Both the position numbers and the translations under genes were made by a program. 64,000 nucleotides of DNA from a virus, in UHGV virus genome UHGV-0236300. The stretch is one strand, 5' to 3'. Of the stretch, positions 1-64,000 are shown piece by piece. How positions within the stretch are numbered: the stretch's first letter is position 1; each line of letters begins with the position of its first letter. The notes beneath the pieces were generated by a model. It worked only from the letters and a program-made list of their open reading frames with translations, was not told the DNA's origin and did no database searches.

Positions 1-106
1 TTATTTAGTATTTAACGACGGAGACGGCAAATATAACCGGAATAAGTGTAACTACTTAAGCGAGATTACCGGACGCAACGTTTTCTATTGCCGTAACACG
101 GATCTG

Positions 107-847
107 GTGAAAGAGTTTAAAGAGGCGGCACACCATCCGTTTTTTGCAGATACGGTCAAATTGTTATCGGAGCTTCCACGCCGACCTACGAAGAAAGGTG
201 AAACCAAAACCCGTTACGAACCAGGCTATTGGGTTAAAAAACTTGAGAAGGATGGTTACTTCCGGCGTGAGCGTATTACTAAGGCAGAGTTCAGGAAGAT
301 TAAGCACTGCATACCGTATGAGGGGGATATCCAACGCGGAAGTTGTTGGCTAGGGCAGATGAGCAACATCTACCAGCAAGATTATGACCGTGTGCGTGCG
401 GCACTCCAGATTCCTGAAGGGGAAGATCTGTACCTGGTGTCGGAATCTCGTCTGCTTTGGACTGATCCTGATTGCCAATATGTTACAGAGAAGAATGTGG
501 AACATTTGTTGAAAGAGGATGCTTGGAAATTCTTACTAACTCGCGCAGCAAATGAAACTTCATATGACAGCCTGTACAGACAGTTAGGTAAAATTATCCC
601 CATGCAGGATTTTGGAAGTTATCGGCCACATTTCCACAAGTGGGAAGGTAGCACCACGTGGAAGTACGGTGAGCTAAATCATCGTGCCAAAATCTTAATC
701 GCCAACCGGGTTAAGTGCGGGAAGGCCTATATTGCAAGATTGGAAAAGAAATATCCACTTTTGAAGCATGTAGGCTTGAAATATTGGGATACTCCTGCTA
801 TGATTGAATACCGTGAACTGATTGATACAAAGAATAACATCAAATAA
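107..847 (+). CDS. hypothetical protein (possibly 5'-truncated by the window edge)
   Basis: ORF track; frame stays open back to nt 2 with no ATG, so the gene may begin upstream of the window or at GTG 107; no recognisable motif. Confidence 0.45.
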   Translation: MKEFKEAAHHPFFADTVKLLSELPRRPTKKGETKTRYEPGYWVKKLEKDGYFRRERITKAEFRKIKHCIPYEGDIQRGSCWLGQMSNIYQQDYDRVRAALQIPEGEDLYLVSESRLLWTDPDCQYVTEKNVEHLLKEDAWKFLLTRAANETSYDSLYRQLGKIIPMQDFGSYRPHFHKWEGSTTWKYGELNHRAKILIANRVKCGKAYIARLEKKYPLLKHVGLKYWDTPAMIEYRELIDTKNNIK

Positions 848-857
848 GGAGACCAAG

Positions 858-2063
858 ATGATTTTCATCTACGAACATTTCAAAACTCGTAAAGAAGCAC
901 GTGACCGCCGTGCAGAGCTTGAGAAGAAGGGTTTCACATGCGCTATTGAGAAAGGTAACACAACCTGGACACTGGCAGTAGGTGCCCCAGAGTTGTTCGA
1001 TCCTGACCGTGACAGCGTCTGCTACACCCGTGAGGATTTTGAAACCCGTGAAGAGGCCCGTTTATTTCGATATGGGCTGGAAGATAACGGTAAGTACGCC
1101 ATGATCTTAGACTTAGGCGAAGGTTCCGTTAAACGTTGGGGCGTGGTATATCCGCTGTGTGTTGTTCACGGTGTAGGGTTCACTGGGGTAGCAATCAAGT
1201 CAGAAGAACCTTTAGTAGAAGTCAAAGACCCGGTGCTGGAGGTGGTGAGCAGTGTGTCTCAGCAACAGACCCGAAGCATCGAGCCTTTGGTGGTTATTTG
1301 CGGGGAACTCCTCCAGATCACCTGCAACGAAGGTATTTTTGAAATTCGCCGCAGTGAAAGTGAGGAAGTTTACCAGAAAGTCTTCGACCATATCTCTGTT
1401 CAGGAATATGACGAGGCAATTGGTGAAATCCTTGTCTGGCTGGAACGCAAGAATGAGTTCACCACACTTGCAGACAACCTGATCATGAAAGATGGTAAGC
1501 TCTACTACTACGGTGTAGAGATGCGATCCACCATTGCAAAGAAAATTGAGAAAGATTATGCAGACGGAACACTGGATGACCGCTATGTGAAATTCCTCGT
1601 TCGCCTGCTACGCAATCCTTCTGCAAAATCTGTAAACATGCTCTACGATTTTATGCAGGCAAACGACATTCAGATTGCAGAAGATGGTCGAATCATTTGC
1701 TACAAAGGGGTTCAGTTTAACGGCGACAAGTGGGTGGATTGGCACAGTGGTAAAGTCCCACAATACCAGGGGGCTTTTGTATCCATGCCTCGTAACTTTG
1801 TAGAGGATGATCCGGAAGCTGCATGCTCTTATGGCCTGCACTGTGCCAGCAAAGAGTATGCAAAGAGCTACGGAACTGTGATGACGGTTATGGTTGACCC
1901 TGCTGATGTAGTTAGTGTACCTTACCGACACAACAGCGCCAAGTGCCGTGCATGCCGCTACGAAATCGTAGTAGCTCCAGAATCGCGCAAAGATGGCGAC
2001 CCAATTGAGTACGTGGTTGACCGCGACGGTAATACTATCGACATTATCTACGAGGAGGCGTAA
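858..2063 (+). CDS. hypothetical protein
   Basis: Long ORF (track 822..2063); ATG 858 preceded by AAGGAG; no recognisable catalytic motif. Confidence 0.6.
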   Translation: MIFIYEHFKTRKEARDRRAELEKKGFTCAIEKGNTTWTLAVGAPELFDPDRDSVCYTREDFETREEARLFRYGLEDNGKYAMILDLGEGSVKRWGVVYPLCVVHGVGFTGVAIKSEEPLVEVKDPVLEVVSSVSQQQTRSIEPLVVICGELLQITCNEGIFEIRRSESEEVYQKVFDHISVQEYDEAIGEILVWLERKNEFTTLADNLIMKDGKLYYYGVEMRSTIAKKIEKDYADGTLDDRYVKFLVRLLRNPSAKSVNMLYDFMQANDIQIAEDGRIICYKGVQFNGDKWVDWHSGKVPQYQGAFVSMPRNFVEDDPEAACSYGLHCASKEYAKSYGTVMTVMVDPADVVSVPYRHNSAKCRACRYEIVVAPESRKDGDPIEYVVDRDGNTIDIIYEEA

Positions 2064-3433
2064 TGGAAAAAGGGCAGTACGATGTAGGCACAGATGCTGC
2101 CCTTGTTGCAATCATGAGCGGTGAGAATGTCTTCGTAAGTGGACCTGGTGGAACCGGGAAGACATATCTTATCAACATGATCCAGTCCATGTATGGAGAC
2201 TCTTGCATAACGGTTGCCCCGACAGGGGTAGCCGCTTTAAACGTTAATGGAGCAACAGCGCACCGAACTTTCGATCTTGCCGCAGGTGTGAGCATGGAGT
2301 CAGACTGGACAGCAATAAGGGCAAAAACAGCAAAGCCTCTGAAAAGCAAGGCATTTACCATCCTGATTATCGATGAAATCTCTATGATCCGTGCTGACAA
2401 GTTCATAGAGATGGATAGAAAACTCCGCTTTCTTCGGAAAAATGACAAACCTTTCGGAGGCATTCAGGTGTTATTGTTTGGAGATTTCTACCAAGCACCT
2501 CCAGTTGTCTCTTCTATGGAGAAAGAAGCCTACTTCAACTTCTACCACACAGATCTGTGTTGCTATACAGAATCTTGGGAGGATCTTAATCTTCACAACA
2601 TAGCCTTGGTAGACCAGTTCCGTCAGGAATCTGTTCGCTTCGCCACAATGTTGAACTGTGTTCGTGAAGGTCGTCGCATAAAAGAGGTTGTAGCAGAGCT
2701 TAACACTCGTTGCTATCATGGTGGTGTCCCAACAGATGCCTTGACCATCTGTGCCACCAATAAGCAAGCAGAGGAGGTGAACAGACGTTTCTATGATGCC
2801 ATCAAGGCCCCAGAGAAGACCTACATTGGTAAAATGAAAGGTAAGTTCCCTTCCACACTACCTGTGGAGCAGGAAATGAGGCTGAAGATAGGGATGAAGG
2901 TTATGATAACCTCAAACGATGTTGACCCTACTCACAAAGTTCCGTATTATGTTAACGGGACACGTGCCACAGTGGTAAAATTCAAGACCAAATCCGTAGT
3001 AGTTGAGCTAGAAGACGGAACACAGGTTGAAATTGAGCCGAGATTGTGGGAGAATAACGAGTACAAACCTTCCCAGAGGTACAATATTGCCGAAAGGAAG
3101 ATGGAGAAGTTCATAGAGAGGGTTGTGATCGGGTCTTATGAGCAACTTCCTTTGAAATCTGGGTACGCAGTAACATCGCATAAAAGTCAAGGACTTACGT
3201 TAGATTGTTACAACCTAGACCTCGGAAAGAACGGAGCTTTCTCTCCCGGAATGACGTATGTTGCCTTGAGTCGGGTTAAGACGATACAAGGAATAAACTT
3301 GTTGCGTCCATTAAGAGAGGTGGATATTATTGTTGACCCGAGAGTCGTAGAGTTTTATAATACAACTTTCCCTGGCTTAGACGAGAAAGTCAGGAAAGAT
3401 TTTGAAACTAGAGCAGAAAAGGGGGACGTATGA
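2063..3433 (+). CDS. SF1B DNA helicase (Dda/RecD/Pif1-like)
   Basis: Walker A GPGGTGKT, Walker B LIIDEISMI, FGDFYQAPPV, and C-terminal TSHKSQGLT motif typical of RecD/Dda helicases. Confidence 0.85.
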   Translation: MEKGQYDVGTDAALVAIMSGENVFVSGPGGTGKTYLINMIQSMYGDSCITVAPTGVAALNVNGATAHRTFDLAAGVSMESDWTAIRAKTAKPLKSKAFTILIIDEISMIRADKFIEMDRKLRFLRKNDKPFGGIQVLLFGDFYQAPPVVSSMEKEAYFNFYHTDLCCYTESWEDLNLHNIALVDQFRQESVRFATMLNCVREGRRIKEVVAELNTRCYHGGVPTDALTICATNKQAEEVNRRFYDAIKAPEKTYIGKMKGKFPSTLPVEQEMRLKIGMKVMITSNDVDPTHKVPYYVNGTRATVVKFKTKSVVVELEDGTQVEIEPRLWENNEYKPSQRYNIAERKMEKFIERVVIGSYEQLPLKSGYAVTSHKSQGLTLDCYNLDLGKNGAFSPGMTYVALSRVKTIQGINLLRPLREVDIIVDPRVVEFYNTTFPGLDEKVRKDFETRAEKGDV

Positions 3434-3771
3434 GTTTGTGGAGAAATATCGTTAACTACGTGTGTGGCAATCCGACTCCTGAAGAGAAGGATGTTGTGAT
3501 TCACGATTTTACTAAAAGATCTCGTGAAAAAGATCTACTGCTAACAAAGGTGACTGATAAAGATCCTGCAGTAGGGGACTGGGCAGGTTTTGCGTTTACA
3601 TCGGACAAATACACCTTTAACAAAGGTGACTACCTTGTTGTGGATTTTAACGAAGATATTGAGGGTGCTGAACCTTACTATCAAACCCTTATTGTTGCAG
3701 GGTGTGTTGATCTCTCTGCAGGCATGCACAGTTTGATTCTTTTTGAGCTTGACTCTGAAGACCTTGAGTAG
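3430..3771 (+). CDS. hypothetical protein
   Basis: ORF overlapping the helicase stop by 4 nt (coupled); no motif. Confidence 0.5.
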   Translation: MSLWRNIVNYVCGNPTPEEKDVVIHDFTKRSREKDLLLTKVTDKDPAVGDWAGFAFTSDKYTFNKGDYLVVDFNEDIEGAEPYYQTLIVAGCVDLSAGMHSLILFELDSEDLE

Positions 3772-3832
3772 TAAGATGTGAGTATAAAGGGGAGGCACTC
3801 CTCCCCACAAAAACTAAGGAGAGCACCAAACG

Positions 3833-5176
3833 ATGAGTAAAACCAAATTAGAACTTACCTGGATAGGTAAGAACGAGCGCAAAAAGCTAGAGCCTCACAT
3901 TTTGTTAGAAGATTCGAGCAAGTCTTATTACGCCAGTAAAAAGGTGACCGAAAACGATATTTTTGATAATAAACTGATTTTTGGAGATAACTTACTGGCA
4001 TTGAAGGCACTAGAGCAAGAGTATGCAGGCAAAGTGAAGTGTGTTTACATAGACCCGCCATTCAATACCGGAAGGGATTTTGAGCACTACGATGATAGCC
4101 TGGAGCACTCCATTTGGCTGGGCTTAATGCGGGACAGATTAGAAATAATTCGTAATCTGCTAAGCGATGATGGAGTGATATTCGTTCACTTAGATGACTG
4201 CGAAATGGCTTATTTAAAAGTCTTGATGGACGAGATTTTTGGTCGTGCAAATCAGTTAAATACCATATCGATGACTACAAATTGCCCTTCAGGCTTTAAG
4301 GCAACAGGAACTACAGTTTTCTCCACAGCAAACTTTTTGCTTGTATATGCAAAAGATCGTACCAAGAAACCACTTAACAAAATCTATATACCTAAAGAGT
4401 ATGATACGGGATATAACAAATATCTATTAAACCCAGATGACCATTATAAAAGTTGGACGTGGTGCGGTATTGCCGATGCGTTTGCAAAGGCCAATGGCTA
4501 TAAAGATACAAAAGAAGCCAAGAAAAAACTGCCTGATACATTTGATGATGAATTAGCACAATTTGCAATTGATAATGCAGAACGTGTATTTCAATCCGTT
4601 GCAATTGGCGGTGGTGCCAAAATAAAGAGAAAAGAAACTATCGAGAAGTCAAAGAAAGATAGGGATAAGGTTTATGTACATCCAAATGAGGATGTCGAAG
4701 GCTTTTATATCGCAAATGGTAGGCAAATGGTCTTTTATTCCAATAGGCTTTTGGAAATTGACGGCAAGATGCAGCCTGCTGAACTAATAACTGATGTTTG
4801 GACTGACATTAGTTGGAATGGAATAGCAAATGAAGGCGGCGTTAGTTTCAAAAATGGAAAAAAGCCCGAAGCGCTTTTGAAGCGAATTTTCGAAATGTGT
4901 ACGCGAGAAGGAGATTTAGTCTTGGATTCATTCGGCGGTTCAGGAACTACTGCTGCCGTAGCTCACAAGATGAAAAGACGTTGGATCTCTGTCGAGTTAG
5001 GTGATCATTGTCATACCCATATCATCCCGCGCTTGCAAAAAGTGATCGATGGCAAAGATCAAAGTGGTATTTCTAAATCTGTAAACTGGCAAGGTGGCGG
5101 GGGCTTTCGCTATTACAAACTTGCCCCGAACTTAGTTATGAAAGATAAGCTTGACTCAGAAGAAGATTTAGAGTAA
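3833..5176 (+). CDS. DNA methyltransferase, beta-class amino-MTase (N6-adenine or N4-cytosine)
   Basis: Motif IV IDPPFNT precedes motif I VLDSFGGSGTT (beta-class order); SD AAGGAGA 10 nt upstream. Confidence 0.8.
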   Translation: MSKTKLELTWIGKNERKKLEPHILLEDSSKSYYASKKVTENDIFDNKLIFGDNLLALKALEQEYAGKVKCVYIDPPFNTGRDFEHYDDSLEHSIWLGLMRDRLEIIRNLLSDDGVIFVHLDDCEMAYLKVLMDEIFGRANQLNTISMTTNCPSGFKATGTTVFSTANFLLVYAKDRTKKPLNKIYIPKEYDTGYNKYLLNPDDHYKSWTWCGIADAFAKANGYKDTKEAKKKLPDTFDDELAQFAIDNAERVFQSVAIGGGAKIKRKETIEKSKKDRDKVYVHPNEDVEGFYIANGRQMVFYSNRLLEIDGKMQPAELITDVWTDISWNGIANEGGVSFKNGKKPEALLKRIFEMCTREGDLVLDSFGGSGTTAAVAHKMKRRWISVELGDHCHTHIIPRLQKVIDGKDQSGISKSVNWQGGGGFRYYKLAPNLVMKDKLDSEEDLE

Positions 5177-5235
5177 TATTTAAAATATCTAAGGGTAGGT
5201 CTACTCTTCACACAAGATAAGGAGAACACCAAACG

Positions 5236-5478
5236 ATGAAGCGTTATAAACCATACACTTTTGAAATCGATTTCGAACTTGACGATATGCTCACTGTAGA
5301 AGCTCAGGCAGTTGTCCAGTTGCCAGATCCGGAGTGCCGTGATTCTGATGTTGATTATTATGGATTTAGACAGATTACTGATGTGCATGTTTACCACACA
5401 ACGGAGAAGAGGTGGATTTTCACCAGTTACCAAACGATCTGCGCCACTCGATTTACAAACGTGCAGCACGTGAACTAG
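5236..5478 (+). CDS. hypothetical protein
   Basis: ORF with 5' leader nearly identical to that of the MTase at 3833 (TAAGGAGARCACCAAACGATG). Confidence 0.45.
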   Translation: MKRYKPYTFEIDFELDDMLTVEAQAVVQLPDPECRDSDVDYYGFRQITDVHVYHTTEKRWIFTSYQTICATRFTNVQHVN

Positions 5479-5539
5479 AGTCCTATCTGGATGCAGCGAC
5501 GACAGCGGCAGCATTTGCTGAAGAAGTAGGAGGCTTCTA

Positions 5540-5938
5540 ATGATTACAGATGTGAAGATTATCCAATACCACCTAACCAAATTAGAAGATGCTGAAAAAG
5601 AGCTTGCAGAAGTTCTGAACAGTGGGTATACTTTACTGACATGCTCCTGCTCAGACACATACATTGTGTGGACACTTGCTAAGAAGGAAGAGCCTGCATG
5701 GATCTTGGTGCCAAACCCAGAGATCGCTAGTGAAGTTGATGGCTACTCCCAAGATAACGGCTTGCCAGAAGGTTGGGAAGTGTGGGAAGGTGGTGAAAAC
5801 CCTGCACCAGGTAAGTGGGTAAAATACAAACTACGTAGCGGTGCACAGTATGCTGACTACTCTGATGACCTAGACTGGAGTCACTCTTCACCAGGATCAT
5901 CTGCAAGTGCATATGATATTGTTGCTTTTCAGGAATAA
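5540..5938 (+). CDS. hypothetical protein
   Basis: ORF with SD GGAGG upstream; no motif. Confidence 0.5.
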   Translation: MITDVKIIQYHLTKLEDAEKELAEVLNSGYTLLTCSCSDTYIVWTLAKKEEPAWILVPNPEIASEVDGYSQDNGLPEGWEVWEGGENPAPGKWVKYKLRSGAQYADYSDDLDWSHSSPGSSASAYDIVAFQE

Positions 5939-5950
5939 GGAGAGGGTGTT

Positions 5951-6433
5951 ATGTCAGATTTTATGTGGAAGGTAGGTTATGCCTCTCCTGAAATGTGTGA
6001 GGCTTGTTTTGTGAAAATAGGCCGCGAGGATATTGACAAAGTGATCCTTAAGTTTCGTGATGTGTCTGTAATCGGCAACCGAGTTCTTAAGCACTTAAAG
6101 AATCTGAAGCTCACCAAGAAGAAGTTCTTCGGACTTTTCGAAGAGAAAGTTGATGCTTGGACCCATTGCATTCAGGAAGCTAAATCTCACTACAGTGCTA
6201 TCGTTACTCCGGAACGGGTAGCCAAGATGGAAGGATTCATCAACAGCACGGAGTTTGAGTGCCTAAAGGCTGCCCTTGATAGCTATCCAAAGTGCCTCAA
6301 ACACCTTGACAAGTATGTAGAAAAGGATGGTGAAATGTATCTCACCCTGGACGCATACTATGAGATGCAAGAAATTTTAAATTTAGATTTGACATTGGTA
6401 TCCACCGAGTATACAATAGGTATCCGGGTTTAA
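5951..6433 (+). CDS. hypothetical protein
   Basis: ORF followed by a strong intrinsic terminator. Confidence 0.5.
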   Translation: MSDFMWKVGYASPEMCEACFVKIGREDIDKVILKFRDVSVIGNRVLKHLKNLKLTKKKFFGLFEEKVDAWTHCIQEAKSHYSAIVTPERVAKMEGFINSTEFECLKAALDSYPKCLKHLDKYVEKDGEMYLTLDAYYEMQEILNLDLTLVSTEYTIGIRV

Positions 6434-6439
6434 CACTAT

Positions 6440-6468
6440 GCCCTGCCCGAAAGGGTGGGGCTTTTTGC
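6440..6468 (+). terminator. rho-independent terminator (GAAA tetraloop hairpin + T5)
   Basis: GCCCTGCCC-GAAA-GGGTGGGGC stem-loop followed by TTTTT; near-identical copy at 17441. Confidence 0.7.
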
Positions 6469-6484
6469 ATTAGGAGACAGCAAA

Positions 6485-7249
6485 TTGAAATTTATCTACA
6501 AAGAACACTACCACAAAGGTGTCGTGTGGAGTCTATTTGACGGGTCTGGTGGTGCAGTTATTGACTGGGCAAAAGCTGGGTACCTGTGCCTGTGCTTTAA
6601 TGCAGAAGGTGCTGACCACGGTAGTTATGCAGAGGTGATAACCGATCATCCTAACATTCACTATGTGGATTATTGGATTGATCCATGGTTCCCTCAAGAA
6701 ACTTTTTGCATGTATCCAGCTCCAGACTTTATTCTTGCATTTCCTCCGTGCACGCATTTAGCAGTATCCGGAGCTGCACACTTTAAGAAAAAGCTGGCTA
6801 AGGACCCACTGATCCAAATTAATGCTGTGAAAGATGCTCGGGTTGCAGAAGAGTTGGGAGAGATTTATGATTGCCCGTGGCATGTAGAGAACCCTGTAGG
6901 AGTTATGTCAACACTGTGGCGAAAACCTGATTACCGTTTTCATCCTTCGGATTATGGTGGGTATCTACCAGAGGACGATGTAAACCCATGGTTTCCTGAA
7001 TTTATAGCTCCACGTGATGCCTACCCAAAAATAACTTGCGGTTGGATAGGCAATGGATTTATAATCCCCGCCACAAAACCTGTCCCGCAAATAGTTGATG
7101 TGGTTAGTGGTTATTCCATGCAACACGCTAAGCTAGGTGGAAAGAGTGCAAGGACGAAGATGATTCGAAGCCTTACACCACGTGGCTGGGCAAGAGCTGT
7201 ATTCTTAGCAAACGAGCCTGCAGTAAGGAGAAGAATTAATGGGCAGTAA
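6485..7249 (+). CDS. C5-cytosine DNA methyltransferase-like protein (divergent, short)
   Basis: FDGSGG (motif I-like), FPPCTHLAVSG (PCQ-like motif IV with Thr for Gln), ENPVGV (ENV-like motif VI); start uncertain (TTG 6485 after SD AGGAGA; track start 6455 lies inside the terminator hairpin). Confidence 0.5.
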   Translation: MKFIYKEHYHKGVVWSLFDGSGGAVIDWAKAGYLCLCFNAEGADHGSYAEVITDHPNIHYVDYWIDPWFPQETFCMYPAPDFILAFPPCTHLAVSGAAHFKKKLAKDPLIQINAVKDARVAEELGEIYDCPWHVENPVGVMSTLWRKPDYRFHPSDYGGYLPEDDVNPWFPEFIAPRDAYPKITCGWIGNGFIIPATKPVPQIVDVVSGYSMQHAKLGGKSARTKMIRSLTPRGWARAVFLANEPAVRRRINGQ

Positions 7250-9317
7250 ATTCATGGCATCTGCATACAACCGTTTCGGTGAGCCAAACCCGAAAGCAAC
7301 TAAGTATAAAAGTGGGGGAAGTGTGAAACGAGACTATCGTGATGAAAAAGAAGTTGAAACTGTAGAGACTGTTTTAGAAAATACTAAAATTGTCCCTGTT
7401 CCACAACAAAATATTGGACTGATGGCTGCACAATATTTTGGTGTACGATCATCGCTATCCCAAGAGGATGGTGTAACTGTTACTGCCACCTACTTTCCGT
7501 ATTATGACCGCTACGGTAATCTATCTGGCTTTAAAAAGCGGGACTGGACAATCCCTAAAGAGCAAAGGGGCCATTTCTCGGTTGTTGGCATAGTAAAGGC
7601 CAACTCCCAGATGTTTGGTCAAAAGCTGTGTGCATCCTCCAACAACCGCAAGCAGATTAACGTTTGTGAGGGGGAAGGAGATGTTATTGCAGCGTGGCAG
7701 GCTGCATATCAGGTACAAGTAAAAGGAATTCTCACCAATACTAAAGCCCCGGCGAAGGTGAAGCAGTGGGCTAAAGAAGTCCAGGATGGGATTGATGCAG
7801 TTATCAACGGCGGTGATCTGGCAGGAAAACCATGCCTGCCTTTTGTCGGAATTAACTGCGGGTGTGCAAACGCCGTAGACACTTTTGCGAACAATGAGAA
7901 ATTTATCCGTAGCTACGGAACAGTAGTCCTTGCAATGGACAACGATGCAGCTAACGAGGTAGAGAAGCAAAAACACGTTATCAAAGGTGTTGAAGCTACG
8001 CATAATATCGCAGCATTTTTGATGGCTGACAACGTTTACCACGTGGAATACCCAGGTGAGGTAAACGACCCTGATGGTGTAAAAGATATTCGTGACATGC
8101 TGAAGGCTAAAAAGCTGGAAGATATTGTCAACATGTTCCGTCACCCAGTCAAATATGTGCCTGATGCTGTATCTGATTTAGAAGACTTCTCCATTGAATC
8201 TCTTCGTAAGAAGACTTCCAATGGCGTGGATATCAGTGCAGAGTTCCCTAAACTGCAGAAGATGCTGAAAGGACTCCACAAAGGCACCTTGATGATGCTG
8301 ACAGGCCCGTCTGGCGGTGGTAAAACAACTGTAGCCAAGAAGCTGGAACATTGCATTGCAAGATACTTGATGGACCCAACATGCCCTAAAGCTGATGATT
8401 ATGAAGAGGATGATCGCCTGTGCCTGATTCACCTTGAAGAGGATCCTGAGGAAGCAATCAACTCTCTGTACGCTAACCAGCTGGGGTTTGATGTTAAAGA
8501 GTTTGTTGAAGACCCCAGTCAGTTCCTGACCGATCAGGAGCACGCTGAGATTCATCAATCTTGGGCCAAGGCCGGAAAAATCAAAGTGTTCAAGCATTTC
8601 GGCTCCATCCCTGTAGATGAGCTGATCACTAAGCTTAAACAAATGGTGTGCCTGTATCACTGCCGTTACATTGTGCTGGATCACTTGTCTATGGTGATTT
8701 CAGGGCTTAATGTTAAGGATGAGCGTAAAGAGCTTGACATGGCTATGACTCAACTAGCCGCGTTCTGTAAGCAGTTTAATGTGTTTATCTTGGTGATTGC
8801 TCACCTGAAGCGCACAGAGATTGTACCTCCGAAGGATAAGGATGGAAATCCGTTACCTTTCTGGTACCCTGTACGAAAAGAGAACCTTCGCGGTAGTGCC
8901 GGATTGGAGCAACTTAGCTGGGTGGTTGTCGGGGTAGAGGCAGAGGAGATGGTGGATCGTTCCCGTGGGCGTGTCCGGCTGGTAGGTCTTAAAAACCGCC
9001 CAGCAAAAACCTTAGGTATTGCGGACACTCTAGTTATGGATCCCCACACAGGCAAGTTCCACGATGCCAGCAATTGGTATTGGGATAAAGAGATGCAGAT
9101 GTTTACAGACGGGGAAGGTGGAGAGGTTGTTTGGAGACCTCAAGCTATGTTTGAGGATCAGGAGCATGCAGTTGTAGAAACACCTGTGGGCAAGGTTGTG
9201 GCTGATAAGGTTATAACTCCTGCTGTTAACCCTGTTGACACACAGGAAGATCTTCAGTATGATGATCCGTCCTCTAACCACGTTCCTGGTTTTGAAGACG
9301 ACGAAACACCTTTTTAA
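7239..9317 (+). CDS. bifunctional primase-helicase (toprim primase + DnaB-like helicase, T7 gp4-like)
   Basis: Toprim-like CEGEGD and MDNDAAN; helicase Walker A TGPSGGGKTT, Walker B IVLDHL, LVIAHLKR; acidic C-terminus ending DDETPF. Confidence 0.85.
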   Translation: MGSKFMASAYNRFGEPNPKATKYKSGGSVKRDYRDEKEVETVETVLENTKIVPVPQQNIGLMAAQYFGVRSSLSQEDGVTVTATYFPYYDRYGNLSGFKKRDWTIPKEQRGHFSVVGIVKANSQMFGQKLCASSNNRKQINVCEGEGDVIAAWQAAYQVQVKGILTNTKAPAKVKQWAKEVQDGIDAVINGGDLAGKPCLPFVGINCGCANAVDTFANNEKFIRSYGTVVLAMDNDAANEVEKQKHVIKGVEATHNIAAFLMADNVYHVEYPGEVNDPDGVKDIRDMLKAKKLEDIVNMFRHPVKYVPDAVSDLEDFSIESLRKKTSNGVDISAEFPKLQKMLKGLHKGTLMMLTGPSGGGKTTVAKKLEHCIARYLMDPTCPKADDYEEDDRLCLIHLEEDPEEAINSLYANQLGFDVKEFVEDPSQFLTDQEHAEIHQSWAKAGKIKVFKHFGSIPVDELITKLKQMVCLYHCRYIVLDHLSMVISGLNVKDERKELDMAMTQLAAFCKQFNVFILVIAHLKRTEIVPPKDKDGNPLPFWYPVRKENLRGSAGLEQLSWVVVGVEAEEMVDRSRGRVRLVGLKNRPAKTLGIADTLVMDPHTGKFHDASNWYWDKEMQMFTDGEGGEVVWRPQAMFEDQEHAVVETPVGKVVADKVITPAVNPVDTQEDLQYDDPSSNHVPGFEDDETPF

Positions 9318-9375
9318 TGTTTAACCAAGAGTGGGAGGGGTAGTACAACCGCCTCCCCTTTAAGGAGAACTGTAT

Positions 9376-11799
9376 ATGAGCATGTGGTCGTTCGATTTTG
9401 AGGCCTCTGGCTTGCTGGAAGACCCAGATCTTTATTATCACTGCGGTTTGTTTAAAGAGCTGAATAAGAACCGTTTTATGCTGTTCCTTCCCCTAAATGA
9501 CCGCACACACTACTCTGAAGAGGATGTGGAGAAAGCTAAGAACTTCATTCTGGCAAAGAAGACCCTTTATACAGATTTTGAGGCTCGCATAGCAGATTTT
9601 TCAGAGTTGGAAGGCTGGCTTACAGGCAATTCAGACTGGTCACCTACGGCTTTGAACTGTCATAACTGCTACAGTTACGACTTTATGCTGATGGAAAGAT
9701 TATCCGGTATTCATTTTGATATGTTCCGTGATCCTAAATGCATGGGAACTATCAACGACCACCAGGTTAATCTGTTTGATACGTTAGCGATGAGTCGAAT
9801 CTTGTGGCCTGACCGCCCTTTGCCAAAAGGTTGTCCAGACGCAGTATTCAATCCAGTTACCAAGAAAATGCAGCCTGTTGGACCTCATGGTCTTATGGCA
9901 TGGGGCTATGCCCTTGGTAACCAGAAAGTTCAAATCGATGACTGGCGGGAGCTTCCGCTGTGGAAGTATGTGGATCGTGTGTTCGAGGACGTTATCATTC
10001 AGGAGTTGCTCTGGAAGGAGTTGGTAGCGGAATCAAAAGGTGTATTCTACGGCAAATCTGACATGCAGAACTTTATGTACGATCCTGCCAAAGAGAAGCC
10101 GAAAGGCTTCAAGAAGATCACCTGGAAGAACGCATTACGCCGAGGCATGTTACAGCACTTCCTGATGGAGCTGCAGGCTCGACAGGGGGTGTATTTCGAC
10201 ATAGATGGGGCTATTGCTTTACGTGATCGTTGCGATGCGTGGATGAAAGAGATCGCTGATCGTGTTGAACCACAGCTTCCTTTAAAAGAGTTATCAATGT
10301 CTCAGCGGCCTAAGTTCCCTGAAAAGCCGTTTAACCAGGATGGGACAATCTCCAATAATGGTTGGAAATGGTTAAAAGACAAGCTTGGCTATCCTGTGGA
10401 CATGAGTGCTTTAGAATTTAAAGCCCCTCCTAAGCGAGCATTTACCTCCACAGGGGATGTAAGTAAGATGGGGATAAAATGGTGTGAAGAGATGGGCTGT
10501 AAAGACCCCGATAAGATGGCTGATTTCTTGAGGGGGTATATCAAAGGAACTTCTACACCACACCCTTTACCTAAAGAGCTGATGGATCAGGCGATAAGTG
10601 ACCTACAGCAGAAGCGAATGCCTGACTGCAAGATACCCATGAAAATCAGCAATCAGGACGACATCAAGCGATACCTGATCAGTGCTGGTTGGCTCCCAAC
10701 AATGTGGAGAACTAAGGATGTAACTAAGGATAGCAAGAAGAAAGCTTTACCTGATGCAGATGTTGATGCACGAGTATATGCATATATGGACGAGCTTTTG
10801 GAGTCAGAGTATTGTGACCTAATTATCAACTTCTGGAACAAAACTGATGCTAAGTTCCAGACAACTGTACATAAGTTCAGAAGCTTCCCTAACTCTGAAA
10901 GAATTAAAAAGGAAGTGTTCGGGAAAATACGTAGAAAAGCCAGAGCGCTTATTACTTCTCCGCAACTGAAAGATACGTTTGGGCACCTGTGCCCGAATCT
11001 TGAAAAATTGAACGGAGAGATGGCTAAAGATATCGTTTTGTGGTTATCATTGCGAAACCGTAGATCGGTCCTTGATCCAATCAAGGAAGATAAGGTTGAT
11101 ACTGGTCTTCTTAATCATCCACGTTTGAAGATTGACCACAAACTTCCTGCTAAAAGTTCTGGATTAACAAACACTTCCAGACAGAAACATAGTATTTGTG
11201 CAAACATGCCTAAACCATCTCCTAAAGTGGTTATGGGTAAAGAGATGCGTAGTCTGTGGGGTGTTCCTCCGGGATACTTTGAGATCGGTATTGACGGGTC
11301 CAACTTAGAGCAGCTCATCGGGGCCTGGGGTGCCTTTGAGTTTGACAACGGTCTGTATTATGATGTTGTAAGTAACGGGGACGCGCACCAAAACAATGCT
11401 GAGGCATATACAAAAGTAGCAGGTAGAGAGGTGTCCCGTAACGATGGTAAACCTATCACGTATGGGGTTATGTATGGGGCACAAAAAGATAAAGTTGCAG
11501 ATATGCTGGATATCTCTCCCGAACTGGGGCAGAGAGTAATCGATGCTCTCTGGGATGCCAACCCAGGTCTTAAGGGGCGCAAAGAGGATCTGGAGAAATT
11601 CTGGGAAGCAACAGGTAAGAAATTTATCTACTCTTTTGACGGGCATGCTATTTGGACACGCTCTAAACACTCTTTGCTTAATGCATATCAGCAAAATGGC
11701 GGTGCATCACTGTGTGACCTAGTTGGGATACTCATGCACCACCAGATGGTGAAGCGTGGATGGTATGATGAGGGTGTTCGTCGTATTATTTATTACCAT
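9376..11799 (+). CDS. DNA polymerase, family A (T7 gp5-like), exon 1
   Basis: N-terminal exo motif FDFEASGL and AWGYALG; motif A IDGSNLE, motif B KPITYGVMYG; ORF stops right after ...IIYYH-K, the H being the His of motif C (HDE). Confidence 0.8.
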
Positions 11800-12641
11800 A
11801 AATAACATTGTGGCTTCGTGCAGTGATGCACGTCGAAAACCTCTTTAATTGACGGGAAGGCTAAGTTGACTTTTACGCCTAAACATGGTAAAAGCTCAAT
11901 ATGCTAATCCGCAGCGAAGACTAAAGGGGTGTAGTTAAAATGGCTAGATCAGTTGATTATCACGGATATACCGTGTTTGATGATGGAACAATACCTTTAT
12001 CGAAACGTGATCATACAACAATGTTTTGTTTTGATAATGGTAGAGGTTACCTTTGCGTAACCATGCTCATCGAGGGGAAGCAGTGCACAAAAGGTGTCCA
12101 CCACTTGGTTGCTGAATGCTTTGTACCGAACCCTGATCCTGAAAAGCTCACATGGGTGAACCATAAGGATGGAAATAAGTACAACAATGCATACTGGAAC
12201 TTGGAATGGACTACCCCTGGCGGAAATATCAAACACGCCTACGATAATGAACTCAGAGTAAGGCCAGTCGGTGAGTATAATGCCAACGCTGTACTGACCG
12301 AGGATGAGGTAACGGAGATTTGTGAACTGTTGCAGAGTGGTCTACGACAATGCGAGATTAGGGATCTTGGGTATCCTTATGAGACGGTTAGGGCCATAAA
12401 GCAAAGAAGACAGTGGAAACATATCTCTAAAAACTACACCTGGTAGTAACGTTCAGAGACTATCGAAAGCATAGCTCCAACATAGTTTGGTGTGAAGAAG
12501 CGAGTAGAGTAGGCCAGCAAGTGCGGTCGAAATGAGAGGTGCCTTGGTGACAAGGCAGTGAGATAGTCCGATCCATACAGGAAACCGTATGGCTGTGCAC
12601 GTAATGGTGCGGGGTAGCTTAACGACCTACCTGAACTATTG
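11800..12641 (+). mobile_element. group I intron interrupting the DNA polymerase gene at motif C, carrying an HNH homing endonuclease ORF
   Basis: Exon 1 ends in U, intron ends in G before GATGAG; IGS-like GUGG near 5' end; conserved P (AATTGACGGGAAGG ~11847), Q (AATCCGCAGC ~11906), R (GTTCAGAGACTA ~12451), S (AGATAGTCC ~12561) elements. Confidence 0.8.
11940..12446 (+). CDS. HNH homing endonuclease (intron-encoded)
   Basis: HNH motif VNHKDGNKYNN...NLEW; lies between intron elements Q and R. Confidence 0.8.
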   Translation: MARSVDYHGYTVFDDGTIPLSKRDHTTMFCFDNGRGYLCVTMLIEGKQCTKGVHHLVAECFVPNPDPEKLTWVNHKDGNKYNNAYWNLEWTTPGGNIKHAYDNELRVRPVGEYNANAVLTEDEVTEICELLQSGLRQCEIRDLGYPYETVRAIKQRRQWKHISKNYTW

Positions 12642-12995
12642 GATGAGTACCAACTTCAAGTGCCTGACACACCTAAGTATAAAACTGTATACACCTTCGA
12701 CACAATTGAAGAGCTGGAAACATTTAAAGCCCAACAAGAGGCTAAACTTCATGTGTTCGACGGTCATAAGTACAAAAAGGCACGCAAAGATGAGGACGGA
12801 AACGAAGTGGTTGACAAGGACGGAAATACGGTATACGATCCTATCTTGAACGATGACGGAAAGCTTGAACTTATCTGGAGCCCTGTGGGCGAAATGGTGG
12901 TGCATTGCTTCTGGCAGGCTTCTAAAATGATGGGCGTTCCGTTCCAGATCACAGGTGAATACTTGTGCGGTCGTAACTGGGGCGATTGTCACTAA
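12642..12995 (+). CDS. DNA polymerase, family A (T7 gp5-like), exon 2
   Basis: Begins DEYQLQV (completes HDE motif C); ends ...GRNWGDCH, matching the T7 DNA polymerase C-terminus ...GPNWAICH; in frame with exon 1 after removing the intron. Confidence 0.8.
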   Translation, partial: DEYQLQVPDTPKYKTVYTFDTIEELETFKAQQEAKLHVFDGHKYKKARKDEDGNEVVDKDGNTVYDPILNDDGKLELIWSPVGEMVVHCFWQASKMMGVPFQITGEYLCGRNWGDCH

Positions 12996-13046
12996 TGTAA
13001 ACTATCAACACACGGAAGTGTTGTTAGACAAAGAGAGGAGACTTTT

Positions 13047-13331
13047 ATGGTAGTAGAACCAACAAAAACATTTACCTCCATGACTATCCCTGTCATTATG
13101 CAGGTAGAGTGCGTTCAGGTGTCCCAAGTGTGGCCCGGTACTAAAATTCCAACAGGGCCTGATTTCTTTCAGGTCGGCAAAGTGTATAATGTCTGGAAGG
13201 CACCGGATTGTTACCCTTTCATTAAAGATGACCGTGGAATGTTATGGTATCTGGGGAATGATTTGACACTGCATCTTGGAAATGCTATTATTGCAGTGTT
13301 CCGGCTCAACAAGAAGGAGACAGATCAATGA
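13047..13331 (+). CDS. hypothetical protein
   Basis: ORF with SD GAGAGGAG upstream. Confidence 0.5.
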   Translation: MVVEPTKTFTSMTIPVIMQVECVQVSQVWPGTKIPTGPDFFQVGKVYNVWKAPDCYPFIKDDRGMLWYLGNDLTLHLGNAIIAVFRLNKKETDQ

Positions 13332-13555
13332 CAACTTTGGTTAAAGCTACGTTTGTAGAAGAAAAGATGACAGACCTGTCATTCTTTGAAGAAGGTAAGG
13401 TCTACAAGGTTTATTACGATAAGGATCGCAGGAACAATATGATCGAAGACGAGGACGGTATCTCCTGGTATATCTCCCATCTGTCAAATGGTGAGTATCA
13501 TATCTATGGGACCACCCTACTTGCCAAGTTTGCAGTTGTTGAAGAGGATCTATGA
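13328..13555 (+). CDS. hypothetical protein
   Basis: ORF with start overlapping the upstream stop (ATGA coupling). Confidence 0.5.
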   Translation: MTTLVKATFVEEKMTDLSFFEEGKVYKVYYDKDRRNNMIEDEDGISWYISHLSNGEYHIYGTTLLAKFAVVEEDL

Positions 13556-13746
13556 AAGTAAAGTATCTGGCTGAAGGTATGAGTAGGTATTTTACCCTTG
13601 GGGAAGAGTATTGGCCCTTCACGGAAAATGGAGATGTATACGTGAAGGATGACCAAGGTGTGCCGTGGTTTCTGCACCCTAATGGGTTGGGATATTCCAT
13701 CTACTGCGGTGCGGTGAACAACACAACCCTTGCAGAGTTTGTATAG
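13552..13746 (+). CDS. hypothetical protein
   Basis: ORF with ATGA overlap with the upstream gene. Confidence 0.45.
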   Translation: MKVKYLAEGMSRYFTLGEEYWPFTENGDVYVKDDQGVPWFLHPNGLGYSIYCGAVNNTTLAEFV

Positions 13747-13756
13747 AGGAGGTAGA

Positions 13757-14128
13757 ATGTTAGTAAAAGGTACCCACACAGTCAAGCAACGTATTGAAGT
13801 TGAGATTGATGATTGTGAGCTGAAGCATATTTTACGGTCATGCTCCAACGTTTTGCTCCTTAGTATTCTTCAGGAGCGAGCGGAGAACGAGTTCTTAAAT
13901 GCACTGGCAGGCCGTCCTGGGGACTTCTGTGTGCGTAAGCGTGAAGATCGTAAGTCATGGTTGTGGGAAATCGATGCCGACTGGGATTACCACAAAAATG
14001 AGGGTATAGATGAGCCTATTCGTGAATTGACAGACAAAGAGATTCAGATGTACAATGAAGTTTGTCATTGGGCAAAACGCCAACAAATTTACCTCGACCC
14101 TGTGTGGATGATTGAAAATAGTCATTGA
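13757..14128 (+). CDS. hypothetical protein
   Basis: Track ORF 13730..14128; ATG 13757 preceded by GGAGGTAG. Confidence 0.5.
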   Translation: MLVKGTHTVKQRIEVEIDDCELKHILRSCSNVLLLSILQERAENEFLNALAGRPGDFCVRKREDRKSWLWEIDADWDYHKNEGIDEPIRELTDKEIQMYNEVCHWAKRQQIYLDPVWMIENSH

Positions 14129-14153
14129 CAAGAGGTAAGATTGGATATAAGAT
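14125..14153 (+). promoter_or_regulatory. candidate sigma70 promoter (TTGACA-N17-TAAGAT)
   Basis: Consensus -35 with weak -10, upstream of gene 14205. Confidence 0.35.
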
Positions 14154-14204
14154 TCTTCACACAAACAGAGATTTGATTTTTAAATAATTGAGGAGACTGC
14201 TAAG

Positions 14205-14459
14205 ATGCAAATCACTTTGAAGCCAGAATGCGTTGCAAATGACCGAGCTTTTAAAGATTGCACACTCGGTGCAATTTATGAAGCAGAATTTTGTGAGAAC
14301 CCTCTGGTAAAAGCCCTTCTGGAAGAAGGAACCTATTTATCACAAGAAGAGCTTGATGAGTTGGAAAACTCGGCCCAGTGTCTTACCTTTAAAGATGATG
14401 AAGGGGATTCTGTCTGGTGCACTGTTAACGAAGTAGTTTTTGTAAAACCTGAGCATTAA
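14205..14459 (+). CDS. hypothetical protein
   Basis: ORF with SD GGAG upstream. Confidence 0.55.
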   Translation: MQITLKPECVANDRAFKDCTLGAIYEAEFCENPLVKALLEEGTYLSQEELDELENSAQCLTFKDDEGDSVWCTVNEVVFVKPEH

Positions 14460-14462
14460 TAC

Positions 14463-14491
14463 TTGACAATAGAGATGGGGTCTAATATAAT
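14463..14491 (+). promoter_or_regulatory. sigma70 promoter, perfect consensus TTGACA-N17-TATAAT
   Basis: Exact -35 and -10 hexamers with 17-nt spacer, upstream of gene 14523. Confidence 0.6.
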
Positions 14492-14522
14492 GGCCCTATC
14501 AAAACGAAAGGAGACCACAGCA

Positions 14523-14795
14523 ATGACCAAACAATATCAACGAATTAAAGCCAAGGTTAAGCCAGACTATCTGGAGAAGGACTCTGCTTTTCGGGACTGC
14601 ACAGCAGACAAAATTTACACAGGGGCCGTCCTGCTAAACGATGAATTTGAAGTGGATGTGCTAGGTAAGGAGGCTACTATCAAGGATGACCAGGGGGATT
14701 ATGTTTGTTGCACCACCAGAGAGCTGGAGGTATTAGAATACTTCGGTGAAATCTTCACCTCTCTTGATGATTACTTAGATGACGAGGAAGCGTGA
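14523..14795 (+). CDS. hypothetical protein
   Basis: Track ORF 14463..14795; ATG 14523 with SD AAAGGAG, downstream of the consensus promoter. Confidence 0.5.
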   Translation: MTKQYQRIKAKVKPDYLEKDSAFRDCTADKIYTGAVLLNDEFEVDVLGKEATIKDDQGDYVCCTTRELEVLEYFGEIFTSLDDYLDDEEA

Positions 14796-15196
14796 TGAAA
14801 AACATTTGGGATATTAATATCTTTGAAGCCTCTGAGCTTGACGGTGCCGATGGAGTTATTATAGTCTCTGATGGAAAGGTAACATTGACCTCTGGACTGA
14901 CCTATGAGGACACTACCTACGCACTGGGAGATCTTGCCTTGTTGAAATCAACAGGTGACTCTCTGGAAGAACGTCTGCAAGGATTTGCCTTTAAAGAAGG
15001 CACAAGCACCACACTGATGTGCACTACACGCACTGTTCAGTTGGGCAACGGGGTCTATATGGTCATTGCAGTGTGCCCCAAATTCAGCAACATCAATAAA
15101 GATGATGCTGACGCTGTCAACGACGTGGTTGTCCTCTTCGTTGGTGACGCTATGGCAGATCTGATGAATGCAGGAGAAGCAGCAAATGAAGACTGA
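14792..15196 (+). CDS. hypothetical protein
   Basis: ORF with ATGA overlap with the upstream gene. Confidence 0.55.
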   Translation: MMKNIWDINIFEASELDGADGVIIVSDGKVTLTSGLTYEDTTYALGDLALLKSTGDSLEERLQGFAFKEGTSTTLMCTTRTVQLGNGVYMVIAVCPKFSNINKDDADAVNDVVVLFVGDAMADLMNAGEAANED

Positions 15197-15488
15197 AAAC
15201 ATCAACCCAACAGGATTCTTGAAAGTATACCGTGAACTGCTATATACTACAGAGGACAGTGTTCTAGAGTACCCAGAATACCTTTTGCTGTATAAGTATC
15301 TACAAGAAGCTGGTGAAAATCTACCAGTTAGTGCAGAAGGCGGTCCGAACTGGATATACAGCGCATGGAGAAAGGTTGACATTCTCCCAGATCCAGGAAA
15401 AGATATGGTAGTTTGGCAGCTTATCAACAACATCGGGATTCCAATCTTTGATGAAGCTGTTAAAATCTATTTTGAACTTGACGATTAA
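15186..15488 (+). CDS. hypothetical protein
   Basis: Track ORF 15168..15488; internal ATG 15186 is the likelier start. Confidence 0.5.
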   Translation: MKTENINPTGFLKVYRELLYTTEDSVLEYPEYLLLYKYLQEAGENLPVSAEGGPNWIYSAWRKVDILPDPGKDMVVWQLINNIGIPIFDEAVKIYFELDD

Positions 15489-15505
15489 TATCAGGAGACC
15501 TTAAG

Positions 15506-15751
15506 ATGGCTGGAGTAGTTGCTCGCGCAGGACAGAAAGTACGTTGTGTTGAAGTTGGTTTCGGCGGCAAAGGTTGCCAGAACCTAACACAAGGTAAGGA
15601 ATACGCTGTTATTTCTGGTGGTGGAGATAAGAGCATTGTGTTCGATGATCATATTCTGGATGCTGAAAACTTTGAAATATTTGACGATGATGGCGATCCG
15701 ATCACCTGCCTGCTGAACGGAAGCTGGGGCACTTTCGAAGTAATTGGCTAA
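15506..15751 (+). CDS. hypothetical protein
   Basis: ORF with SD AGGAGA upstream. Confidence 0.5.
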   Translation: MAGVVARAGQKVRCVEVGFGGKGCQNLTQGKEYAVISGGGDKSIVFDDHILDAENFEIFDDDGDPITCLLNGSWGTFEVIG

Positions 15752-15833
15752 CAAATAGCTGTTGTAATTTACAGAAGGAGATGCTAAAATGGTGTCTCCT
15801 TTATGTTGTTCAAATAAAATCGGAGATTCCACA

Positions 15834-16199
15834 ATGGAACAAATGAACGATCAAGCGTCGGTTGCGATGAACGAGCAAGAACAACCTCAAGAATTTTTCT
15901 TAGGGTTAAGCAAAGATCAAGTGTCTCTTCTGCTGGTACTTTCTTCTTTCATGGGGAGACTTCAGGAGCTCACACAACAACCAGAGGCTGAACAGTTATT
16001 CCAGGCTCTGCGAGAAGAAGAGAAATATCGTCGTTTGGATTATGCCTTAGGTTGGGTAGCTCAACAACGAGATATGCTAATGGCCCTTTCTGGGACGACG
16101 AGTTTTGCAATGGGCCTGTTAGCTCAAGTCCAGGACAAATTAATTCAAGCAGGGTTTGCACATACATCAACCACTAACGAAGAACAAGGAGATAAATAA
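15834..16199 (+). CDS. hypothetical protein
   Basis: Track ORF 15789..16199; ATG 15834 (MEQMNDQ) is the likelier start. Confidence 0.5.
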   Translation: MEQMNDQASVAMNEQEQPQEFFLGLSKDQVSLLLVLSSFMGRLQELTQQPEAEQLFQALREEEKYRRLDYALGWVAQQRDMLMALSGTTSFAMGLLAQVQDKLIQAGFAHTSTTNEEQGDK

Positions 16200-17425
16200 T
16201 GAGCGTTATCCAACAATTTGCTAACCCGATGAATCCGCGTGAAACTGTTTTACTGGCTCACGGTATGATTAAACGTGTCAGCATCAAGCCCATTAAAGGT
16301 GCTGATCCTACAACAGGTATTAAAACCACTGTGTGGCAAGGTAAGAAAATTGAATCCAGCCACACCATCTCTTTACTGATTTCTGAACTGGACTCCTCTG
16401 ATAACCTGCTCCAAGGTGGTGAAGAAGTTTGGATCAGCATGGGTGATAAGCTGCTTAAGCCTGGTCATCAAGACTCCGTCTCTGTTAAAATTGATGACAA
16501 GTGGGAAACAGTAACGCCAGGATGGATCGTAAATATCCCTTTAAAGGCAAATGAGCATAACGGTAAGACCTACTACAAAGGCTCACTGGCTAAAATGGTT
16601 AAGTTGGGGGCAGGAGAGGCTCCATCAGCTCCACAGCAACAAAAACAGCAACAAGGCACACAATCACAAGGCCAGAAGCAGAAACCTCAGCAGAATGCCA
16701 ATCAGGACGTTTTACGCATCTATGGTGATGTGACTCAGATTGTTGGTAACGTGGTTACTGTCAATGACCACAAGATTGGCGAAGGTGCTATGGTTGTCTC
16801 CGATGAGCAGCTTAAAGACCTGGTGGTTGGCGGTCGTGTTGCAGCTATTGTTGACAAAGACACCGGGAATATTATCAGCGGCTTCAAGGCCTACCCGCCT
16901 AAAGCAGAGAACGGTACACAAGGTTCTGGTGGTAAGCGTAAATCCTCTTACGACCCCATCGGTGTAGAGACAGGGCACAGTATCAATGCATTGCAGATCA
17001 TCCTGGATCGCGGGTTTAAGATTGACAGCCCTTTAGATGTGGCTAAAACACTGCACGTGGTCACCATCGAGCTTAAGAAAGAGTACGCTCAAGCCACTAA
17101 CCGAACTGAAGATGAAGTAGGTGCCAGTGTTGGTAATGCGGTATTGAACGCTTGTCGCCGTATTGACAAGAAAACGAAAGTTGATGATTTTGCAGTAGCA
17201 ATTACTGCAGAGGCAAAAGATGTCTTGACTAATCTTGCTGAACCGTTGTATGATTGGATCAAGAACGGTGCTGGAGCCACTGACCATCAAGAGCCTCAAG
17301 CTGCCAAACAGGAAGCCGCCCCACAGCAAAACACTGTAGACGCTCCTCCTGTAGATGATGCGGAAGACGACCCGATGGATCAGAATCCGGCACAGTACGC
17401 CTTTGATGATGACATACCTTTTTAA
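16199..17425 (+). CDS. putative ssDNA-binding protein with host-SSB-like acidic C-terminal tip
   Basis: Q/G-rich linker then C-terminus ...AFDDDIPF, almost identical to the E. coli SSB tip DFDDDIPF; an N-terminal OB fold is not verifiable by eye. Confidence 0.5.
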   Translation: MSVIQQFANPMNPRETVLLAHGMIKRVSIKPIKGADPTTGIKTTVWQGKKIESSHTISLLISELDSSDNLLQGGEEVWISMGDKLLKPGHQDSVSVKIDDKWETVTPGWIVNIPLKANEHNGKTYYKGSLAKMVKLGAGEAPSAPQQQKQQQGTQSQGQKQKPQQNANQDVLRIYGDVTQIVGNVVTVNDHKIGEGAMVVSDEQLKDLVVGGRVAAIVDKDTGNIISGFKAYPPKAENGTQGSGGKRKSSYDPIGVETGHSINALQIILDRGFKIDSPLDVAKTLHVVTIELKKEYAQATNRTEDEVGASVGNAVLNACRRIDKKTKVDDFAVAITAEAKDVLTNLAEPLYDWIKNGAGATDHQEPQAAKQEAAPQQNTVDAPPVDDAEDDPMDQNPAQYAFDDDIPF

Positions 17426-17440
17426 CATCTAGTTAACATA

Positions 17441-17470
17441 GCCCTACCCGAAAGGGTGGGGCATTTTTGT
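17441..17470 (+). terminator. rho-independent terminator (GAAA tetraloop hairpin + T-run)
   Basis: GCCCTACCC-GAAA-GGGTGGGGC followed by ATTTTTGT; paralogous to the terminator at 6440. Confidence 0.7.
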
Positions 17471-17487
17471 ATAGAGAGGACTGAAAA

Positions 17488-17904
17488 ATGACATTAGAAG
17501 ATATCATTGTTAAACCTGAGAACTATGACCAATACAATCTATCAACCCAATCTGTGGACCTTGGATGCGCCACTGTCAGTGCGTGGCTGGTTAACGGAAA
17601 AGAGTTGGATAAATGCTTAGAAGCTCACATGACTGTGAACAAGTTCCTTGATGAAAATACTCACTGGCTGGAAGGTGCAGGTGTATACGCTTCGTGGCTA
17701 GAGAGTATGGGATTTGACTACCAATCTGAAGAGGGGTGGTGGAGCTATCTGGCTATCTGTCCAGAGACATTGCAATGCTTCATGAAATATTCTGAAGATT
17801 TGGAGTACCGGGCGGTGGTTGACAGTGCTATTGCTCGTTATAGCCGTAAACCTTTTTCCCACGACATTAAAACTGTGGAAGAATTTGTTGAAGTTTTCTG
17901 TTGA
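17488..17904 (+). CDS. hypothetical protein
   Basis: ORF with SD AGAGGA upstream. Confidence 0.55.
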   Translation: MTLEDIIVKPENYDQYNLSTQSVDLGCATVSAWLVNGKELDKCLEAHMTVNKFLDENTHWLEGAGVYASWLESMGFDYQSEEGWWSYLAICPETLQCFMKYSEDLEYRAVVDSAIARYSRKPFSHDIKTVEEFVEVFC

Positions 17905-18000
17905 CACAGGTTGTAAGGTGTGCAATTATAACCTTGTAGAGCTGGAGGATGTGATGAACGAAGAAAACTGGGATGTGTAACTAACAGGAGGCCACTGCCC

Positions 18001-18198
18001 ATGATTTATCGAATCCGTGTGAGAGAAGATGCACCAGGTTGTTACTTTGACTGGCGTGGGTGGTGGTTTCTCCACCCAATGGATGGACTCACAGATAGAA
18101 TGCTGGATGCTGCCCTTTACACAGATACCGACATAGAGTATAATCTTTACTTGAAAGATGGTATCGATAACGGCCTGTTTGAAGCAATTCCTGCGTAA
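18001..18198 (+). CDS. hypothetical protein
   Basis: Short ORF with SD AGGAGG upstream. Confidence 0.45.
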   Translation: MIYRIRVREDAPGCYFDWRGWWFLHPMDGLTDRMLDAALYTDTDIEYNLYLKDGIDNGLFEAIPA

Positions 18199-18263
18199 GA
18201 GAATGTGATCGCCATGTTTTATGATCTTCCTGTAGCACCACCTATTGATCCTGGAGAACTACG

Positions 18264-18689
18264 ATGATTTATGAAATGCCAAAACTGATTCGTGACGATG
18301 CACGAAACGCCCACACCTTTATTATGGGCAAGCGCATGGATATTATTTGTCACAAAGACTTCTGGGAAGGGAGCTACTTCACAGAATATTTTGGAAAAAT
18401 GGATGATGGCCTACTGATCCAGTTTTACACCGATGCGGAAAACAACATTAGTTGGGAGTTCGAGACCGAAGATATCCATAAACTTTTCACCTTCCTTGGT
18501 ATTAAGATTAAGGCCAAGTTTGAAGAGGGAGAGTGCGACGATTGTGGATTTTATGAGGTAACAGATTTCTATCTTCCGAGCGGTAAAAACCTTTACTATG
18601 AAAGCCACTTCGGTAACTCCAATATGCCACAGTGCTGGACTGAGTTTTTTGAAATTGTGGAAGAGGAGCTGGAATATCGTGATTATTGA
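18264..18689 (+). CDS. hypothetical protein
   Basis: ORF; Cys pair ECDDCG; no assignable family. Confidence 0.5.
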   Translation: MIYEMPKLIRDDARNAHTFIMGKRMDIICHKDFWEGSYFTEYFGKMDDGLLIQFYTDAENNISWEFETEDIHKLFTFLGIKIKAKFEEGECDDCGFYEVTDFYLPSGKNLYYESHFGNSNMPQCWTEFFEIVEEELEYRDY

Positions 18690-19137
18690 TACTGTAGAGG
18701 GAGATTTAATCTCCCTTTTTAAGAGCGGTGCTGGTCACCTGATCCACGGTTGTAACTGCTTCCACACAATGGGTAAGGGTGTAGCAAAACAGATTGCCCG
18801 TGAGTTCCCTCAAGCATTGGAAGCTGATAAAATGACTATGCACGGTTGCCTAAGTAAACTGGGCGCGTTCTCCCGCTGGGAGCACTTATCTCCGAGAGGT
18901 ATTGTCTACGGAATAAATCTGTATACTCAGTTCTACCCAGGGCCTAATGCTGAATATTTCTCAATACTGAAAGGATTTGAGCGAGTCAATGAAGTATTTG
19001 AGGGGTCGATTTTACCATTCTACATCCCTAAGATCGGGTGCGGCATAGGCGGTTTGAAGTGGGAACATGTAGAGGACATTATTAACCTTGCCACTTTTGA
19101 TATAGATATTATCGTGGTGGAGTACAAAGAGTGTTGA
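18679..19137 (+). CDS. macrodomain protein, TARG1/OARD1/DarG-like (putative ADP-ribose hydrolase)
   Basis: HGCNCFHTMGKGVAKQIAREF and IPKIGCGIGGLKWEHVEDII...IIVVEY closely parallel TARG1 H-CISEDCRMGAGIA and MPRIGCGLDRLQWENV motifs; start uncertain (GTG 18679 or upstream ATG 18598). Confidence 0.65.
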   Translation: MIIDTVEGDLISLFKSGAGHLIHGCNCFHTMGKGVAKQIAREFPQALEADKMTMHGCLSKLGAFSRWEHLSPRGIVYGINLYTQFYPGPNAEYFSILKGFERVNEVFEGSILPFYIPKIGCGIGGLKWEHVEDIINLATFDIDIIVVEYKEC

Positions 19138-19162
19138 CAGCTATATTTTAAGGTGGTATAGT
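19134..19162 (+). promoter_or_regulatory. sigma70 promoter (TTGACA-N17-TATAGT)
   Basis: Consensus -35 and near-consensus -10, upstream of gene 19192. Confidence 0.5.
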
Positions 19163-19191
19163 CACCACAACGATTAAGACAGGGGAGCACT

Positions 19192-19386
19192 ATGGAGACT
19201 AAAATCTTAATTCTAGCTGTGATAGATACAACAGAAGGAGCCATGTTTGAATCTGCAGGAGGGTATTTCTACCTGCCCTACGGAAAAAGAACTTCCGAGC
19301 CGAGTAAAGATTCAATCCTCAAAGTGTTCCCGTGTGCTTTCTGGCTGGAGATTCTGGTAGAAGATTGCAGAGGCTTGGGGAGATAA
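19192..19386 (+). CDS. hypothetical protein
   Basis: ORF with SD AGGGGAG upstream. Confidence 0.45.
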   Translation: METKILILAVIDTTEGAMFESAGGYFYLPYGKRTSEPSKDSILKVFPCAFWLEILVEDCRGLGR

Positions 19387-19388
19387 TT

Positions 19389-19583
19389 ATGAGAAACAAG
19401 AAAGAGCTTTACTCTGGCGAGTGGATAAACGATCAACAGGTAGGAGAGGTAACCTGCTTCCGTTGCTTTACTCGGTACAATCTTAAAACTGCACCAAAAA
19501 GTGTTCCAAAGACTGACGGTTATTACATAAAAGAACCTCATTGCCCGAAGTGTAAATGCCGAGTATACTGGAGTAACCTGTAA
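19389..19583 (+). CDS. small zinc-ribbon protein
   Basis: Track ORF 19332..19583; ATG 19389 after SD GGGGAG; CxxC...CxxC pattern (CFRC, CPKCKC). Confidence 0.5.
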   Translation: MRNKKELYSGEWINDQQVGEVTCFRCFTRYNLKTAPKSVPKTDGYYIKEPHCPKCKCRVYWSNL

Positions 19584-19587
19584 AAGG

Positions 19588-19615
19588 TTGACATCTGAAA
19601 ACTGCGGTATATAAT
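19588..19615 (+). promoter_or_regulatory. sigma70 promoter (TTGACA-N16-TATAAT)
   Basis: Consensus hexamers upstream of gene 19647. Confidence 0.55.
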
Positions 19616-19646
19616 ATAAACATAAACTAGCAGAGAGGGATAAATT

Positions 19647-19838
19647 ATGGTAATTTTTAATCGAGACGGTATCATAGTTAGACAGCACCCATTCCTTGAA
19701 TACTATCAGGTTGAGCAATGGTGTTACGGTGATTGCAGTCATTCCTATGGGCAAAGTTGGGGATATCGCACAGTTTTTGAATCAACAGATCTTGATAAAG
19801 TAAAACAGAAAGTCTTAGAACTTCTTAACAACAAGTGA
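19647..19838 (+). CDS. hypothetical protein
   Basis: ORF with SD AGAGAGGGA upstream. Confidence 0.5.
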   Translation: MVIFNRDGIIVRQHPFLEYYQVEQWCYGDCSHSYGQSWGYRTVFESTDLDKVKQKVLELLNNK

Positions 19839-19848
19839 GTATTATACT

Positions 19849-20181
19849 ATGGTAACATTAGAAAGACGTAAAGCTATCGCCGCCACACTGGCAGACATCT
19901 TTTGGGATTGCAATTTAAAAGATACCCGATATTGCGGCGCATCTGTAGATGTATTATTCCCACGGCCCACCATTGTTGCAATGGGTAGCCTGCTGGGTGT
20001 AGTTGCAGGTGCATGGGATAAGGAAGGTGGTTTCTATATCTGGCAGCCTGACTACGGGACCTGGAAAGAAGTAAGGGGTGCTGATGACTTTGGGCCTGCA
20101 GTTGCTAAGATGGATGGCTGGGAAATTTATGTTGGAAACGACATGAAGCTGAAAGGTGAGATTGTTTACTGGTTACCTTAA
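19849..20181 (+). CDS. hypothetical protein
   Basis: ORF; no motif. Confidence 0.55.
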   Translation: MVTLERRKAIAATLADIFWDCNLKDTRYCGASVDVLFPRPTIVAMGSLLGVVAGAWDKEGGFYIWQPDYGTWKEVRGADDFGPAVAKMDGWEIYVGNDMKLKGEIVYWLP

Positions 20182-20201
20182 TAAAACGCAGGAGATAAAG
20201 T

Positions 20202-20447
20202 ATGAACAAAGGGTGGACATTTGTAGACGGCGTTAAAAACATGCCTCTAGGAAAGTATATTGTAGCCATGGCAGATGAGAATGGCAAGGTGGATTTCGGA
20301 GTTTGCGAGATTGTTCTTGCAGGATCTGGTGACTATGCCCACAAAACTGGGATAATTAACGGTCATTTCTACTTTGATTACAACCCTGTTGTGGCGTATA
20401 TGGCTATGCCAGAGTTAGAGCTCCCAAAGGAGGGTGCAGATGTTTAA
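20202..20447 (+). CDS. hypothetical protein
   Basis: ORF with SD GGAGA upstream. Confidence 0.55.
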   Translation: MNKGWTFVDGVKNMPLGKYIVAMADENGKVDFGVCEIVLAGSGDYAHKTGIINGHFYFDYNPVVAYMAMPELELPKEGADV

Positions 20448-20637
20448 GCTTAAATCTGCATGGAACATTGCTGTGGGTGATGAGATCCGCATCCCTGGTG
20501 GGAAGACCGTTATGAAGATATCTCGTATTGAATACGAAGGCGACCGTGTATTCCACATCTTTGCAGAAGATGGTCGGGAAATTTATGTACAAGCGGGCTC
20601 TCACATCTATATCCGTAAGAAAGGGGATGACAAATGA
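20434..20637 (+). CDS. hypothetical protein
   Basis: ORF overlapping its neighbours (coupled). Confidence 0.5.
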   Translation: MQMFKLKSAWNIAVGDEIRIPGGKTVMKISRIEYEGDRVFHIFAEDGREIYVQAGSHIYIRKKGDDK

Positions 20638-20963
20638 CAGAGATCATTATTTCAACTGCAGGGTATGTATTCCTGACAATCATTGCTCTGACCATTTTGG
20701 TGGCGGTATATGGATTTGTTATTCTACCTATTCTTGAGACAATTAGTTTGTGTCGGTGTTGGAGAAAGGCTTACGGTCCACAGCCGTGGAGGGACTGGCC
20801 CCACCTGGTTCGCATAGCGTTCTCTTATGCTTATGATCACGCCAGCAGTGCATGCATAACCGGGTATCACGCTCACAATTGGAACTGGGAGGGGTTGGGT
20901 AGATGGAATGTTATAAAGACCATACCTCTACGTATGCACAAGCCTAAAAACAAAGACAGTTGA
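20634..20963 (+). CDS. putative membrane protein
   Basis: N-terminal hydrophobic segment GYVFLTIIALTILVAVYGFVILPIL. Confidence 0.5.
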   Translation: MTEIIISTAGYVFLTIIALTILVAVYGFVILPILETISLCRCWRKAYGPQPWRDWPHLVRIAFSYAYDHASSACITGYHAHNWNWEGLGRWNVIKTIPLRMHKPKNKDS

Positions 20964-21274
20964 TACTTGAAAATCCCTGGCACATCAAGTATAAGGAGGA
21001 TTTCTAAAATGGACTTCCTCCTTTTGATATTTTACCTGGCCGGATATTTTAAAATTCTTAGAAAATCAGAAAATGGATCGAAAACTAAAATGGATTTTTC
21101 AAGACAGGCGCGATAAGATGTGCTGCTCATTCTATCGTTCGCACCGTACTTTAAGTTACTATTCCAGATTTTCCGCACATACTCTCACCCTTCTACCAGA
21201 ACTTTCCCAGCTTACCTTTGACCCTTTATAACAATAAACCCATTATTCTCAGTAGGTTTTGATACATCTCTCTC

Positions 21275-21440
21275 AGTACTCGATCTGTTTTTCGTTTCAA
21301 AGATTGAATTTTCTGAAAATTTTTCTCGATAAATTTCTTAGTACTCGATCTGTTTTTCGTTTTCTGAATCAGATTTTCTGGAAATCGTTCCGGAGCTCGA
21401 CCTGAAATTTTTGGGGACGAAATCGATTTTTCGTTTTCGG
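21275..21440. repeat. AT-rich tandem repeats (about 65-bp period; core TCGATCTGTTTTTCGTTT)
   Basis: AGTACTCGATCTGTTTTTCGTTT at ~21275 and ~21340, degenerate third copy ~21420; iteron-like. Confidence 0.6.
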
Positions 21441-21554
21441 AAATGGATTTTTAAAATTTGTATATGGAAATACTTAAGGAGGTATTATTTTATATAGAAT
21501 TGTCACGGTAGGTAATTAGCATGCTAACTAAATTTATGAAATGCGAAAAGTTCT

Positions 21555-21780
21555 CATTTAGAATTTTGAATGATAATCATTCTCGTTTGCAGAATAACGG
21601 GCACCCCCGGTGATTGTCTCCCGGCCCCTGTTGCCCCGGCTTGTTATTATAGTATCACACAGGACAAAGAAAGCAAGGATTTTTTGCATAAATTTTTAAA
21701 TGATAATGATAACCGTTCTCATTTTATGCAGCGCCCATCCCCGGTGGTTGTCTCCCCCGTCACCGGTGCCTGCCGTCCTT
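21555..21780. repeat. pair of GC-rich ~90-bp direct repeats in an AT-rich, ORF-poor region
   Basis: AATGATAAT...CCCCGGTGATTGTCTCCCGGCCCC versus AATGATAATGATAA...CCCCGGTGGTTGTCTCCCCCGTCACCGG; ACCTGGCGGGGCC also recurs at ~21800 and ~21862. Confidence 0.55.
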
Positions 21781-21941
21781 TCGATAGGTATATTGTGCCA
21801 CCTGGCGGGGCCGCTGTCAACACTTTTCAAAAAAATTCTAACCTGATGCGCTAACCGTTGCAACCTGGCGGGGCCAGCCTGGCAGGGCTATGCTATAGGG
21901 TAGGCAACAACTGAAGAGGAGGTACAAAAATAAAAGGTAAT

Positions 21942-22103
21942 ATGATCCCTGGAAATGTAGCGATTAATGACGCTGAGGCTATCGCCCTGGTTGAAAAGGC
22001 TATGGCGGGAGCGTTGGAACATAAAGAAGAGTACGAAAAAATGATGGTTAACCTGGCAGGGGCGGCGGCTGGAGAATTCTGCCCAAAAAATAATTCTAAC
22101 TAA
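21942..22103 (+). CDS. small hypothetical protein (53 aa)
   Basis: ORF below the track cut-off (MIPGNVAINDAEAIALVEKAMAG...); weak SD. Confidence 0.3.
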   Translation: MIPGNVAINDAEAIALVEKAMAGALEHKEEYEKMMVNLAGAAAGEFCPKNNSN

Positions 22104-22106
22104 TGG

Positions 22107-22134
22107 TTGACAGCTCGGATAGTTCTGTTATTCT
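22107..22134 (+). promoter_or_regulatory. candidate sigma70 promoter (TTGACA-N16-TATTCT)
   Basis: Consensus -35 with moderate -10, upstream of gene 22187. Confidence 0.4.
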
Positions 22135-22186
22135 TATCCTCGCAAGGTGAACAACACCACACTAATTAACAGAGAGGATAAAAATC

Positions 22187-22384
22187 ATGAACGCCTACGG
22201 AATTAAAGTACGTCGCAACACTCGCCAGGCCGTCACCGATCAAATGATTTGCCAGGTGGACGTAACCATCAACAACGGGCAAGGCCTTTATAAATTCCGT
22301 CGCGGTCAGAGCTACACCCGGCAACAGCTTAATCGTTGCGCCCTGACAAAAGGCCAGATCAACCACTGGTTTAATAAAAAATAA
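22187..22384 (+). CDS. hypothetical small basic protein
   Basis: ORF with SD GAGAGGA upstream. Confidence 0.55.
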   Translation: MNAYGIKVRRNTRQAVTDQMICQVDVTINNGQGLYKFRRGQSYTRQQLNRCALTKGQINHWFNKK

Positions 22385-22387
22385 GTA

Positions 22388-22416
22388 TTGACATACAGTC
22401 TGACACCAAATACACT
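22388..22416 (+). promoter_or_regulatory. candidate sigma70 promoter (TTGACA-N17-TACACT)
   Basis: Consensus -35, upstream of gene 22449. Confidence 0.45.
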
Positions 22417-22448
22417 AAAAGCACAAAAGACACTAAGAGGATAAAATC

Positions 22449-22847
22449 ATGAAAACCACTACCTTTAATTTTGATAATGCGGACTTTTCTTTTTCTGATG
22501 TCAAGAACTGCCGCCGTGATCGTGGATTTTACAAGGCCTATAATCTGGTGGGCCTGGACGATGACAATAATTTGCACGAAGTAGCTGAGATCCGGTATTA
22601 TGCCGCCGCCAGCGGGAACACTCAATACTGCGTTTTTTGGATTCACGACAACAAGAACAATAAGTACGGTTATACTGGCGGGAAGGCGAGCGGTCACGGT
22701 TACGATAAAGCTAATGCAGCACTTGAGAGCGCATTAAATGCTATGGGGATCACTGCCAACGGCTGGATCTATGAAGAAGAGTTTTTGTCGGCACTTGCTA
22801 ACCACCTGGGCTATAAAAAGCACATTGTAACATGCGCCCACGAATAA
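22449..22847 (+). CDS. hypothetical protein
   Basis: ORF with SD AAGAGGA upstream. Confidence 0.6.
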   Translation: MKTTTFNFDNADFSFSDVKNCRRDRGFYKAYNLVGLDDDNNLHEVAEIRYYAAASGNTQYCVFWIHDNKNNKYGYTGGKASGHGYDKANAALESALNAMGITANGWIYEEEFLSALANHLGYKKHIVTCAHE

Positions 22848-22853
22848 AAATTG

Positions 22854-22881
22854 TTGACACGCTGCAAAATTCAAGTAAACT
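22854..22881 (+). promoter_or_regulatory. candidate sigma70 promoter (TTGACA-N16-TAAACT) followed by a 5'-UTR hairpin
   Basis: Consensus -35; hairpin GGCGGGAA-TGT-TTCCCGCC at ~22892-22910 before gene 22930. Confidence 0.45.
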
Positions 22882-22929
22882 AATCACAAAAGGCGGGAAT
22901 GTTTCCCGCCAACACAAAGGAAAAAGATC

Positions 22930-23334
22930 ATGAATAAGAACGTACGCCGCATCATGAATGAACTGGCAAACGATGAAAAAATTATTGATATGCATTTGGT
23001 GAACATTTGCCGCCGTTGTGTAACATATAACAACCGCGCCGCAAAAGCGCGTGAGATGAACGCAAAAGGCACCTTAAAGCCCTTCCAGGTGGTGGTAAAG
23101 GCCATCAAAGATGTAACTAATACGGCAAACCAGGTACAGGGGAACACCAACGAGAGTACCGATATTGATCCGGCTTACATCATGAAACGGATCCGGACCT
23201 GCAAGAACAAAGAGCAAGTGTATAACGTCATAGACTGGTTGGATTCTATGGGCGACGTGGTGTACAATAGGTTTTCTGCAGCTATCGAGATCCAGCTTGA
23301 CAGGTTGGACGGGAAAGTACTGAAAACTTATTAA
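22930..23334 (+). CDS. hypothetical protein
   Basis: ORF with SD AAGGAAAAAG upstream. Confidence 0.6.
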   Translation: MNKNVRRIMNELANDEKIIDMHLVNICRRCVTYNNRAAKAREMNAKGTLKPFQVVVKAIKDVTNTANQVQGNTNESTDIDPAYIMKRIRTCKNKEQVYNVIDWLDSMGDVVYNRFSAAIEIQLDRLDGKVLKTY

Positions 23335-23382
23335 GTTTATTTTTAGATGGCCTTGACTCCAGGGCCATCAATAAAGTAAACT
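23335..23382. repeat. repeated intergenic element, copy 1 (T-tract + palindrome ATGGCC-TTGACTCCAG-GGCCAT + TAAACT)
   Basis: Near-identical to 23955-24003; embeds a TTGACT-N18-TAAACT promoter-like arrangement. Confidence 0.6.
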
Positions 23383-23414
23383 AGTCTCAACTAAGCGAAA
23401 AAGGGGGCTTTAAG

Positions 23415-23534
23415 ATGAGCACTACACGCCAATACACAAAGGTAACTATTATCGTTTGCGTTGTCGGTTACATCCTGGCGCAAATGTTAATGAGTAGCGC
23501 CAACAGTTTTGCAAAATTTTTCTTAAATTTTTAA
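23415..23534 (+). CDS. small putative membrane protein (39 aa)
   Basis: ORF below the track cut-off; SD AAAGGGGG; hydrophobic core VTIIVCVVGYILAQMLM. Confidence 0.35.
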   Translation: MSTTRQYTKVTIIVCVVGYILAQMLMSSANSFAKFFLNF

Positions 23535-23562
23535 TTGACAAGCTAACCCAAATCAGTATACT
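23535..23562 (+). promoter_or_regulatory. sigma70 promoter (TTGACA-N16-TATACT) followed by a 5'-UTR hairpin
   Basis: Consensus hexamers; CGGGAA-AAC-TTCCC hairpin ~23575-23588; upstream of gene 23614. Confidence 0.55.
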
Positions 23563-23613
23563 TAAGCACGTAAACGGGAAAACTTCCCAGAACACACAAA
23601 AGGAGAAAACACC

Positions 23614-23946
23614 ATGACTACTATGACCGCCGCAGAAAAAGCTATTCAGGTTGCCGCACTGAAAAAACAGATCGCAGACCTTGAGAACAAGATCGATAAC
23701 TTTGAAATCGACGAGGACAAGTACGACGAAAACTATGATGAATGGTTAGACGAGGTCTACGGCGAAATCATGATCGGAAACATTTCTTTTCTTCCGTCGC
23801 GTATCCTCAAGGAGCTAGATCCTATCGCTTACCGCTGCGGATTTAGCGACTACATCGACAGCCTGGATATTGAGGACGATGAAGAGTACCAAGAATTGCA
23901 AACAGAGTTGGAAGAAGCAAAAGAAGAGCTTGCAGAACTGGAATAA
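23614..23946 (+). CDS. hypothetical acidic protein
   Basis: ORF with SD AAAGGAGAAAA upstream; highly acidic C-terminal half. Confidence 0.6.
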   Translation: MTTMTAAEKAIQVAALKKQIADLENKIDNFEIDEDKYDENYDEWLDEVYGEIMIGNISFLPSRILKELDPIAYRCGFSDYIDSLDIEDDEEYQELQTELEEAKEELAELE

Positions 23947-23954
23947 AACGAGTA

Positions 23955-24003
23955 AATTTATTTTTAGATGGCCTTGACTCCAGGGCCATCAATAAAGTAA
24001 ACT
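23955..24003. repeat. repeated intergenic element, copy 2
   Basis: Same T-tract + ATGGCC...GGCCAT palindrome + TAAACT as at 23335. Confidence 0.6.
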
Positions 24004-24041
24004 TTACACTGTTAACACTGAACTAATGAGGAGTTAAAACC

Positions 24042-24287
24042 ATGGCAGCACTAATCACCAAATATTATGCGCCTACCAACACCAAAAGCGCCCGTATCAT
24101 GGTAAAAGGCTTCGGACGTAAAAAGGTCTACACCTGGGATTATGCCTTAGATATGGAAGACAACTACACCAACGCAATGACCGATTTTATTAATGATCTG
24201 AATAAACAGATCTTAACCGACTACAAAGTGACCGATATTGCCTACGTCGGGGAAGGCGGGATCTGTTTTGTGGGCATTGTGAAATAG
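24042..24287 (+). CDS. hypothetical protein
   Basis: ORF with SD GAGGAG upstream. Confidence 0.55.
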   Translation: MAALITKYYAPTNTKSARIMVKGFGRKKVYTWDYALDMEDNYTNAMTDFINDLNKQILTDYKVTDIAYVGEGGICFVGIVK

Positions 24288-24337
24288 TTATTTTTTCGGT
24301 GGTCCTGGCTGCAGGGCCATCTATAAAGATAATTTAT
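24288..24337. repeat. repeated intergenic element, copy 3 (degenerate)
   Basis: T-tract + GGTCCTGGCTGCAGGGCCAT + TATAAAG; diverged relative of the elements at 23335 and 23955. Confidence 0.45.
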
Positions 24338-24362
24338 TAACACCATGAAAGGAGAAAGTAAC

Positions 24363-24716
24363 ATGATCAGCGGTGCAAGTTTTATCATTGGCGCTATTGC
24401 TACGGCTTTAATTGTAAACAAGATCCAGGATAAAAAGGAAAGAGGAAGCACCGCCCTTGCAGAATATCCATTTTGGGCATTCAACGATAACGAAGATTAT
24501 ATTATAAAGTATAAAAATAAAGAAGGTGACCAAGTAACACCGCGACCGATCCCGGCTTACAAGATGCAGGAAACACTATACCGCCTGGAGGCGGGGGGCG
24601 CAAAAATTGTGGACTTTTGGGGATACGATCACACAGATCAGGAAGTTATAAAGCGCCGTATCCGGGCTATTCAGGCCAATATTGAAGTTAGCAAGGGGGG
24701 AATATATGAAGATTAA
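24363..24716 (+). CDS. hypothetical protein with N-terminal transmembrane anchor
   Basis: Track ORF 24345..24716; ATG 24363 after SD AAAGGAGAAAG; N-terminal ISGASFIIGAIATALIV. Confidence 0.55.
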   Translation: MISGASFIIGAIATALIVNKIQDKKERGSTALAEYPFWAFNDNEDYIIKYKNKEGDQVTPRPIPAYKMQETLYRLEAGGAKIVDFWGYDHTDQEVIKRRIRAIQANIEVSKGGIYED

Positions 24717-24903
24717 TTTTGAGAAGATTGTAAAGCGATCTCATGATTCCGAAGAGTTGCCGGAACGCCGCCAGCGTAACAATAAACTGAATAAGCCAAA
24801 AAGATTTGGAAAGATCTGGCGAAATCATTATGATCGTAAATTGCCTGGCCTACTTTTGGAACGTGAACGACAGGCAGAACGATACCGCCATAAAGACAAA
24901 TAA
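24706..24903 (+). CDS. hypothetical small basic protein
   Basis: Track ORF 24682..24903; ATG 24706 after a G-rich SD; Arg/Lys-rich. Confidence 0.5.
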   Translation: MKINFEKIVKRSHDSEELPERRQRNNKLNKPKRFGKIWRNHYDRKLPGLLLERERQAERYRHKDK

Positions 24904-24910
24904 CAACCAA

Positions 24911-24940
24911 CGCCCCGCCATTGTGCGGGGCTTTTTATTT
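24911..24940 (+). terminator. rho-independent terminator
   Basis: GCCCCGC-CATTGT-GCGGGGC hairpin followed by TTTTTATTT. Confidence 0.7.
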
Positions 24941-25083
24941 CTATTCTACGAATAGCGCCCCTGGTTGGCCCTGTAAGCGCCAAAAAGGCCCCCACCTATG
25001 CAATCGCCCCTTTAACCTGAAAACATCGCCCAGGGCCGTTTTATGGCGTTAAAAATATTATTGGCAGTGATTTTATTTAAAGC

Positions 25084-25111
25084 TTGACATCTTAAACAGG
25101 TTAGCTATACT
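25084..25111 (+). promoter_or_regulatory. sigma70 promoter (TTGACA-N16-TATACT)
   Basis: Consensus hexamers upstream of gene 25144. Confidence 0.55.
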
Positions 25112-25143
25112 AACCACATCAAAGAGAGAAAGGAGTAAACGCC

Positions 25144-25404
25144 ATGCGTAAATTAAAAAATTTTGATAAAGTTGATGTTATCCTGAATAATTTTTACTAC
25201 TGCAACAACAAGGCCATTTGGTGGCGTGATAGTTCCACCGATAAAGTCAAGGCGCGCTTTCTCCAGGGGCACTGGCAAGGCCGTCCAGTGATTAAAATCA
25301 TGGGGCAATTGGTAGCGTTTAAAAATTGCCGCCGTGTTGATGACGTTGAAGAGATTTTAAACATTTTGCGCCACAATAATTTAAAAAATAGTGTTGACAA
25401 GTAA
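25144..25404 (+). CDS. hypothetical protein
   Basis: ORF with SD AAAGGAG upstream. Confidence 0.55.
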   Translation: MRKLKNFDKVDVILNNFYYCNNKAIWWRDSSTDKVKARFLQGHWQGRPVIKIMGQLVAFKNCRRVDDVEEILNILRHNNLKNSVDK

Positions 25405-25421
25405 ATCTCGATAAGTATACT
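25394..25421 (+). promoter_or_regulatory. sigma70 promoter (TTGACA-N16-TATACT) followed by a 5'-UTR hairpin
   Basis: Consensus hexamers; CGGGAA-AAC-TTCCCG hairpin ~25434-25448; upstream of gene 25479. Confidence 0.55.
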
Positions 25422-25478
25422 TAAACACGTAAACGGGAAAACTTCCCGCCACTAACAAAGAAAATAGGAGAAAATATC

Positions 25479-26102
25479 ATGACCACCGTTAACATTACCA
25501 CAGGTTGCAATTTATCTTTCGACGTGCTGACCGACGAACAAAAAGAAAAAGCTATTGAAATGGTCCGCGAAAGAGAAGAACACAGCGGAGAGGATTTTTT
25601 CGCAGAAAGTGTAATTGAATATTATAAAGAACAAGTTTTTCCAGAGTACGGCCTTGAAGATACCGAAGTACATTGGTCCGGCTTTTGGTGCCAGGGTGAC
25701 GGCGCGTCAATCAGTGCTGAAAACGTGGATTTAGAAAAATTCTTGCGTAAAGTAAAGGCCCTGACCAAGTTCCGATCAATTCGTCACTTGTTCGGCACAA
25801 TGCACGATGGCGAGTTATCAGCCAGTATTGAACGCGACAAGTACAGCCATTACAGCCATGAAAACACTGTAAGCGGATACATTGATACCACCTGGCTAGA
25901 TCTGACCGCCAAACAAGAAAACAAAGTGGAAGACCTGGAAGAGCTGATCACCGAGACGGTACGGGAGCTATCCCGCAAGGTTTATGTAGACCTGGAGGAG
26001 TCCTATCTTGAACAGTTTACTACCGAAAACCTGATCGGCCTTATTGAAGCCAATGATTGGCGGTTTGATGTGGATGAATATGGTGAGATGAGTTTTTCAT
26101 AA
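25479..26102 (+). CDS. hypothetical protein
   Basis: ORF with SD AGGAGAAAA upstream; acidic; HWSGFWCQGDGA segment of unknown family. Confidence 0.6.
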   Translation: MTTVNITTGCNLSFDVLTDEQKEKAIEMVREREEHSGEDFFAESVIEYYKEQVFPEYGLEDTEVHWSGFWCQGDGASISAENVDLEKFLRKVKALTKFRSIRHLFGTMHDGELSASIERDKYSHYSHENTVSGYIDTTWLDLTAKQENKVEDLEELITETVRELSRKVYVDLEESYLEQFTTENLIGLIEANDWRFDVDEYGEMSFS

Positions 26103-26110
26103 ATAAAGTG

Positions 26111-26138
26111 TTGCAATAATCTAAAAACCTGCTATATT
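26111..26138 (+). promoter_or_regulatory. candidate sigma70 promoter (TTGCAA-N16-TATATT)
   Basis: Near-consensus hexamers upstream of gene 26158. Confidence 0.4.
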
Positions 26139-26157
26139 TAAAACTCAAGGGGGTGAG

Positions 26158-26457
26158 ATGACTTGCCTCCCACAAAACAAAGAGGAAAACATCATGAAAC
26201 GTCTTGACCAGCTCAAACTAGTTCAGTACATGGCTTACAGAATTCTTGAAGTCCAAAAAGGTAGCAAAAAAGAAGTTTGCGAGAAAGCGTACAAGATCTT
26301 TACTCGCAAAAAAGACGATTGGATGTTACGCCAGACCAAAAAAGCCGATATCTTGGGGTACCTGGAAGAAGAGATCCGGCTTGAAGAACAAGAAGAGATC
26401 CGCCGTAGTGAGGCAGATTATCAGGCAGCTTGGGAAAACTGGATGAGCAACAAATAA
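26158..26457 (+). CDS. hypothetical protein
   Basis: ORF with SD GGGGGTGAG upstream; alternative start at ATG 26194. Confidence 0.55.
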   Translation: MTCLPQNKEENIMKRLDQLKLVQYMAYRILEVQKGSKKEVCEKAYKIFTRKKDDWMLRQTKKADILGYLEEEIRLEEQEEIRRSEADYQAAWENWMSNK

Positions 26458-26523
26458 TACAACAGGTTGCATGGTCAGGGGCGATAAAGCCCCTTGATCA
26501 CATAAAAATTATGCTATCCCTTG

Positions 26524-26552
26524 TTGACAGGGATCGGCAGTTTTGCTATATT
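26524..26552 (+). promoter_or_regulatory. sigma70 promoter (TTGACA-N17-TATATT)
   Basis: Consensus -35 and near-consensus -10 upstream of gene 26602. Confidence 0.5.
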
Positions 26553-26601
26553 CTTTTTTGAAGGGAAGTTGTAAGAAAATTAACTAAGAGGTAAAAACAC
26601 C

Positions 26602-27021
26602 ATGAACATTAAATCTGATAATCCGGCATATAGCTTTGATAACGCTTTTTGTCACGGTCCGGCGGCGAAAGGATTCGAAATCGATGGTAAACTAATTATT
26701 GTCAATGTTGACGGGGAAGAGGTTGCAGTATATCCGGTGGCAGACGTTAAAAGCCGTCTACAATGCCGCATAGATGTTACCGCCTATCAGCTTGATCCGG
26801 TCCGGGTAGTTGCCCTGGTCCTGGAAGAAGAAATTAAAGCAATGCACCACAGCAACAAGTTTATTGGTGACGCTCAAGATAATATGCAGGTATGCCGCTA
26901 TAAAGTTAATGAAGTGCTTAAAGAGTACGGCTATAAGGATTTAATGATCAAGCGCGATGAAAAATTCCGCTACCGTAACGACCTGGCAAATCGGATTTTT
27001 GAAATATACGAATCATTATAA
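26602..27021 (+). CDS. hypothetical protein
   Basis: ORF with SD AAGAGGTAAAAA upstream; followed by a terminator. Confidence 0.6.
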   Translation: MNIKSDNPAYSFDNAFCHGPAAKGFEIDGKLIIVNVDGEEVAVYPVADVKSRLQCRIDVTAYQLDPVRVVALVLEEEIKAMHHSNKFIGDAQDNMQVCRYKVNEVLKEYGYKDLMIKRDEKFRYRNDLANRIFEIYESL

Positions 27022-27039
27022 TTTCTTAACTGAATTATC

Positions 27040-27068
27040 AAGGGGCTTAAAGGCCCCTTTCTTTTTGT
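27040..27068 (+). terminator. rho-independent terminator
   Basis: AAGGGGC-TTAAAG-GCCCCTT hairpin followed by TCTTTTTG; closes the plus-strand cassette array. Confidence 0.7.
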
Positions 27069-27526
27069 CTGCTCTTCTCCTACCATAAACGGCCCTACCT
27101 GGCAAGTGGAATAATTGACTAGCCATCAATCCCACATACTGTACAAATATACATGGAAAATAACTATTGCATAATCTTTCATTGTGTGGTAGCAGGGCCA
27201 TTTTTACCCGTTTTCTCTCCCAAAAGTGCACGTAATGCCGCTATTGCACAAATTTTAACCTGATGCACATCTCCAATATCTTGTCAACAACTAAAAATCT
27301 TTATAAGTCATACACTTACACAGCATCGAAAGCGTGTTCTACGCGAAAAATCGAGTATAACTATAGCCGCCAGATCTCAGAATTCACGTACGCACGCCAT
27401 TCTATAGTCTGCAAAGTATTTATTCCAACCACAGAATAACGGAATAGTCAATACCTGCATAAAATAATTATTCGTGTAAACTGCATAACATAAATCAGCT
27501 CAGGTGTCAACATTTTTCGTAAACAG

Positions 27527-28322
27527 TTCGAAATTGTCACGATAAGTTATTATACACAGAGAAATCTTTAGTCGTCTAATGTTTACTGTACATTACTATA
27601 CTGACTGGAATCATTAGATGACTAAGAGAAAGATAAGAAATAATTAATAATGTAATTGTTTTACCTGTAACAATAAGGCAACTATGCAAACGAATGGCAT
27701 GGCGCGACGGAGTCGCGACATAATATAAAAGCAGTAACAATCACCCCCGTGATAGTTTTTCTGCAATCTATTATTCAGATCATAGTTGCCTTGTATTTAG
27801 TTAATCATGACATAACAAGCAAGGCAACTATAGATCTTCTAATAGTTGCCCTGCTTTTATATTATGTCATAGATTGTTATCTTGTTAATTGTTTTCATGC
27901 AAACGAATGTCATGGCTTATCATCTCTGTGTAAACAATTTGGGCGTAAACTATTCAGATGAAAACTATTCAGGCGTAAACAGTCTATGCGTAAACAGTGA
28001 GATATGGAATAGTAACAGCCGTTATTGTGTCATATTGTGTCATTGTGTCAAAGGTAAAAGTGTCAAAAGTGACAATTTTGTCACATTGTGTCAGACAAGT
28101 TTTTCTCCTCTTTGTCAAGTGCCGCATGAAAAATTTACAAACTGGTATGGTAGCATTTTTGCGGCCCTGTTTACATTCAGGAATGTATGTATAATCCTTG
28201 CTGTGTGGGCGTTTAGACGTCTGGACGGTCAGAAGTCAGCAGGTCAATATCTAATCTATTGGTTGCTAACTATATCCCACACAAATAGTAAGAAATATAA
28301 TTGTTATGTGCGTAAACAGTAA
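27527..28322. repeat. iteron-like repeats (core GCGTAAACAGT) in a noncoding region
   Basis: (T/G)CGTAAACAGT at ~27527, ~27974, ~27988, ~28310; GCGTAAACT at ~27944; AAGGCAACTAT and its reverse complement recur at ~27673, ~27783, ~27821, ~27843. Confidence 0.55.
28025..28120. repeat. array of TTGTGTCA-type short repeats
   Basis: TTGTGTCAT x2, TTGTGTCAA, GTGTCAAAAGTGACA, TTGTCACA, TTGTGTCAG, TTGTCAAG within ~95 bp. Confidence 0.55.
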
Positions 28323-28622
28323 CTCATGTTATCAATCCCTGTATGTATCGCCAGTGGTGCGCATAATGGGTATTATGTTAAATTGCCCGTAATGATAACC
28401 ATTCTCACAATGATAGGTATTCTCATTCATCCCCACAAGATAGATTGCAAATGTTGTGCCACTGTGTGAACGGCCTCACCTATTAATTTGCCTCACTGCC
28501 TCGATATTTGAGAATTATTATAAAAAATGAGAAGTATTCCCATTCCGTCCGCCTGGCAGCACTCCTGTAGGACAAGCACAACATCGGGGTATAACTGGAC
28601 CTGTTCAGATATTTCTGGCTGA

Positions 28623-29162
28623 CTCTTCAGGCCTGTGTGGGAAAAGCCAACCTCTCCGGCGGCGGGGAGGGGGGTCAATTAAAAAATTTACGTGGTGTAT
28701 GAAGCGCTCTTCAGGCAAGGTGTGTATTATGGGATGAAACCCTCTTCAGGTGATGATATTTGTGGGGGGATATTTGCTGGAAAGCCAGATATGACGGGGC
28801 TCCCGGCGGGGATGGGGTAGTACAGACAGGGAAAATGTGGGGATGTGGTGGGAGTAAATTGATCAAGTAGGTAGGATATGGAATATGTTACAAGTATGTT
28901 AAATATAGAGGTAGGATATTTGTGAGATTTGTGTGTAAAATCAAAGACTTAGGTGGTGTTGTGGTATTTTCTATAAATAATTCAAGTTTAATAGGTGATA
29001 TTTGTCTCCATCCACTTTGTGTGGTAAACAGCTCCTAATTGAATTGGTTTACAAGTGTATATAAAGTATACAAATTAAAGATATAAGAAACCCCCCTCCC
29101 CCTTCGGCTACCATTCACCTTTTCCTCTGACTGGTACTTAAACACTTATTCAGACTCTTCAG
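28623..29162. repeat. dispersed 9-mer CTCTTCAGG (4 copies here, 5th at ~29814)
   Basis: Exact 9-mer at ~28623, ~28707, ~28742, ~29154 and ~29814; about 0.5 copies expected by chance in 64 kb. Confidence 0.55.
28664..29101. repeat. 12-bp G-rich inverted repeat pair (GGGGAGGGGGGT / ACCCCCCTCCCC) flanking a GT-skewed segment
   Basis: Perfect reverse complements at ~28664-28675 and ~29090-29101; the intervening plus strand is almost devoid of C and holds G-runs. Confidence 0.5.
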
Positions 29163-29526
29163 GTTATCACCCCTATACTATATGGCAGTGACTGGTGTCC
29201 TCCGGCCCCTCTTTCGCCACCCGTCCGCTTCGCCATGCTAATGCCATAGCCAAAGGTTCGGTTGTTCACCCTGTTCACTCAGGTGTATCTCCATACCCCT
29301 TCAAACCGAAGAGAACAGAAAACCCGAATTACTCGGTAAAAGAAAAGAGAAGAACTTAATTTTATCAAGATAGGCAAGAATGTCAAGGGATGACTGCTCA
29401 CTAAACAAGCAAACAGTCATGTGTGGTAGGTAAGTAACTGGGTTGGTAGGAAATTTAGTTGGAAGATGTTATAGGTGCCTCCAGAACCTTAGCTGGGCAG
29501 CTAAACCTGCAAAGCAGACTTGTGTG

Positions 29527-29808
29527 TCAGTCCAAAGGTTCATCTACTACTTCACTGAAATCAATGTTCAGGGTCTCTTCCCAACCATCAATCTCAGCAC
29601 CAGAGTAGAGATCTTTAGGGTCTACATCAAGGGCTTCCGCAACAGCATCTATATTTAACACTTCTGGCAGGTAAGATTCATCGAATTCAAGGTAAATCAG
29701 GCCACGAGTGTTGTCAGTCCCACCAAATATTTCTATTTTCATGAAATCTCCTCTGGAAATGAGAGTGTGAACAGGGTTTATACGTTCCAATACGCTGGAA
29801 TTATGCAC
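29527..29808 (-). CDS. hypothetical acidic protein
   Basis: ORF with GTG start; very acidic composition. Confidence 0.5.
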   Translation of the reverse strand: MHNSSVLERINPVHTLISRGDFMKIEIFGGTDNTRGLIYLEFDESYLPEVLNIDAVAEALDVDPKDLYSGAEIDGWEETLNIDFSEVVDEPLD

Positions 29809-29862
29809 GTTTGCCTCTTCAGGCCATGCTTTAGCATGATAAACTTATGTGGGCTCGGTGCT

Positions 29863-30048
29863 TCATAGTCTCCCACCTCTGAACTCTTCGTGCTCGGGCA
29901 TAATAGAGAACCAGATGGCTATGATATCTTCCCACGTTAGGTCATCAGCCTCAGGATCCACCTGGGACGGAGATAGAGAATCCTCAGAATTGAAGTTTTC
30001 CTCTATCACTCCTTCAGATGTCTCTGTAGATGCATGTGTGTTGGTCAT
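29863..30048 (-). CDS. hypothetical acidic protein
   Basis: Short acidic ORF. Confidence 0.4.
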   Translation of the reverse strand: MTNTHASTETSEGVIEENFNSEDSLSPSQVDPEADDLTWEDIIAIWFSIMPEHEEFRGGRL

Positions 30049-30546
30049 GTTCCACCCGTGAGTATTCCGGCAACATGTTTAAAAAATAAGACTTTATCAA
30101 CATATGGCCGGAACGTGTCGATGCCATAAGCATATTCCTGCAACAGCCGCTATGGACGTAATGATCATCAGGATCACCACTAAAACCTCTGACAATGTTT
30201 TCATTGTGTATTCCATATTATCCAAACAATGTGTGGATACTATCACAGGGGCGGTAATGTGTCAACAGAAGCGCCGCGAGGGTTTGGTTAAAATCCGAGC
30301 GTATGGTGATTTGGGTCAAAACGGGCGTGCGTTCTCGCTACGCTCGAAATAGAGAGTTGTTTGTAGGATGACTTTAAACGCTCTGTAAGGAGATTAATTG
30401 TCTAAGGTATGGAATCGTGCACCAGATAAAGAAAAGGACGCCACAGAGCGTCCTAGGTGCCTTAAATTTGATATTTTGCTATACCCATGAGGGCTTGTCT
30501 AGGTTGGAGTAACTGAAGGGGGTCAAAAGGTGACTGTCAAAATCTT

Positions 30547-30789
30547 TCAAACTGTCCAAGTCTTTTCCTCGTCCTGACACCATCTGTGCCTGCATTTATT
30601 GTTGTAGTGCATGGAATGCATAGCGTTCTGCAACTTAATAGGTACAAGTGATTCAGGAGTAGATAGAATTGTTGGGTATGCCAGGACTATCTCGAACAAT
30701 GGAAACACATCGAAACTGAAGTCTATTTCTGCTGAGGTTGCTGGCATATAGGAGTATTTAGCTGTCGTTGTAGACATAATCCACCTCAC
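30547..30789 (-). CDS. hypothetical protein
   Basis: ORF coupled to the upstream gene. Confidence 0.45.
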   Translation of the reverse strand: MRWIMSTTTAKYSYMPATSAEIDFSFDVFPLFEIVLAYPTILSTPESLVPIKLQNAMHSMHYNNKCRHRWCQDEEKTWTV

Positions 30790-31112
30790 ACAGGCTTGAT
30801 AATACCTTCACCGAATAACTCTTCATATTTAATCTTATCAGGATCCCACTCCTGGATAATTTCGAAGACAATATCCAGCCCAGGGATAATCACTTCTCCG
30901 GTATCAAGTCTGGCAAGAACAAAACCGGAAGGTTGAATGGTTTCCCAGTTGCGACGATTAGAATAGAGAACTTCGAAAATATCGCCAACCGCAATCTGCT
31001 GATCAAGGTGCTCAAGATTCTCTTTCATATAAACGCAGCGTATTTTCCGTGCAGGCCACAGGCCCCCTGCATCACGTTCATTTAGCTCTTTTACAGTAAT
31101 CGGCATTAGCAT
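30786..31112 (-). CDS. hypothetical protein
   Basis: ORF with SD GGAGA upstream. Confidence 0.5.
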   Translation of the reverse strand: MLMPITVKELNERDAGGLWPARKIRCVYMKENLEHLDQQIAVGDIFEVLYSNRRNWETIQPSGFVLARLDTGEVIIPGLDIVFEIIQEWDPDKIKYEELFGEGIIKPV

Positions 31113-31132
31113 TTCTGATCTTCTCCATAGAT

Positions 31133-31158
31133 AGTAAAAAGAGGGGCCAAGACCCCTC
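31133..31158 (-). terminator. rho-independent terminator (minus strand)
   Basis: On the minus strand GAGGGG-TCTTGG-CCCCTC hairpin followed by TTTTTACTAT. Confidence 0.6.
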
Positions 31159-31165
31159 CTCGTTG

Positions 31166-31471
31166 TTATTCTGCAGAGCGTTTGAACAGAATGTCTGCTT
31201 CAGACATGTGCTCAACCTCTTCTTCGATTTTAGCTCGACGTTTTTCAGCTTCGTAGCGGATATCGAATTCGGTAGCCACCAATGACTTGATAAACTTAGG
31301 AGAATACAGGTGATCCTGTTTCTCGACAAGAATAATATCCTTGATAGCGTCTTTCAGATCTTTAATCTGAAGCTGAAGTTCCACCAGCTCTTCAATTGTT
31401 TTACGGAGGCGATCACGCTCTGCAGTGTCAGAAGGCAGAGAGGTGAACAGTTCAACTTTAGATTTAGCCAT
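31166..31471 (-). CDS. hypothetical protein (predicted helical)
   Basis: ORF; Lys/Glu-rich repeats suggest coiled-coil. Confidence 0.55.
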   Translation of the reverse strand: MAKSKVELFTSLPSDTAERDRLRKTIEELVELQLQIKDLKDAIKDIILVEKQDHLYSPKFIKSLVATEFDIRYEAEKRRAKIEEEVEHMSEADILFKRSAE

Positions 31472-31499
31472 AGTAAGAGTCTCCTTATATTGTTTTAAA

Positions 31500-31751
31500 T
31501 TAACGTTCTACAAAAATACCGTTCAGTTCAATAACCAGGAATTTCTGGTCTTCACTATCGTCACGTGCCAGCACCTCACAGACGTAACGGTCATCTCCGT
31601 CATCATCACAGTCAAACACAAGGCTGAGGACTTTATCATGATAAACCTTCGCCACTACCGCCTCGTAAGTGTTGCCGATTGTGAATCCAAGATAATCCCC
31701 GATGCATTTGACAACAACATGGTCGCCAGCATTTAAGTCAATCTTCGTCAT
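31500..31751 (-). CDS. hypothetical protein
   Basis: Track ORF 31500..31817; ATG 31751 (MTKIDL) after SD AAGGAG is the likelier start. Confidence 0.5.
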   Translation of the reverse strand: MTKIDLNAGDHVVVKCIGDYLGFTIGNTYEAVVAKVYHDKVLSLVFDCDDDGDDRYVCEVLARDDSEDQKFLVIELNGIFVER

Positions 31752-31878
31752 TACTGTGCTCCTTGGGTGATAATACGGTATGTAAAACTCTAACCAGAGA
31801 TGTGAATAACGCCCCAAAACACACCGATAGCGCTAAAACAGATAAGGCCATCATTAAAGCTTCAGTAAAATCAGTCAT
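31738..31878 (-). CDS. small putative membrane protein (46 aa)
   Basis: ORF below the track cut-off; SD GAGGTGAGGA; hydrophobic MMALSVLALSVCFGALF; stop overlaps the next start. Confidence 0.3.
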   Translation of the reverse strand: MTDFTEALMMALSVLALSVCFGALFTSLVRVLHTVLSPKEHSNDED

Positions 31879-31906
31879 TCCTCACCTCTTGTTAGTCACT
31901 ATACTA

Positions 31907-32221
31907 TTATTTATCTTTGCCGTCAAGAACTTTTTTAAATCTCTCAGGAATATCTCCTGTTCTTAGATAGTTCATGACCTCACAAGGTTCCCACTTAAAC
32001 TTCTTGCACAGCAGAGCGGCTGAGATTGTCTCATTGCGAAAAGAAAGGATATCAATATCCCACTCTGAGAACCCTAATTTCCGAAGAGTGGCTATAGAAA
32101 TCCTCACAGCAACCCAACAAGAGAGGCACGCAACAAACGCCACTGCCACAACCCACACCAAGATGTTCATACAGCCCCTTAATGAAATACAAGACATAGT
32201 GCCAAGGTCACTATTCAGCAA
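31907..32221 (-). CDS. putative membrane protein
   Basis: Hydrophobic segment ILVWVVAVAFVACLSCWVAV. Confidence 0.45.
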   Translation of the reverse strand: MLNSDLGTMSCISLRGCMNILVWVVAVAFVACLSCWVAVRISIATLRKLGFSEWDIDILSFRNETISAALLCKKFKWEPCEVMNYLRTGDIPERFKKVLDGKDK

Positions 32222-32258
32222 ATAATTAACAGTGCCGTTGCAACCTTGGCAAGATTTA

Positions 32259-32546
32259 TCATAGCGTCTCTAAAATTTCATACCCTTCGGGTCGGAAAAC
32301 AAGCCACTCAGGTGCTCCATTTGGTCGATACGCTTTATACAGAACAACCTGATCTCGGCACATACACATTGCTACATAGTTTTCATCCACACCTGCAGCC
32401 TGCATTGCATCTTCTTCTCCGGCAACCGCTTTGCTTACAACTTCCTTGGTAGGCAGGTGGGCGATCAGCTCGTCACCATCGTTAATTCCAAAATGGCTGA
32501 GTTCTCCATTGGTGTCTTTAATCTTGATCTTAACCAAATCTTTCAT
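32259..32546 (-). CDS. hypothetical protein
   Basis: ORF coupled to the upstream gene. Confidence 0.5.
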   Translation of the reverse strand: MKDLVKIKIKDTNGELSHFGINDGDELIAHLPTKEVVSKAVAGEEDAMQAAGVDENYVAMCMCRDQVVLYKAYRPNGAPEWLVFRPEGYEILETL

Positions 32547-32875
32547 TAGTCTTCCCCCAAGTTCAAAGGTCCTAAGATTTCATATGCCAGATTAGAAGTT
32601 ACCAGGGGATCTTCTGCATCTTTAGTATTATACCACCCGTGAATAACCAGAGTCCCACTTTTCTTCATGTCTAACTGGAACTGTTCTGCCGTTTCCTCAT
32701 CCACCTCCAAGATCTCCATGAGGTATTTGATGTTAGGAAGGTATGCAGCTGTTACAGTCCCCTCTACCCGGCCTTCAGGCCAACCTACATCCGGATGACA
32801 AGTAGGGACCAGAGAGGTCAGCTTGATAGTGTATGCTTTTTCTGCACGAGCCTTCAGTAACGGATCAATCTTCAT
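32546..32875 (-). CDS. hypothetical protein
   Basis: ORF coupled to the upstream gene. Confidence 0.5.
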   Translation of the reverse strand: MKIDPLLKARAEKAYTIKLTSLVPTCHPDVGWPEGRVEGTVTAAYLPNIKYLMEILEVDEETAEQFQLDMKKSGTLVIHGWYNTKDAEDPLVTSNLAYEILGPLNLGED

Positions 32876-33225
32876 TATTCTTCCTCCTCTTCGGTGCCTG
32901 CTTCCAGTAGTAAGTTAAGAACATCTTCAGCAGAAGGTTCGTAGAACTCTTGGCCTTCGTTGTCGATGATGCGATAGTCATCACCACGAATAATCAGAGG
33001 ATCGTCATCAAAACCTTCAAGACCTTTAACAACGACAACACGGTCGATTGCCATCATTGTAAGAACTTTATCGACATCTTCCTCTGCTACACCATACTGC
33101 AGCAGAATGTCTTTGGTAGGAGGGACAGCATCCACCACAACACCGTTACTAAAACCTTCCGGAAGTTTAGCTAAAATATCTTCCGGAACCACATTCATAT
33201 CAAAACCTGTGATCTCTACTTTCAT
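32875..33225 (-). CDS. hypothetical acidic protein (paralog family B)
   Basis: Similarity by eye to 33226..33486 and 34651..34920; poly-Glu C-terminus. Confidence 0.55.
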   Translation of the reverse strand: MKVEITGFDMNVVPEDILAKLPEGFSNGVVVDAVPPTKDILLQYGVAEEDVDKVLTMMAIDRVVVVKGLEGFDDDPLIIRGDDYRIIDNEGQEFYEPSAEDVLNLLLEAGTEEEEE

Positions 33226-33486
33226 TTACAGCACCTCTTCGTCAACTACTTCATAAAAATGGCTAGGGATTGCAATAGCGTTCTCACCTTCACCTACAAA
33301 CACAGTCCCGTCAAGGATCAACATCATAAGAATGTCTGTAATATCCTCCTCCGGAACGTTGCCAAAACCTTTAATCAACTTATATGTCGGGACATTCGCC
33401 TCTAGGATGTCGCCATCTTTAGAACGGAAATCCACACCTTCCTGAATCTCTGCCATTTCAAGGTTTTTCAATCTAATCTTCATCAA
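33226..33486 (-). CDS. hypothetical acidic protein (paralog family B)
   Basis: Shares an MKI/MKV start and an YEVV(D/E)EE-type C-terminus with 34651..34920. Confidence 0.55.
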   Translation of the reverse strand: MMKIRLKNLEMAEIQEGVDFRSKDGDILEANVPTYKLIKGFGNVPEEDITDILMMLILDGTVFVGEGENAIAIPSHFYEVVDEEVL

Positions 33487-33515
33487 TCAGTCTCCTGTCT
33501 TGTTAAGATGAAGGT

Positions 33516-33544
33516 ATTATTGCACACAGGGTTGGTGTTGTCAA
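33516..33544 (-). promoter_or_regulatory. candidate sigma70 promoter (minus strand) overlapped by a 15-bp palindrome
   Basis: Minus-strand TTGACA at 33544-33539 with an AATAAT/TAATAC -10 candidate; perfect palindrome GGTGTTG-T-CAACACC (33534-33548) covers the -35. Confidence 0.35.
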
Positions 33545-33562
33545 CACCTGTGTGGCATAAAA

Positions 33563-33958
33563 TTACTGAAACAGTGCAGATAAATTACCTTCTGGTGGGA
33601 ACTTATCTGCCAGGAATGGGGTTAGAACAGTGGCCTTCTGAAGATCTGGGGTCCACTCGTTGTTCAGAACATCCCAGTAATACGCAATGTTGCTATGTGG
33701 GTGCCGCATTACGAACTTTTTCCCTTCGTAGTCAGTTGAAACCTCTACAGAAGAAATAACAACAGAATCTTCAAGGGTTTCTTCATAGAAAGATCCACCC
33801 TCAAATTTCCAACGAGATGCAAGAGCTCCTGCCTTGAACGCTGCAGATAACGGACTGTCTGCAAGAACATACATTTCTTGCACTCTGTCACTGCGATCTT
33901 TGCTTCTTACGTTGTATACAGTATCCGAGCTATACTCAACACGGTATAGACTTACCAT
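33563..33958 (-). CDS. hypothetical protein (paralog family C)
   Basis: Paralogous to 35766..36164 (HP(D/H)S...YW...WTP motif). Confidence 0.55.
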   Translation of the reverse strand: MVSLYRVEYSSDTVYNVRSKDRSDRVQEMYVLADSPLSAAFKAGALASRWKFEGGSFYEETLEDSVVISSVEVSTDYEGKKFVMRHPHSNIAYYWDVLNNEWTPDLQKATVLTPFLADKFPPEGNLSALFQ

Positions 33959-34317
33959 TACCGAGCCTCCTCAATAACTTCCACATCTGAACCCACCACA
34001 AATGCAAAAGGGCAGGTTTCATGAAAGATATCCGGATCTCCACCAAGCTTGCTAACTATCTCTCCACCACTAATAAACACAAGCTCACCAATATTCATCA
34101 GATTGCTAAAATAGTAGCCATAATGATTGAAGAATGCAGCTGGGTCAGGTAGACTGGTGGCCTCAAGCTCTACATTGCTTGAGATCACTTTCTTATCATA
34201 CCCTCTCGCCTTTTGAGATGCAAGATCTGCAGAGTCTTCAGGAGACCGGAGATGCACAGGAATTGTTTCACCAATAAAGCGTACTTTCATATTCTTACCC
34301 CACAACCATAGCTTCAA
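33958..34317 (-). CDS. hypothetical protein (possible family A relative)
   Basis: C-terminal FVVGSDVEVIEE resembles family A tails; start may be an internal ATG. Confidence 0.5.
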   Translation of the reverse strand: MKLWLWGKNMKVRFIGETIPVHLRSPEDSADLASQKARGYDKKVISSNVELEATSLPDPAAFFNHYGYYFSNLMNIGELVFISGGEIVSKLGGDPDIFHETCPFAFVVGSDVEVIEEAR

Positions 34318-34558
34318 AAGGTGTCATAAACGAATAAACAGCATCATCATCTGCTTCAGGGAATGCCCCCAAAGACTTTATGTCTGATCCCTTGACAAAT
34401 ACAAGGTTTTGATCAAAAGCTTCTTGTGGATCAATCCGATACATATCTCGTAGGATACCACTTACCTCCTCATCAAGAGGCGAGTATGCTGTGCACGTTT
34501 TTCCAATCAAGCTTTGAGAATCAGGGTATCCACCTGAAGTTTTAAAATAAACAATCAT
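34295..34558 (-). CDS. hypothetical protein (paralog family A)
   Basis: LVFVKGSDIKSLGAFPE resembles VFILGSDLIAAGAPE of 36177..36431. Confidence 0.5.
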   Translation of the reverse strand: MIVYFKTSGGYPDSQSLIGKTCTAYSPLDEEVSGILRDMYRIDPQEAFDQNLVFVKGSDIKSLGAFPEADDDAVYSFMTPFEAMVVG

Positions 34559-34650
34559 ATAGTATCACCTCTGGTAAGAGATGGGGATTCCTTTCCCACA
34601 AATAATTACAAACCTTTCTTGTCGAGGAAAGTATGCTAACCCAAGTAGGA

Positions 34651-34920
34651 TTACTCTTCTACAACCTCATACACATCCGGAGTTACAATCAACTCTTCTC
34701 CGTTACCTGGTGCAACAAACACTACCAAACCTTCCGGTGTGTGCTTTTTAGCCATCTCGATGACATCTTCTCGCAGAGCTGGCTCCATCAGATCAAAACC
34801 TTCACCCAGAGCATCACGAACCACCTTCATGTAGTCAACTGGTTGTGCTTCAACGATCATGCCTTCAACCAGTCCACAGTTTTTGTCTGCCAGCTCAGTT
34901 TGGAATAATTTAATTTTCAT
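34651..34920 (-). CDS. hypothetical acidic protein (paralog family B)
   Basis: MKIKL start and YEVVEE end shared with family B. Confidence 0.55.
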   Translation of the reverse strand: MKIKLFQTELADKNCGLVEGMIVEAQPVDYMKVVRDALGEGFDLMEPALREDVIEMAKKHTPEGLVVFVAPGNGEELIVTPDVYEVVEE

Positions 34921-35063
34921 TTAGAGGTCTCCTCAATTATTTGATATTAATAGCCGTAACCTAACACATTAACTACAACTGCGATTGCAAACATAATTTC
35001 AAAGCATGCAATCTCTACATTTGGGACTAATTTCTTAATCATGCCCATTGTAGCACCTCAATC

Positions 35064-35375
35064 TCAAAAGTCAATCTTTACTTTACCTTTTCCCTTACCT
35101 TTCTTTCCACCGCATTTAGCCAACTGGCGTGCTGCAACATCCACCATACGGTCAGTTGCCTCGTAAGCATCGCTACCTTTAGCTTTGGCGATAACTTCTT
35201 TCCCAGAATTGTCAAAAATGAAAGCCATAACTTCCTGGTGATCATTTTCAACTTTTACACTCACACGTGCATAGTTGGCAGAGGGGTGCAAACGCTCCAG
35301 CTTGGACATTTTGTGGGAAATGAAAGACACCATACCTTCAGTGATCTCTACGTTGCCAGTGATTTCAATCTGCAT
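35064..35375 (-). CDS. hpf: ribosome hibernation promoting factor / RaiA-like protein
   Basis: MQIEITGNVEITEGM...VSVKVEN...AKAKGSDAYEATDRMVDVAARQLAK parallels E. coli HPF MQLNITGNNVEITEAL...; basic C-terminal tail. Confidence 0.8.
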   Translation of the reverse strand: MQIEITGNVEITEGMVSFISHKMSKLERLHPSANYARVSVKVENDHQEVMAFIFDNSGKEVIAKAKGSDAYEATDRMVDVAARQLAKCGGKKGKGKGKVKIDF

Positions 35376-35422
35376 AACGTGCTCCTTTTAAAGAAGAGGG
35401 AACCAAACCCTCTTTGAAAATA

Positions 35423-35451
35423 ATGATACTAAAGATCAAATGTTGTGTCAA
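35423..35451 (-). promoter_or_regulatory. hpf: sigma70 promoter (minus strand, TTGACA-N17-TATCAT) with a 5'-UTR hairpin
   Basis: Minus-strand TTGACA at 35451-35446, TATCAT at 35428-35423; hairpin AGAGGG-N7-CCCTCT (35395-35413) then SD AAGGAG before the hpf ATG. Confidence 0.5.
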
Positions 35452-35457
35452 CAGTTT

Positions 35458-35748
35458 TTACAGCTTGTCGTCGATAGTTTTTAAAATATCCACTGCAAGA
35501 TCTGCCATTTTACGAACATACTCTGCAAACTCAACAGGATCCTTGATCAATGAGTTCACAGGGTCATACCCTAAAGCGTTTAAAATGGCTACAGCATCCA
35601 CAACCTTCTCATCATTTGCGAAGATCTCACCGTCAAACTTGTAAGTCCATTTTGAGTCAATCTTGGCATGGCAGGATTGGTCCATGCTTATTACACCATC
35701 TTTTTTAAACGATTCGGTGTTATCAGTATCCAAAACTAAATCCATCAT
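35458..35748 (-). CDS. hypothetical protein
   Basis: ORF; no motif. Confidence 0.5.
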   Translation of the reverse strand: MMDLVLDTDNTESFKKDGVISMDQSCHAKIDSKWTYKFDGEIFANDEKVVDAVAILNALGYDPVNSLIKDPVEFAEYVRKMADLAVDILKTIDDKL

Positions 35749-35765
35749 GTAAGTACCCCACTATT

Positions 35766-36164
35766 TCAGCTTATCTTTTCTTCAACAACCCCGTAGCTCG
35801 GGGCAGAGTCAAGAGCTTTCTGGTTTAAAAGTGGTGTAGCAGAATCTGCAAACGGTGTCCAGGTTTTTGTTCTGGCATTCCAGTAATGCTTTACTCTGGA
35901 ATCTGGATGCACTATAACAAAAACTTTTTCACTTGTCAACACATTAATTTCTTCTACACCCTTGCTGATAATCTCTCCGTCATAGCCACCAGTCTGGTAT
36001 CCTTCGTACCAGGTTCTTGCATAGGCATAGCCAGCCTGCCAGCATGCAGCCTCCTCCGAGGTGGAGACTACGTAGAAGTCTTTCTCAAATTCGGGGATAC
36101 GCCCTTGCTTTACGCTCCAAGCTCCGCGAATTTTCATTGTAACTTTGAACAGTTTATTTTTCAC
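35766..36164 (-). CDS. hypothetical protein (paralog family C)
   Basis: Paralogous to 33563..33958. Confidence 0.55.
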   Translation of the reverse strand: MKNKLFKVTMKIRGAWSVKQGRIPEFEKDFYVVSTSEEAACWQAGYAYARTWYEGYQTGGYDGEIISKGVEEINVLTSEKVFVIVHPDSRVKHYWNARTKTWTPFADSATPLLNQKALDSAPSYGVVEEKIS

Positions 36165-36176
36165 AACAGTTCCCCA

Positions 36177-36431
36177 TCACAGCTCTAAAATATCTGCATC
36201 TGACCCTGTCCCAAAGGCATAATACGAGTCCTCTCCGAAATAATATTCCGGGGCACCAGCCGCGATCAGGTCTGATCCCAAGATGAACACCACATTGTGG
36301 CCTACATGGCTGTGATTTTGCCGCACAGGATCGTCCCACGGCAACCCTTCGAAGTATACAGCAGGTACTACCTTTCCTTTCAGGAAGGATTGTCCCAAGT
36401 AGACGTTAGAGTCAAGAATTTTAACCTTCAT
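36177..36431 (-). CDS. hypothetical protein (paralog family A)
   Basis: MKVKILD... and GSDLIAAGAPE shared with 36421..36645 and 40069..40302. Confidence 0.55.
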   Translation of the reverse strand: MKVKILDSNVYLGQSFLKGKVVPAVYFEGLPWDDPVRQNHSHVGHNVVFILGSDLIAAGAPEYYFGEDSYYAFGTGSDADILEL

Positions 36432-36645
36432 GATCGTCCTCCACTATCTCCACATCCTCTCCTAGGGCAAAGTTGTAGGTCCACTGACTGTCAAAGCATT
36501 CCTGGGATGCACCAGCGGCAATAAGATCTGCACCTTTTATTTTTAAAAGGTCAGGATAATCTTCGTTAGGGATAGCGGTAAACACTTTCCCCACTAAGGG
36601 CTCCTGACCAATATAGAAGCTTGAATCTAAAACTTTAACTTTCAT
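36421..36645 (-). CDS. hypothetical protein (paralog family A)
   Basis: MKVKVLD... and GADLIAAGAS motif. Confidence 0.55.
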   Translation of the reverse strand: MKVKVLDSSFYIGQEPLVGKVFTAIPNEDYPDLLKIKGADLIAAGASQECFDSQWTYNFALGEDVEIVEDDHEG

Positions 36646-36929
36646 CAGCGGTCTCCATCGGGCGGTTGTGGAACGTAAACACTGTTACGAATCTCGTCAG
36701 CAGTATAGTAACAAGTTTTCCCCTCTCTGTCTCTGGCAGCAATGTATTCAGCTATACCAATAAGTGCCATAGCCTTGGTTGCGTATCTCTTAAGCTCGTT
36801 AGCTCCCCAGCAAAATCTCTGCCAAAACGGTATGAAACCGAATAGGTACACTTTCTGTTTCACTATCCAATAAGTTCCTTTACAGATCACTTTAAACTCT
36901 GCAGCACTATTGCTAACACCATTGCTCAT
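36645..36929 (-). CDS. hypothetical protein
   Basis: ORF coupled to its neighbours. Confidence 0.45.
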   Translation of the reverse strand: MSNGVSNSAAEFKVICKGTYWIVKQKVYLFGFIPFWQRFCWGANELKRYATKAMALIGIAEYIAARDREGKTCYYTADEIRNSVYVPQPPDGDR

Positions 36930-36941
36930 TATCTTCTCCTT

Positions 36942-37226
36942 TTATTTTTCTGGATTTGGCAGATATTGCACATTGGCAGGAGGAACACCGGATAGCTCCC
37001 AAACAACCATAGTGCTGTACCCTGGCACACTTCTAACATTTAAAAGAGTAGGAGCACCAACACATTTAAACTTCCTTTTCCCAAATCCGTTCTCCATCAT
37101 AACCCAGTATCCGGTATCCTGATCACCGGGAATTTGTGTTCCATCATCGTCCACCCAGCGGACGGTCCATTTCGATACAGCAACAGCCTGGTATTTAAAC
37201 TTTTTAAACCACTCGAACAGTTTCAT
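36942..37226 (-). CDS. hypothetical protein
   Basis: ORF; no motif. Confidence 0.45.
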   Translation of the reverse strand: MKLFEWFKKFKYQAVAVSKWTVRWVDDDGTQIPGDQDTGYWVMMENGFGKRKFKCVGAPTLLNVRSVPGYSTMVVWELSGVPPANVQYLPNPEK

Positions 37227-37321
37227 AATTCAGCCTCGCATAGCCATAATAACTATAAACAGACAAAGAATGAATCCGAATGCCACGCCACCCATAAACG
37301 TTAATATTGATGCGACCATAA

Positions 37322-37507
37322 TCAATCAGCCTCGTTTGGCAGCTCTTCCATTTTGACATACCGGAAAGTGTTGCCGTAATAGTTGATCCATGACATCAGC
37401 TCACTTTCTTGCTCTTCCTCTGGGATGGACTCTCGAACGCTGACAAGTTTTAAGAAAACCCAATCACAATCCACCCCCATCCTACCAGACAGACAATAGT
37501 GCTTCAT
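37322..37507 (-). CDS. hypothetical protein
   Basis: Short ORF. Confidence 0.4.
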   Translation of the reverse strand: MKHYCLSGRMGVDCDWVFLKLVSVRESIPEEEQESELMSWINYYGNTFRYVKMEELPNEAD

Positions 37508-37525
37508 AAAACCCTCCCGCCTGGT

Positions 37526-37720
37526 TTAGAATACTGCTTCTTCCATTGCACCTGAGAGCAACAAAGAGGTAATCTGGCTAACATTCATCTCAGACTCCAC
37601 TTCCTCCCCTTTGAAAGGTTCGCGGCAGAATAGGACTGTTTCAGGATTTTTACTTCGAACAATATAATACAAATCATTCAAAGTGTTGTAGTAATAAGTG
37701 TTAAAACGTAAGTTTTTCAT
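37526..37720 (-). CDS. hypothetical protein
   Basis: Short ORF. Confidence 0.4.
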   Translation of the reverse strand: MKNLRFNTYYYNTLNDLYYIVRSKNPETVLFCREPFKGEEVESEMNVSQITSLLLSGAMEEAVF

Positions 37721-38004
37721 TTTCTAGTCCCCTTTTTAGATTTTTGTGCAGAAACGCTTTCTGCAATACGAGACAGGCGTTCTTCTGAAGCTTTACCTAC
37801 TCCAGGTTTCTTGAGCGGGCTATCTTTATGACCGCAATCCAATTGGATGCTAGATACATCCCCAACCTTGTAAGTCAATTCTAGCAAAAGGTTGTCGTCC
37901 TTGTCAAATGTTTTTACGATAAATTTTTTATCGTCCTCCTTAACTTCATATCTAGTACCTGCAGTGTACAGCATGGTGCCATCAGCGTAGGATATCCAGA
38001 TCAT
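37717..38004 (-). CDS. hypothetical protein
   Basis: ORF coupled to its neighbours. Confidence 0.45.
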   Translation of the reverse strand: MIWISYADGTMLYTAGTRYEVKEDDKKFIVKTFDKDDNLLLELTYKVGDVSSIQLDCGHKDSPLKKPGVGKASEERLSRIAESVSAQKSKKGTRK

Positions 38005-38321
38005 TGCACCTCCTTCTGCTGCAACAGCATCAACTCTTTGTTGGAAATCTTTACTGCTGTCTTTATTGTCCCATCTTCACGGAACCACGACCAGAATTCT
38101 ACAGTGTCACCACTATCAAGCAAGGCATGACCATGGTAAAAATCTTTGTCCTTAGACAGTTTCTCATCTATATCTGCATCGACACATTCGTGATCCATAG
38201 CATTCTGCCTGAATGCATCGGTTATGCCAATGCACGCCTTACTCTCAAGGCTGGTATACCCAATATCTTTTAATTCAGTTCCCAAGTCCAGTATCCTACA
38301 AAAGCTACAACAGCCACCCAC
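38001..38321 (-). CDS. hypothetical protein
   Basis: ORF with GTG start per track; start uncertain; a 26-codon hydrophobic mini-ORF overlaps the 5' end. Confidence 0.4.
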   Translation of the reverse strand: MGGCCSFCRILDLGTELKDIGYTSLESKACIGITDAFRQNAMDHECVDADIDEKLSKDKDFYHGHALLDSGDTVEFWSWFREDGTIKTAVKISNKELMLLQQKEVQ

Positions 38322-38407
38322 ATTAATATCGATTTAATCTTTGACATTCTCTCTACCTCTTTCTTAGTTTATTTAATTATGGCACATCCTTTGTGCCATA
38401 ATGCACA

Positions 38408-38869
38408 TTACTTAAACAACAGTTCAAAATAGTGCAAAATTAACAGAAGTTGAATTACGCCTAGCACAACGGCGAGTATGTTGATCTTAGAATCAAAAAA
38501 CTTCTTAACTTTTACCCTAAAAGGCTCCTTAATGTCCTTTACGATCCTATTTATAGATGATTTCATATCCCTGATTACCATCCTAAACATTAGGGACGGA
38601 TCTTCCTTCTCTGTAACGGAATCGAAAACATACTCTCTTCGGTCATAAGGACCTCCAGATCTGCGTATTAACCTCTCCACAGATACCTCGTACGACACAC
38701 CTGTAACGTAATCATCTATGACAAGTAGTGACGGATCTTTATCGTCCAAAGGTATTAAAGTTATCTTTCCAGATTTTGTTAAAATTTCTCCTTTTTCAAG
38801 CAGTGTGTACCAATGCTCTCTACCAAGGTTGTTGAGGCACGTTTTTACATATTTAACAAACATCGTCAC
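38408..38869 (-). CDS. hypothetical protein with C-terminal hydrophobic helix
   Basis: C-terminal ILAVVLGVIQLLLILHYF. Confidence 0.5.
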   Translation of the reverse strand: MTMFVKYVKTCLNNLGREHWYTLLEKGEILTKSGKITLIPLDDKDPSLLVIDDYVTGVSYEVSVERLIRRSGGPYDRREYVFDSVTEKEDPSLMFRMVIRDMKSSINRIVKDIKEPFRVKVKKFFDSKINILAVVLGVIQLLLILHYFELLFK

Positions 38870-39069
38870 CCCTCATCGCACGTCTGATATAGCCATTCTA
38901 TGAAATCTTGATACCACTCTCCCTCTGAGCGCTCCGTAGGCCAATAATCTTCCCCCTCTCTTGCATTAAAATCTGAGTATTCAACTTTCCACTCCTTTAC
39001 CAGCTCGTGGAGAAGGTTTTCAGCCTGTTCTAAGGATTTATTTTTTGTCATTACTGTCCCCTTTTTCAA
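38866..39069 (-). CDS. hypothetical protein
   Basis: Short ORF; likelier start at internal ATG (MTKNKSL) after SD AAAAGGGGA. Confidence 0.45.
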   Translation of the reverse strand: MKKGTVMTKNKSLEQAENLLHELVKEWKVEYSDFNAREGEDYWPTERSEGEWYQDFIEWLYQTCDEG

Positions 39070-39271
39070 GATAATTATACATCAGCGCCGCACCACCCAA
39101 AATGGCTACCAGCAGTAATACCCCAGAGAGCATTTCAATAAACATGGCTTGAAACATTAGAAGGCCCCCTCTAATTTCACGCACCATTTTAAATACATAT
39201 TCTTTTCCCATAAAGGTGCCCGGCTAAGATCTGTGTAGAACGCAATCTCTTTAAGAACAGTATAAACAGTT

Positions 39272-39508
39272 TTAGGTGCGGTATCCATCCCTACTCTCCT
39301 TTTTCTCCTTACGGGTATTCTTGTAGTAATCAACCAGACACATTATTACGATGAAGACAACCACAGGCCAAAAAGGTGCAGCAGTGATGATGGTGATAAA
39401 ATCATCAAACTTCACCCTTCGTGTAGACACGATGCATATACCTGTCAAGATTACTGCTGTTATAACAGCTACTACTAGGTAACCTATTAGCACAGCATTT
39501 ATACTCAT
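39272..39508 (-). CDS. small two-TM membrane protein with charged C-terminal tail (holin-like topology)
   Basis: Two hydrophobic segments (LIGYLVVAVITAVILTGICIV; ITAAPFWPVVVFIVIMCLV) and a Lys/Arg/Glu-rich C-terminus. Confidence 0.45.
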   Translation of the reverse strand: MSINAVLIGYLVVAVITAVILTGICIVSTRRVKFDDFITIITAAPFWPVVVFIVIMCLVDYYKNTRKEKKESRDGYRT

Positions 39509-39526
39509 TGGCTCCTCCTTCGTAGG

Positions 39527-40072
39527 TTAAATTGTGCACTTCAGGTGGTTGTCGATGGTGTCAAGAAAATTATCCCGTTCTTTCTCAGAGTTTTCACGGA
39601 TGTAGCTGAAAAACATATCTAGAATAACCTTATTGATATATTCCAACTCCTCTGTGTTCAAGTACTTAGCAGGATCTACAATGACATCCCAAGTATCATA
39701 CAGACCGCACTCATGATACCCCCAACGCCGCTCAATTGTCAAACTGATCGGCAAATCTTTACCGTCACAAACAACCCTCCATCTACAGATACTGGTATCT
39801 GGGCGTACCTGTGCACGGTATACCTGTACAAAATCCAATTTGAATTTGAGGTACTCGTCATACAATTTAAGCACAAAGCTCTCGATTTGTGGAGACACTT
39901 TTGCAGCAAACTGTGCGTATTTGTACTTGCACTGGATGATCTTTCTGCGTTTTGCAGTTAAATTTTTTGCAGCCAGTTGTTCTTCAGTGTACCTCCACCT
40001 ACGATCAACAAACGCAACAGGGTCTTTGTCCCCATAGAGGTCTTCCCAGTTAATCAGAAGCATACCTGTCAC
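39527..40072 (-). CDS. hypothetical protein
   Basis: ORF; no motif. Confidence 0.55.
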   Translation of the reverse strand: MTGMLLINWEDLYGDKDPVAFVDRRWRYTEEQLAAKNLTAKRRKIIQCKYKYAQFAAKVSPQIESFVLKLYDEYLKFKLDFVQVYRAQVRPDTSICRWRVVCDGKDLPISLTIERRWGYHECGLYDTWDVIVDPAKYLNTEELEYINKVILDMFFSYIRENSEKERDNFLDTIDNHLKCTI

Positions 40073-40302
40073 TCCTCCACAACTTCAAGGCCTTTACCGC
40101 CTCGCTCTGGCAGATTGCCTAAAGATAGGTAATACGTATAATCAGGAGAGATCCTACCAGACTCTGCACCTGCAGCTAGTAAATATTTTCCCTTAACCAT
40201 GACAACATTATCGTTTGCAGATAGCCGTTTTGCTTCCACAATTTTACCAACGCAGTCAACCAAGGAAGGGTACCCTAAATCTGTAAGAAATTTAACTTTC
40301 AT
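40069..40302 (-). CDS. hypothetical protein (paralog family A)
   Basis: MKVKFLTD... and KYLLAAGAESG resemble family A. Confidence 0.55.
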   Translation of the reverse strand: MKVKFLTDLGYPSLVDCVGKIVEAKRLSANDNVVMVKGKYLLAAGAESGRISPDYTYYLSLGNLPERGGKGLEVVEE

Positions 40303-40341
40303 GCTACCTCCTACTTCTACCGTCCCTGGTAAGATAAATTA

Positions 40342-40740
40342 TTACTGAACAGAGCGCGGAGCTGGGAAGGATAACTCTTCTAAAGAGAATATTTCATTTC
40401 CCACAATCCATGTTGCCGGATCATCCGGGTTGACTGGATAGATAATCATCACCTCATCAGTGTTACATACCCGCTTTTTACCTGTGGAGTTATCAGCAAC
40501 TAGCATGCGAGGCTCTTCAGAGATACACAGGTATCCGCCACGTCCAACTGTCCCTTCTACAGGGTCCTGACCTTTTATTACGATGAATATCTTCTCTCCT
40601 GAGGTGATATTACCTTGCACACTTACCGTTTGACCAACCTTGGATGTACCAATCTTAGTGACTTCGAACATTACATCACGGATAACTGTTGCATAGTTAC
40701 CAGAGACTTTCTTACCTTCTTCAGTAATCTCAATCTTCAT
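40342..40740 (-). CDS. hypothetical protein
   Basis: ORF; no motif. Confidence 0.55.
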   Translation of the reverse strand: MKIEITEEGKKVSGNYATVIRDVMFEVTKIGTSKVGQTVSVQGNITSGEKIFIVIKGQDPVEGTVGRGGYLCISEEPRMLVADNSTGKKRVCNTDEVMIIYPVNPDDPATWIVGNEIFSLEELSFPAPRSVQ

Positions 40741-40976
40741 AATCTAGGCTCCTTAAATGAATCTATATAGTCAATTAAATCCCAAGCATCCCTATGACCT
40801 GTCAGAGGGTATACTTCTCCAAGAGGGATCATAGCAATAAGCCTATCAAAAACCCAGTCTGGACGCAACATTTTATGATGATATTCCCACTCACCTTCCA
40901 CAGATTTTTTCTGAGTGATCAGAATCTCTGTGTAGTGTTTTGCCTGTCTTGAGTAAATTGAAAATGACTTATACAT
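40737..40976 (-). CDS. hypothetical protein
   Basis: ORF coupled to the downstream gene. Confidence 0.5.
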   Translation of the reverse strand: MYKSFSIYSRQAKHYTEILITQKKSVEGEWEYHHKMLRPDWVFDRLIAMIPLGEVYPLTGHRDAWDLIDYIDSFKEPRL

Positions 40977-41013
40977 AGATGACCCCCCCTCTTGTTGAAA
41001 ACAAAATACACTA

Positions 41014-41298
41014 CTACCAGGTCACTGTCAAGTAGGCAACTGTGTTATTTTTCTCCGGGGAGATGCCAACAACATCCACCCGCAGACCTCCTGCCCTCAA
41101 ATCCCCAACGATGTGTGGGAAGTAGTCTGAGAGGTGTGATGGAAGATTTATCGAAAATCCGCATCCCAGAAAGCCTGCTAACGCCTTATTTTGTATCTCC
41201 CCTACAATCGCATCATAAATGGAGTTAAGCTCGTCAGGGAGAGTTACAGGACGTTTTAGCGCTAACTGGTGCAACTTGTCCTTAGCACTCATTTTCAT
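41014..41298 (-). CDS. hypothetical protein
   Basis: Track ORF 41014..41367; likelier start is the internal ATG forming an ATGA overlap with the MTase stop. Confidence 0.45.
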   Translation of the reverse strand: MKMSAKDKLHQLALKRPVTLPDELNSIYDAIVGEIQNKALAGFLGCGFSINLPSHLSDYFPHIVGDLRAGGLRVDVVGISPEKNNTVAYLTVTW

Positions 41299-41828
41299 TT
41301 CAAGTCTGCCTCCGGAGGTGCCAACCACATAAATGGTGGTAGGTCTAAACGGTTCTTCTTGTCCCACACAAAATATGCATATGCTTGCCCGTCAGTTCTG
41401 CCATTAGATTGGAATGATGGACGCTTAGATATTGTGATCACAGTGGTAGGGGCATTATCAAGCCACCATTCAAATCTGGCCTTGCTTTCCAGAAAATTAA
41501 GACGCAAAAGCATAATAACTACGTCAGCATCTTTCAACGCCTTGTCCACAAACTCACGAGCCAGGCTGTACGGCGGGTTGGTGATAATACAGTCAACATG
41601 GTTGTATTCCGTATTCAGATAGTCAACACCTTCTTGGATTTCTCCCCATGCAGATCCTAACGGCATACGGGAGTAGAATACACCTGAGGCGCTATTCCTG
41701 CAAGGCTCCAAATAGGTCCAATCTTCTGGGAACGGAATGAGGTTATACAACCCTTCTGCACACCACTCTGGTGTCACATATTCATCATAGGCGTTACGTT
41801 GTTCGTCAGGTTTTCTAGCACAAGTCAT
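41295..41828 (-). CDS. small DNA N6-adenine methyltransferase (phage Dam-like)
   Basis: Catalytic motif IV ITNPPYS; small size (177 aa) as in phage T1-type Dam proteins. Confidence 0.6.
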   Translation of the reverse strand: MTCARKPDEQRNAYDEYVTPEWCAEGLYNLIPFPEDWTYLEPCRNSASGVFYSRMPLGSAWGEIQEGVDYLNTEYNHVDCIITNPPYSLAREFVDKALKDADVVIMLLRLNFLESKARFEWWLDNAPTTVITISKRPSFQSNGRTDGQAYAYFVWDKKNRLDLPPFMWLAPPEADLK

Positions 41829-41840
41829 GCAAATCTCCAG

Positions 41841-41865
41841 ATCATAAAAGCCCTCCGAAGAGGGC
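41841..41865 (-). terminator. rho-independent terminator (minus strand)
   Basis: On the minus strand GCCCTC-TTCG-GAGGGC followed by TTTTATGAT, directly after the ClpP-like gene stop. Confidence 0.6.
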
Positions 41866-41879
41866 TTTAAGATTAATGT

Positions 41880-42929
41880 TTAAGCTTCTTCGACAATTCC
41901 TGCGCCCAGGATTTTTTCATTGAGCTCTTTTGCTGTTTTAATAATATTGTCAACCAGACGCTTGCGGGTCTTATCTTTAACCTGAACTTCTTCACCTCCG
42001 TTCAGGGTGGTTTTCAATTGGGACAAAATGTCCTGAAGCTCTACCACAGAGAATCGCTGCAGATCTTCCGAGGTAATCTCACCCAGTGCAATCTTAACGG
42101 TCTCACCACTCTCCATCTGCAGATTCAGGAACACAGTGTGAACATCACCTTTCATACCATTTGCTTTTGCAGACTCAACAGCATGAACCAGCTCGTCCAG
42201 AGATGTGCATTGGTGAATCTCTGGCAAACCTGCTTCACCTAGCACACCTTCTTCATCACTTTTTGCCAAAAGCTTTTTCGGTTTCTGTCCATTCTGAATG
42301 TGCTGAATGTTTTCATCGTCCAGAATGATAGCACCAGTTCGAGATGCCAGCTCTTCTCCATCCAACCACACTTCGCCACCAGCTGTGATGGATGCGATCT
42401 CATCTTCTGTCAGAACCCCACCGTAGTATTTTTCAATCAGGCGTTCAAAACGTTTCTTCCAGTAGTTAACCTGGGTATTCATGTTCACACCGTTGCCATA
42501 GGTGCCACCTTGATAGTAGTGGAACATAAACTCTGTGTCCGGAGCCACAGTTCGTTCTTTGCACCCCAGCCATAAGATTGTTCCTGCTGAGCAGCACATC
42601 CCTTCAGCGTGTACAACAACGCTTGCCTGAGACTCGCGAAATGCCTGCAAATACGCCATAGCAATGTGAACGCAACCACCAGGGCTGTTAATGATTACAC
42701 GGATACTTTCTTCTGGCTGTGCCATACGAATTGTTTGCAAACGTGACATATGATCCTGCAAGTCTTCAAGATCGTCAATATAAAGGACGTGGTCAACAAC
42801 TGGCGTTGGGTAGCTATATGTTTCCATAATACCACCAGGCATACCGAACATTTTATTACTCATCGGTTCGAAGCCGTTCTGTTTTTCTTTCATACCGTGT
42901 ACCATGGTGCTACGAGGTGTTAAATTCAT
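41880..42929 (-). CDS. ClpP-family serine protease-like protein with C-terminal extension
   Basis: INSPGG motif, candidate catalytic Ser in GMCCSAG and His in FMFHYY; ~150-aa acidic C-terminal extension; start uncertain. Confidence 0.65.
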   Translation of the reverse strand: MNLTPRSTMVHGMKEKQNGFEPMSNKMFGMPGGIMETYSYPTPVVDHVLYIDDLEDLQDHMSRLQTIRMAQPEESIRVIINSPGGCVHIAMAYLQAFRESQASVVVHAEGMCCSAGTILWLGCKERTVAPDTEFMFHYYQGGTYGNGVNMNTQVNYWKKRFERLIEKYYGGVLTEDEIASITAGGEVWLDGEELASRTGAIILDDENIQHIQNGQKPKKLLAKSDEEGVLGEAGLPEIHQCTSLDELVHAVESAKANGMKGDVHTVFLNLQMESGETVKIALGEITSEDLQRFSVVELQDILSQLKTTLNGGEEVQVKDKTRKRLVDNIIKTAKELNEKILGAGIVEEA

Positions 42930-42990
42930 GTGAGGTCCTTAATGTTGGAAAGTTAAAAGCGATCTATTTAAACCTGATTATCATTTACCT

Positions 42991-43302
42991 TTATTTAGCA
43001 ATTACCATGGAATACTTACAATTGTCAGAAGCATCACAGGTCAACGATTGCCAGTCTACAACATACCACGTATCATTGTCAACAATTACTTTATCGCCTG
43101 TTCTGTAAAAGGTGTTGCTTTCAATAACACGAGACTCAGTGAAGAATCGGTGTCTCCGCTCACGCAGTAGTGCTAAGTTGATTATATTACCACCGCTGTC
43201 CTTAATCCACACATTCTTGTATCCTTTGTTTGCCAAAATTGTCTCGCCGTTATAGACAAATAGGCAGTATATTTTATTCAGTCTCTCTTGTATTGTAGCC
43301 AT
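42991..43302 (-). CDS. hypothetical protein
   Basis: ORF; no motif. Confidence 0.5.
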   Translation of the reverse strand: MATIQERLNKIYCLFVYNGETILANKGYKNVWIKDSGGNIINLALLRERRHRFFTESRVIESNTFYRTGDKVIVDNDTWYVVDWQSLTCDASDNCKYSMVIAK

Positions 43303-43401
43303 ACTGTCATTCTCCTTGCCTTGTTCGATAATATCTAAAACTTATCCGTTTGTCAACAATTGTTTTAGGTATTTAAGGGTGGAATAAACCACCCTTTTGT
43401 A

Positions 43402-44190
43402 TTACTCGGAAACAGGGGTCCAAATATGATTTGCACGATCCTCAATGAGATTGAGTGCAATCTGACGACCCAACCCGGAACGAACAACATCGTCTGGACT
43501 ATCAAAGCTGATCATTCCGACCTCAGGATCTGGATGGCGAGTAAAGAAATCCGTAACCCACGCAAGGCCAGATTTACCAGGAATGTCACGTTGGCTGTTA
43601 TCGCCCATAATTACAAGGGTTGCCTGATCAGAGATCCTTGTGATGATTGACAACATCTCTTCAGGGTTGGTTTGCTGTGCTTCATCAATAAGGACAAAGC
43701 ATCGTTCATCAAAACTACGACCACGAATGCTTTCAACCTCACAAATCTCGATACGGCTGTTCTGACCATCCCCAAGCATTGCTGCAAAAGCACCTTTGCC
43801 GACACGTTTGCAAATCGTGTCCATCATACTGCGAAGGTAAGGCCACAGTTTCTGCATTGCATTTCCAGGTTTAAATCCTGAAGTCTTTCCTGTTTGAACG
43901 TAAGGGCGTGCAACAATGATCTTATCAATCTCGTTCTTACGCAAAAGATCACCTGCATATGCGGATGCCATGAATGTCTTACCGGATCCAAACACACCGT
44001 TTACAATAATAATCTTACGCGATCCTAGATAATCAAGATACTTTTGCTGCTTTTTGTTCATTGGTCTAAGAGCTGGAGCTGTGTGCTCTCGTTCGTCAGC
44101 AAATTTCTCAGCAGCCTTACGCAGGCGATCAGATTTGCGAGCCTCTCTGGCTTCATCACGCATGCGTTTTGTTTCTTTAGCTCGACCCAT
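43402..44190 (-). CDS. phoH: PhoH-like ATPase
   Basis: Walker A GVFGSGKTF, Walker B-like VLIDEAQ; PhoH family architecture. Confidence 0.8.
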   Translation of the reverse strand: MGRAKETKRMRDEAREARKSDRLRKAAEKFADEREHTAPALRPMNKKQQKYLDYLGSRKIIIVNGVFGSGKTFMASAYAGDLLRKNEIDKIIVARPYVQTGKTSGFKPGNAMQKLWPYLRSMMDTICKRVGKGAFAAMLGDGQNSRIEICEVESIRGRSFDERCFVLIDEAQQTNPEEMLSIITRISDQATLVIMGDNSQRDIPGKSGLAWVTDFFTRHPDPEVGMISFDSPDDVVRSGLGRQIALNLIEDRANHIWTPVSE

Positions 44191-44228
44191 GTTGGGACTC
44201 CTTTCAGATTGAGATGTGTCAAGGACTT

Positions 44229-44579
44229 TTACTGCAACAGTTTTTCAATAGCCGCTTCCATGCTGCTTGCAACAGCCTGAACTCGGATATTCATCTCTTC
44301 TTGGCGGATCAGCTCCTTAAGCTCTTTAACGGTAAATTCTTTAGAGAAACCTTCCACCATAATCTTGTGCAAGGCTTCTTGCGTGTCTACTTGCAAGAAC
44401 TTTTCCAGTTTGTTGGCAGAGGCCTCTAAATCGGCCCGAATACGTGGGTCATCTGTTCGGTTCAGCATTAGGCGTAAGCCATCAAGATTGGTAGAAATAG
44501 CGTCTGCATGTTGAGTAACCAACCGTGGCAAAATGAGATCTACAAACTTACTGGCTAAATCAATACGCTCTTGTGTCAC
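44229..44579 (-). CDS. hypothetical protein
   Basis: ORF with GTG start overlapping the upstream small ORF stop. Confidence 0.5.
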   Translation of the reverse strand: MTQERIDLASKFVDLILPRLVTQHADAISTNLDGLRLMLNRTDDPRIRADLEASANKLEKFLQVDTQEALHKIMVEGFSKEFTVKELKELIRQEEMNIRVQAVASSMEAAIEKLLQ

Positions 44580-44689
44580 TGTTGCACCCCCTCTTCATCT
44601 TCATGATATTTCTTTTCACGCTTGTGTTTTTTCTTAAGCTCAAGCGCAATCTCTTTCTTGTACGCCTTCTTCAAGGCTTTTTTAGCCAT
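44576..44689 (-). CDS. small Lys-rich protein (37 aa)
   Basis: ORF below the track cut-off; strong SD GGAGGTG; MAKKALKKAYKKEIALELKKKHKREKK... Confidence 0.35.
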   Translation of the reverse strand: MAKKALKKAYKKEIALELKKKHKREKKYHEDEEGVQQ

Positions 44690-44751
44690 TTGGCACCTCC
44701 TCTGCTTTCATTATGATAATTATAACCAACTTATCAAAGCTTTGTCAACGA

Positions 44752-45225
44752 TTAGTCAACCTGAACCCAACCGCCTGCTACCTTTTTAAACATTCTTTGG
44801 TTATCGCTGCCTCGGAATGGTTTCTTTGTTGGTAAATCTTTTACATACTTTCCATCAATGACGATATCAGCCAGTTTAAGAACATCACTAGAGATATGCT
44901 CAAATGTGAACCCAGTATACACAAGAATAGTTTTCTTGTCACCAAACTTTTCCTTAATTCTCCTCATAAGGTCTATAATACCTGGCTCATTATAAGGAGC
45001 CAAAGGCTCTCCACCAAGTAAAGAAATACCGCATACAGATTCATTGTCTAAATCCGACAAAATTTTCTGCAAATCTTCTTCGGTGAACTCCCTTCCTTTA
45101 TCTTTTGACCAAAATGCTTGATTAAAGCAACCAGGACAAGCGTGTGGGCACCCAGATACCCACAAAGCTGTCCTAATGCCTGGCCCCTCGGTGTAAGATA
45201 TCTCTGTATACCCGACAATATTCAT
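44752..45225 (-). CDS. nrdG: anaerobic ribonucleotide reductase activating protein (radical SAM)
   Basis: CPHACPGCFN (CxxxCxxC radical-SAM cluster motif); directly downstream of nrdD; track ORF 44752..45243, start set at MNIVGYT. Confidence 0.8.
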   Translation of the reverse strand: MNIVGYTEISYTEGPGIRTALWVSGCPHACPGCFNQAFWSKDKGREFTEEDLQKILSDLDNESVCGISLLGGEPLAPYNEPGIIDLMRRIKEKFGDKKTILVYTGFTFEHISSDVLKLADIVIDGKYVKDLPTKKPFRGSDNQRMFKKVAGGWVQVD

Positions 45226-45338
45226 ACGTACTCCGCATCGCATTTAGGACAATGCCAAATAAAATCGTCCAGTGCCTTACACCAACGAAGATTGCAATGA
45301 CAACCACACTTGCAAATTTTATAAATACCTGTAGACAT
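45222..45338 (-). CDS. small Cys-rich zinc-ribbon protein (38 aa)
   Basis: ORF below the track cut-off between nrdD and nrdG; SD GGAGGTG; CKCGCHC...CPKC; stop overlaps the nrdG start. Confidence 0.4.
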   Translation of the reverse strand: MSTGIYKICKCGCHCNLRWCKALDDFIWHCPKCDAEYV

Positions 45339-45401
45339 ATTGCACCTCCTAGTTTACTGTGTGACAACAATATGCCACATCCTTGTGACTTTTGTCAAGT
45401 A

Positions 45402-47522
45402 TCAGCAACCACAACTTCCGTAGTGCTTAACCCGTTCTATAACCTCAGCCTGCTTACCCTTATTGTAAGGGCGGGAGTTTGGACTAGACAGATACCCGGA
45501 TACGCGTCTGATCACACTGATCGTTCCTTCTTCATGGTTTCCACACTCTGGGCATACAAAGCCTTTAGCTGTTGCACTGAACTCGCCAGAGAATCCACAC
45601 TTAAGACATTTATCCACAGGCTGGTTAATACCAAAATACATAATGTGTTTATACCCGAAATCGACAAGAGCTTCTAAAGCATCTAAGTTGTTTTTCAGGT
45701 TAGGTGTTTCTATGTATCCAATGTTGCCGCCAGAAGAGATCATAGCAAAACCTTCCTCATACTTCCACTTGTCAAAAGGTGAGCTATTGATCCACACGGG
45801 TTGGTGGAAACTGTTGGTAAGGTATTCGTGCTCGTGCTTCAACACTTCAGGATATTCACGATCTAGACATGTTGCAGCCTTATAGCACAAGCTCTCTGAA
45901 GGAGTGCCGTACAAGCTGAATGCCAGACCACTTTCTTTTTTGTACCGATCACAAGCATCTTTCATGTGTTGAAGGATCCCAAGAGCTAAGGACTTGTCTC
46001 CCTCTCTGCCTAAAATCTGGCAGGTTTCATACACACCAATATACCCAATACTTATGGAAGCATACCCGTCATAGAAGAGTTTATCAATACTCTCTTCAGG
46101 ATCCAGGCGAGCAAGGGCCCCTTCACACCACATGATGGGGTTCTGCCCTGCCTTTGTTCCTTTTAGACGGTTAACTCTTACAAGGTGAGCCTCGTATGCC
46201 AGATCCAAGTACTCGTCAAGAACTGCAAAGAAATCAACACCTTCCGTTTTAGCTTTTGCCGCAATCATTGGTAGGTTAAGGCTAACAACACCCAAGTTGA
46301 ATCTGCCAAGGTATTTTTCATCACCCTCCGAGGTAACGTATTTGCCAAGGAACGACCTACATCCCATGCTTGTTACTTTGCCATCTGTTGAACCTGTCAC
46401 TTTACGATTTAGCGGAACAGAAACAAAGTCAGGATAAATCCGCTCTGCAGAGCATTCTAGGGCCAATCGTTTCAAATCATAGTTAGGATCCCCAGGGTTC
46501 ATGTTGACACCATCTTCTAAGAAGAACAGCACTTTAGGGAACACAGGCGTGATCCGTTCTTCACCAAGACCCATTTTGTGGACTTTCAAGTAGTTTTTGG
46601 TAATCATTCTACCAAAGACCGAAGTATCCAGCCCTAAACTTAATGTGATGAATGGGGTTTGCCCGTTGACAGAAGTTAACGTATTGATTTGGTAGAGCAA
46701 AGTTTGCATACTATCAAACACGTCTTTATCGGTCATTTGCATTGCAACAGTCTCAGCATCTGGCAACCAATGTTCCTGACAAAATTTAAGGTTCTTCTCA
46801 TAAGTTGCTTCAGCATATTGTGCCAGATAATGATCAATATGGCTCATAGTTTGACCACCATATTGAGCACTAGCTACTGCACTAGAGATTTGACTAAGGA
46901 TTGTTGTTGCAACCCCTATTGACTTCGGCTTACTGACATGGGCGTTGCCAATGTTGAATCCGTTTTCCAGCATATCCGGATAATTTACCAAACAACAGTT
47001 TGTTAACGGACTGATCAGGTAGTCAAGATCATGCACATGGATGAAGCCCTTGTTGTGCTCTTCTGAGACACGATCTGGCAGGATCTGTGTTGATGCAAGG
47101 TGTTTGCTAAGGATGCCTGCAAGCAGGTCACGATGAGTGTGTACATGATTAGTAGGCTTATTTGCGTTTTCTTTTGTAAATTCATCACAAGTACGATCCA
47201 AAAAGCCACTAATATCTGCAAGCAGTTTTCCACCTGCCTCTCTGTTATTATCTCTTGTCTGTCTATACTGGATGTATTCTCTGGCTGCACATTTTAAACC
47301 CATATCCATAAGAGCATCTTCAACAAGGATATGGATATTTTTTACAGAGATCGTGCACTGGTCGGTTGGCAGATTGTTGGCAACAACTTCATTAACCGCG
47401 CAGGCAATCCGGTAAGCTTCTTCTTCAGTATGCCCAGACTCAAGTAAGGCGGACTCTGCCGCCTTGATCACCTTAATTCCGTTATAAAACTCTTCTCTAC
47501 CGTCCCGTTTTACAACTTTCAC
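45402..47522 (-). CDS. nrdD: anaerobic ribonucleoside-triphosphate reductase (class III)
   Basis: C-terminal zinc site CLKCG...CPECG and glycyl-radical motif RRVSGYL. Confidence 0.9.
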   Translation of the reverse strand: MKVVKRDGREEFYNGIKVIKAAESALLESGHTEEEAYRIACAVNEVVANNLPTDQCTISVKNIHILVEDALMDMGLKCAAREYIQYRQTRDNNREAGGKLLADISGFLDRTCDEFTKENANKPTNHVHTHRDLLAGILSKHLASTQILPDRVSEEHNKGFIHVHDLDYLISPLTNCCLVNYPDMLENGFNIGNAHVSKPKSIGVATTILSQISSAVASAQYGGQTMSHIDHYLAQYAEATYEKNLKFCQEHWLPDAETVAMQMTDKDVFDSMQTLLYQINTLTSVNGQTPFITLSLGLDTSVFGRMITKNYLKVHKMGLGEERITPVFPKVLFFLEDGVNMNPGDPNYDLKRLALECSAERIYPDFVSVPLNRKVTGSTDGKVTSMGCRSFLGKYVTSEGDEKYLGRFNLGVVSLNLPMIAAKAKTEGVDFFAVLDEYLDLAYEAHLVRVNRLKGTKAGQNPIMWCEGALARLDPEESIDKLFYDGYASISIGYIGVYETCQILGREGDKSLALGILQHMKDACDRYKKESGLAFSLYGTPSESLCYKAATCLDREYPEVLKHEHEYLTNSFHQPVWINSSPFDKWKYEEGFAMISSGGNIGYIETPNLKNNLDALEALVDFGYKHIMYFGINQPVDKCLKCGFSGEFSATAKGFVCPECGNHEEGTISVIRRVSGYLSSPNSRPYNKGKQAEVIERVKHYGSCGC

Positions 47523-47797
47523 TTTTTCTCTCCAAAACCATTCTTAACAAAAGAGATGAAATCGTCAGCACCACCTATGTGGAGACTGTCAAGGTTGCTT
47601 TCCAAGAAGATCTGAGGCAACGTTCTAGGAACAAATGGGCTACACTTCTCGATAAGCTCTTCTTTTGTGTATCCTTCACCCAGCGTCTTGTATACGAAAG
47701 GTATGCCTTTGCTGACTGCAAATTCTTTTGCTCTTACACAATGTGGGCAGTTATCCTTGCCGTAAATGATGATGAAAAAAGATTTTTCGCAGCTCAT
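47519..47797 (-). CDS. glutaredoxin-like protein
   Basis: CPHC active-site motif in a ~90-aa protein within the RNR cluster. Confidence 0.7.
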   Translation of the reverse strand: MSCEKSFFIIIYGKDNCPHCVRAKEFAVSKGIPFVYKTLGEGYTKEELIEKCSPFVPRTLPQIFLESNLDSLHIGGADDFISFVKNGFGEKK

Positions 47798-47800
47798 ATA

Positions 47801-48889
47801 TTAAAACTCCCAAATTTCTTCTTCAGCGTCGTTAACAGTTGTGTTGACGCGGTAGTCAGTGTTAGACATTTCCTGGTTAGCCGTCTGTTGCAGTGAAGGT
47901 TTCATCCACACCTGCATAAACGGTAGCGGGTCTTTTGTTGGCGGCACAAAGTCTTTGTCGATATTGTAGTAATCATAAATCGGTGAGCAGTTATAGTCAA
48001 CCCATTCTTTAAGTAATGGTGAGTTAAGACCTATAATTGCTCTTCCTTCGCTGAAAATATAGTCACTCCAACCGTACTCCTTGATTCGCACTTCGTCAAG
48101 AATTTCTTTTAACTCACCCTTAATCTCAAGAAAGCTTTGCTCCCATGCAGGGTCATCAAGCAGGATATCGATGATAGCAAAATCACCTTTCGAATGCAGC
48201 ATTTCATCAAGCATAATTTTTTGAACGAGTTGTGCAACTTGAACAAAAATACCTTGCTCAGCTACTGCGAACGTACATGCAAAACTTGCAATAAACTCAA
48301 TACTCTCTAGAGCTAAAAGTGCAAAAAGTGCTCTAAGGATACATTTCCGTACAACATCTTCTTCAACACTGGAAGGATCCAGTCGGTATTTTGCACCAAT
48401 AACCTCAAGCTCTTGCATATATTTGACAATAACTCCAGACCTGCTCAGCACGTTCTGGTTTTCCTGAATCTCTTCTATAATCTCACGAGCATTAGGAAGG
48501 CATTGTCTAACAATCTCTGAGTAAGTTAGTGCATGAAGAACCTCAATCTCAGACTGCTTCATCAACAAGGTGAAAAGTTCACTATTGGTGATAAATGGTG
48601 AAAACAGACAAATGATAGATCTTGCTGCAACACTGTCTGCCTCCCATTGCCACATCAGTGTCTGCACCATCACATCGTAAGTTGACTTTGAGCATGTTAC
48701 GAAATCCGAAATAGACTGTGACAGATCTACTTCGTCCTCTGCCCAATCTTGTTCTTTTTGTTTTTTGTATAGTTCAAACAGCTGTGGGTACTTTTTGTTA
48801 ATAGAGTCGTACATCCCCATCTGCTGTCCTAAAAACAGTGGATAATCACCAGTTTTATGAGCAGTGTTCTCAGTATTAAATACAGCCAT
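47801..48889 (-). CDS. nrdB: ribonucleoside-diphosphate reductase beta subunit (class Ia)
   Basis: PLFLGQQ, EIEVLHALTYSE and ALESIEFIASFACTFAVAEQG parallel E. coli NrdB; track start 48979 overlaps nrdA, start set at MAVFNTE after SD. Confidence 0.85.
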   Translation of the reverse strand: MAVFNTENTAHKTGDYPLFLGQQMGMYDSINKKYPQLFELYKKQKEQDWAEDEVDLSQSISDFVTCSKSTYDVMVQTLMWQWEADSVAARSIICLFSPFITNSELFTLLMKQSEIEVLHALTYSEIVRQCLPNAREIIEEIQENQNVLSRSGVIVKYMQELEVIGAKYRLDPSSVEEDVVRKCILRALFALLALESIEFIASFACTFAVAEQGIFVQVAQLVQKIMLDEMLHSKGDFAIIDILLDDPAWEQSFLEIKGELKEILDEVRIKEYGWSDYIFSEGRAIIGLNSPLLKEWVDYNCSPIYDYYNIDKDFVPPTKDPLPFMQVWMKPSLQQTANQEMSNTDYRVNTTVNDAEEEIWEF

Positions 48890-48929
48890 TATTCTACCTC
48901 TAAAATGGGGCCGAAGCCCCTTTTTTAAA

Positions 48930-51245
48930 TTACAGTGCACAACTTTCGCAATATGGATCTTCAACTGAACTATCTGCAATCAAAGGATAGTTCTTTCTGG
49001 TTTCATCTTCAGCCTGTTTCTTCGCGTGAAGCTCCTCTGTCAAAGAGTCACCAGCACCAACCCGAGAGTTTAAGTAATACCATGTCTTCATCCCGAATTT
49101 AGTAGCACGGATAAGATACCCCAGCTGCTCCTTCATTGAAATTTTACCATCTTTCAACTTGGTGTAATCAATATATAGGTCAGCACTGATTGCCTGTCCT
49201 GTGAATTTTTGAATCACAGCATACATATCAATCATGTCGTTAGTATCAACGTCCCAAGCCGAGGTATAATACTCTTTCAGTTCATCATATTCAGGAACGA
49301 TAAACAGCACCTGTCCTTGTGGCGACTTTTTAAAGATAATGTGCTCACGGACAGGATAAACCCCGTTAGTGGTGTTTGTTGCCAGCGAAGAGCTTTCATT
49401 AGGCATATATGCTTCAAGAACGCTATTACGTAGCCCACCATTTTCAATGATTTCTTTACGTAACCCTTCCCAATCCTGCTTAAGAGAAGGATCTTTCACC
49501 ACACTATCGACCTCTTTGTTATAGGTGTCGATTGGTAACCAACCATCCGGGTATTTTGTTTTATGCATCCACTCACAGACACCACGCTCTTTTGCCAATC
49601 GTAAACTTGCCTTATGCAAGCTGTAGCTGTGGAGCTCTGCAAGATCGTGAACAAGCTGTTTACTTTCAGGAGACCCGTAAGCAACCTTGTGGCTGGCAAT
49701 AAAATGTGCAACATTGGTAAGGCCAACCCCGATGGATCTGCGTTTTTTAACAGTGCTCTCCATATTTTCATACGGATATGTCATGATTTCCATAACATTG
49801 TCAATCATAAGCACAGTGTAGTATGCAACATCCTCATACTCCTCTGGGGTAACCCTTCCAGCTACAAGAGATGACAGGAAGCACAATGCAACTTCGCCAT
49901 CATCAACATCGTACTTGAAGATATTACGCATATCTGAATAGCCTTTTGTCGGGAGGGCTATTTCTGCACACAGGTTACTTGAATAGATCACATCTTTAAA
50001 AGGTGTATGTCTATTCATCTCATCTGTCCAGTATACGTACAGCCTGCCAACCTCGGTACGCTGCGTGATCAGTTCAACAGCAAGGTCTCTAGCACGGATC
50101 CATGTTTTAGGAATGCTGTCATCTTTAGCAATACGATCAACCTCTGCATCAAACTCCTCCATAGACATGGTGAAGATACCCTCATGCAGTTGAGGCGCGT
50201 GCTTATAAGAAACAAGCATCCAATCTAAATTCTTAGCCACACGGTTGATAAACGACCTATTAATACCTATAGAGTAATCCATGGTGTTGATTCTTTTTGA
50301 AGCAACAGTCATAGGGTTTCTCAAACGGATTAGCTCATCAATCTGCGGGTCCAGTGCAAGGAATGATACTGTTGCAGAACCGCCACGTGATTGTTGTCTG
50401 TTCTCCTTAACCCCAGCATCAATACCTCGATAATATGGAATCTTGCCCATATGTTTAATAGTGTTACCACGAACACCATCACCTGCAGATCTTGATGATA
50501 AATAGTATCCAATACCTGCTTGGTTAACCGTCATTGTGTATGCAACTTCACGTGCCACACCAATAGATTTTGCTGTATCGTCAGCTTTTATTACACAACA
50601 AGATGCATACCCTGTCTTGCCTGTGCGTAGACCGTTTAAGTACGGTGTCGGGGCATTGATCTTTAAGTCTGACAGATAAGTGTATAATTTTACAACATCG
50701 TCAATACGGCGTTCTTTCGGCATATTTTTCATGACAGCCATCGCTATCCCCATAAACATCATCTGTGGAGATTCGAACAGGGTGTCTTTAAGAGTATCCT
50801 TGATCCCGTATTTGTCTCGAAACTGTTTAAGGACTGCATAGCCATAACCAAGGTCTTTACTGTGATCAATAACAGTGTCTAAAGTGTTTAACTCGGTAAA
50901 GCTATAACCCATATCCTCCCAATACCCTTTATCAACCATGGTATTGTAAAATGATGGTAAGGAAGGGATCTTTGTGAATCCTCCAAAAGCCTCTTTATAA
51001 ATCTGACCGATAAGAACACGACCAGCCATACGAGAATGTGCTTCGTCCTTACGGCTAACACAGGAGTCTATAATAGCTTGGTTAACTTCTTTGGTTGTGC
51101 ATCCATCATACAGCCGTTTGTATGCATCAAGTGCAATATGTGACCAATTGCCGTTACCGTCGTCACCGAAAATAGCTGCCTTATTTAAACGTTCCGGATC
51201 GAATGCCACTTCACATCCGTTGCTTTTAATTACCTTAGTGATCAA
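48930..51245 (-). CDS. nrdA: ribonucleoside-diphosphate reductase alpha subunit (class Ia)
   Basis: N-terminal ATP-cone-like segment, active-site NLCAEI, C-terminal CESCAL cysteine pair. Confidence 0.9.
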   Translation of the reverse strand: MITKVIKSNGCEVAFDPERLNKAAIFGDDGNGNWSHIALDAYKRLYDGCTTKEVNQAIIDSCVSRKDEAHSRMAGRVLIGQIYKEAFGGFTKIPSLPSFYNTMVDKGYWEDMGYSFTELNTLDTVIDHSKDLGYGYAVLKQFRDKYGIKDTLKDTLFESPQMMFMGIAMAVMKNMPKERRIDDVVKLYTYLSDLKINAPTPYLNGLRTGKTGYASCCVIKADDTAKSIGVAREVAYTMTVNQAGIGYYLSSRSAGDGVRGNTIKHMGKIPYYRGIDAGVKENRQQSRGGSATVSFLALDPQIDELIRLRNPMTVASKRINTMDYSIGINRSFINRVAKNLDWMLVSYKHAPQLHEGIFTMSMEEFDAEVDRIAKDDSIPKTWIRARDLAVELITQRTEVGRLYVYWTDEMNRHTPFKDVIYSSNLCAEIALPTKGYSDMRNIFKYDVDDGEVALCFLSSLVAGRVTPEEYEDVAYYTVLMIDNVMEIMTYPYENMESTVKKRRSIGVGLTNVAHFIASHKVAYGSPESKQLVHDLAELHSYSLHKASLRLAKERGVCEWMHKTKYPDGWLPIDTYNKEVDSVVKDPSLKQDWEGLRKEIIENGGLRNSVLEAYMPNESSSLATNTTNGVYPVREHIIFKKSPQGQVLFIVPEYDELKEYYTSAWDVDTNDMIDMYAVIQKFTGQAISADLYIDYTKLKDGKISMKEQLGYLIRATKFGMKTWYYLNSRVGAGDSLTEELHAKKQAEDETRKNYPLIADSSVEDPYCESCAL

Positions 51246-51472
51246 TTTGCTTCCTCCACTTCATCAACGTATTTATCAAGGCAGGTATCAGTATCTTGTT
51301 GGGTAAAGGTATCCTCTTCTACAGAGATATTTATAATTTTACCTGTATACTCGTCATAATAAACATCATCATACATTTTAATATCGTTTGTCAGGCCATT
51401 GAACCAAAGCCAACCAACATATTCTGCCCGACTTGCAAAACCAAGATCCTTCCACTTGGAGTTATGACTCAT
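51242..51472 (-). CDS. hypothetical protein
   Basis: Track ORF 51242..51550; ATG 51472 after SD AAGGTGG is the likelier start. Confidence 0.45.
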   Translation of the reverse strand: MSHNSKWKDLGFASRAEYVGWLWFNGLTNDIKMYDDVYYDEYTGKIINISVEEDTFTQQDTDTCLDKYVDEVEEAN

Positions 51473-51482
51473 CTTCACCACC

Positions 51483-51944
51483 TTAGCTTTCAATACCGAA
51501 TAATTTTTCCAGGAGATGCAGATCTTCAAAATTGAAAGGTTCATCAACAATATGAATATCTTCAGCCTTTTCAGATTGTTTTGTATACTTTCTTACATTA
51601 ACACGATCTTCTACAGGGATATCATATGGAAGATCTTGAACAAGCATTGTCTCACCGGGTGCTTTATCTACATCGAGAATATCTACACCATTATACATTT
51701 GTGGGTATCTAAAGTCTGCACGCATGACACCAGCAAATACATCGGCCTTTCGATAATGAGTTGGTTTATTTTTGCATCTAACGTTTTTTCCACGAAGAAC
51801 ATCAATATTTTTTAAATCAAACCCTACGGCAAAGAGTGCAGCTCGAAGACCGTTTCGTGTGCGAACGTTAAACCCGGGAACGGTAGATAGGAAATCTAAA
51901 GTAACTGAAATAAATGTCTTTTTAGGAATCATAACATCACTCAT
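51483..51944 (-). CDS. hypothetical protein
   Basis: Track ORF 51483..51983; ATG 51944 after SD AAGGGAGA is the likelier start. Confidence 0.5.
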   Translation of the reverse strand: MSDVMIPKKTFISVTLDFLSTVPGFNVRTRNGLRAALFAVGFDLKNIDVLRGKNVRCKNKPTHYRKADVFAGVMRADFRYPQMYNGVDILDVDKAPGETMLVQDLPYDIPVEDRVNVRKYTKQSEKAEDIHIVDEPFNFEDLHLLEKLFGIES

Positions 51945-52042
51945 ATCTGTCTCCCTTTCTGGCTCACCAACAAAGTGAGCCACTATTATAGATTATCTAA
52001 TGCTATTAGTCAACACAAAAGTTACCTATCGCTGTGATAGGC

Positions 52043-53026
52043 TTACCCTTTCATGAAGTGGTTATTAAGCAACTGTCTGTGCTGAACCCACCCACAAAAG
52101 TTGGCAGACCAGAATTTACCATCGCGGTCTTGATGGGTTACACCTTCCTGCCAAACACAACTATCTTGTGTGATTTCACATGAAGACAGGTAGTAGTTTA
52201 AACGTTCCATTGCATTGTCGTGATCCATAGGTGTCGCCTGGTGCTCGTAAGGGCTTGCATGAATACGATCCCCACCAATCAATTTTTTAGCCACACTATC
52301 TGCTTTTTCAAACGTGCTGTCAATATTGCGATAAGATACTTGTGCACAGCAGCTCGCACTAATAGATAGAGCTTCTCCAGTATCGAGAATGCATAGCTTC
52401 CCTTCTGTGTCACGCACAGCATAGTTAAACTCACCGTCCAAATAAACGTGTTCTACATATGGGGTGTGCCATTGACCTGGTTTAAGGACTTCAGGAGTGC
52501 TATTCACAAGAGCCTCCCACATACAATTAGCCAACATCTGAATCGTAGGATCCGCATCGTGCCAGCAACGGAGGTGGAAAAAATTATTCCACTCGGTGCT
52601 TGTTACAACTGTTTTCATGCGTTGAAAAGGTTCCACTAAGCGGTTACATACTTGCTTATGGTAACCAGCAAGGGCGAACTTCTCTGCATGCCAAGCGGCG
52701 TTTTTTGCAGCTTCTTTCCAAAACTCTTCAGGAGTCAGCTCCATGTCAGTGTATTCTACACGGATCTTTTGATCGTGTTCCCCACCATCTTCCATCCCTC
52801 GCTTATTTACACCGAAGCGAACTGGCATTGCCGGATTCTCCACGATCTGCTGCAGCATCTTGCTGACAGGTACTGCACGAGAAGACATAGCGTTTCGGCT
52901 GAACACTCGATGTGTCATAAGCTCTGAGTGAATAATTCGAGGATATTCTAGCTCAAAAGTGGTGATACGCTTACCTTTCTCGGAAATGCTGTCGGCAATA
53001 ATCTTTGCAGTGCACAGTTTTAGCAT
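52043..53026 (-). CDS. thyX: flavin-dependent thymidylate synthase-like protein (ThyX family)
   Basis: ELMTHRVFSRNAMSSRAV parallels the ThyX signature (RHRxxxxxxxS...R), with Thr in place of the first Arg; longer than typical ThyX. Confidence 0.65.
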   Translation of the reverse strand: MLKLCTAKIIADSISEKGKRITTFELEYPRIIHSELMTHRVFSRNAMSSRAVPVSKMLQQIVENPAMPVRFGVNKRGMEDGGEHDQKIRVEYTDMELTPEEFWKEAAKNAAWHAEKFALAGYHKQVCNRLVEPFQRMKTVVTSTEWNNFFHLRCWHDADPTIQMLANCMWEALVNSTPEVLKPGQWHTPYVEHVYLDGEFNYAVRDTEGKLCILDTGEALSISASCCAQVSYRNIDSTFEKADSVAKKLIGGDRIHASPYEHQATPMDHDNAMERLNYYLSSCEITQDSCVWQEGVTHQDRDGKFWSANFCGWVQHRQLLNNHFMKG

Positions 53027-53226
53027 TATTTAGCTCTCCTTGTTTTAATTTTGGAAATTTCGTCTGGGTTTATGTTGGCCTTAAATGCAAGGTATCTGTT
53101 GAACATATCGGAGCACATATCTTGGGTGATCCTAGAGGCATACACCAGCTTACCACCCAGATCATACACCTCTAGCCAGTCACCGTATCTGACTACAGGA
53201 TCGCCACCCTTAGAACATCTGCCCAT
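53026..53226 (-). CDS. hypothetical protein
   Basis: Short ORF coupled to thyX. Confidence 0.45.
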   Translation of the reverse strand: MGRCSKGGDPVVRYGDWLEVYDLGGKLVYASRITQDMCSDMFNRYLAFKANINPDEISKIKTRRAK

Positions 53227-53227
53227 T

Positions 53228-53821
53228 TCAAATACCTTCTAAAAACTTCCCTATTTTATACCAGCTGTTAGCGGTATAGTCAACACTAACCTTCAACTCC
53301 TCGAATTGCTCATAAGGAGTGTCTTTTAAGATTTTAATAACTTCAGGGCGTGAAGCGAATTGGTTCAGGTATTCATGCCTGTCGTCAATTATAACATCTA
53401 CAGCCACATTACCTTTGAAATGTGTGGCGTAGAAGCCGTGACCCTGGGTGTGATCGTCCAGATCCATAAAATCGCTGGTCCAACGCTTTAAGAACCTTGA
53501 TTTAGATGCAAGGTGACCTTTCTTGCATACAGAGATAAATGCAAGCTTGTGACCACGAGCCACCAAATCTTTCATAACCTCAATAGCCCCCTCTTCAGGC
53601 TTAAGAAAGTCGTAGAGGAACGGGTCACTCCAGAAATCAAAAGGTCCTATGATGTTTTCTTTGGGGCGATCAGGCCAATACTTTGACAGATCGTAATACA
53701 TCAGCCCGTTAGAAGGTTTAGCAACTGTCTTGCTGGCTGGACCATATAAACGCTCTAGCCACTCCCACCATGCTGTTCCTGAGTCTACCAGTGTTAAATC
53801 TACATCAATTCCGATCAGCAT
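53228..53821 (-). CDS. HAD-family phosphatase (putative 5'(3')-deoxyribonucleotidase)
   Basis: N-terminal IGIDVDLTLVDS (DxDxT HAD motif I); sits between thyX and a dNMP kinase. Confidence 0.5.
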   Translation of the reverse strand: MLIGIDVDLTLVDSGTAWWEWLERLYGPASKTVAKPSNGLMYYDLSKYWPDRPKENIIGPFDFWSDPFLYDFLKPEEGAIEVMKDLVARGHKLAFISVCKKGHLASKSRFLKRWTSDFMDLDDHTQGHGFYATHFKGNVAVDVIIDDRHEYLNQFASRPEVIKILKDTPYEQFEELKVSVDYTANSWYKIGKFLEGI

Positions 53822-53826
53822 TGTTC

Positions 53827-54429
53827 TCAGACCTCTTTAGCATCAATATACTTGCACACAATCTCAGATGCGCACTCCCAAGGAGACCCCTCAGGGTTAA
53901 CAACATCAAACTCGATACCTTTTATCCCGTTCTTCTCTAGGCTAAGGTAAGTTCTGGAATCATTCCCCCAATCATACCCTGCACGGTGGATACGGAACAG
54001 TAGAAGATCACCACCTGTGCTGTATGCGTACTCGCCAAGGCATGCCAGCTCCTCTTTGAAGCCACCATCGGAGTAAACAACAACCCCTTTACCTTCAGGG
54101 AAATCTTTCTTCAAGGATGCTACTGCGGCCTTACCGAAAGCGTCTTCACCAAAGATAGGTTTAATCAGATTTTCACTACAATGGATCATCCATTCTCGCG
54201 GAGAAACATGCTTGCCGTCTATCATTAAGAACGGGCACGGTTCTTCTTTGTAGCGGCGATCATAGAGTGCATTCCACAACTGTGGTGAAATACCAGCTGC
54301 CTTAATTGCCACACTGAATAGCATTTCCTTTACCTCGCGGTGATGCGAGTTTGGAATGGCTTCCAACAAAAGATCTGCGATATGGTCTTTTCCAGAACTT
54401 GGTGGAGCATTAAGAACAATAATATCCAT
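53827..54429 (-). CDS. deoxynucleoside monophosphate kinase (T4 gp1-like)
   Basis: MDIIVLNAPPSSGKDHIADLL parallels T4 gp1 MKLIFLSGVKRSGKDTTADFI (P-loop). Confidence 0.6.
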   Translation of the reverse strand: MDIIVLNAPPSSGKDHIADLLLEAIPNSHHREVKEMLFSVAIKAAGISPQLWNALYDRRYKEEPCPFLMIDGKHVSPREWMIHCSENLIKPIFGEDAFGKAAVASLKKDFPEGKGVVVYSDGGFKEELACLGEYAYSTGGDLLLFRIHRAGYDWGNDSRTYLSLEKNGIKGIEFDVVNPEGSPWECASEIVCKYIDAKEV

Positions 54430-54632
54430 TAAAAACCTCCGTGGTATTCTTCAACTGCATCAATAATACTTTTACACTTATCTACCAGCTCGTTAGCCAC
54501 TACAGCATCGTCTTCCCAAACAGCCTCCTCAATCTGGTCAAGCAGTGATCGCATCTTTCCCATCATTTCTGGAATAAAGCTTTCTGAAAAGCTGTCTGGG
54601 ATTGTTAACTCTGGTGTCATTGCGGTCTCCAA
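54429..54632 (-). CDS. hypothetical acidic protein
   Basis: Short ORF coupled to its neighbours. Confidence 0.45.
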   Translation of the reverse strand: METAMTPELTIPDSFSESFIPEMMGKMRSLLDQIEEAVWEDDAVVANELVDKCKSIIDAVEEYHGGF

Positions 54633-54647
54633 TCATACTGTGCGTTA

Positions 54648-55088
54648 TTAGAAGTTTGTTTTTACACGTCCCTTTTCATCTACTTCGTTGTTAGCTAAAA
54701 GCGTTACAAAGTCTGTAAAACGAACATGAAGAACTCTTTTCTTATCTAGGTATCCTAAAGCCACACCTGAGAAATTTACCATCAAAGGGGCTAAAGAAGC
54801 TCTGGCACTGAGATGTTGCTGTTCCACTCTTCCAACACCTTTAGTATAAGAAGGGTTGAGATTGTAAGTTCTGAATCCAAGTTTTGTTGGAGCTTTAGAA
54901 TTAAAAACAACTTTATAACGTTTCTTACTCAGCTTATGTTCCAGAATAAGCATCCCCTTTTCACCACGGATAAGCTGAAAATCTGTAAAATGCTCTTTTA
55001 AGACAAAAGGTAGTGCCAGGCCCATAGCCTGCCCCCTTTGCACAGCTGTCTCACCAAAAGCTTTTGCATCAGTAAGCTCTTTAGTCAA
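54648..55088 (-). CDS. hypothetical protein
   Basis: ORF; no motif. Confidence 0.5.
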   Translation of the reverse strand: MTKELTDAKAFGETAVQRGQAMGLALPFVLKEHFTDFQLIRGEKGMLILEHKLSKKRYKVVFNSKAPTKLGFRTYNLNPSYTKGVGRVEQQHLSARASLAPLMVNFSGVALGYLDKKRVLHVRFTDFVTLLANNEVDEKGRVKTNF

Positions 55089-55090
55089 GT

Positions 55091-55882
55091 CTATAGATCA
55101 TACCTGGTCTCCAAAATGTATTGTAGTTCTTTCTTGCCTATACTCTTCATTCCAGCAGTCTTACCTGCTTCTTCTTGAAAAGAAGAATAGCATTCAGCAA
55201 ACACTCTGTCAACACCGTCAACTAAAGATTTTATGAAATATGTTGATTCTTCAGATTTTGGGTCATCATCCCCCAATACTTTTCCAGCATTATACCCAAC
55301 ACGTCTTATGCAGAAGTCGTAGTCATCTGGTGTACTAAAAGAAAATAGCTTATTCTCCCCAATCTCTACAGGATCCCTATTGCACACCTTTTTCTCCCAA
55401 ATTTGGAAAACACATGGCACGTCATAAGGTTTGCCGTTGAGTAAAAACGAGTTCTTGGGGCACCTTTCACTGTAAATAAGGTGCATCGACATGTCCAGTT
55501 TGTTTGCAAAAAATATTTTTTCAAATGTCCGTGGCAAGATGAAGGCTATAGCCCCACCAGGCTCTAGCAATGATGCGCAGTGGTTAAAAAACTTGCAAGC
55601 TAAAGACGAATTTTTGCCGAATGGGGGATTACCTATGAAGACATCAGCCTTAGGGTACACCTCTAAGAAGTCTGCCTTAATACACGGTGTTGGGCCTTCA
55701 AATTCAGGATCTGGTACCAAATCGTACGACAGTATCTCTGAAAATAGTTTTGAAAAAGAACCCTTTCCAGCAGAAGGCTCAACGTATGCACAACTCCCAT
55801 ACTTACCTTTTACTTTACCAACAAGATATTCTGCATACTCAGGGTCTGTGTAATATTTGTCGTTGGACTCTTTCTTGCTCAA
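55091..55882 (-). CDS. DNA N6-adenine methyltransferase (gamma-class)
   Basis: YYTDPEYAEYLV, motif I VEPSAGKGSF before motif IV IGNPPFG (gamma order). Confidence 0.7.
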   Translation of the reverse strand: MSKKESNDKYYTDPEYAEYLVGKVKGKYGSCAYVEPSAGKGSFSKLFSEILSYDLVPDPEFEGPTPCIKADFLEVYPKADVFIGNPPFGKNSSLACKFFNHCASLLEPGGAIAFILPRTFEKIFFANKLDMSMHLIYSERCPKNSFLLNGKPYDVPCVFQIWEKKVCNRDPVEIGENKLFSFSTPDDYDFCIRRVGYNAGKVLGDDDPKSEESTYFIKSLVDGVDRVFAECYSSFQEEAGKTAGMKSIGKKELQYILETRYDL

Positions 55883-55928
55883 AGTGCCTCCAAAAATGAA
55901 AAGGGAGGCGCAAGCCTCCCTCTACTTG

Positions 55929-56912
55929 TCAGATTATCTGAATCAGGGTGTTTTTCATCTCTTCTCTGGTACGGATGTTGTTACGATCACGAACAACAGA
56001 TCCACAACCTTCGCAGCGGTATGTTTTAAATGCACTCAGCTGAGTATACGCCAAAGCTTCTTCCTCGTGAAGGTGTTCTCCACCACAACGTGGGCAACGA
56101 ACTTTTGACTCCTCATCTTGGTAGTACAATGACATGTTAGGGTGCTGCTTGGCAAACGGACGCGCCAGCAAATACAGGCCTTCCAGAGACAAGATGTCCC
56201 CAACATTATACTCCCGCATCTGTTTAAACGCCTCAAGATCACCATGAACACACTTGATCCACATTTCAAATGTGTGGTCAATCAGCTTCTGTCGGGCCAG
56301 TTGGAAGTATTTACATGCATACTCTAACGTGTTTGCATTCAAACGGAATGCCTTTTTAATCATCTTGAGGGTGTCAACCTCTTTGTATGGACTTGTTGGC
56401 GGCAAACCGTGAAATGCAAATCGTTGGTTGGCCCACCCACAGTCAAAACCAGAGTTGTGCGCTACTGCGACATCACATTTATCCAGATAATACCACAAAT
56501 CTTGAATCAGTTCAAGATCGTTGTGGATATCCTCGCCCCACATTTTGTAATCGGGAAGAGCACAGTCAACCACGCTAGGGCTGTCTAACCATTTACCTGC
56601 GAAAGTTAGCATATAAGGCATAATTTCAATACCGCAGGTTTGAATGTTGGTCTTATAGTGCCCAAAGAACCAGCCGTTTGTTGGGGATGTCTCTGTATCA
56701 TACACCCAAACTTTAGCGCCCTTGTGTTCTTCAAGGAAGCGCTCCGTTGCCTCCCCTACAATCTCTGACATATTCTCTTGTGCACGTTTAAGCTGTAGCC
56801 GGATCCAGCTCTCACGTGACTCACGACCTAAAAATTCACGAGCAATCTGTCTATTAGTGTATCCCTGTTGCTTTAGTGTTAAAATTTGCTCAAGAGTTAA
56901 CTTTGTCATCAT
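55929..56912 (-). CDS. DEDDy-type 3'-5' exonuclease with N-terminal HTH-like and C-terminal zinc-ribbon segments
   Basis: Exo I VWVYDTETS, Exo II AHNSGFD, Exo III YNVGD; C-terminal CPRCGG...CEGCG. Confidence 0.7.
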   Translation of the reverse strand: MMTKLTLEQILTLKQQGYTNRQIAREFLGRESRESWIRLQLKRAQENMSEIVGEATERFLEEHKGAKVWVYDTETSPTNGWFFGHYKTNIQTCGIEIMPYMLTFAGKWLDSPSVVDCALPDYKMWGEDIHNDLELIQDLWYYLDKCDVAVAHNSGFDCGWANQRFAFHGLPPTSPYKEVDTLKMIKKAFRLNANTLEYACKYFQLARQKLIDHTFEMWIKCVHGDLEAFKQMREYNVGDILSLEGLYLLARPFAKQHPNMSLYYQDEESKVRCPRCGGEHLHEEEALAYTQLSAFKTYRCEGCGSVVRDRNNIRTREEMKNTLIQII

Positions 56913-56924
56913 CGTTAAGATTCC

Positions 56925-57146
56925 TTAGTAAAACTGAAGAATGTCTTTTAAAGCGAAGTCACGATATTCGCCCTTGTCTACATCAAATGCATGCATCAAC
57001 CACTGATCTTCTTTATGATAATCTGTAGAGCCAAACCATAAACTAGGCTCAGTAACGCAGCGATCTGCAACAACACCTTTCCAGTTACGGTATTTCATCC
57101 TGATCAGAACTGAATCGCAAGGATTGAATACCTTTTTCATCTCCAT
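56925..57146 (-). CDS. hypothetical protein
   Basis: Short ORF overlapping the endonuclease VII 3' end; start probably internal. Confidence 0.4.
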   Translation of the reverse strand: MEMKKVFNPCDSVLIRMKYRNWKGVVADRCVTEPSLWFGSTDYHKEDQWLMHAFDVDKGEYRDFALKDILQFY

Positions 57147-57690
57147 AGAAATCTCTCTCCTCAGTTTTCTTTATAAACTCCTGCATGTAGGCCTCAATAG
57201 CCTCATGCTTGGTATACTCTGAATTAATGACAAGATCTAGATCCGATTCTGCCCGTGCAATAATCGTAGCTTTAGAGCATCTCCTCAAGAACTTTGTCAT
57301 ATCGTCCCTGTAGTTTTTGTGGAGCGGGAAGTCGCTGTAGTCTTTCTCCAGATAGTCAGCCATCCGGCGCAACGCCTCTGATAAACTGCAATCTGTATAC
57401 TCGTTACAGTATTTCATCCAGTATTTAAGCACATACCCCTCAAAGGTATTAGTGCATTGGGACAAAACACCCCTGCAACGACCAGTCAGATGATCATGAT
57501 CTAAACAAGGCTTACGAAGTGGTTCGCACAAGATCGGATCAAGACCATCCTGCTCTTCTGACAATTCTTTCCGAAAGTTAGCTATGTCCTTAGAATCTTT
57601 TAGCCACCCGCTATGAACGGGGGCTTTGACAGCTTTCTTTCTTATTTTACGCTTTGCGATAATCCCTCCAGATGCGCCCTGCCTATCCAA
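57085..57690 (-). CDS. endonuclease VII-like junction-resolving enzyme
   Basis: CLDHDHLTGRCRGVLSQCTNTFEG parallels the T4 gp49 zinc/active-site segment HLDHDHELNG...RGLLCNLCN..EG. Confidence 0.75.
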   Translation of the reverse strand: MDRQGASGGIIAKRKIRKKAVKAPVHSGWLKDSKDIANFRKELSEEQDGLDPILCEPLRKPCLDHDHLTGRCRGVLSQCTNTFEGYVLKYWMKYCNEYTDCSLSEALRRMADYLEKDYSDFPLHKNYRDDMTKFLRRCSKATIIARAESDLDLVINSEYTKHEAIEAYMQEFIKKTEERDFYGDEKGIQSLRFSSDQDEIP

Positions 57691-58271
57691 TAAGCATCTG
57701 CGAGATCGGCCTTACCTTGTACCAAATTGATCCCATCTAGGAACCCCGGTTCAGATACTTCGCAGGCCTTAACCATCAACTTTTTATCCATCGTAACAGG
57801 TTTCTTCACAGTAAGCTCCTTACCTGTCCTTTTGTCAAGCTTTTTCTTCTCCTCAAAAGCAAGTTCTTCAGGAAGATGACTACGAGCAAACTTTTTGGCA
57901 GTTGTTGGTGTCACTGTGTGAACCTTAAACAGGCCGTCATTTTCACAATCTGCTAAAGCATCCCAAAGCATAACTTCAAGACCGTAAAACAACCCAGCCA
58001 GTTCACGTGTGGCATCTCCTCGCGATCCGAAGGAGAGCCCTTCCATAACCACGGTGTCAACGCCGTGCGTGTGGATATAATATCTAACCTGTTTGCAGAT
58101 CCAGTCAATACGCTCAGCAGCTGTTGCAAAAGAAACCGTCCCTGGTTTCTTCTCTTTTGCAGACGAGCTTTGGGTTCGTAACACAACCTTATGAACAGGC
58201 CTACCATCGTCCCATACAACGCAGGCAGTGTGGGTAAGAGACTGGTCTATAGACAGCAGTCTTTCTCTCAT
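57642..58271 (-). CDS. putative RuvC-like Holliday junction resolvase
   Basis: N-terminal LSIDQSLTHTACVV (RuvC-like Asp motif) and VVMEGLSFGS...ATRELA (Glu motif); weak, by eye. Confidence 0.4.
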   Translation of the reverse strand: MRERLLSIDQSLTHTACVVWDDGRPVHKVVLRTQSSSAKEKKPGTVSFATAAERIDWICKQVRYYIHTHGVDTVVMEGLSFGSRGDATRELAGLFYGLEVMLWDALADCENDGLFKVHTVTPTTAKKFARSHLPEELAFEEKKKLDKRTGKELTVKKPVTMDKKLMVKACEVSEPGFLDGINLVQGKADLADAYWIGRAHLEGLSQSVK

Positions 58272-58594
58272 GCTGTTTCCTCTTCATCTGGGGCATAAGC
58301 TTTGTCTTTGAACAACACAAGGGAGCAAAGCTTAACATCTGTTTCCACACTGGTAAACATGCATAACCGCTCGCCCTCGATCAGCTCACAGTCCTCTTTT
58401 AAAACAGCAGACCATACACGATCATCTGCGTAATCATCAGTATACAAGATGTATGCAATAGTATCATCTTCATACAATCGCCACATACCTGTGGCAACAA
58501 TAAATGTATTTTTTGTTTTAATGGTGCCTGTTGTATGATCATCCTCAAAAACAGCTTCCATAATTGCATTATCTACAGAATTTTTAGTCATCAA
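58268..58594 (-). CDS. hypothetical protein
   Basis: ORF coupled to its neighbours. Confidence 0.5.
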   Translation of the reverse strand: MMTKNSVDNAIMEAVFEDDHTTGTIKTKNTFIVATGMWRLYEDDTIAYILYTDDYADDRVWSAVLKEDCELIEGERLCMFTSVETDVKLCSLVLFKDKAYAPDEEETA

Positions 58595-59730
58595 ATTGCT
58601 CCAACATTTCTAAGAACGTTAACAAGTTTTGTTTGATCATTGAATGTTCGCTTCATATACAAACAGTCAAAAATTATACTCATCCACTGGCCTACGGAAA
58701 TCCTACGGTCGATACCATTGAAATCAGTATACTTAACGGCACCTTTCGGAAACCATTTTTTATACTGATCAATAATTGCTAACCACATCTCTTTCGGTGT
58801 GCTGCACTGAGACAGTAAGGAGAATGCAGATGCATCTCCAAACTTTCCTTTACCAATAAGCCCTTGGTAAGGCTTAATATTGTCAGCCGAGTCACCACAC
58901 AGCATTTGATAACCGAAGAACAACATTCCATACCCACCAACATCGCCGTTTGGTTTCATGAATATGTTACCCATACCGTTATCAATGAGCATAGGTGTCT
59001 CTCTTACAAAATCACCTTTATCGTTCCTCATCGGATCGAATACAAGCCCAGGAAGTGTTCGCTGGTCCTTATCTATAGAGATAATAAACTTGTTGAACTT
59101 TCCTGTTTTCTGGTAGTGGTTCCAACCTTCAAATTGCTGGATAGCTAACCAGTCGTCAGCTTCAATACCGTTGATCACTTGAGCGTTATATTGCTTTTGT
59201 AGATACTGTCTTGCATCTTCAAGCAACAGTGGTCGAAGAGTATTGTTACGGTTGGCTTTATATCGTTCCGGCATGGGAAGATCTAGTCTGAAATTGCCTG
59301 TTCCTCCAAGCACCCCTACGCACCGATCTTCAGGAATACCGAGATAGTTAAGGACTGCATTAGCTTTACACTTAATTGTGTGCAAGCAGTTCTCTACAGG
59401 ATCAGGGGTTTGGATATCCAAGACATCAAAATCTTCGCGTGTCCACGGAATAAACTCCTTGCCAGCTTTTTTACATGCAGCTTCACGGTTGGTGTTCTCA
59501 GCCTTTAACCAACCGCCAACTGCGTTCTTCTGCCTCCCCCAAAATTCTGTTCGTGTTTTAAACACCTTCTTACGTCCGGAGGCTTTATGTGTTACCTCAA
59601 TTGTCCTTTTTTCACAACTTGCTGCAGCTTGATATGCAACCTGATCGAAGTCATAATAAACTATAGCGTCAGGTTCAAGAAGATCAGCTAGACAATCTAT
59701 AGACTCAATAAGTGGATATTCTCTACTCAA
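58591..59730 (-). CDS. 5'-3' exonuclease / flap endonuclease (FEN family)
   Basis: LCGDSADNIKPYQGLIGKGKFGDASAFSLL parallels the Pol I 5'-nuclease motif GDSSDNIPGVPGIGEKTA..LL. Confidence 0.7.
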   Translation of the reverse strand: MSREYPLIESIDCLADLLEPDAIVYYDFDQVAYQAAASCEKRTIEVTHKASGRKKVFKTRTEFWGRQKNAVGGWLKAENTNREAACKKAGKEFIPWTREDFDVLDIQTPDPVENCLHTIKCKANAVLNYLGIPEDRCVGVLGGTGNFRLDLPMPERYKANRNNTLRPLLLEDARQYLQKQYNAQVINGIEADDWLAIQQFEGWNHYQKTGKFNKFIISIDKDQRTLPGLVFDPMRNDKGDFVRETPMLIDNGMGNIFMKPNGDVGGYGMLFFGYQMLCGDSADNIKPYQGLIGKGKFGDASAFSLLSQCSTPKEMWLAIIDQYKKWFPKGAVKYTDFNGIDRRISVGQWMSIIFDCLYMKRTFNDQTKLVNVLRNVGAI

Positions 59731-60031
59731 AGACCCTCCTGTTAGTTACTCTGCAAGATGGTTGGATGCTGTAATGGAATGCATCATCACTCTCTGCAAT
59801 AAGAGACTCAACATCCCAATATTTTTCAAAAAGGAACGGATTAGACCCCCAGTGGTGGGTTATTTTCATCAAGGAGTCTGGTATCAGATAGCCACAAATC
59901 TTAATTACATCACCAGGTTGAATGGTGTTTTCATGAAGGTTGCTTGCCTTCTTCAGGATCATACCTTTATGATTCTCGTTTGCATACAACTGGACAATAT
60001 CTTTATCTTCAACAATAAAAATTTTAAGCAT
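59723..60031 (-). CDS. hypothetical protein
   Basis: ORF; no motif. Confidence 0.5.
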   Translation of the reverse strand: MLKIFIVEDKDIVQLYANENHKGMILKKASNLHENTIQPGDVIKICGYLIPDSLMKITHHWGSNPFLFEKYWDVESLIAESDDAFHYSIQPSCRVTNRRVFE

Positions 60032-60090
60032 GTCTAGTTCTCCTAGTTTATAAATATCTGACTGATAATATCAGATTAATAGAACTTTTG

Positions 60091-60384
60091 TCAAGACTTT
60101 TTAGTCTTTCTTGGAGAGCCTTTTGTTGATCTTTTCCTTTTGTGGTAGATTCCAAGTGCGGCGTTTTCTTGGGCGCACGTTTTAACAGTTCTCAGACAAG
60201 AACTTTCAGCTTTAGGCAGGTTTAACTCCCACCAACCAAGCCAGTAAAGTTCTGATTCAGACAATTGCTCAGATTCAGCCTTCCGATACAATGATTGCAT
60301 ACCTCTGATAATGTCGTCCAGAGGCGTATCAAATACAAAAGCTGTCTTATCGAATTTCTCTTTTACAGGTTTCTTAGCCATCAA
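60091..60384 (-). CDS. hypothetical basic protein
   Basis: ORF; Lys/Arg-rich C-terminus. Confidence 0.5.
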   Translation of the reverse strand: MMAKKPVKEKFDKTAFVFDTPLDDIIRGMQSLYRKAESEQLSESELYWLGWWELNLPKAESSCLRTVKTCAQENAALGIYHKRKRSTKGSPRKTKKS

Positions 60385-60838
60385 GGTAACCCTCTATCCA
60401 CGAAAAGTCAGTCTTCCATTCCGGAACTTTACTAAGCTCACGCCACTCTGCAAAGCAGTCTCGGTAATACGCCTCTGCCATACCCTTGGTGATCTTATTC
60501 ACCTTAGCCAACTGATTAACTGCCTGAGCATACTTTCCACGGATATTTGCTAACCCAGGATGCACCGATGTGTGACAATCTGGGCACAACGCTATCAGTC
60601 CGACAAGCCGGATCACTCCCTCTTCGAAAGTGTAAAGTTCATGACACTCCACCGGATGTTTGCTGCCTTTACCGCCGCACACCTCACAAGTATAGTTGGC
60701 TTCTCTGTAGCACTTCTTACGGATCTTATCCCACTCACTCTTCTTCACAGCGTTTCGGAGATTATTATACCAAGCTGTCTCTGGGATCAGCTGTACAATA
60801 AGCCTGCGTTCAGACTTCATTAAACGTCCGTCTTCCAC
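60374..60838 (-). CDS. zinc-binding protein, possible HNH-like nuclease fold
   Basis: CEVCGG...HPVECHELY...LCPDCH cysteine/histidine spacing reminiscent of zinc-bound HNH motifs. Confidence 0.4.
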   Translation of the reverse strand: MEDGRLMKSERRLIVQLIPETAWYNNLRNAVKKSEWDKIRKKCYREANYTCEVCGGKGSKHPVECHELYTFEEGVIRLVGLIALCPDCHTSVHPGLANIRGKYAQAVNQLAKVNKITKGMAEAYYRDCFAEWRELSKVPEWKTDFSWIEGYLDG

Positions 60839-60847
60839 GTATCCTCC

Positions 60848-61054
60848 TCATTCAAAGAAATGGGTGCGAGGGCAGGAACCTGCCTCGCCTTGTTTCACAA
60901 GCTCGTAGAGCTCACCTTGGCTTGTCTCATAAAGGCAAATACGTTTACCATTGTCCCGATATACATCCACAAGATACGCTGTTTCACCTGCAAACACGAC
61001 ACCACAGGCAAGGCATGCTGCCATGAACAAAATTGCCAACAGAAAATCTTTCAT
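60848..61054 (-). CDS. small secreted or lipoprotein-like Cys-containing protein
   Basis: N-terminal signal-like FLLAILFMAACLACGVVFAG; immediately downstream of the endolysin. Confidence 0.5.
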   Translation of the reverse strand: MKDFLLAILFMAACLACGVVFAGETAYLVDVYRDNGKRICLYETSQGELYELVKQGEAGSCPRTHFFE

Positions 61055-61117
61055 GGTTAAACCCTCTTGAGTACTTTATGAGGTAACAATACCACATCCA
61101 TGTGGTCATGTCAATGA

Positions 61118-61588
61118 CTAATCTAGGACAACACCGCCTGACTTTTTAAACACCTCGATCAACTTTTCGATCTTCTGTTCGTGCTGACCATACCCTGCAC
61201 CAGGAAGGCTTGCCCATCGGGATCTGCAAAGATGGATGGCCTGATGAATACGACCTTCATCAATATCATCGAGCGCCTTGCACTCACGGATCAATTGTAG
61301 TGCGATCTTATCCTGACTGGCAGGGCCAAAATCTGGTAATCCTAACTGTTTCATATAGTGTTTAGCAAACTTCTCCAAAACTTGGTAGCGACCCGCAGCA
61401 GAGGAGGTAAGTTTAGCATTTAGCTTAACGTACACACCTGGATGCTTACTGTAATCGCTAAACAGCTTGCCACCGACTATGACATCATAGCCACGATCCT
61501 TGGTAGGTTGTCTACCATTATCTGTGCCTTCTGAATATGCGATCATATCCAAGAAAGCTTTTCGTTGAACATTTTTATCAAGTTTCAT
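61118..61588 (-). CDS. endolysin, lambda R-like lytic transglycosylase
   Basis: NVQRKAFLDMIAYSEGTDNGRQPTKDRGYDVIVGG...GRYQVL...WASLPGAGYGQHE is near-collinear with lambda R, including the catalytic Glu in SEGTD. Confidence 0.9.
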   Translation of the reverse strand: MKLDKNVQRKAFLDMIAYSEGTDNGRQPTKDRGYDVIVGGKLFSDYSKHPGVYVKLNAKLTSSAAGRYQVLEKFAKHYMKQLGLPDFGPASQDKIALQLIRECKALDDIDEGRIHQAIHLCRSRWASLPGAGYGQHEQKIEKLIEVFKKSGGVVLD

Positions 61589-61712
61589 TTTTCATACTCT
61601 CCAGTTTACTCATAACTAACCAGATCAACAACACTGCATAATGTGGTTATGCAGGGGCCAATTGAAAAACCATCATTCAATTGGCTACCGTTATCTACTG
61701 AACATCCCTACA

Positions 61713-62996
61713 TTATTCCAGCACCTCCCAAGTGTCTGGGTTAACATTTCGGACACAGATGCCGACAGGGAATTGGTAGTTGTTGTCTTCTGTCCTTGCT
61801 TGATATTTGAAGGTGACAAACTTGCCGATCATTTCCTGCATCCTGTCATAGCTGCGCTCCTCGTGCGTACCTTTCATCTTCATTTTAACAACGATACCTT
61901 CCTTGTCAACACAGATAAGAACACCTTCATCATTCTTATCTTTCTCAACGTCAATAACTTTCACCTCAGCATCGTTGAACTTTTTCCATTTCAATGCTTC
62001 GGATGTTCGCTGACCGTATTCGTATTTACCACAGAAGTTACGCATGATAGTACCTTCATATCCTTCGGACATGAATACACCAACAGATTCTTCGCAATGA
62101 TCAACTGTGTACGCAAGCTCTGCGTCAACAACCTTGATATTGTCAAGCATCAGAGTGGCAATGGTATCTTCTGCATCCATGAGATCCTTGCATCGTCCAG
62201 ATTCTGTTTCCGGATCCCACCATACCTTGTCACTAGGGATGTCGAAAATATGATACTCTAAGTCATAGCTACAGTACCCTCCGTAACGCAAATCATCACG
62301 AACAGGCTCAACATCAACAGGAATATCTACCTTATTGAAGTTTTTGTATGTTGATAAGCCTGCCTTAATTGCGGCATGACGGCGTTTTTTATCTGCCTCG
62401 TAGTCTTTATCGATCTCGGCCTGAATCTCTTCCTGTGTGCGCCACCGTTTAGCAAGAGACACTATTTTCTGCAGAGGCAGACCATGAATATAGATCTCTC
62501 CGTCGAGCTGTTTAATCCCGGTGGTGAAGTGGAAAGAACGAAGTTGCTCCAGAAGCTTTCCTTGAATAGGGTAGGACTTATTACCACGGGAAATAAATTT
62601 AGGCTCACCGTTTTGGAAAACAACCAGTAGACGAAGGCCATCTAACTTACGCAAGATCCAGCAAGGCAATTTAAGTGCCTTTCCACGCTTCAGGTAGTCA
62701 TGCACCAGCATGGGTAAAAGGTCAACACCCTGCTCGCAATCTTCCATATTTTCAACATACCCCAGACGGACTTGTTTTTCCCACTTACTGATCGCTTCCA
62801 GCTCAGCCTGTTGCTCAGCTGTAGTTTCATTGGCACGACCCACGTTCTTAGGTGTGCAGATCGTCTCTTTGTATTGCAGTTTACCATCAAGCTTGCCAAA
62901 CTCTACGATAACCTTATCACCATCCGTGAATACTTTCCACTGTTGGTAGCTGCCATCTTTGTTCAGTGCGTACAGTGTTGTTTTAATCTGATGCAT
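61713..62996 (-). CDS. ATP-dependent DNA ligase
   Basis: Adenylation motif I KLDGLR (KxDGxR), motif IV-like EGTIMR, motif V-like KWKKF. Confidence 0.8.
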   Translation of the reverse strand: MHQIKTTLYALNKDGSYQQWKVFTDGDKVIVEFGKLDGKLQYKETICTPKNVGRANETTAEQQAELEAISKWEKQVRLGYVENMEDCEQGVDLLPMLVHDYLKRGKALKLPCWILRKLDGLRLLVVFQNGEPKFISRGNKSYPIQGKLLEQLRSFHFTTGIKQLDGEIYIHGLPLQKIVSLAKRWRTQEEIQAEIDKDYEADKKRRHAAIKAGLSTYKNFNKVDIPVDVEPVRDDLRYGGYCSYDLEYHIFDIPSDKVWWDPETESGRCKDLMDAEDTIATLMLDNIKVVDAELAYTVDHCEESVGVFMSEGYEGTIMRNFCGKYEYGQRTSEALKWKKFNDAEVKVIDVEKDKNDEGVLICVDKEGIVVKMKMKGTHEERSYDRMQEMIGKFVTFKYQARTEDNNYQFPVGICVRNVNPDTWEVLE

Positions 62997-63265
62997 TACT
63001 CAGCCTCTTCCTTAAAAATTTTAAACATCTCTTCTTTGCTCATTACCAACCAGTCTCCCATAAAGTCAACTAACCAATCCCCTTGGTACAAGACCAGGTT
63101 ACCAAACGGCTCGACAAGCTCACACATGCGGAGAATATCTCTGGTCCGAACAGGTGACGGTGTAAACACACCTGTATCAATCCACCGTTGCAGATCAGAT
63201 ACTGATGAAGAGCTTCCGTCAAACTGGTGTGCTTCTACAGGTTTAGCAAGATTAAATAACGGCAT
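62996..63265 (-). CDS. hypothetical protein
   Basis: ORF coupled to the ligase gene. Confidence 0.5.
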   Translation of the reverse strand: MPLFNLAKPVEAHQFDGSSSSVSDLQRWIDTGVFTPSPVRTRDILRMCELVEPFGNLVLYQGDWLVDFMGDWLVMSKEEMFKIFKEEAE

Positions 63266-63560
63266 TGCAGTCCTCCTTCTCTAATAGGTCTTTTATCGGG
63301 TAAACAAGTAGGTGTGGATCGTAATAATTTATAGTTTTATTCTGCCACACTATGAACTTAATTACAACTAAATTTACCACATCTTTATCTCCATGCAGTC
63401 CAACACACAGATTTGTCCATACTTTGTGGTTGAATACTTTGCTGTCGATATAGATCTTAGTGTCAAACTTATCCTCTATCCTACCTATAAGTTTAACCAA
63501 TTCTTTCATCTGATCCCCAAACACATCATCGTTTTCAAGATCTCTGGAGTGCTTGTACAT
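63252..63560 (-). CDS. hypothetical protein
   Basis: ORF; no motif. Confidence 0.5.
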   Translation of the reverse strand: MYKHSRDLENDDVFGDQMKELVKLIGRIEDKFDTKIYIDSKVFNHKVWTNLCVGLHGDKDVVNLVVIKFIVWQNKTINYYDPHLLVYPIKDLLEKEDCNAVI

Positions 63561-63584
63561 AACTTTCTACCTCACTTGCATACT

Positions 63585-63618
63585 TTCCGAAACAAGTAAA
63601 GCCGGGATCGCCCCGGCT
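63585..63618 (-). terminator. candidate rho-independent terminator (minus strand)
   Basis: On the minus strand AGCCGGG-GCGAT-CCCGGCT hairpin followed by TTACTTGTTTC. Confidence 0.45.
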
Positions 63619-63624
63619 ATGTTA

Positions 63625-63900
63625 TTAAATATATTCTGTTACATCCTTGAAGCTTGAAGGCTTCATAATCTTACCTTTACTGTCGAGGAATATGATAACT
63701 TTATTTCCGTTGTAGAATTCTTCTTTAGCAACAAAACCTTCATAGCGACCATCAAAGCGTCGCTCAAGATCTTTAATCTCCAACTCGATGAGTTGTTCAG
63801 CAGGCATATCTGCACTGGCACCGTGTGAATGCCGCAGATGGTTGACACGTGCAAACTTGCTGTCATTAGATTTTAGAACCTTCCGCATCATCCCGCACAC
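63625..63900 (-). CDS. hypothetical protein
   Basis: ORF; upstream region runs to the window edge. Confidence 0.5.
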   Translation of the reverse strand: MCGMMRKVLKSNDSKFARVNHLRHSHGASADMPAEQLIELEIKDLERRFDGRYEGFVAKEEFYNGNKVIIFLDSKGKIMKPSSFKDVTEYI

Positions 63901-64000
63901 ATCACCGCGAAGCTGGAACAGTAAAGCCGTTGACAGCTCTGCTAAGCGGTAAGCAGACGCTCTTTGCTTAGAGGTATTTTTCGCAGCGATCAGTGTATCA

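What the first reader, a model, noticed from the sequence alone, without database searches (positions are those of the whole stretch)
18679..19137. Phage-encoded TARG1/DarG-like macrodomain: candidate counter-defence against ADP-ribosylating systems
The protein carries two blocks (HGCNCFHTMGKGVAKQIAREF and IPKIGCGIGGLKWEHVEDII...IIVVEY) that closely parallel the TARG1/OARD1 macrodomain. The DarG antitoxin macrodomain, which removes ADP-ribose from DNA thymidines modified by the DarT toxin, belongs to the same TARG1-like group. A phage copy inside the replication module could reverse ADP-ribosylation of phage DNA or proteins by host DarTG-like defences. This is the best candidate in the window for an uncharacterised anti-defence function.
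Basis: inference. Interest (0 to 1): 0.85.

Follow-up and report, generated by a model that had tools for sequence, protein, structure and literature searches.

The report
Phage macrodomain: T4 AdfM-type anti-DarT2 enzyme
This gene of an rV5-like E. coli phage encodes a small ADP-ribose-removing enzyme that is a clear relative of phage T4's recently named AdfM, which protects phage DNA from the bacterial DarTG2 defence.

Summary
The ORF is real: 18679-19137, + strand, GTG start, 152 aa. It is conserved and under purifying selection (dN/dS about 0.2). It is a macrodomain (Pfam Macro). The AlphaFold model is very confident (pLDDT 96.7) and its best structural matches all belong to the TARG1/DarG/SCO6735/Poa1p class.

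The window is a Vequintavirus, 99.9% identical to phage ECP26, where this gene is already annotated "macro domain protein". The protein is 41% identical over its full length (E=7e-43) to T4 Tk.4. A November 2025 preprint named Tk.4 AdfM because its knockout makes T4 sensitive to DarTG2. A separate 2026 paper showed that PhiKZ AdfM removes DarT2's ADP-ribose from ssDNA in vitro.

One detail differs. The catalytic lysine of DarG (K80), TARG1 (K84) and PhiKZ AdfM (K78) is a near-invariant glutamine here (Q84, 94 of 95 family members) and in T4 Tk.4. SCO6735 has the same arrangement: its Q85 is essential for removing thymidine-linked ADP-ribose. The protein lacks DarG's DarT-binding domain and has no DarT neighbour. 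Activity in this phage is untested.

The parts
18679..19137 (+). CDS of the 152-aa macrodomain protein, a T4 Tk.4/AdfM-type orphan ADP-ribosyl hydrolase. GTG start, TGA stop.
18745..18786 (+). Motif 1, H23-G-C-N26-C-F-H-T-M-G-K-G-V-A36. This is the ADP-ribose-binding and catalytic loop. N26 corresponds to DarG N22, PhiKZ AdfM N23 and SCO6735 N27. H23 corresponds to SCO6735 H24, Poa1p H23 and TARG1 H32.
   Evidence: H23 is conserved in 93/95 family members, N26 in 94/95, and G34 and A36 in 95/95.
18916..18942 (+). Motif 2, N80-L-Y-T-Q84-F-Y-P-G88. Q84 (CAG, 18928-18930) occupies the column of DarG K80, TARG1 K84, PhiKZ AdfM K78 and SCO6735 Q85.
   Evidence: Q84 is conserved in 94/95 family members and N80 in 95/95.
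19027..19062 (+). Motif 3, P117-K-I-G-C-G-I-G-G-L-K-W128, the phosphate-binding loop. G120 and G122 correspond to SCO6735 G126 and G128. The TARG1 D125 position is Gly here, as it is in DarG.
18663..18668 (+). Shine-Dalgarno-like GAGGAG, 10 nt upstream of the GTG start
18116..18144 (+). Sigma-70-like promoter (TTTACA-17-TATAAT, 11/12 matches). It is the putative early promoter of the two-gene unit formed by the 141-aa ORF and the macro gene. This is a consensus match only.
18264..18689 (+). Upstream 141-aa ORF of unknown function (PHROG_8157). It overlaps the macro start by 11 nt, so it is probably co-transcribed and translationally coupled. It is not a conserved partner outside Vequintavirus.

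Best explanation
The gene encodes a stand-alone 'orphan antitoxin-like' macrodomain hydrolase of the TARG1/ALC1-like class, and it belongs to the T4 Tk.4 (AdfM) family. It is probably expressed early from a host-type promoter. It most likely removes ADP-ribose that host DarT2-type toxins attach to thymidines in single-stranded phage DNA, which lets replication and packaging proceed on DarTG2-bearing E. coli.

Catalysis probably does not use the lysine of DarG or TARG1. It more likely uses the Gln-dependent, water-mediated mechanism described for SCO6735. In that scheme Q84 positions the distal ribose, N26 locks Q84 in place, and the backbone of residue 24 positions the water.

Shown: fold, class, motif conservation, and homology to T4 AdfM. 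Inferred: substrate, mechanism, anti-DarTG2 activity in this phage, and timing of expression.
For: - **Domain and fold.** Pfam Macro is above its cutoff. The AF2 model has pLDDT 96.7 and pTM 0.91.
- **Profile matches.** The only NCBIfam hit and the only PADLOC hit are both DarG.
- **Homology to T4 AdfM.** 41% identity end to end with T4 Tk.4, E=7e-43, with identical HGCNCFHTMG and NLYTQF-PGPN motifs. The top BFVD fold hit is a Tk.4 protein. The 70%-identical Krischvirus protein sits at the tk.4 locus.
- **T4 genetics.** tk.4 was the single transposon-screen hit on a DarTG2 host, and a clean knockout sensitises T4.
- **Class biochemistry.** PhiKZ AdfM, DarG, TARG1 and SCO6735 all remove thymidine-linked ADP-ribose.
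- **Gln precedent.** SCO6735 Q85A is catalytically dead, and Q84 aligns to Q85 by HMM, MAFFT and hmmalign.
- **Selection.** dN/dS is 0.20-0.25.
- **Expression context.** The region is enriched in sigma-70-like promoters, 23 found against 11.2 +/- 3.6 expected.
Against: - There is no experiment on this protein or on any Vequintavirus. I found no DarTG2 sensitivity data for Vequintavirinae.
- At 41% identity to T4 Tk.4, substrate range could differ.
- The T4 evidence is genetic only, with no biochemistry.
- The only biochemically tested phage AdfM (PhiKZ) is Lys-type and only 24% identical.
- SCO6735 has a loop 5 aa longer, carrying Lys residues credited with DNA processivity, and that loop is absent here.
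- The Iyer/Aravind survey argued that phage macrodomains mostly target small soluble ADPr derivatives.
- The phage lineage also encodes a Sir2-like protein and an RNA ligase elsewhere in the genome, which could generate small ADPr by-products.
Confidence: 0.7

Rival explanations
1. It is a housekeeping processor of small ADP-ribose derivatives. It would hydrolyse ADP-ribose-1''-phosphate (as Poa1p does) or O-acetyl-ADP-ribose produced by phage or host RNA-repair or sirtuin reactions. This is the historical 'A1pp phosphatase' annotation.
For: - PHROG_335 and many GenBank records call it 'phosphatase', and T4 tk.4 is annotated 'A1pp phosphatase motif'.
- Poa1p is among the top structural hits. 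Its H23-S-C-N-C motif is nearly identical to H23-G-C-N-C here.
- A close relative encodes an RNA ligase, a Sir2-like protein and a Nudix-like protein.
- The Aravind survey favours soluble substrates for phage macrodomains.
Against: - The T4 orthologue's only detected phenotype is DarTG2-specific.
- The annotation is by motif only and was never tested.
- Poa1p has Ser, not Gln, at the key column, plus a large insertion that is absent here.
- The Sir2/RNA-ligase genes lie about 50 kb from the macro gene.
- This activity could coexist as a side reaction without being the selected function.
Confidence: 0.1
2. It is a broader eraser. Its main targets would be ADP-ribosylated proteins (Asp/Glu-linked) or uracil-ADP-ribosylated RNA made by other host ARTs or toxins, or by the phage itself, rather than DarT2-modified DNA.
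For: SCO6735 and TARG1 also de-MARylate proteins. TARG1, DarG and SCO6735 reverse U-ADPr on RNA. The active site here is SCO6735-like.
Against: - No ART is annotated in the roughly 90 kb (1-90 kb) of the close relative that I inspected; the last ~47 kb was not examined.
- The T4 genetic data point to DarTG2.
- No bacterial anti-phage system is known that makes U-ADPr RNA or Glu-ADPr on phage proteins.
- SCO6735 is inactive on 2'-OH RNA ADPr.
Confidence: 0.15
3. It degrades or sequesters an ADPr-derived immune signal, such as Thoeris gcADPR or His-ADPR, and so acts as an anti-signalling factor.
Against: The closest class is the base- and protein-linked ADPr hydrolases, not ThsA. No data link Tk.4-type proteins to Thoeris. 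Catalytic residues are conserved, which argues for an enzyme rather than a sponge.
Confidence: 0.03

Closest known systems
T4 Tk.4 = AdfM (anti-DarT factor macrodomain; HIDEN-SEQ preprint 10.1101/2025.11.20.689424)
   Same: Same length, with 41% identity end to end (E=7e-43). The HGCNCFHTMG, NLYTQF-PGPN and P-[KR]-IG-x-GIG motifs match. Both are single-domain proteins. The Krischvirus intermediate (70% identical to the window protein) occupies the tk.4 locus.
   Different: Different phage family (Vequintavirinae rather than Straboviridae) and different neighbours: no vs or tk genes nearby. Function in this phage is untested.
PhiKZ gp104 = AdfM (Cell Rep 2026, PMC13309987)
   Same: A stand-alone phage macrodomain of the TARG1/DarG class. 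It has been shown to remove DarT2 ADP-ribose from ssDNA and to neutralise DarT2.
   Different: Only 24% identical. It is Lys-type (N23/K78, FPTK motif) and much closer to DarG: 133 bits on the PADLOC DarG model, against 52 bits for the window protein. It is imported into the phage nucleus. By tblastn at E<=1e-10, PhiKZ gp104 matches about ten times fewer sequenced phage records than the window protein does (245 against 2,498).
SCO6735 (Streptomyces coelicolor; PDB 5E3B) and BT1257 (PDB 2FG1/2AFC)
   Same: Stand-alone Gln-type TARG1-like macrodomains. Residues correspond as Q84=Q85, N26=N27, H23=H24, and G120/G122=G126/G128. SCO6735 hydrolyses T-ADPr DNA and neutralises DarT, and its Q85A mutant is dead.
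   Different: About 23% identity. SCO6735 and BT1257 have a 5-6 residue longer loop after the Gln, carrying Lys89 and Lys94, which is absent here. They have 'IGQ' before the Gln where this protein has 'YTQ'. They are cellular proteins, and SCO6735 is DNA-damage inducible.
DarG antitoxin of DarTG2 (PDB 5M3I, 5M31, 7OMU)
   Same: Same macrodomain class. It is the best sequence and profile hit in PDB (3e-18) and the only NCBIfam and PADLOC hit. It removes T-ADPr.
   Different: The window protein has no C-terminal DarT-binding domain, since only positions 3-143 of the 338-position model are matched. It has no adjacent darT gene. K80 is replaced by Q84, and DarG lacks His23. The score of 47 bits is far below the 250-bit equivalog cutoff.
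Human TARG1/OARD1 (PDB 4J5S)
   Same: Best Foldseek match (TMt 0.85). It shares the His, the IGCG loop and the overall size, and it removes T-ADPr and U-ADPr.
   Different: The catalytic dyad K84/D125 is replaced by Q84 and Gly. Identity is 23-24%.

Membership tests
Macrodomain (Pfam PF01661), TARG1/ALC1-like class | Macro fold, with sequence and structural neighbours drawn from the TARG1/DarG/SCO6735/Poa1p group rather than the MacroD, PARG or macroH2A groups | tested here: met
AdfM, T4 Tk.4 type | Full-length sequence homology to T4 Tk.4 with shared active-site motifs | tested here: met
   41% identity over 153 columns, E=7e-43. One copy per genome. A Krischvirus protein 70% identical to the window protein lies at the tk.4 locus.
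AdfM, T4 Tk.4 type | Protects the phage against DarTG2, so that loss of the gene sensitises it | not testable with these tools
   Shown only for T4. No Vequintavirus data found.
AdfM (any type) | Removes DarT2-installed ADP-ribose from thymidine in ssDNA in vitro | not testable with these tools
   Shown for PhiKZ gp104 and for SCO6735, DarG and TARG1.
DarG antitoxin (NCBIfam NF048014 / PADLOC DarG) | Two-domain architecture: macrodomain plus C-terminal DarT-binding domain | tested here: not met
   The protein is 152 aa. The match covers model positions 3-143 of 338, scoring 47 bits against a 250-bit cutoff. PADLOC covers 4-141 of 329.
DarG antitoxin | Encoded next to a darT toxin gene | tested here: not met
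   The neighbours are phage ORFs of unknown function. PHROG searches returned only unknown-function families for the ten flanking ORFs, and NCBIfam and PADLOC searches of the three nearest upstream ORFs found no defence-system match.
DarG / TARG1 catalytic type | Catalytic lysine (DarG K80, TARG1 K84) | tested here: not met
   The aligned residue is Q84 by three alignment methods. Q is found in 94/95 family members.
TARG1/OARD1 | Asp125, which resolves the lysyl intermediate | tested here: not met
   The aligned position is Gly124/Gly125.
SCO6735-type (Gln-type) TARG1-like hydrolase | Gln at the catalytic-lysine position, together with the Asn that locks it and the G-x-G phosphate loop | tested here: met
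   Q84=Q85, N26=N27, H23=H24, and G120/G122=G126/G128.
SCO6735-type (Gln-type) TARG1-like hydrolase | Extended mobile loop (+5 aa, with Lys89 and Lys94) after the Gln | tested here: not met
   SCO6735 and BT1257 carry a 5-6 residue insertion that is absent from the window protein and from T4 Tk.4.
Poa1p-type ADP-ribose-1''-phosphate phosphatase | Poa1p active-site residues (H23, S30) and the Poa1p-specific insertion | tested here: inconclusive
   H23 is conserved and S30 aligns with T30. However, Poa1p has Ser at the Q84 column and a roughly 23-residue insertion that is absent here. Enzymatic activity is not testable.

The most novel reading that the evidence does not exclude
There may be two mechanistically and evolutionarily separate AdfM lineages in phages. 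The first is the rarer PhiKZ type, which is DarG-derived and uses a catalytic Lys. The second is the T4/Vequintavirus type, which is about ten times more common (roughly 5% of sequenced phage genomes). It would use a conserved Gln (Y-T-Q motif) in a lysine-independent, water-mediated mechanism like that of SCO6735, with a shorter loop. It would have been recruited from stand-alone cellular TARG1-like enzymes rather than from DarG. If that is correct, the most common phage anti-DarT2 enzyme works by a chemistry not yet demonstrated for any phage protein, and it may have a broader substrate range covering T-ADPr DNA, U-ADPr RNA and Glu-ADPr proteins.
Probability: 0.5. Interest if true: 0.45.

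Novelty: new member of a known kind. Interest (0 to 1): 0.3.

Why it matters
DarTG systems are common in E. coli and other pathogens, and they block phages by ADP-ribosylating phage DNA. Knowing which therapeutic or typing phages carry an AdfM-type eraser helps predict host range on DarTG2-bearing strains. rV5-like phages are widely used against O157 and other STEC strains.

The gene itself adds little conceptually, because the family was named in 2025-2026. The modest added value is the Gln-for-Lys observation. The widespread T4-type AdfM clade shares its active-site layout with SCO6735 rather than with DarG. That makes a specific, cheap mutational and biochemical prediction, and it suggests that phages acquired anti-DarT2 erasers independently at least twice.

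Tried and rejected
1. **The coupled upstream 141-aa ORF as a substitute for DarG's missing DarT-binding domain.** Rejected. It has no NCBIfam or PADLOC similarity even at E<=10. Its Krischvirus homologue is not adjacent to the macro gene.
2. **The longer ATG-18598 start (179 aa).** Rejected in favour of GTG-18679.
3. **Membership in DarG proper.** Rejected on architecture, operon context and catalytic residue.
4. **A TARG1-type K/D catalytic dyad.** Absent.
5. **Published DarTG2 sensitivity data for Vequintavirinae.** None found. LeRoux 2022 is not held in the library.
6. **Neighbouring-gene function.** All ten flanking ORFs fall in PHROGs of unknown function, with no Pfam domains.
7. **ARTs or NAD-related genes near the macro gene.** None found in the window portion covered by the relative's annotation. 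A Sir2/Nudix/RNA-ligase cluster exists elsewhere in the genome, outside the window.
8. **Not run.** I did not use the search of protein representatives or the second structure-prediction job, because neither result would have changed the verdict.

Full report
**1. Observation**

The reverse strand is riddled with stop codons.

The GTG start at 18679 is supported on several counts:
- A GAGGAG Shine-Dalgarno sequence lies at 18663-18668.
- The start overlaps the stop codon of the upstream 141-aa ORF by 11 nt.
- GenBank uses the same start for the identical gene in phage ECP26.
- Homologues are 150-155 aa long.
- The Krischvirus W115 orthologue has an ATG at the equivalent position.

The alternative ATG at 18598 (179 aa) is used in some annotations. 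It would overlap the upstream gene by 92 nt and adds residues with no counterpart in homologues.

Pairwise dN/dS against Vequintavirus orthologues about 7% diverged at the nucleotide level in this gene is 0.20-0.25, and every motif residue is invariant. This is a real protein-coding gene under purifying selection.

**2. Genome and context**

The window is a Vequintavirus (rV5-like E. coli myovirus). The 3-kb region around the gene is 99.9% identical to vB_EcoM-ECP26, and 151 phage records match it. In ECP26 and many relatives the gene is already annotated "macro domain protein", "phosphatase" or "O-acetyl-ADP-ribose deacetylase".

In the Pharokka-annotated relative NHEP1, the gene order upstream and co-directional is rIIA, rIIB, helicase, methyltransferases, primase/helicase and DNA polymerase. 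About 3 kb of small ORFs follow, then a 408-aa ORF, then the macro gene. Downstream lies roughly 17 kb of small unannotated ORFs. The gene is therefore downstream of the replication module, not inside it.

The 408-aa ORF (16199-17425) ends in FDDDIPF, the C-terminal tip motif of E. coli SSB (my own knowledge). It gives only a weak tail match to the SSB models. A strong intrinsic terminator follows it at 17441-17462.

The region is enriched in sigma-70-consensus promoters: 23 found against 11.2 +/- 3.6 expected. They include sites at 18116-18144 (11/12 matches), 19134-19162 (11/12) and 19588-19615 (12/12). This suggests host-RNAP-driven early transcription of short units, one of which would be the 141-aa ORF plus the macro gene. 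These are consensus matches only.

All ten flanking ORFs belong to PHROGs of unknown function.

**3. Fold and class**

- Pfam Macro (PF01661): E=1.3e-7, 32 bits against a 22-bit cutoff.
- PHROG_335 "phosphatase": E=1e-60.
- A 95-sequence family alignment produced an AlphaFold2 model with pLDDT 96.7 and pTM 0.91.
- Foldseek against PDB ranks TARG1 first (TMt 0.85). Poa1p, T. aquaticus and M. tuberculosis DarG macrodomains, Thermosipho DarTG, BT1257 and SCO6735 follow.
- The family profile hits Mtb DarG, SCO6735, BT1257 and TARG1 about equally, at 3e-18 to 6e-17.
- The only NCBIfam hit and the only PADLOC hit are both DarG. Each covers just the macrodomain part of the model and falls far below the equivalog cutoff (47 against 250 bits).

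The "TARG1/DarG-like macrodomain" assignment is correct.

**4. Relationship to characterised phage proteins**

tblastn finds homologues in 2,742 phage records at E<=1e-5, and in 2,498 at E<=1e-10. Among them is the tk.4 gene of T-even phages.

Against T4 Tk.4 itself, the protein is 41% identical over its whole length (E=7e-43), with identical HGCNCFHTMG and NLYTQF-PGPN motifs. The top BFVD structural match is a Tk.4 protein.

In Krischvirus W115, a protein 70% identical to the window's sits in the canonical regB-vs.1-vs-[macro]-...-tk-rI position of tk.4. This links the Vequintavirus gene to the tk.4 group, and it suggests exchange between unrelated myovirus lineages.

The HIDEN-SEQ preprint (10.1101/2025.11.20.689424) reports that tk.4 was the single significant hit when a T4 transposon library was grown on a DarTG2 host. 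A clean knockout sensitises T4 to DarTG2. The authors named the gene adfM, for anti-DarT factor macrodomain, and presented no biochemistry.

Independently, Cell Rep 2026 (PMC13309987) gave PhiKZ gp104 the same name. That work showed removal of DarT2-installed ADP-ribose from ssDNA in vitro, rescue from DarT2 toxicity, and a requirement for phage growth on DarTG2 strains.

Earlier work had shown that T4 lacking AdfA and AdfN remained resistant to DarTG2.

**5. The active site is not DarG-like**

In the family alignment Q84 is present in 94 of 95 sequences. N80, Y82 and T83 are also near-invariant, as are H23, N26, G34, A36, G120 and G122.

Three independent alignments place Q84 in the column of DarG K80, TARG1 K84 and PhiKZ K78. 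These are the HMM profile against PDB, MAFFT L-INS-i and hmmalign. The same column holds SCO6735 Q85 and the equivalent Gln of BT1257. Poa1p has Ser there.

I verified the reference sequences that I recalled from memory against PDB. TARG1 and Poa1p both matched at 100%.

The literature supports the importance of this column:
- K80 and K84 are the catalytic lysines of DarG and TARG1.
- In SCO6735 the Q85A mutation abolishes activity on both T-ADPr DNA and protein substrates.
- Also in SCO6735, N27 is proposed to lock Q85 in position, and the backbone of V25 positions a catalytic water.
- SCO6735 neutralises DarT.

The mapping to the window protein is one to one: H23=H24, G24=V25, N26=N27, Q84=Q85, and G120/G122=G126/G128.

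Two differences from SCO6735 remain. The window protein and T4 Tk.4 lack its loop, which is 5-6 residues longer and carries Lys residues. They also have Y-T-Q where SCO6735 has I-G-Q.

PhiKZ AdfM is by contrast a DarG-like Lys-type enzyme. It scores 133 bits on the PADLOC DarG model, against 52 bits for the window protein and 36 bits for T4 Tk.4. It is only 24% identical to the window protein. PhiKZ-type homologues occur in 245 phage records, against 2,498 for the window type at the same threshold.

The two AdfM papers I read do not discuss this Lys/Gln split.

**6. Mechanism proposed**

*Shown:*
- A stand-alone TARG1-class macrodomain with all ADP-ribose-binding and catalytic motifs conserved.
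- Orthology-grade similarity to T4 AdfM.

*Established for relatives:*
- The TARG1-like class is the one that removes ADP-ribose from thymine (DNA) and uracil (RNA) bases. This holds for both Lys-type and Gln-type members.
- T4 AdfM is needed against DarTG2.

*Inferred:*
- The Vequintavirus protein is made early.
- It hydrolyses the N-glycosidic thymidine-ADP-ribose bonds that DarT2 installs on single-stranded phage DNA.
- It uses Q84 and N26 to position the distal ribose, with a water-mediated step in place of a lysyl intermediate.
- It may also inhibit DarT by binding, as catalytically dead SCO6735, DarG and TARG1 do. This last point is speculative.

**7. Rivals**

(a) *Small-molecule processing (Appr1p or OAADPr).* This is the historical annotation. 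Support comes from the Poa1p resemblance and from the RNA ligase/Sir2/Nudix genes elsewhere in the genome. The Aravind survey also takes this view. Against it stand the DarTG2-specific T4 phenotype and the distance between those genes and the macro gene.

(b) *Broader protein or RNA de-ADP-ribosylation.* SCO6735 and TARG1 provide precedent.

(c) *Interference with ADPr-derived immune signals.* Support is weak.

None of these is excluded as a side activity.

**8. Novelty and score**

The observation and the interpretation are both right. However, the gene is already annotated as a macrodomain in GenBank, and its family has been experimentally tied to anti-DarTG2 counter-defence since late 2025. 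It is a new, untested member of a known kind.

The Gln-type active site shared with T4 AdfM and SCO6735 is a modest, testable refinement.

Interest: 0.3.

Noticed in passing
window 9376-12992 (+): The DNA polymerase gene is mosaic compared with the relative NHEP1, whose polymerase is 1248 aa. Window 9376-11388 encodes aa 1-671, and 11392-11799 encodes aa 996-1131. The missing 324 aa carry a weak Hint-domain hit in NHEP1, so they are probably an intein that is absent here. An insertion of about 840 bp (11800-12641) follows. It has a sub-threshold Rfam group I intron match (11790-12046, 31 bits, E=1e-5) and a 168-aa ORF (11940-12446) with a weak HNH hit. Polymerase aa 1132-1248 resume at 12642-12992 in another frame. 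This is probably a group I intron carrying a homing endonuclease.
   Followed up: partly
window 16199-17425 (+), terminator 17441-17462: A 408-aa ORF of unknown function (PHROG_4477) has a Gln/Pro-rich linker and ends in FDDDIPF, the C-terminal tip motif of E. coli SSB. It gives only weak tail matches to the SSB models. It could be a phage SSB or an SSB-tail mimic that recruits host SSB partners. A strong intrinsic terminator follows it.
   Followed up: partly
window 17900-19620 (+): Near-perfect sigma-70 consensus promoters sit between small ORFs at 17901-17929, 18116-18144, 19134-19162 and 19588-19615 (the last is 12/12). Across 15.5-21.5 kb the scan found 23 sites against 11.2 +/- 3.6 expected. 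The pattern fits an array of independently transcribed early genes.
   Followed up: no
Relative NHEP1 (L005) 14.7-18.5 kb; outside the window: A cluster annotated as phosphoesterase, ATPase, RNA ligase, Sir2 NAD-dependent deacetylase and nucleotide pyrophosphohydrolase. It may be a phage RNA-repair or NAD/ADPr module, and its by-products could be macrodomain substrates.
   Followed up: no
L007 (Krischvirus W115) 2001-2456 compared with window 18679-19137: The Krischvirus (T4-like) protein at the tk.4 position is 70% identical to the Vequintavirus macro protein, whereas T4's own Tk.4 is only 41% identical. This suggests horizontal exchange of the gene between unrelated myovirus lineages that infect E. 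coli.
   Followed up: partly
BFVD hit A0A481YV05 (Marseillevirus LCMAC103, 302 aa): A giant-virus protein named 'SNF2 subfamily protein' carries a macrodomain 40% identical to this phage protein (TMq 0.94). This is closer than most phage homologues and recalls the SNF2-plus-macro architecture of ALC1.
   Followed up: no
window ~33.5-36 kb (corresponds to L003 ~36-38.2 kb): A gene-poor zone where the two divergent transcription units meet, annotated only with many tiny ORFs. The Bas54 HIDEN-SEQ study reports that a ~2-kb intergenic region between divergently transcribed genes in a Vequintavirus tolerates no transposon insertions. That would mean it has an essential but unknown function, and it may correspond to this zone; I did not test the correspondence.
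   Followed up: no
hit H54 (Vibrio phage Bennett 106239-106706): In some Vibrio phages the macro homologue lies next to a ribose-phosphate pyrophosphokinase-like gene. This may be a link to NAD+ reconstitution (NARP1-like Adps), and it hints that the family has different functional contexts in other phages.
   Followed up: no

Follow-up and report, generated by a model that had tools for sequence, protein, structure and literature searches.

Fur-box-like palindromes and predicted opposing promoters in a conserved non-coding region of rV5-like E. coli phages

Introduction

Fur boxes are a textbook element of the host, and they are known on prophages, where they stand before cargo genes; the box of stx1 is one that lies on a temperate phage. 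In temperate lambdoid phages a Fur box lies upstream of sitABCD, and a function carried by the phage thus becomes part of the iron regulon of its host (PMC6969025). The boxes of temperate phages are single and precede a prophage cargo gene, whereas those of the region described here form arrays, and the conserved non-coding module to which they belong is found in virulent phages and has no cargo gene. We have found no report in the literature of virulent phages whose non-coding control regions carry Fur-box arrays that are conserved and phased.

The phage region has several features in common with the E. coli fhuA, fecI, fepA/fes and entC promoters, namely a 19-bp palindrome of 9-1-9 form, registers displaced by 6 bp, and perhaps also a box lying in the spacer between the -35 and -10 elements of a promoter-like site. 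Exact runs extend over 16 nt with the fhuA box and 19 nt with the fecI box, and there is no DNA homology to any promoter of the host outside the box. Unlike the E. coli Fur promoters, the phage has whole boxes set 29 bp apart in front of predicted opposing promoters, with no iron-uptake gene under their control, and it is virulent.

The injection stop signal (iss) of T5, in Repeat Region 3 of the left terminal repeat, is like our region a long untranslated region conserved above its neighbouring genes. Both have phased arrays of Fur-box palindromes, next to direct repeats with A5T5-type tracts, and the motif of box, xAGAAT, GGGCAC and CCGG is also present in a T5-like contig. Only T5 has paired DnaA boxes in inverted repeats, a fixed position in the terminal repeat and a nick site; our region is without DnaA boxes. 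In T5 that fixed position is near the end of the first-step-transfer DNA, which is not so for our phage, whose relatives are circularly permuted. Because the genomes of Vequintavirinae are circularly permuted (PMC7344957; PMC3606486), a position-dependent injection stop is inapplicable here. The GenBank records start at arbitrary places relative to the module.

Face-to-face promoters are known in coliphage 186, where the starts of pR and pL lie a few tens of bp apart and a repressor acting at one of them decides the direction. Unlike pR and pL, the promoters predicted here would have a host protein as repressor, would include several tandem leftward promoters, and would involve no lysogeny decision. 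At the T7 primary origin and at T4 oriF and oriG, promoters stand before an AT-rich melting region and there is no dedicated initiator protein. The order of promoters and AT-rich DNA is similar in our region; unlike it, these origins have no Fur boxes.

Results

A gap without genes in an rV5-like phage

The DNA analysed (the window) is a 64-kb stretch of the genome of an rV5-like E. coli phage (Vequintavirus), the closest relative of which is B9-1, with 99.8% identity. An ORF ending at 20963 and a small ORF beginning at 21942 bound a gap that the original prediction described as poor in ORFs, with one long ORF that looked spurious. The gap is real, and B9-1 likewise has no annotated gene across the homologous interval. 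The left part of the gap, the long ORF and the gene on its right are:

21100..21265, plus strand: C-rich, G-poor stretch, the fastest-evolving part of the gap
21266..21330: AT-rich unit 1, containing ACTCGATCTGTTTTTCGTTT, an imperfect dyad TCGATCT / AGATTGA and the tract GAAAATTTTTC
21331..21404: AT-rich unit 2, 78% identical to unit 1 over 55 nt
21405..21470: AT-rich unit 3, degenerate (72% identity), with the dyad ACGAAATCGATTTTTCGT
21471..21515: spacer of lowest GC content (~25-27%), its composition kept and its sequence variable (mean identity 84.8%)
21570..21854, plus strand: ORF of 94 aa, annotated in many relatives and judged non-coding here
21942..22103, plus strand: small gene of 53 aa (phrog_21957) with a strong ribosome-binding site

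The 94-aa ORF does exist. Its substitutions fall 11, 9 and 7 times on codon positions 3, 1 and 2, showing no third-position bias, and the eight genomes compared give it five different C-termini. It has no Pfam hit, the matching PHROG has no known function, and the frame is not kept in other genera. On the codon positions, the C-termini and the Pfam result we reject its coding potential, in agreement with the earlier view. The first coding sequence on the path of a rightward transcript from the putative Pfur promoters listed below is the small gene at 21942-22103, for which relatives have an ATG some 17 nt upstream where the window has ATA.

Three AT-rich repeat units had been noted, and they are found at 21266-21312, 21331-21377 and 21405-21451, with spacings of 65 and 74 bp. 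The first two have an exact 24-nt core AGTACTCGATCTGTTTTTCGTTT in common. The array is not reported by Tandem Repeats Finder. Unit 1 is kept in the eight Vequintavirus genomes, and other genera have analogous units. In the adjacent C-rich stretch (21100-21265), where the GC skew drops as low as -0.68, the eight genomes have a mean pairwise identity of 83.5% and differ in 73 of 168 columns; this is possibly a Rho-utilisation region terminating the upstream operon.

Further to the right lies a core, 21516-21830, that is conserved above the flanking genes. It is 96.5-97.6% identical among the eight Vequintavirus genomes, and 7% of its columns are variable compared with 17-18% in the adjoining coding sequence. 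The repeats, motifs and other features that we describe for the gap are all kept in these eight genomes, and other genera carry the same kinds of feature; for both reasons we take them to be more than chance. Across the genera of Vequintavirinae and Phapecoctavirus the box region is 70-89% identical and the flanking genes are not common to them. Neighbouring genes shared between these genera were sought as a clue to function, and there were none.

Palindromes that match the host Fur box

Binding sites for a regulator were among the roles originally proposed for the repeats. Such sites are supported, but they lie at other places. The key feature, which had been overlooked, is an AT-rich 19-bp palindrome just upstream of each GC-rich repeat that by its sequence is a host Fur box (21540, 21569 and 21705). 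Scores below are those of a matrix built from phage boxes.

21516..21527: perfect 12-bp palindrome TTAGCATGCTAA, invariant in the alignment of eight genomes
21540..21558: Fur box 1, AATGCGAAAAGTTCTCATT, 21.5 bits, 29 bp from box 2
21569..21587: Fur box 2, AATGATAATCATTCTCGTT, 28.1 bits, 15 of 19 consensus matches
21699..21723: Fur box 3, in two registers 6 bp apart, at 21699 (13.0 bits) and 21705 (AATGATAACCGTTCTCATT, 26.7 bits)
28391..28544: second Fur-box cluster, with boxes at 28391 (17.2 bits), 28409 (20.8 bits) and 28526 (20.5 bits)

Compared with the 19-bp consensus GATAATGATAATCATTATC, which can be read as 9-1-9 or 7-1-7, there are 15, 16 and 15 matches of 19 at 21566, 21702 (box 3) and 28388, and four sites with at least 15 matches are observed where 0.5 are expected in shuffled sequence. 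Box 2, which is 70-89% identical across genera, holds the exact central 13-mer of the consensus, AATGATAATCATT, and a run of 16 nt, ATAATCATTCTCGTTT, exactly in common with the E. coli fhuA promoter. The element TGATAATCATTCTCA, read from the sequence, agrees with the 7-1-7 motif at 14 of 15 positions. The sites form register pairs displaced by 6 bp (21566/21572; 21696/21702/21708; 21699/21705), and register shifts of 6 bp are described for Fur clusters in E. coli (PMC2189734).

The matrix, for which 12 lineages supplied 31 phage boxes, was run over three 50-kb pieces of E. coli K-12 (150 kb). This phage-only matrix gave nine hits of at least 10 bits, and eight of the nine lie in known Fur promoters; fepA/fes, fepD/entS, fepB/entC, fecI, fecA and fhuA were recovered. 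The boxes at 28391, 28409 and 28526 were left out of its construction. The cluster that they form sits in another ORF-poor stretch, and in it GTAATGATAACCATTCTCA is exactly common to the E. coli fecI promoter.

Related phages have boxes in arrays of one to four; of 20 pairs of adjacent boxes, 15 have a spacing of exactly 29 bp. A reading of 29 bp as 6+17+6, with one promoter core for each box, was dropped since good hexamers are missing in most arrays. The module recurs in either orientation, both in related genomes and within the window, and it is found in T5-like phages too. In T5 itself (AY587007) there are boxes at 9473-9491, 9508-9526, 9577-9595 and 9612-9630, scoring 25.7, 14.5, 32.2 and 28.1 bits; the T5 annotation has direct repeat C and palindromes E, G and I there. 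Judged by sequence, palindromes E, G and I of the iss are the same boxes as those of the window, the T5 palindromes scoring 25.7-32.2 bits compared with 21.5-28.1 bits for the window boxes. The T5 literature that we searched makes no mention of Fur.

From these matches we infer that Fur binds the phage boxes. A tblastn search revealed no Fur homologue encoded by Vequintavirinae, so that a phage-encoded Fur was rejected and Fur of the host is the candidate ligand.

Predicted promoters facing one another

Promoter-like sites flank or enclose the boxes, with the following coordinates. Figures out of 12 give the agreement with the two hexamers.

21536..21564, plus strand: Pfur1, promoter-like (scan, 9/12), ATGAAA, 17 nt, TAGAAT, with box 1 filling the spacer
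21566..21595, plus strand: Pfur2, promoter-like (by eye, 8/12), TTGAAT, 18 nt, CAGAAT, with box 2 filling the spacer
21527..21499, minus strand: P0, possible weak promoter (by eye), -35 TTAGCA at 21527-21522, 17-nt spacer, -10 GACAAT at 21504-21499
21649..21676, minus strand: P1a, sigma-70-like (by eye, 8/12), -35 TTGCTT at 21676-21671, 16-nt spacer, -10 TACTAT at 21654-21649
21792..21820, minus strand: P1b (scan, 10/12), TTGACA, 17 nt, CACAAT, with TG upstream of the -10
21835..21863, minus strand: P1c, promoter-like (scan, 9/12), TTGCAA, 17 nt, TAGAAT

The scan finds nine sites in the window where 4.8 are expected, including 21820..21792, 21863..21835 and 21536..21564; in one relative it finds four compared with 1.1 expected, and in another five compared with 1.5. 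In eight lineages 60-68 nt separate the first box from the best match to sigma-70, with hexamers and spacing kept and the spacers unrelated. For P1b the distance from the end of the -10 to box 3 is 68 nt, compared with 60-64 nt in seven other lineages. P1a, with a predicted start at ~21642, is in a position homologous to the conserved P1 of other genera. The alignment shows the P1c -10 to be damaged in rV5, HMD-6 and L014, and relatives have a stronger equivalent of P0 at the same position.

Rightwards, Pfur2 is predicted to start at ~21602-21603, at the sequence GGCA. The last box is preceded by TTG in 9 of 13 lineages, and behind it comes xAGAAT...GGCA; the T5-like contig has the same arrangement. 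The A at position 2 of the putative rightward -10 is absent from several lineages (CTGAAT, CGGAAT, TGGAAT). The rightward sites score only 8-9/12 and box 3 is without a convincing rightward promoter, both of which count against the switch proposed below.

The recurring motif of the original prediction, ACCTGGCGGGGCC, is confirmed at 21800-21812, in the spacer of P1b, and at 21863-21875 (94% over 17 nt), where the second copy starts at the P1c -35 and runs upstream. There are shorter CCTGGCRGGG copies at 21878 and 22052, and these motifs occur nowhere else in the 64-kb window. The source phage has no leftward gene for P1a-c to express, and a small leftward ORF of PVP-SE1 and GAP31 is without a counterpart in the window. 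The boxes lie at about +55 to +100 from the predicted leftward starts, which is not the classical position for repression. A sigma-54 or ECF-type promoter reading of GGCA-N5-GGTG...GTCTC was rejected, since the spacings misfit when compared by eye with the consensus sequences.

The GC-rich repeats

Two GC-rich repeats of ~90 bp, each with an internal CCGGTG...CACCGG, had been described. The repeats exist, with copies 134-136 bp apart, but the similarity is shorter than ~90 bp and comprises a 33-nt block (21556-21588 and 21692-21724, 73% identity) and a 21-nt block (21602-21622 and 21736-21756, 90% identity). The inverted repeat is present in the second copy (21741-21746 and 21761-21766) but not in the first.

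21598..21641: GC-rich repeat 1, defined by the repeat families and cross-genus alignment, with the conserved GGCA-N5-GGTGATTGTCTCC
21727..21790: GC-rich repeat 2, with CCGGTG...CACCGG, the leader of the predicted P1b transcript

Both sit between the boxes and the conserved leftward sigma-70 promoters, and repeat 1 is the ~40-bp overlap of the predicted rightward start at ~21603 and leftward start at ~21642. The conservation of nearly every base in 21516-21830, together with GGCA-N5-GGTGwTTGTCTC, exceeds the needs of a promoter pair, and there must be some further reader of this DNA or its RNA to account for it.

A possible Fur-gated switch

We tentatively favour a reading in which the region is a conserved non-coding control module, where host Fur as the iron-loaded repressor may gate opposing promoters beside the bent AT-rich dyad repeats. 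It builds on boxes that match the Fur box and are conserved and phased, on conserved leftward promoters, and on a region that is non-coding. Activity of the promoters, and a switch working in the following manner, is what we would predict from these sequences. Three Fur boxes would take part, those at 21540 and 21569 phased at 29 bp and the third at 21705, with boxes 1 and 2 occupying the spacers of the putative rightward sites 21536-21564 and 21566-21595. With sufficient iron, Fur-Fe2+ would occlude the rightward promoters. Transcription from P1a, P1b and P1c, which face them, would cross first the GC-rich repeats and the boxes and head for the AT-rich dyad repeats, which are bent. If iron is low and Fur inactive, or if Fur is titrated by many replicated phage genomes, the rightward promoters would open. 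Their transcripts would run across the GC-rich repeats in the direction of the small gene (21942), and would both collide and pair with the leftward transcripts. The GC-rich repeats would then be overlap zones of 40-65 bp between face-to-face promoters, and neither genes nor iterons.

Other readings of the boxes and repeats

The boxes could instead be a decoy, in which copying of the genome soaks up host Fur and turns on the iron-starvation regulon of the host (iron uptake, RyhB, NrdEF) to the benefit of the phage. There are at least six strong boxes in 64 kb of this one genome, related genomes have up to four to seven in a cluster, T5-like phages have arrays of up to five strong boxes, and the scores match or surpass those of the best E. 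coli sites. In the Fur titration assay one Fur box, carried by a multicopy plasmid, is enough to derepress the genes that Fur controls, and by the same token titration of Fur would be expected from phage genomes present in hundreds of copies. This leaves unaccounted for, however, the fixed 60-68-nt distance to the conserved promoters, the promoter-like TTG and xAGAAT flanks of the last box, and the near-invariant GC-rich sequences, and, the lytic cycle being short, Fur would be titrated only at a late stage, when host transcription may be shut down already. We consider a decoy decidedly unlikely as the explanation. Alternatively the palindromes might be operators of a phage-encoded dimeric DNA-binding protein with Fur-like specificity, making an autonomous switch between early gene blocks. 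The boxes favour G at -4 (TGAGAAT, 44 of 62 half-sites), a position given as T in the classical consensus, and the function of most neighbouring small ORFs is unassigned; moreover whole boxes are phased at 29 bp, compared with the 3- and 6-bp overlaps of E. coli Fur clusters (PMC2189734). Yet almost all that the phage-derived matrix picks up in E. coli are Fur sites, and the strongest host sites, fecI and fhuA, hold ATTCTC half-sites. The same boxes occur in unrelated phage families with no obvious common candidate regulator, and the flanking genes are not conserved along with the module. We consider such an operator very improbable.

The AT-rich DNA, earlier named as a candidate replication origin, could belong to a transcription-activated origin, with transcription from P1a-c crossing a G-rich leader before it enters the spacer of low GC content and the bent dyad repeats, RNA or an R-loop opening the DNA or priming synthesis, and Fur acting as a host accessory or checkpoint factor; we think this unlikely. 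The local GC minimum (25-27% at 21400-21550) is directly downstream of the leftward promoters, the three dyad-containing units with their A/T tracts are kept in kind across genera, the cis module is conserved where its flanking genes are not, and the leftward promoters have no gene to express. The skew analysis by the rV5 authors located no origin, and homologues of the rV5 primase/helicase include those of Podoviridae (PMC3606486). On the other side, DnaA boxes (at most one mismatch) are lacking from 20900-22200 and also from six related gaps, apart from one site with one mismatch in two of these gaps. No initiator or DNA-binding domain is recognisable in the neighbouring ORFs (no Pfam hit), three units spaced at 65 and 74 bp, one of them degenerate, are unlike classical 17-22-bp iterons, and the module of promoter, leader and box recurs at a second locus that has no AT-rich units. 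Furthermore the homologous Fur arrays of T5 are in the terminal repeat, and its origins are reported near the genome centre (Davison, bioRxiv 10.1101/866236). A G-quadruplex or R-loop signature in the leftward leader was rejected, for the pattern of G-runs seen in the window is not conserved across genera. The GC-rich repeats might also encode small RNAs with a regulatory role, one of them rightward and repressed by Fur and/or others short and leftward, base-pairing for example through the C/U-rich UUGUCUCC. In relatives a rightward transcription unit is plausible. The distance between the GGCA behind the last box and a hairpin of terminator-like form is 196-205 nt (13 distinct sequences), the hairpin is followed by a U-rich tail and has G-U pairs workable on the plus strand only, and the helices of the unit are 95.6% paired as plus-strand RNA compared with 74.2% as minus-strand RNA. 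The relatives' RNAs have a conserved GAUCCACCUUCC, which is similar to the anti-Shine-Dalgarno end of 16S rRNA, UUGUCUC is kept in most lineages, and in the window a helix of CCGGUGAU (21608-21615) with GUCACCGG (21760-21767) can be drawn by eye, analogous to the long-range helix of the relatives. However, the relatives' terminator module is absent from the window and neither unit there is closed by a terminator; a scan of 20500-22600 gave one weak terminator-like site only, at 21407-21444 in AT-rich unit 3, and hence no closed short unit. No stable fold was found in the window. Folding z-scores are +0.7 and +1.6 for repeat 1, and -0.6 and +0.56 for further segments including the whole unit, where repeat 1 and the whole unit (+0.7, +1.6, -0.6) fold no better than shuffled sequence. 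For repeat 2 they are -1.5 on the plus strand and -2.3 on the minus strand, this leader alone reaching the lower end of the range of +1.6 to -2.3. There is no Rfam match in the window at gathering or permissive thresholds, which disposes of a known RNA family, and covariation is almost nil, the relatives' rightward RNA having one compensatory pair with shuffle controls not significant. The suggestion of small structured RNAs finds no support in the window, and we regard RNA genes here as most improbable.

Discussion

A Fur-gated control module may be of wider occurrence. Arrays are carried by Vequintavirinae, Phapecoctavirus, T5-like phages, a 347-kb jumbo-phage contig (L006) and others. It is possible, though we hold it doubtful, that phased host Fur-box arrays with opposing promoters are a widespread and unrecognised class of cis-element in virulent enterobacterial phages, with host Fur a required factor that times or gates the early programme, and that in T5 they play a part in halting or releasing the DNA at the injection stop signal. 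If Fur does bind the boxes, these virulent phages either sense the iron status of the infected cell or manipulate it, and such iron sensing, if true, bears on phage therapy in iron-limited tissue. In T5 the same boxes are at the calculated break point of first-step transfer, so that the stop signal, a puzzle of several decades, is now directly testable.

We have also considered other origins for the region. The EC152 record starts at the first AT-rich unit, which could mark a packaging site or genome end, but that record has no terminal repeat, and the circular permutation of the subfamily (PMC7344957) also rules this out. A captured host promoter was rejected because the best match across 5,426 E. 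coli genomes is a 26-nt chance match only. A tRNA remnant was suggested by the record of a Klebsiella phage, in which the homologous 76 nt are annotated as tRNA-Met; ARAGORN predicts no tRNA in that segment, nor any in the window. The tRNA-Met annotation of the Klebsiella phage looks misplaced, and our description accounts for a stretch that many GenBank records label as hypothetical proteins.

Repeats and Fur boxes in the gap

The phage is a Vequintavirus, since the region at 21060-21900 has 99.8% identity to Escherichia phage B9-1 and about 90% to phage rV5. This region belongs to a gap of ~1.2 kb that separates the homologue of rV5 ORF200 (ending at 20963) from the early-promoter cassettes beginning at 22107. 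No gene is annotated in the gap in B9-1, and short hypothetical ORFs are annotated in rV5 and others.

A repeat search of the window agrees overall with the repeats described in the original prediction. The three AT-rich units begin at 21266, 21331 and 21405 (spacing 65 and 74 bp); units 1 and 2 have an exact 24-nt core in common and unit 3 is degenerate. The array was not detected by Tandem Repeats Finder. Similarity between the two GC-rich copies extends over about 70 nt with an offset of 134-136 bp (repeat families D4 and D7), and CCGGTG...CACCGG is confined to the second copy. The recurring motif ACCTGGCGGGGCC is indeed present at 21800 and 21863, with a short form two further times, and neither form occurs elsewhere within the 64-kb window.

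Ahead of each GC-rich copy stands a 19-bp AT-rich palindrome that the original prediction did not notice. These palindromes agree with the Fur-box consensus at 15-16 of 19 positions, and the central 13-mer of the consensus is found exactly in the window. There are four matches at that level, compared with 0.5 expected from shuffled sequence, with a third locus at 28388.

Fur boxes and promoter-like sites of the region
21540: Fur box 1, AATGCGAAAAGTTCTCATT
21569: Fur box 2, AATGATAATCATTCTCGTT
21705, with an overlapping register at 21699: Fur box 3, AATGATAACCGTTCTCATT
21536..21564, plus strand: rightward promoter-like site (promoter scan), box 1 filling the spacer
Plus strand: second rightward promoter-like site, TTGAAT-18-CAGAAT, box 2 filling the spacer, then a GC-rich stretch and GGCA
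21676..21649, leftward: P1a, homologous putative promoter of GC-rich copy 1, TTGCTT-16-TACTAT, weaker, read by eye
21820..21792, leftward: P1b, TTGACA-17-CACAAT, 10/12 (promoter scan)
21863..21835, leftward: P1c (promoter scan)

A perfect 12-bp palindrome, TTAGCATGCTAA, lies at 21516-21527, 12 nt from Fur box 1, and is invariant in eight genomes.

The phage boxes select Fur promoters in E. coli

For a test independent of the consensus, 31 phage boxes from 12 lineages were made into a matrix for scanning three 50-kb pieces of E. coli K-12 (ent-fep, fec and fhu). All six matches of at least 8 bits in the ent-fep piece fall within the fepB/entC, fepD/entS and fepA/fes intergenic regions. The two matches in the fec piece are the fecI promoter (24.2 bits) and the fecA promoter, and the best match in the fhu piece is the fhuA promoter (19.4 bits). 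Taking the three pieces together, classical Fur sites make up eight of the nine matches of at least 10 bits. The sole strong match outside known Fur promoters is ATTGAGAATCATTCTGAAT (14.3 bits), in the map-rpsB intergenic region (position 49582 of the piece). The window has ATAATCATTCTCGTTT in common with the fhuA promoter and GTAATGATAACCATTCTCA in common with the fecI promoter. A DNA search found no homology to E. coli genomes beyond the box itself, and no Fur homologue is encoded in the Vequintavirinae genomes searched. We infer from the sequence match that Fur binds the phage boxes.

Predicted opposing promoters

The window scan gave nine sigma-70-like sites, compared with 4.8 expected. 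In eight lineages the distance from the first box to the best leftward match is 60-68 nt; hexamers and spacing are kept and the spacers are unrelated, a pattern typical of real promoters. PVP-SE1 and a Klebsiella phage each have three leftward sites by promoter scan. The first copy of ACCTGGCGGGGCC is the spacer of P1b; the second starts at the P1c -35 and runs upstream. TTG stands ahead of the last box in 9 of 13 lineages and is rare ahead of internal boxes. About 40 bp separate the predicted rightward start from the leftward one, and GC-rich copy 1 would therefore be the overlap of face-to-face promoters.

Conservation of the module

A sensitive DNA search in other genera recovers only the box region of the gap, at 70-89% identity, in Mydovirus, Seunavirus, Certrevirus, Henunavirus and Phapecoctavirus, phages of Klebsiella, Salmonella, Cronobacter, Pectobacterium, Erwinia and Proteus. 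All of those genomes contain an ORF-poor gap like this one, with the parts in identical order: two to four AT-rich units (dyad plus A/T tracts), one to four Fur boxes, TTTGCAGAATgACrGGCA-N5-GGTGwTTGTCTC, and leftward promoters. The module recurs in both orientations, and no flanking protein genes are common between genera. Of 20 pairs of adjacent boxes, 15 have a centre-to-centre distance of exactly 29 bp. Conservation among eight Vequintavirus genomes is highest in the core at 21516-21830 (96.5-97.6% identity, 7% variable columns); variable columns make up 17-18% of the adjacent coding sequence and 43% of 21100-21265.

In relatives TCTTTACAATTCTTTACA has two copies, one beside the module and the other elsewhere in the genome, ahead of a strong early promoter (L018 10160-10230; L003, a Klebsiella phage, 3141-3165). 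Unrelated viral contigs carry the same boxes (L006, a 347-kb contig among the group, L010, L029, L116 and L122; IMG/VR), some as 29-bp arrays of four to five boxes beside other direct repeats. L006 additionally carries the GAATAGCAGGCAGG motif and a nearby promoter.

Relation to the T5 injection stop signal

IMG/VR was searched with a pattern of two box halves 10 nt apart. Among the matches listed are many T5-like contigs with five to seven strong boxes spaced at 29 or 35 bp.

T5-like box arrays
9473-9630: T5 (AY587007.1)
4874-5423: L048
3596-3753: L107

The T5 boxes, of up to 32 bits, carry the annotations direct repeat C and palindromes E, G and I. They fall within the injection stop signal and adjoin DnaA boxes, the 7.9% nick and direct repeat D. 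In Davison's comparison of 25 T5-like phages these repeats are highly conserved, with a calculated break point at about 9618 (10.1101/866236). The T5 Fur boxes coincide with the calculated break point of first-step transfer. Fur is not mentioned in that comparison (10.1101/866236), and no link between Fur and T5 was found in the other literature searched. Vequintavirinae genomes are circularly permuted (PMC7344957, PMC3606486) and their element lacks the DnaA boxes of the T5 region. The window element is therefore like the injection stop signal in parts but is not a member in function.

Coding capacity and RNA

The 94-aa ORF running through the repeats was described in the original prediction as looking spurious, and rightly so. 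Substitutions on codon positions 3/1/2 number 11/9/7, most alter the amino acid, and because the length of an A-run varies there are five different C-termini in eight genomes. It has no Pfam match, and its PHROG match, to a family without known function, probably reflects only annotated copies in close relatives. The ORF is not a protein. The A-run at 21829-21835 ranges from 6 to 14 A across relatives.

The small structured RNAs also envisaged there were not borne out in the window. Neither copy 1 nor the whole 248-nt unit, on either strand, has a folding energy better than that of shuffled sequence; z = -2.3 is reached solely by the copy 2 leader on the minus strand. Rfam gave no match in the region. 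Relatives have a conserved rightward unit of ~200 nt that runs from the last Fur box and closes with a G-U-rich terminator-like hairpin (L032 2531-2740, L003 3061-3265 and 11 other loci). Inside is an invariant CGAUCCACCUUCC, which we take to resemble the anti-Shine-Dalgarno end of 16S rRNA. Both the unit and its terminator module are absent from the window. Thirteen distinct sequences have 196-205 nt between GGCA and the hairpin with its U-rich tail. In the two consensus helices pairing reaches 95.6% for the plus strand and 74.2% for the minus strand, a difference due to 61 G-U cells. Covariation amounts to one compensatory change, and shuffle controls were not significant. A rightward RNA under Fur control is plausible in relatives, and the unit is a candidate Fur-controlled small RNA. 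In L003 (OY978796.1) tRNA-Met and tRNA-Ile are annotated over the boxes and GC-rich element (3004-3157); this annotation appears shifted or wrong, because ARAGORN finds no tRNA there.

Possible functions

The reading we favour, tentatively and at not quite an even chance, is that Fur would gate a set of opposing promoters. This would use all the conserved parts except the near-invariant GC-rich core, and would fit classical Fur-repression architecture at boxes 1 and 2. Recurrence of the module in either orientation would thereby be accounted for. Its main rival, an origin activated by transcription, we consider unlikely. That the boxes serve as a Fur decoy is somewhat less probable still, and we give little credence either to a phage-encoded look-alike regulator or to small RNA genes. 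Several of these could hold at once.

Other features of the gap and beyond

Within 20964-21116 a strong ribosome-binding site stands between a hairpin, TTGATACTTGA...TCAAGTATAA, and a hydrophobic ORF of 35 aa that begins at 21009. The start codon of this ORF is missing in phage NHEP1, and a 1-nt indel near its end shifts the frame in most relatives. The plus strand of 21100-21265 is strongly C-rich and G-poor (skew down to -0.68), with the lowest conservation within the gap, and may be a Rho-dependent termination zone of the upstream operon. An indel of ~50 bp at 21886-21941 divides this phage, FV3, JEP1 and EPFV3 from rV5, NHEP1 and L014, with HMD-6 of intermediate length. At 21925-21944 the usual start codon of a small gene, ATG in relatives, reads ATA here, so in this phage the gene must begin at the ATG at 21942, which is missing from FV3, EPFV3, NHEP1 and JEP1.

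A large region with few ORFs lies at about 28300-34600, where neither tRNA nor Rfam family was found. By coordinate conversion, its right-hand part, about 32-34.6 kb, corresponds to the rV5 'no observable ORFs' region (104013-106618). GC skew changes sign at about 28-30 kb, at the peak of the cumulative curve. The ORF-poor stretch at 28330-28700 carries a second Fur-box cluster at 28391, 28409 and 28526 (17-21 bits); a further site, at 27005, is weaker (13.6 bits). The box at 28391 is identical over 19 nt to the E. coli fecI promoter box.

Follow-up and report, generated by a model that had tools for sequence, protein, structure and literature searches.

A probable early region, dense in promoters and variable in gene content, with leader stem-loops and a repeated intercistronic hairpin in an rV5-like Vequintavirus genome

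The array of small genes at 22100–27070 of UHGV virus genome UHGV-0236300 is best explained as the 'hyperplastic' early region of an rV5-like Vequintavirus, dense in promoters and variable in gene content. Under this explanation, regulatory repeats serve as crossover points between relatives, leader stem-loops would protect transcript 5′ ends and a 51-nt hairpin, here named D1, would act as an RNase III-type signal between cistrons; taken as a whole, we consider it probable, if well short of certain. The window (the entire 64,000-nt stretch analysed) displays 90–98% nucleotide identity to Vequintavirus genomes and is an rV5-like Vequintavirus, a phage of E. coli. While the cassette architecture is already known from T4-like phages and was partly predicted for rV5, the turnover of cassettes among relatives, the leader stem-loops at a fixed offset and the D1 hairpin at three gene boundaries are new.

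Promoters, ORFs and terminators of the array

The following features make up the array.

22107..22134, + strand: sigma70 promoter TTGACA-16-TATTCT (TGn), rV5 P195A orthologue, no leader hairpin
22187..22384, + strand: ORF, 65 aa, basic (pI 10.7), phrog_7119
22388..22416, + strand: sigma70 promoter TTGACA-17-TACACT, rV5 P195 orthologue, no leader hairpin
22449..22847, + strand: ORF, 132 aa, phrog_7028
22854..22881, + strand: sigma70 promoter TTGACA-16-TAAACT, rV5 P194 orthologue
22930..23334, + strand: ORF, 134 aa, phrog_13245
23415..23534, + strand: ORF, 39 aa, hydrophobic, rV5 ORF193 homologue
23535..23562, + strand: sigma70 promoter TTGACA-16-TATACT, rV5 P192 orthologue
23614..23946, + strand: ORF, 110 aa, very acidic (pI 4.1, 33 D+E), phrog_9294
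24042..24287, + strand: ORF, 81 aa, phrog_3199
24363..24716, + strand: ORF, 117 aa, hydrophobic N-terminal segment, phrog_12734
24706..24903, + strand: ORF, 65 aa, very basic, start overlapping the end of the 117-aa ORF
24912..24941, + strand: intrinsic terminator, GCCCCGC-loop-GCGGGGC followed by TTTTTATTT, closing the first transcription unit
25084..25111, + strand: sigma70 promoter TTGACA-16-TATACT, rV5 P186 orthologue, no leader hairpin
25144..25404, + strand: ORF, 86 aa, phrog_11241
25394..25421, + strand: sigma70 promoter TTGACA-16-TATACT, rV5 P185 orthologue, −35 AGTGTTG forming the left YP-6 crossover
25479..26102, + strand: ORF, 207 aa, acidic (pI 4.4), phrog_5162, homologues in jumbo coliphages
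26111..26138, + strand: promoter of the rV5 ORF184 cassette, TTGCAA-16-TATATT with TGn extended −10, right YP-6 crossover
26194..26457, + strand: ORF, 87 aa, phrog_11701, rV5 ORF165 homologue
26524..26552, + strand: sigma70 promoter TTGACA-17-TATATT (TGn), rV5 P164 orthologue, no leader hairpin
26602..27021, + strand: ORF, 139 aa, phrog_12277, rV5 ORF164
27040..27069, + strand: intrinsic terminator (hairpin 27040–27059), rV5 t164, array end and right nimi crossover

All eight promoters predicted by the sequence-only reading are present at their coordinates. In seven, TTGACA is perfect, the spacer is 16 or 17 nt long and the −10 reads TATACT, TATATT, TAAACT, TACACT or TATTCT; the eighth (26111) diverges as listed. 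Sites matching TTGACA-N16/17-TANANT number 13 in the 64 kb against 0.51 expected, a count reached by none of 100 shuffles, and 6/13 lie within 22388–26552. Sigma70 promoters and terminators were predicted in the rV5 genome paper (Kropinski et al. 2013, PMC3606486, Table S4), and comparison with that table revealed identity sequence for sequence: orthologues among the rV5 predictions were identified for seven of the eight promoters and for the terminator at 27040. However, that paper gives hexamers only, with no leader hairpins, D1, ORF184-cassette promoter or cassette turnover. The promoter-like sites are far in excess of chance and the ORFs are conserved, each having a Shine–Dalgarno sequence (SD) 7–9 nt upstream of its ATG and a strong PHROG family match (E values 1e-28 to 1e-94). 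PHROGs labels all of them 'unknown function', in agreement with the earlier description of the ORFs, and searches of Pfam and NCBIfam returned no match to any array ORF.

Both strong terminators proposed earlier were also found; the hairpin at 24912–24931 consists of 7 G-C pairs followed by TTTTTATTT (−15.9 kcal/mol). These terminators would cut the array into two units. The 12 small conserved genes would represent self-contained expression cassettes, in each of which AT-rich sequence precedes a near-consensus host sigma70 promoter, followed by a short leader and an ORF with a strong SD, with all promoters presumably fired by host RNA polymerase immediately after infection. The proposed modular layout with individual promoters holds in that modules act as units and whole cassettes differ between relatives; its stricter form, one promoter for one small ORF, does not, as eight strong promoters serve 12 ORFs. 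A literature search found no measured transcription start, processing site or half-life for any Vequintavirus.

Leader stem-loops and the D1 hairpin

Five stem-loops lie in leaders, four in the array and one upstream of hpf on the other strand.

22892..22910, + strand: leader stem-loop GGCGGGAAtgtTTCCCGCC (P194), 8 bp, −14.6 kcal/mol, z −4.3, 10 nt after the −10
23575..23589, + strand: weak leader stem-loop cGGGAAaacTTCCCa (P192), 5 bp, −5.9 kcal/mol
25434..25448, + strand: leader stem-loop CGGGAAaacTTCCCG (P185), 6 bp in the window
26149..26170, + strand: leader stem-loop GGGGGUGAGaugaCUUGCCUCC (26111 promoter, P184), 9 bp, 3 of them G·U
35394..35451, − strand: promoter TTGACA-17-TATCAT (rV5 P144) with leader stem-loop, upstream of the phage hpf

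The CGGGAA-N3-TTCCCG-type hairpins that had been noted in three leaders are real: with at most one mismatch, the motif occurs in the window only at 22894, 23575 and 25434, three occurrences against 0.08 expected. The gene behind the minus-strand leader is indeed an HPF/S30AE homologue. Its leader hairpin (35394–35414) had been placed in the same class, which its position supports and its motif does not, as it reads AGAGGGtttggttCCCTCT; the grouping is nevertheless defensible because the placement is the same and the hpf leader of relative L037 carries AGAGGGAAtggTTCCCTCT at that place, and we regard the window copy as a degenerate relative of the GGGAA-N3-TTCCC hairpins. The hairpin at 26149–26170 is a fifth one, overlooked in the earlier reading.

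Stem-loops begin 9–11 nt after the −10, an offset that is fixed in six modules and across three sequence types, although a leader hairpin is present for only four of the eight strong array promoters and mostly absent from promoters elsewhere in the window. Close relatives all have the same CGGGAA stems, and in general the loops vary freely while the stems are kept. The P185 stem has 8 bp in most relatives (GGCGGGAA..TTCCCGCC); in L035 it includes a U·G pair, with differing loops, and in bov10K2 it carries a stem-breaking change. P184 variants differ in sequence and length, yet all fold at −12 to −16 kcal/mol via G·U pairs; an alignment-based test of this hairpin found no compensatory pair. The P192 stem-loop folds no better than shuffles (z −1.05) and retains 4 bp in L035. 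Among hairpins following consensus promoters in IMG/VR, stem extension was detected in 17/40 and 12/22 families, compared with 0/18 for a non-pairing control.

Since G·U and U·G pairing works on the sense RNA only, its use together with the free loops suggests an RNA-level role, for which 5′ protection is the most likely candidate. The G-rich stem-loops of the four array leaders and hpf would lie ~1–5 nt from the predicted mRNA 5′ end, where they would shield transcripts from RppH/RNase E 5′-end-dependent decay. E. coli ompA and papA mRNAs possess 5′-terminal stabilising stem-loops (Emory, Bouvet and Belasco 1992, as cited in PMC3997798), which, as described there, likewise combine a stable stem-loop within a few nucleotides of the 5′ end (predicted in our case) with a sequence that can vary; unlike them, the array leaders reuse one core (GGGAA/TTCCC). 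The array leaders also resemble another early-gene arrangement, having a small hairpin just downstream of an early promoter. That arrangement is the lambda nut site, composed of boxA and boxB with a conserved pentaloop, whereas the array loops are 3 nt and variable, and no boxA-like sequence was found anywhere in 22100–27070.

A second class of hairpin, D1, which the sequence-only reading had also overlooked, is a 51-nt two-tier structure at three gene boundaries (23332, 23953 and 24284).

23332..23388, + strand: D1 copy 1, beginning at the upstream stop codon, containing TTGACT-18-TAAACT; left ECP26/ECP32 crossover
23953..24009, + strand: D1 copy 2, 98% identity to copy 1; right ECP26/ECP32 crossover
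24284..24340, + strand: D1 copy 3, 73% identity, poor −35 (CTGGCT)

Copy 1 has a 9-bp outer stem, a 2x3 internal loop and a 10-bp inner stem. D1 folds at −23.6 kcal/mol (z −6.9), and pairing is maintained in 98.3% of cells against 39–56% in slid controls, with four pairs changed on both sides; in copy 3, compensatory and G·U changes maintain both stems. The sense strand is the more stable in 22/22 copies (−21.3 versus −12.5 kcal/mol), and this 9 kcal/mol difference points to transcribed RNA rather than duplex DNA. The compensatory changes and the strand asymmetry thus support D1 as a real hairpin.

The three D1 copies would separate cistrons that have no strong promoter themselves, acting as an RNase III-type processing or 3′-stabilising signal. 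T7 early genes are separated by RNase III processing signals of the R1.1 type, and the architecture of D1 fits published features of RNase III substrates (PMC1540722). Like R1.1, D1 would be intercistronic in a host-polymerase operon; its 19 bp, broken by an asymmetric internal loop, amount to about two helical turns, and cleavage within it would give the upstream mRNA a 3′ hairpin. Unlike R1.1, it also bears promoter-like hexamers. A putative RNase III-type intercistronic site is our best guess for D1, held with lower confidence.

Cassette turnover at regulatory repeats

Comparison of cassette content among related phages, which had been proposed as a check, revealed whole-cassette differences, and 4/5 indels inside the region have their crossover in repeated regulatory motifs. 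Phages ECP26 and ECP32 lack exactly the stretch between D1 copies 1 and 2, YP-6 lacks P185 and its ORF through a crossover at the AGTGTTG of two −35 regions, and nimi lacks P164 and its ORF through a crossover inside two terminator stem-loops. The fourth event is specific to the window, a 4.6-kb deletion that places the ORF165 coding sequence behind the promoter and leader of ORF184; its junction was found in 0/50,697 phage records.

26179..26199, + strand: junction of the 4.6-kb deletion, 21-nt SD/ATG homology AAAGAGGAAAACATCATGAAA
26472..26500, + strand: stem-loop without U-tract, −18.1 kcal/mol; left nimi crossover

Regulatory repeats (D1, the −35 region, the SD/ATG leader and terminator stem-loops) therefore double as crossover points, through which cassettes are acquired, lost or re-wired among relatives. 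Seven further indels (E1, E3, E4, E5, E6, E6b and E7) in the adjacent 4.6-kb segment share only 6–8 nt at their boundaries; hence, the repeats are preferred rather than exclusive crossover sites.

This behaviour is reminiscent of the 'promoter-early stem-loops' (PeSLs) of the T4-type phages RB49/phi1, PST and nt-1, in which a strong sigma70 promoter with an AT-rich upstream region carries a stem-loop over the −35 or after the −10, alongside ORFans and with about 8 copies in 5 kb (Arbiol et al. 2010, PMC2839356; Comeau et al. 2014, PMC4122927). The array similarly has near-consensus sigma70 promoters with AT-rich upstream stretches and stem-loops that cover the −35 in D1 and closely follow the −10 in the leaders, about eight per 5 kb among small ORFans in a gene-content-variable region, and its indels between close relatives cross over within the motifs; in its repeat-borne crossovers it behaves like PeSL cassettes. 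A few ORFs are common to rV5 and RB49. Unlike PeSLs, the array belongs to a Vequintavirus rather than a T4-type phage, half of its promoters lack a stem-loop, its stem-loops lack U-tracts and resemble RNA stability or processing elements rather than terminators, and its SD/ATG leaders and true terminators are also crossover sites.

Alternative roles for the hairpins and ORFs

D1 might instead be mainly a PeSL-type weak sigma70 promoter (TTGACT-18-TAAACT) with its −35 inside the palindrome, providing starts for the three downstream ORFs; the hairpin would then be incidental, or a DNA-level recombination or regulator site. Copies 1, 2 and 4 do contain TTGACT/TTGACA-18-TAAACT, so D1 may have some promoter activity, and these copies carry the hexamers TTGACT or TTGACA and TAAACT or TAAATT in all relatives. 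Moreover, a T-rich UP-like stretch lies upstream, the PeSL papers cited above describe stem-loops placed over the −35, and D1 is an actual crossover site. However, the −35 position of copy 3 reads CTGGCT, CTGGTT or CTGGTA, the spacing in L035 is 20 nt (or 15) with both stems still paired, and bases of the '−10' take part in compensatory pair changes, which, with the greater stability of the sense strand, makes this role unlikely. The leader hairpins had been suggested to be a 5′ stabiliser or a shared operator, and the first is favoured, as different sequences share one position. As DNA operators (~+5 to +23), the GGCGGGAA-N3-TTCCCGCC palindromes would be bound by a dimeric repressor, from the phage or the host, that jointly shuts off a subset of early promoters. 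A 19-bp perfect palindrome in excess of expectation, whose GGGAA/TTCCC core is shared by five non-orthologous modules (P194, P192, P185, nimi P76 and the L037 hpf leader) and invariant in 10 genomes with varying flanks, would suit this role. Yet hairpins of unrelated sequence (P184 and the window hpf leader) occupy the same position, the U·G variant of L035 and the G·U-rich P184 stems would be mismatches in duplex DNA, the bases of the spacer are free to vary, the half-site at P192 is imperfect and further decayed in L035, and phage promoters are followed by the GGGAA core only ~2-fold more often than by control sequences. Moreover, P192 and P185 are plain paralogues (66-nt promoter and leader modules at 23535 and 25394, 80% identity), so common descent accounts for part of the shared sequence, and we consider operators improbable. 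Very unlikely, in our view, is that the leader hairpins and D1 are attenuators or insulators damping read-through and thereby keeping expression from building up along the array, the role originally proposed for PeSL stem-loops. Every cassette does have other strong promoters upstream of it, with terminators only at 24912 and 27040, and PeSL stem-loops are reported in the literature cited above to terminate transcription effectively in reporter assays, but AACACAAAGG and AAUAAAGU stand in place of a U-tract after the leader hairpins and D1 copies, separate true terminators with U-tracts exist in the same array, and a leader hairpin would also damp the very promoter that it follows.

With respect to the ORFs, the array may tentatively be viewed as a functional anti-defence or host-takeover island whose products inhibit host defence systems or host machinery, a possibility to which we lend somewhat less than even credence. 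Function cannot be read from layout alone, the ORFs show no homology to any characterised protein, and the one protein modelled (207 aa) gave a confident structure with no PDB fold match. In its favour, the ORFs are small, accessory, equipped with their own promoters and variable between close relatives, and two are strongly acidic (110 aa, pI 4.1; 207 aa, pI 4.4), like many DNA-mimic inhibitors. Unrelated coliphages also carry the same cassettes: single cassettes are common to unrelated jumbo phages and Phapecoctavirus-like phages, and the 139-aa ORF, which is missing from FV3 and nimi, has ~80% nucleotide identity to its counterparts in Phapecoctavirus-like phages.

Promoters, genes and terminators of the array

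The region 22100–27070 displays 90–98 % identity to many rV5-like coliphages (Vequintavirus: V18, FV3, rV5, ECP26/32, B9-1 and others) and, judged by this similarity, the window phage is a Vequintavirus (Vequintavirinae). The plus strand of the window corresponds to the minus strand of rV5; on the rV5 map, the array is the final part of the transcription unit 'genes 10-1-238-164', which stops where a non-coding block precedes gene 163. In its Table S4, the rV5 genome paper (PMC3606486) gives promoters P195A, P195, P194, P192, P186, P185 and P164 and terminator t164; the listed sequences agree with the promoter sites of the window, and NC_011041 carries several of the promoters and t164 as annotated regulatory features. 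Because it is already in Table S4, the promoter array is a published prediction and belongs to biology already predicted for a well-known phage genus. The hairpins and the cassette turnover described below are absent from the rV5 genome paper (PMC3606486), and a search for transcriptome or transcription start site data for Vequintaviruses returned none.

All eight promoter-like sites that the sequence-only reading had placed between 22107 and 26524 were found at its coordinates. Seven score 10–11 out of 12, and one scores 9 out of 12 with an extended −10. The window contains 13 instances of TTGACA-N16/17-TANANT (0.51 expected), six of these within 22388–26552, and 0/100 shuffles returned 13 or more, ruling out a chance origin. 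Reading the sequence directly 5′ of the −35 hexamers revealed AT-rich runs (ATAAAAATTG, AAATTTTTAA, TTTAAAAAATAGTG, TTTATTTAAAGC and AAAAAATAAGTA). The proposed individually promoted layout stands, but a strict pairing of one promoter with each small ORF does not, there being 8 strong promoters for 12 ORFs. Every ORF has a canonical Shine–Dalgarno sequence (SD) 7–9 nt 5′ of its ATG and a strong PHROG match; hence, the ORFs are real, conserved genes. Both terminators that the sequence-only reading had proposed (24912–24941 and 27040–27069) have a G+C-rich hairpin with a U-tract immediately 3′ of it, the latter terminator being t164 of rV5.

Leader hairpins and the intercistronic element D1

Stem-loops and promoters of the array
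22892, 23575, 25434 and 26149: stem-loops 3′ of the −10, at four array promoters
22107, 22388, 25084 and 26524: strong promoters without a leader stem-loop
23332, 23953 and 24284: copies of D1, a 51-nt repeat, with the stem-loop over the −35-like hexamer
35076–35375, minus strand: phage hpf gene, outside the array, behind a consensus promoter and a leader hairpin of its own

A shared CGGGAA-N3-TTCCCG hairpin had been proposed for three array leaders and for the leader of hpf. Allowing one mismatch, the motif is found only at 22894, 23575 and 25434 (0.08 expected). The claim for hpf was borne out in part: the window copy (AGAGGGtttggttCCCTCT) is not the CGGGAA motif, although a relative, L037, carries AGAGGGAAtggTTCCCTCT in the same place, and the gene 3′ of this leader is indeed an HPF/S30AE homologue (PF02482, E value 1.5e-12). 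Stems start 9–11 nt 3′ of the −10 at P194, P192, P185, the promoter at 26111 (P184), the hpf promoter and, in phage nimi, a fourth CGGGAA module placed on another cassette. If transcription starts 7 nt 3′ of the −10, the stems begin at approximately +2 to +6, about 1–5 nt from the predicted 5′ end. Three hairpin sequence types occupy this same leader position.

The CGGGAA stems provide no evidence of covariation as they are invariant among close relatives, and the P192 and P185 modules are simply paralogous (80 % identity over 66 nt). For the P184 hairpin, six or more sequence variants are seen; each of them folds, with 7–9 bp and −12 to −16 kcal/mol, the two arms matching in length and G·U pairs being used; alifold returned 0 compensatory pairs for this hairpin, on an alignment spoiled by indels. 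In L035, a more distant Vequintavirus relative, the P185 stem contains a U·G pair, loops differ (TGT vs ACA, AAC vs CAA) and the P192 stem has decayed to 4 bp. The P194 hairpin of L035 (3235–3288, minus strand) is the exact reverse complement of window 22892–22910, with loop ACA rather than TGT, as if the centre of the palindrome had been inverted.

The best reading of the leader hairpins, given their position and predicted folds, would be a structural role at the RNA level, most plausibly protection of the 5′ end against RppH/RNase E. The 5′-terminal stem-loops of ompA and papA are cited as protecting E. coli mRNAs in this manner (Emory, Bouvet and Belasco 1992, cited in PMC3997798). The leader palindromes (GGCGGGAA-N3-TTCCCGCC) could also be read as an operator recognized in duplex DNA, which we consider the weaker explanation. 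Four scans of IMG/VR revealed that post-promoter hairpins are common in phages and that their stems are genuinely extended behind consensus promoters. GGGAA-N3-TTCCC was found in 40 families, a non-pairing control in 18, reversed arms in 6 and another hairpin in 22. A requirement for a sequence-specific factor was dropped, as the enrichment is only ~2-fold over controls. Two further candidates were rejected. The stretch 22910..22892 was flagged as a minus-strand terminator, but its T-run is only TTTTGTG and all other copies lack one behind the reverse-strand hairpin. A lambda-type nut/boxB arrangement was ruled out, with 0 boxA-like matches in 22100–27070 and loops that are 3 nt long and variable. 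Rfam covariance models returned 0 matches at E≤1 in 20500–30500. The consistent set of leader stem-loops is a new contribution of this analysis.

The D1 repeat had been missed by the sequence-only reading. Each copy begins at the stop codon of the ORF preceding it and extends to 30–40 nt 5′ of the next ATG. D1 is predicted to fold into a 9-bp outer stem, a 2×3 internal loop, a 10-bp inner stem (GATGGCCUUG/CAGGGCCAUC) and a tetraloop (−23.6 kcal/mol, z −6.9; −21 to −24 kcal/mol across copies). Ten genomes yielded 22 distinct copies, in which 98.3 % of cells were paired vs 39–56 % in slid controls, and four pairs had changed on both sides. Many G·U pairs favour the sense strand, which in 22/22 copies exceeds the antisense strand in stability by 9 kcal/mol. 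A D1 covariance model detected only the three copies in the 64-kb window and three or four per relative. On these data, D1 is a new structured intercistronic element as judged from sequence and predicted fold.

Copies 1, 2 and 4 (the last in relatives) contain TTGACT/A-18-TAAACT, so that D1 might instead act as a sigma70 promoter. However, copy 3 is without a −35, and in L035 the hexamers lie 20 nt apart with the stems retained, indicating that the hairpin is the selected feature. RNase III processing signals are found between the early genes of T7, and D1 resembles these in spanning approximately two helical turns (9 + 10 bp stacked across the 2×3 loop) and in its asymmetric internal loop, conserved in 22/22 copies. 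In E. coli RNase III substrates cut once, an internal loop or bulge limits cleavage to one strand and a protective 3′ hairpin is left (PMC1540722). By this analogy, we prefer to regard D1 as a putative RNase III-type processing signal.

The inner stem of D1 also closes a long hairpin in many temperate Pseudomonas phages (GATGGCCTTG-GNRA-CAGGGCCATC, identical to that of D1). There, it ends a conserved, unannotated early leader of ~150 nt just 3′ of a CI-like repressor gene (loci L113–L136; phiPSA1, L137:2501–2638; PP9W, L138:2501–2648), for which Rfam returned no match. For such a stem pattern, about two chance matches are expected and one independent family was seen; the recurrence may be coincidence, or it may be a shared RNA module.

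Cassette turnover and the comparison with promoter-early stem-loops

Cassette content was compared among relatives, a check proposed by the sequence-only reading, by mapping the window against nine relatives; these differ by whole cassettes.

Deletions in the array
23383–23952 (exactly), missing from ECP26/ECP32: a 39-aa ORF, P192 and a 110-aa ORF; crossover inside D1
25397–26100, missing from YP-6: P185, its hairpin and a 207-aa ORF; crossover at AGTGTTG in two −35 regions
26496–27040, missing from nimi: P164 and a 139-aa ORF; crossover inside two AGGGGC...GCCCCT stem-loops
Nearly the same cassette as in nimi (P164, 139-aa ORF), missing from FV3: boundaries without obvious homology
~4.6 kb (rV5 ORF184–166), missing from the window: junction at 26179–26199, a 21-nt SD/ATG repeat

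The D1 copies flanking the ECP26/ECP32 deletion are 98 % identical to each other. The 4.6-kb segment is carried by all nine relatives examined, and the junction left by its loss was found in 0/50,697 phage records searched; as deletion occurred via the SD/ATG repeat, the ORF165 homologue has come under the control of the ORF184 promoter and leader. The neighbouring 4.6-kb segment contains seven further cassette-sized indels (labelled E1, E3, E4, E5, E6, E6b and E7) with only 6–8 nt of boundary microhomology; regulatory repeats are thus favoured but not exclusive crossover points. Individual cassettes are also present in unrelated phages: the 207-aa ORF in jumbo coliphages and the 139-aa ORF in Phapecoctavirus-like phages (~80 % nucleotide identity). 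rV5 and RB49 also have ORFs in common.

This organization is reminiscent of the promoter-early stem-loops (PeSLs) of T4-type phages, which combine strong sigma70 promoters and AT-rich upstream sequence with a stem-loop over the −35 or just 3′ of the −10, occur at ~8 per 5 kb flanking ORFans in hyperplastic regions, and mediate indels and mini-circles (Arbiol et al. 2010, PMC2839356; Comeau et al. 2014, PMC4122927). The array likewise has strong near-consensus sigma70-like promoters with AT-rich stretches 5′ of the −35 and flanks ORFs without known function, which vary among close relatives, and 4/5 indels within 22100–27070 cross over inside its motifs (D1, −35, SD/ATG leader or terminator stem-loops). 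It differs in that a stem-loop in such a position is present at only about half of the promoters, and in belonging to another subfamily, Vequintavirinae, whereas PeSLs are described only in T4-type myoviruses. In addition, unlike PeSL terminators, neither the leader hairpins nor D1 have a U-tract 3′ of them, arguing against intrinsic termination. Our literature search found no paper tying PeSLs to rV5-like phages, and the genome comparisons provide evidence for PeSL-like modular shuffling outside the T4-type phages.

If this is correct, PeSL-style cassettes would be a general route for large lytic phages rather than a T4-type peculiarity, allowing accessory genes to be plugged in or out without disturbing their neighbours. 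Natural cassette boundaries, a tolerated 4.6-kb deletion and strong portable promoters with leaders would also provide an engineering map for rV5-like therapeutic phages. The two small RNA elements, leader hairpins and D1, probably set early mRNA stability. A fuller proposal, which we regard as unlikely in its entirety, is that leader stem-loops acting as 5′ protectors and D1 acting in RNase III-type intercistronic processing or 3′ stabilization are cis-acting RNA elements of a hitherto undescribed kind, that with host-type promoters they constitute mobile self-sufficient expression cassettes in a non-T4 lineage, and that the stem recurs in Pseudomonas phages not by chance but as a phage RNA module in wide reuse, recognized by a conserved host factor.

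Array products and flanking sequences

No characterized relative was found for the array ORFs, all of which are of unknown function. Two array proteins, of 110 and 207 aa, are strongly acidic. The latter (25479–26102) is kept in Vequintaviruses and has homologues on ~350-kb contigs of jumbo coliphages (57–61 % identity); the motifs GFWxQGDGAS and YxHE are invariant. Its confident predicted model (pLDDT 86.7) returned no PDB fold match, and the protein may represent a new fold family. A role for the array genes in host takeover or anti-defence is a reasonable guess rather than a finding, and they are candidates for screens of both.

The non-coding sequence on either side of the array contains Fur-box-like sites.

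Fur-box-like sequences
21566–21585: AATGATAATCATTCTC
21698–21724: GATAATGATAACCGTTCTC
28390–28407: TAATGATAACCATTCTCA

With 3 mismatches allowed, GATAATGATAACCGTTCTC gave one match to the 19-nt Fur consensus vs 0.03 expected. The first two sites are kept in 9/9 relatives and the third in 3/3 relatives with loci extending that far. Both of the first two also adjoin weak promoter-like sites, and a GC-rich unit, CCCCGGTG(A/G)TTGTCTCCC, comes after each; the sites with these units had no Rfam match. From their sequence, they could represent iron-responsive small transcripts.

Upstream of the array, 21266–21451 contains three tandem-like non-coding copies of a ~65-nt unit (TCTCAGTACTCGATCTGTTTTTCGTTT...), where the rV5 annotation has doubtful small ORFs. 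The motifs CCTGGCGGGGCC and CCTGGCAGGGC recur at 21801–21890, 22055, 24955–25040 and 27085–27100, and the interval from the terminator at 24912 to the promoter at 25084 holds a run of (A/T)CGCCC repeats. The ~3 kb at 27070–30000, equivalent to the 'non-coding' box of rV5, has no convincing ORFs; short tandem repeats are present at 27930–27980 and 28023–28075, and the GC skew changes sign near 30000.
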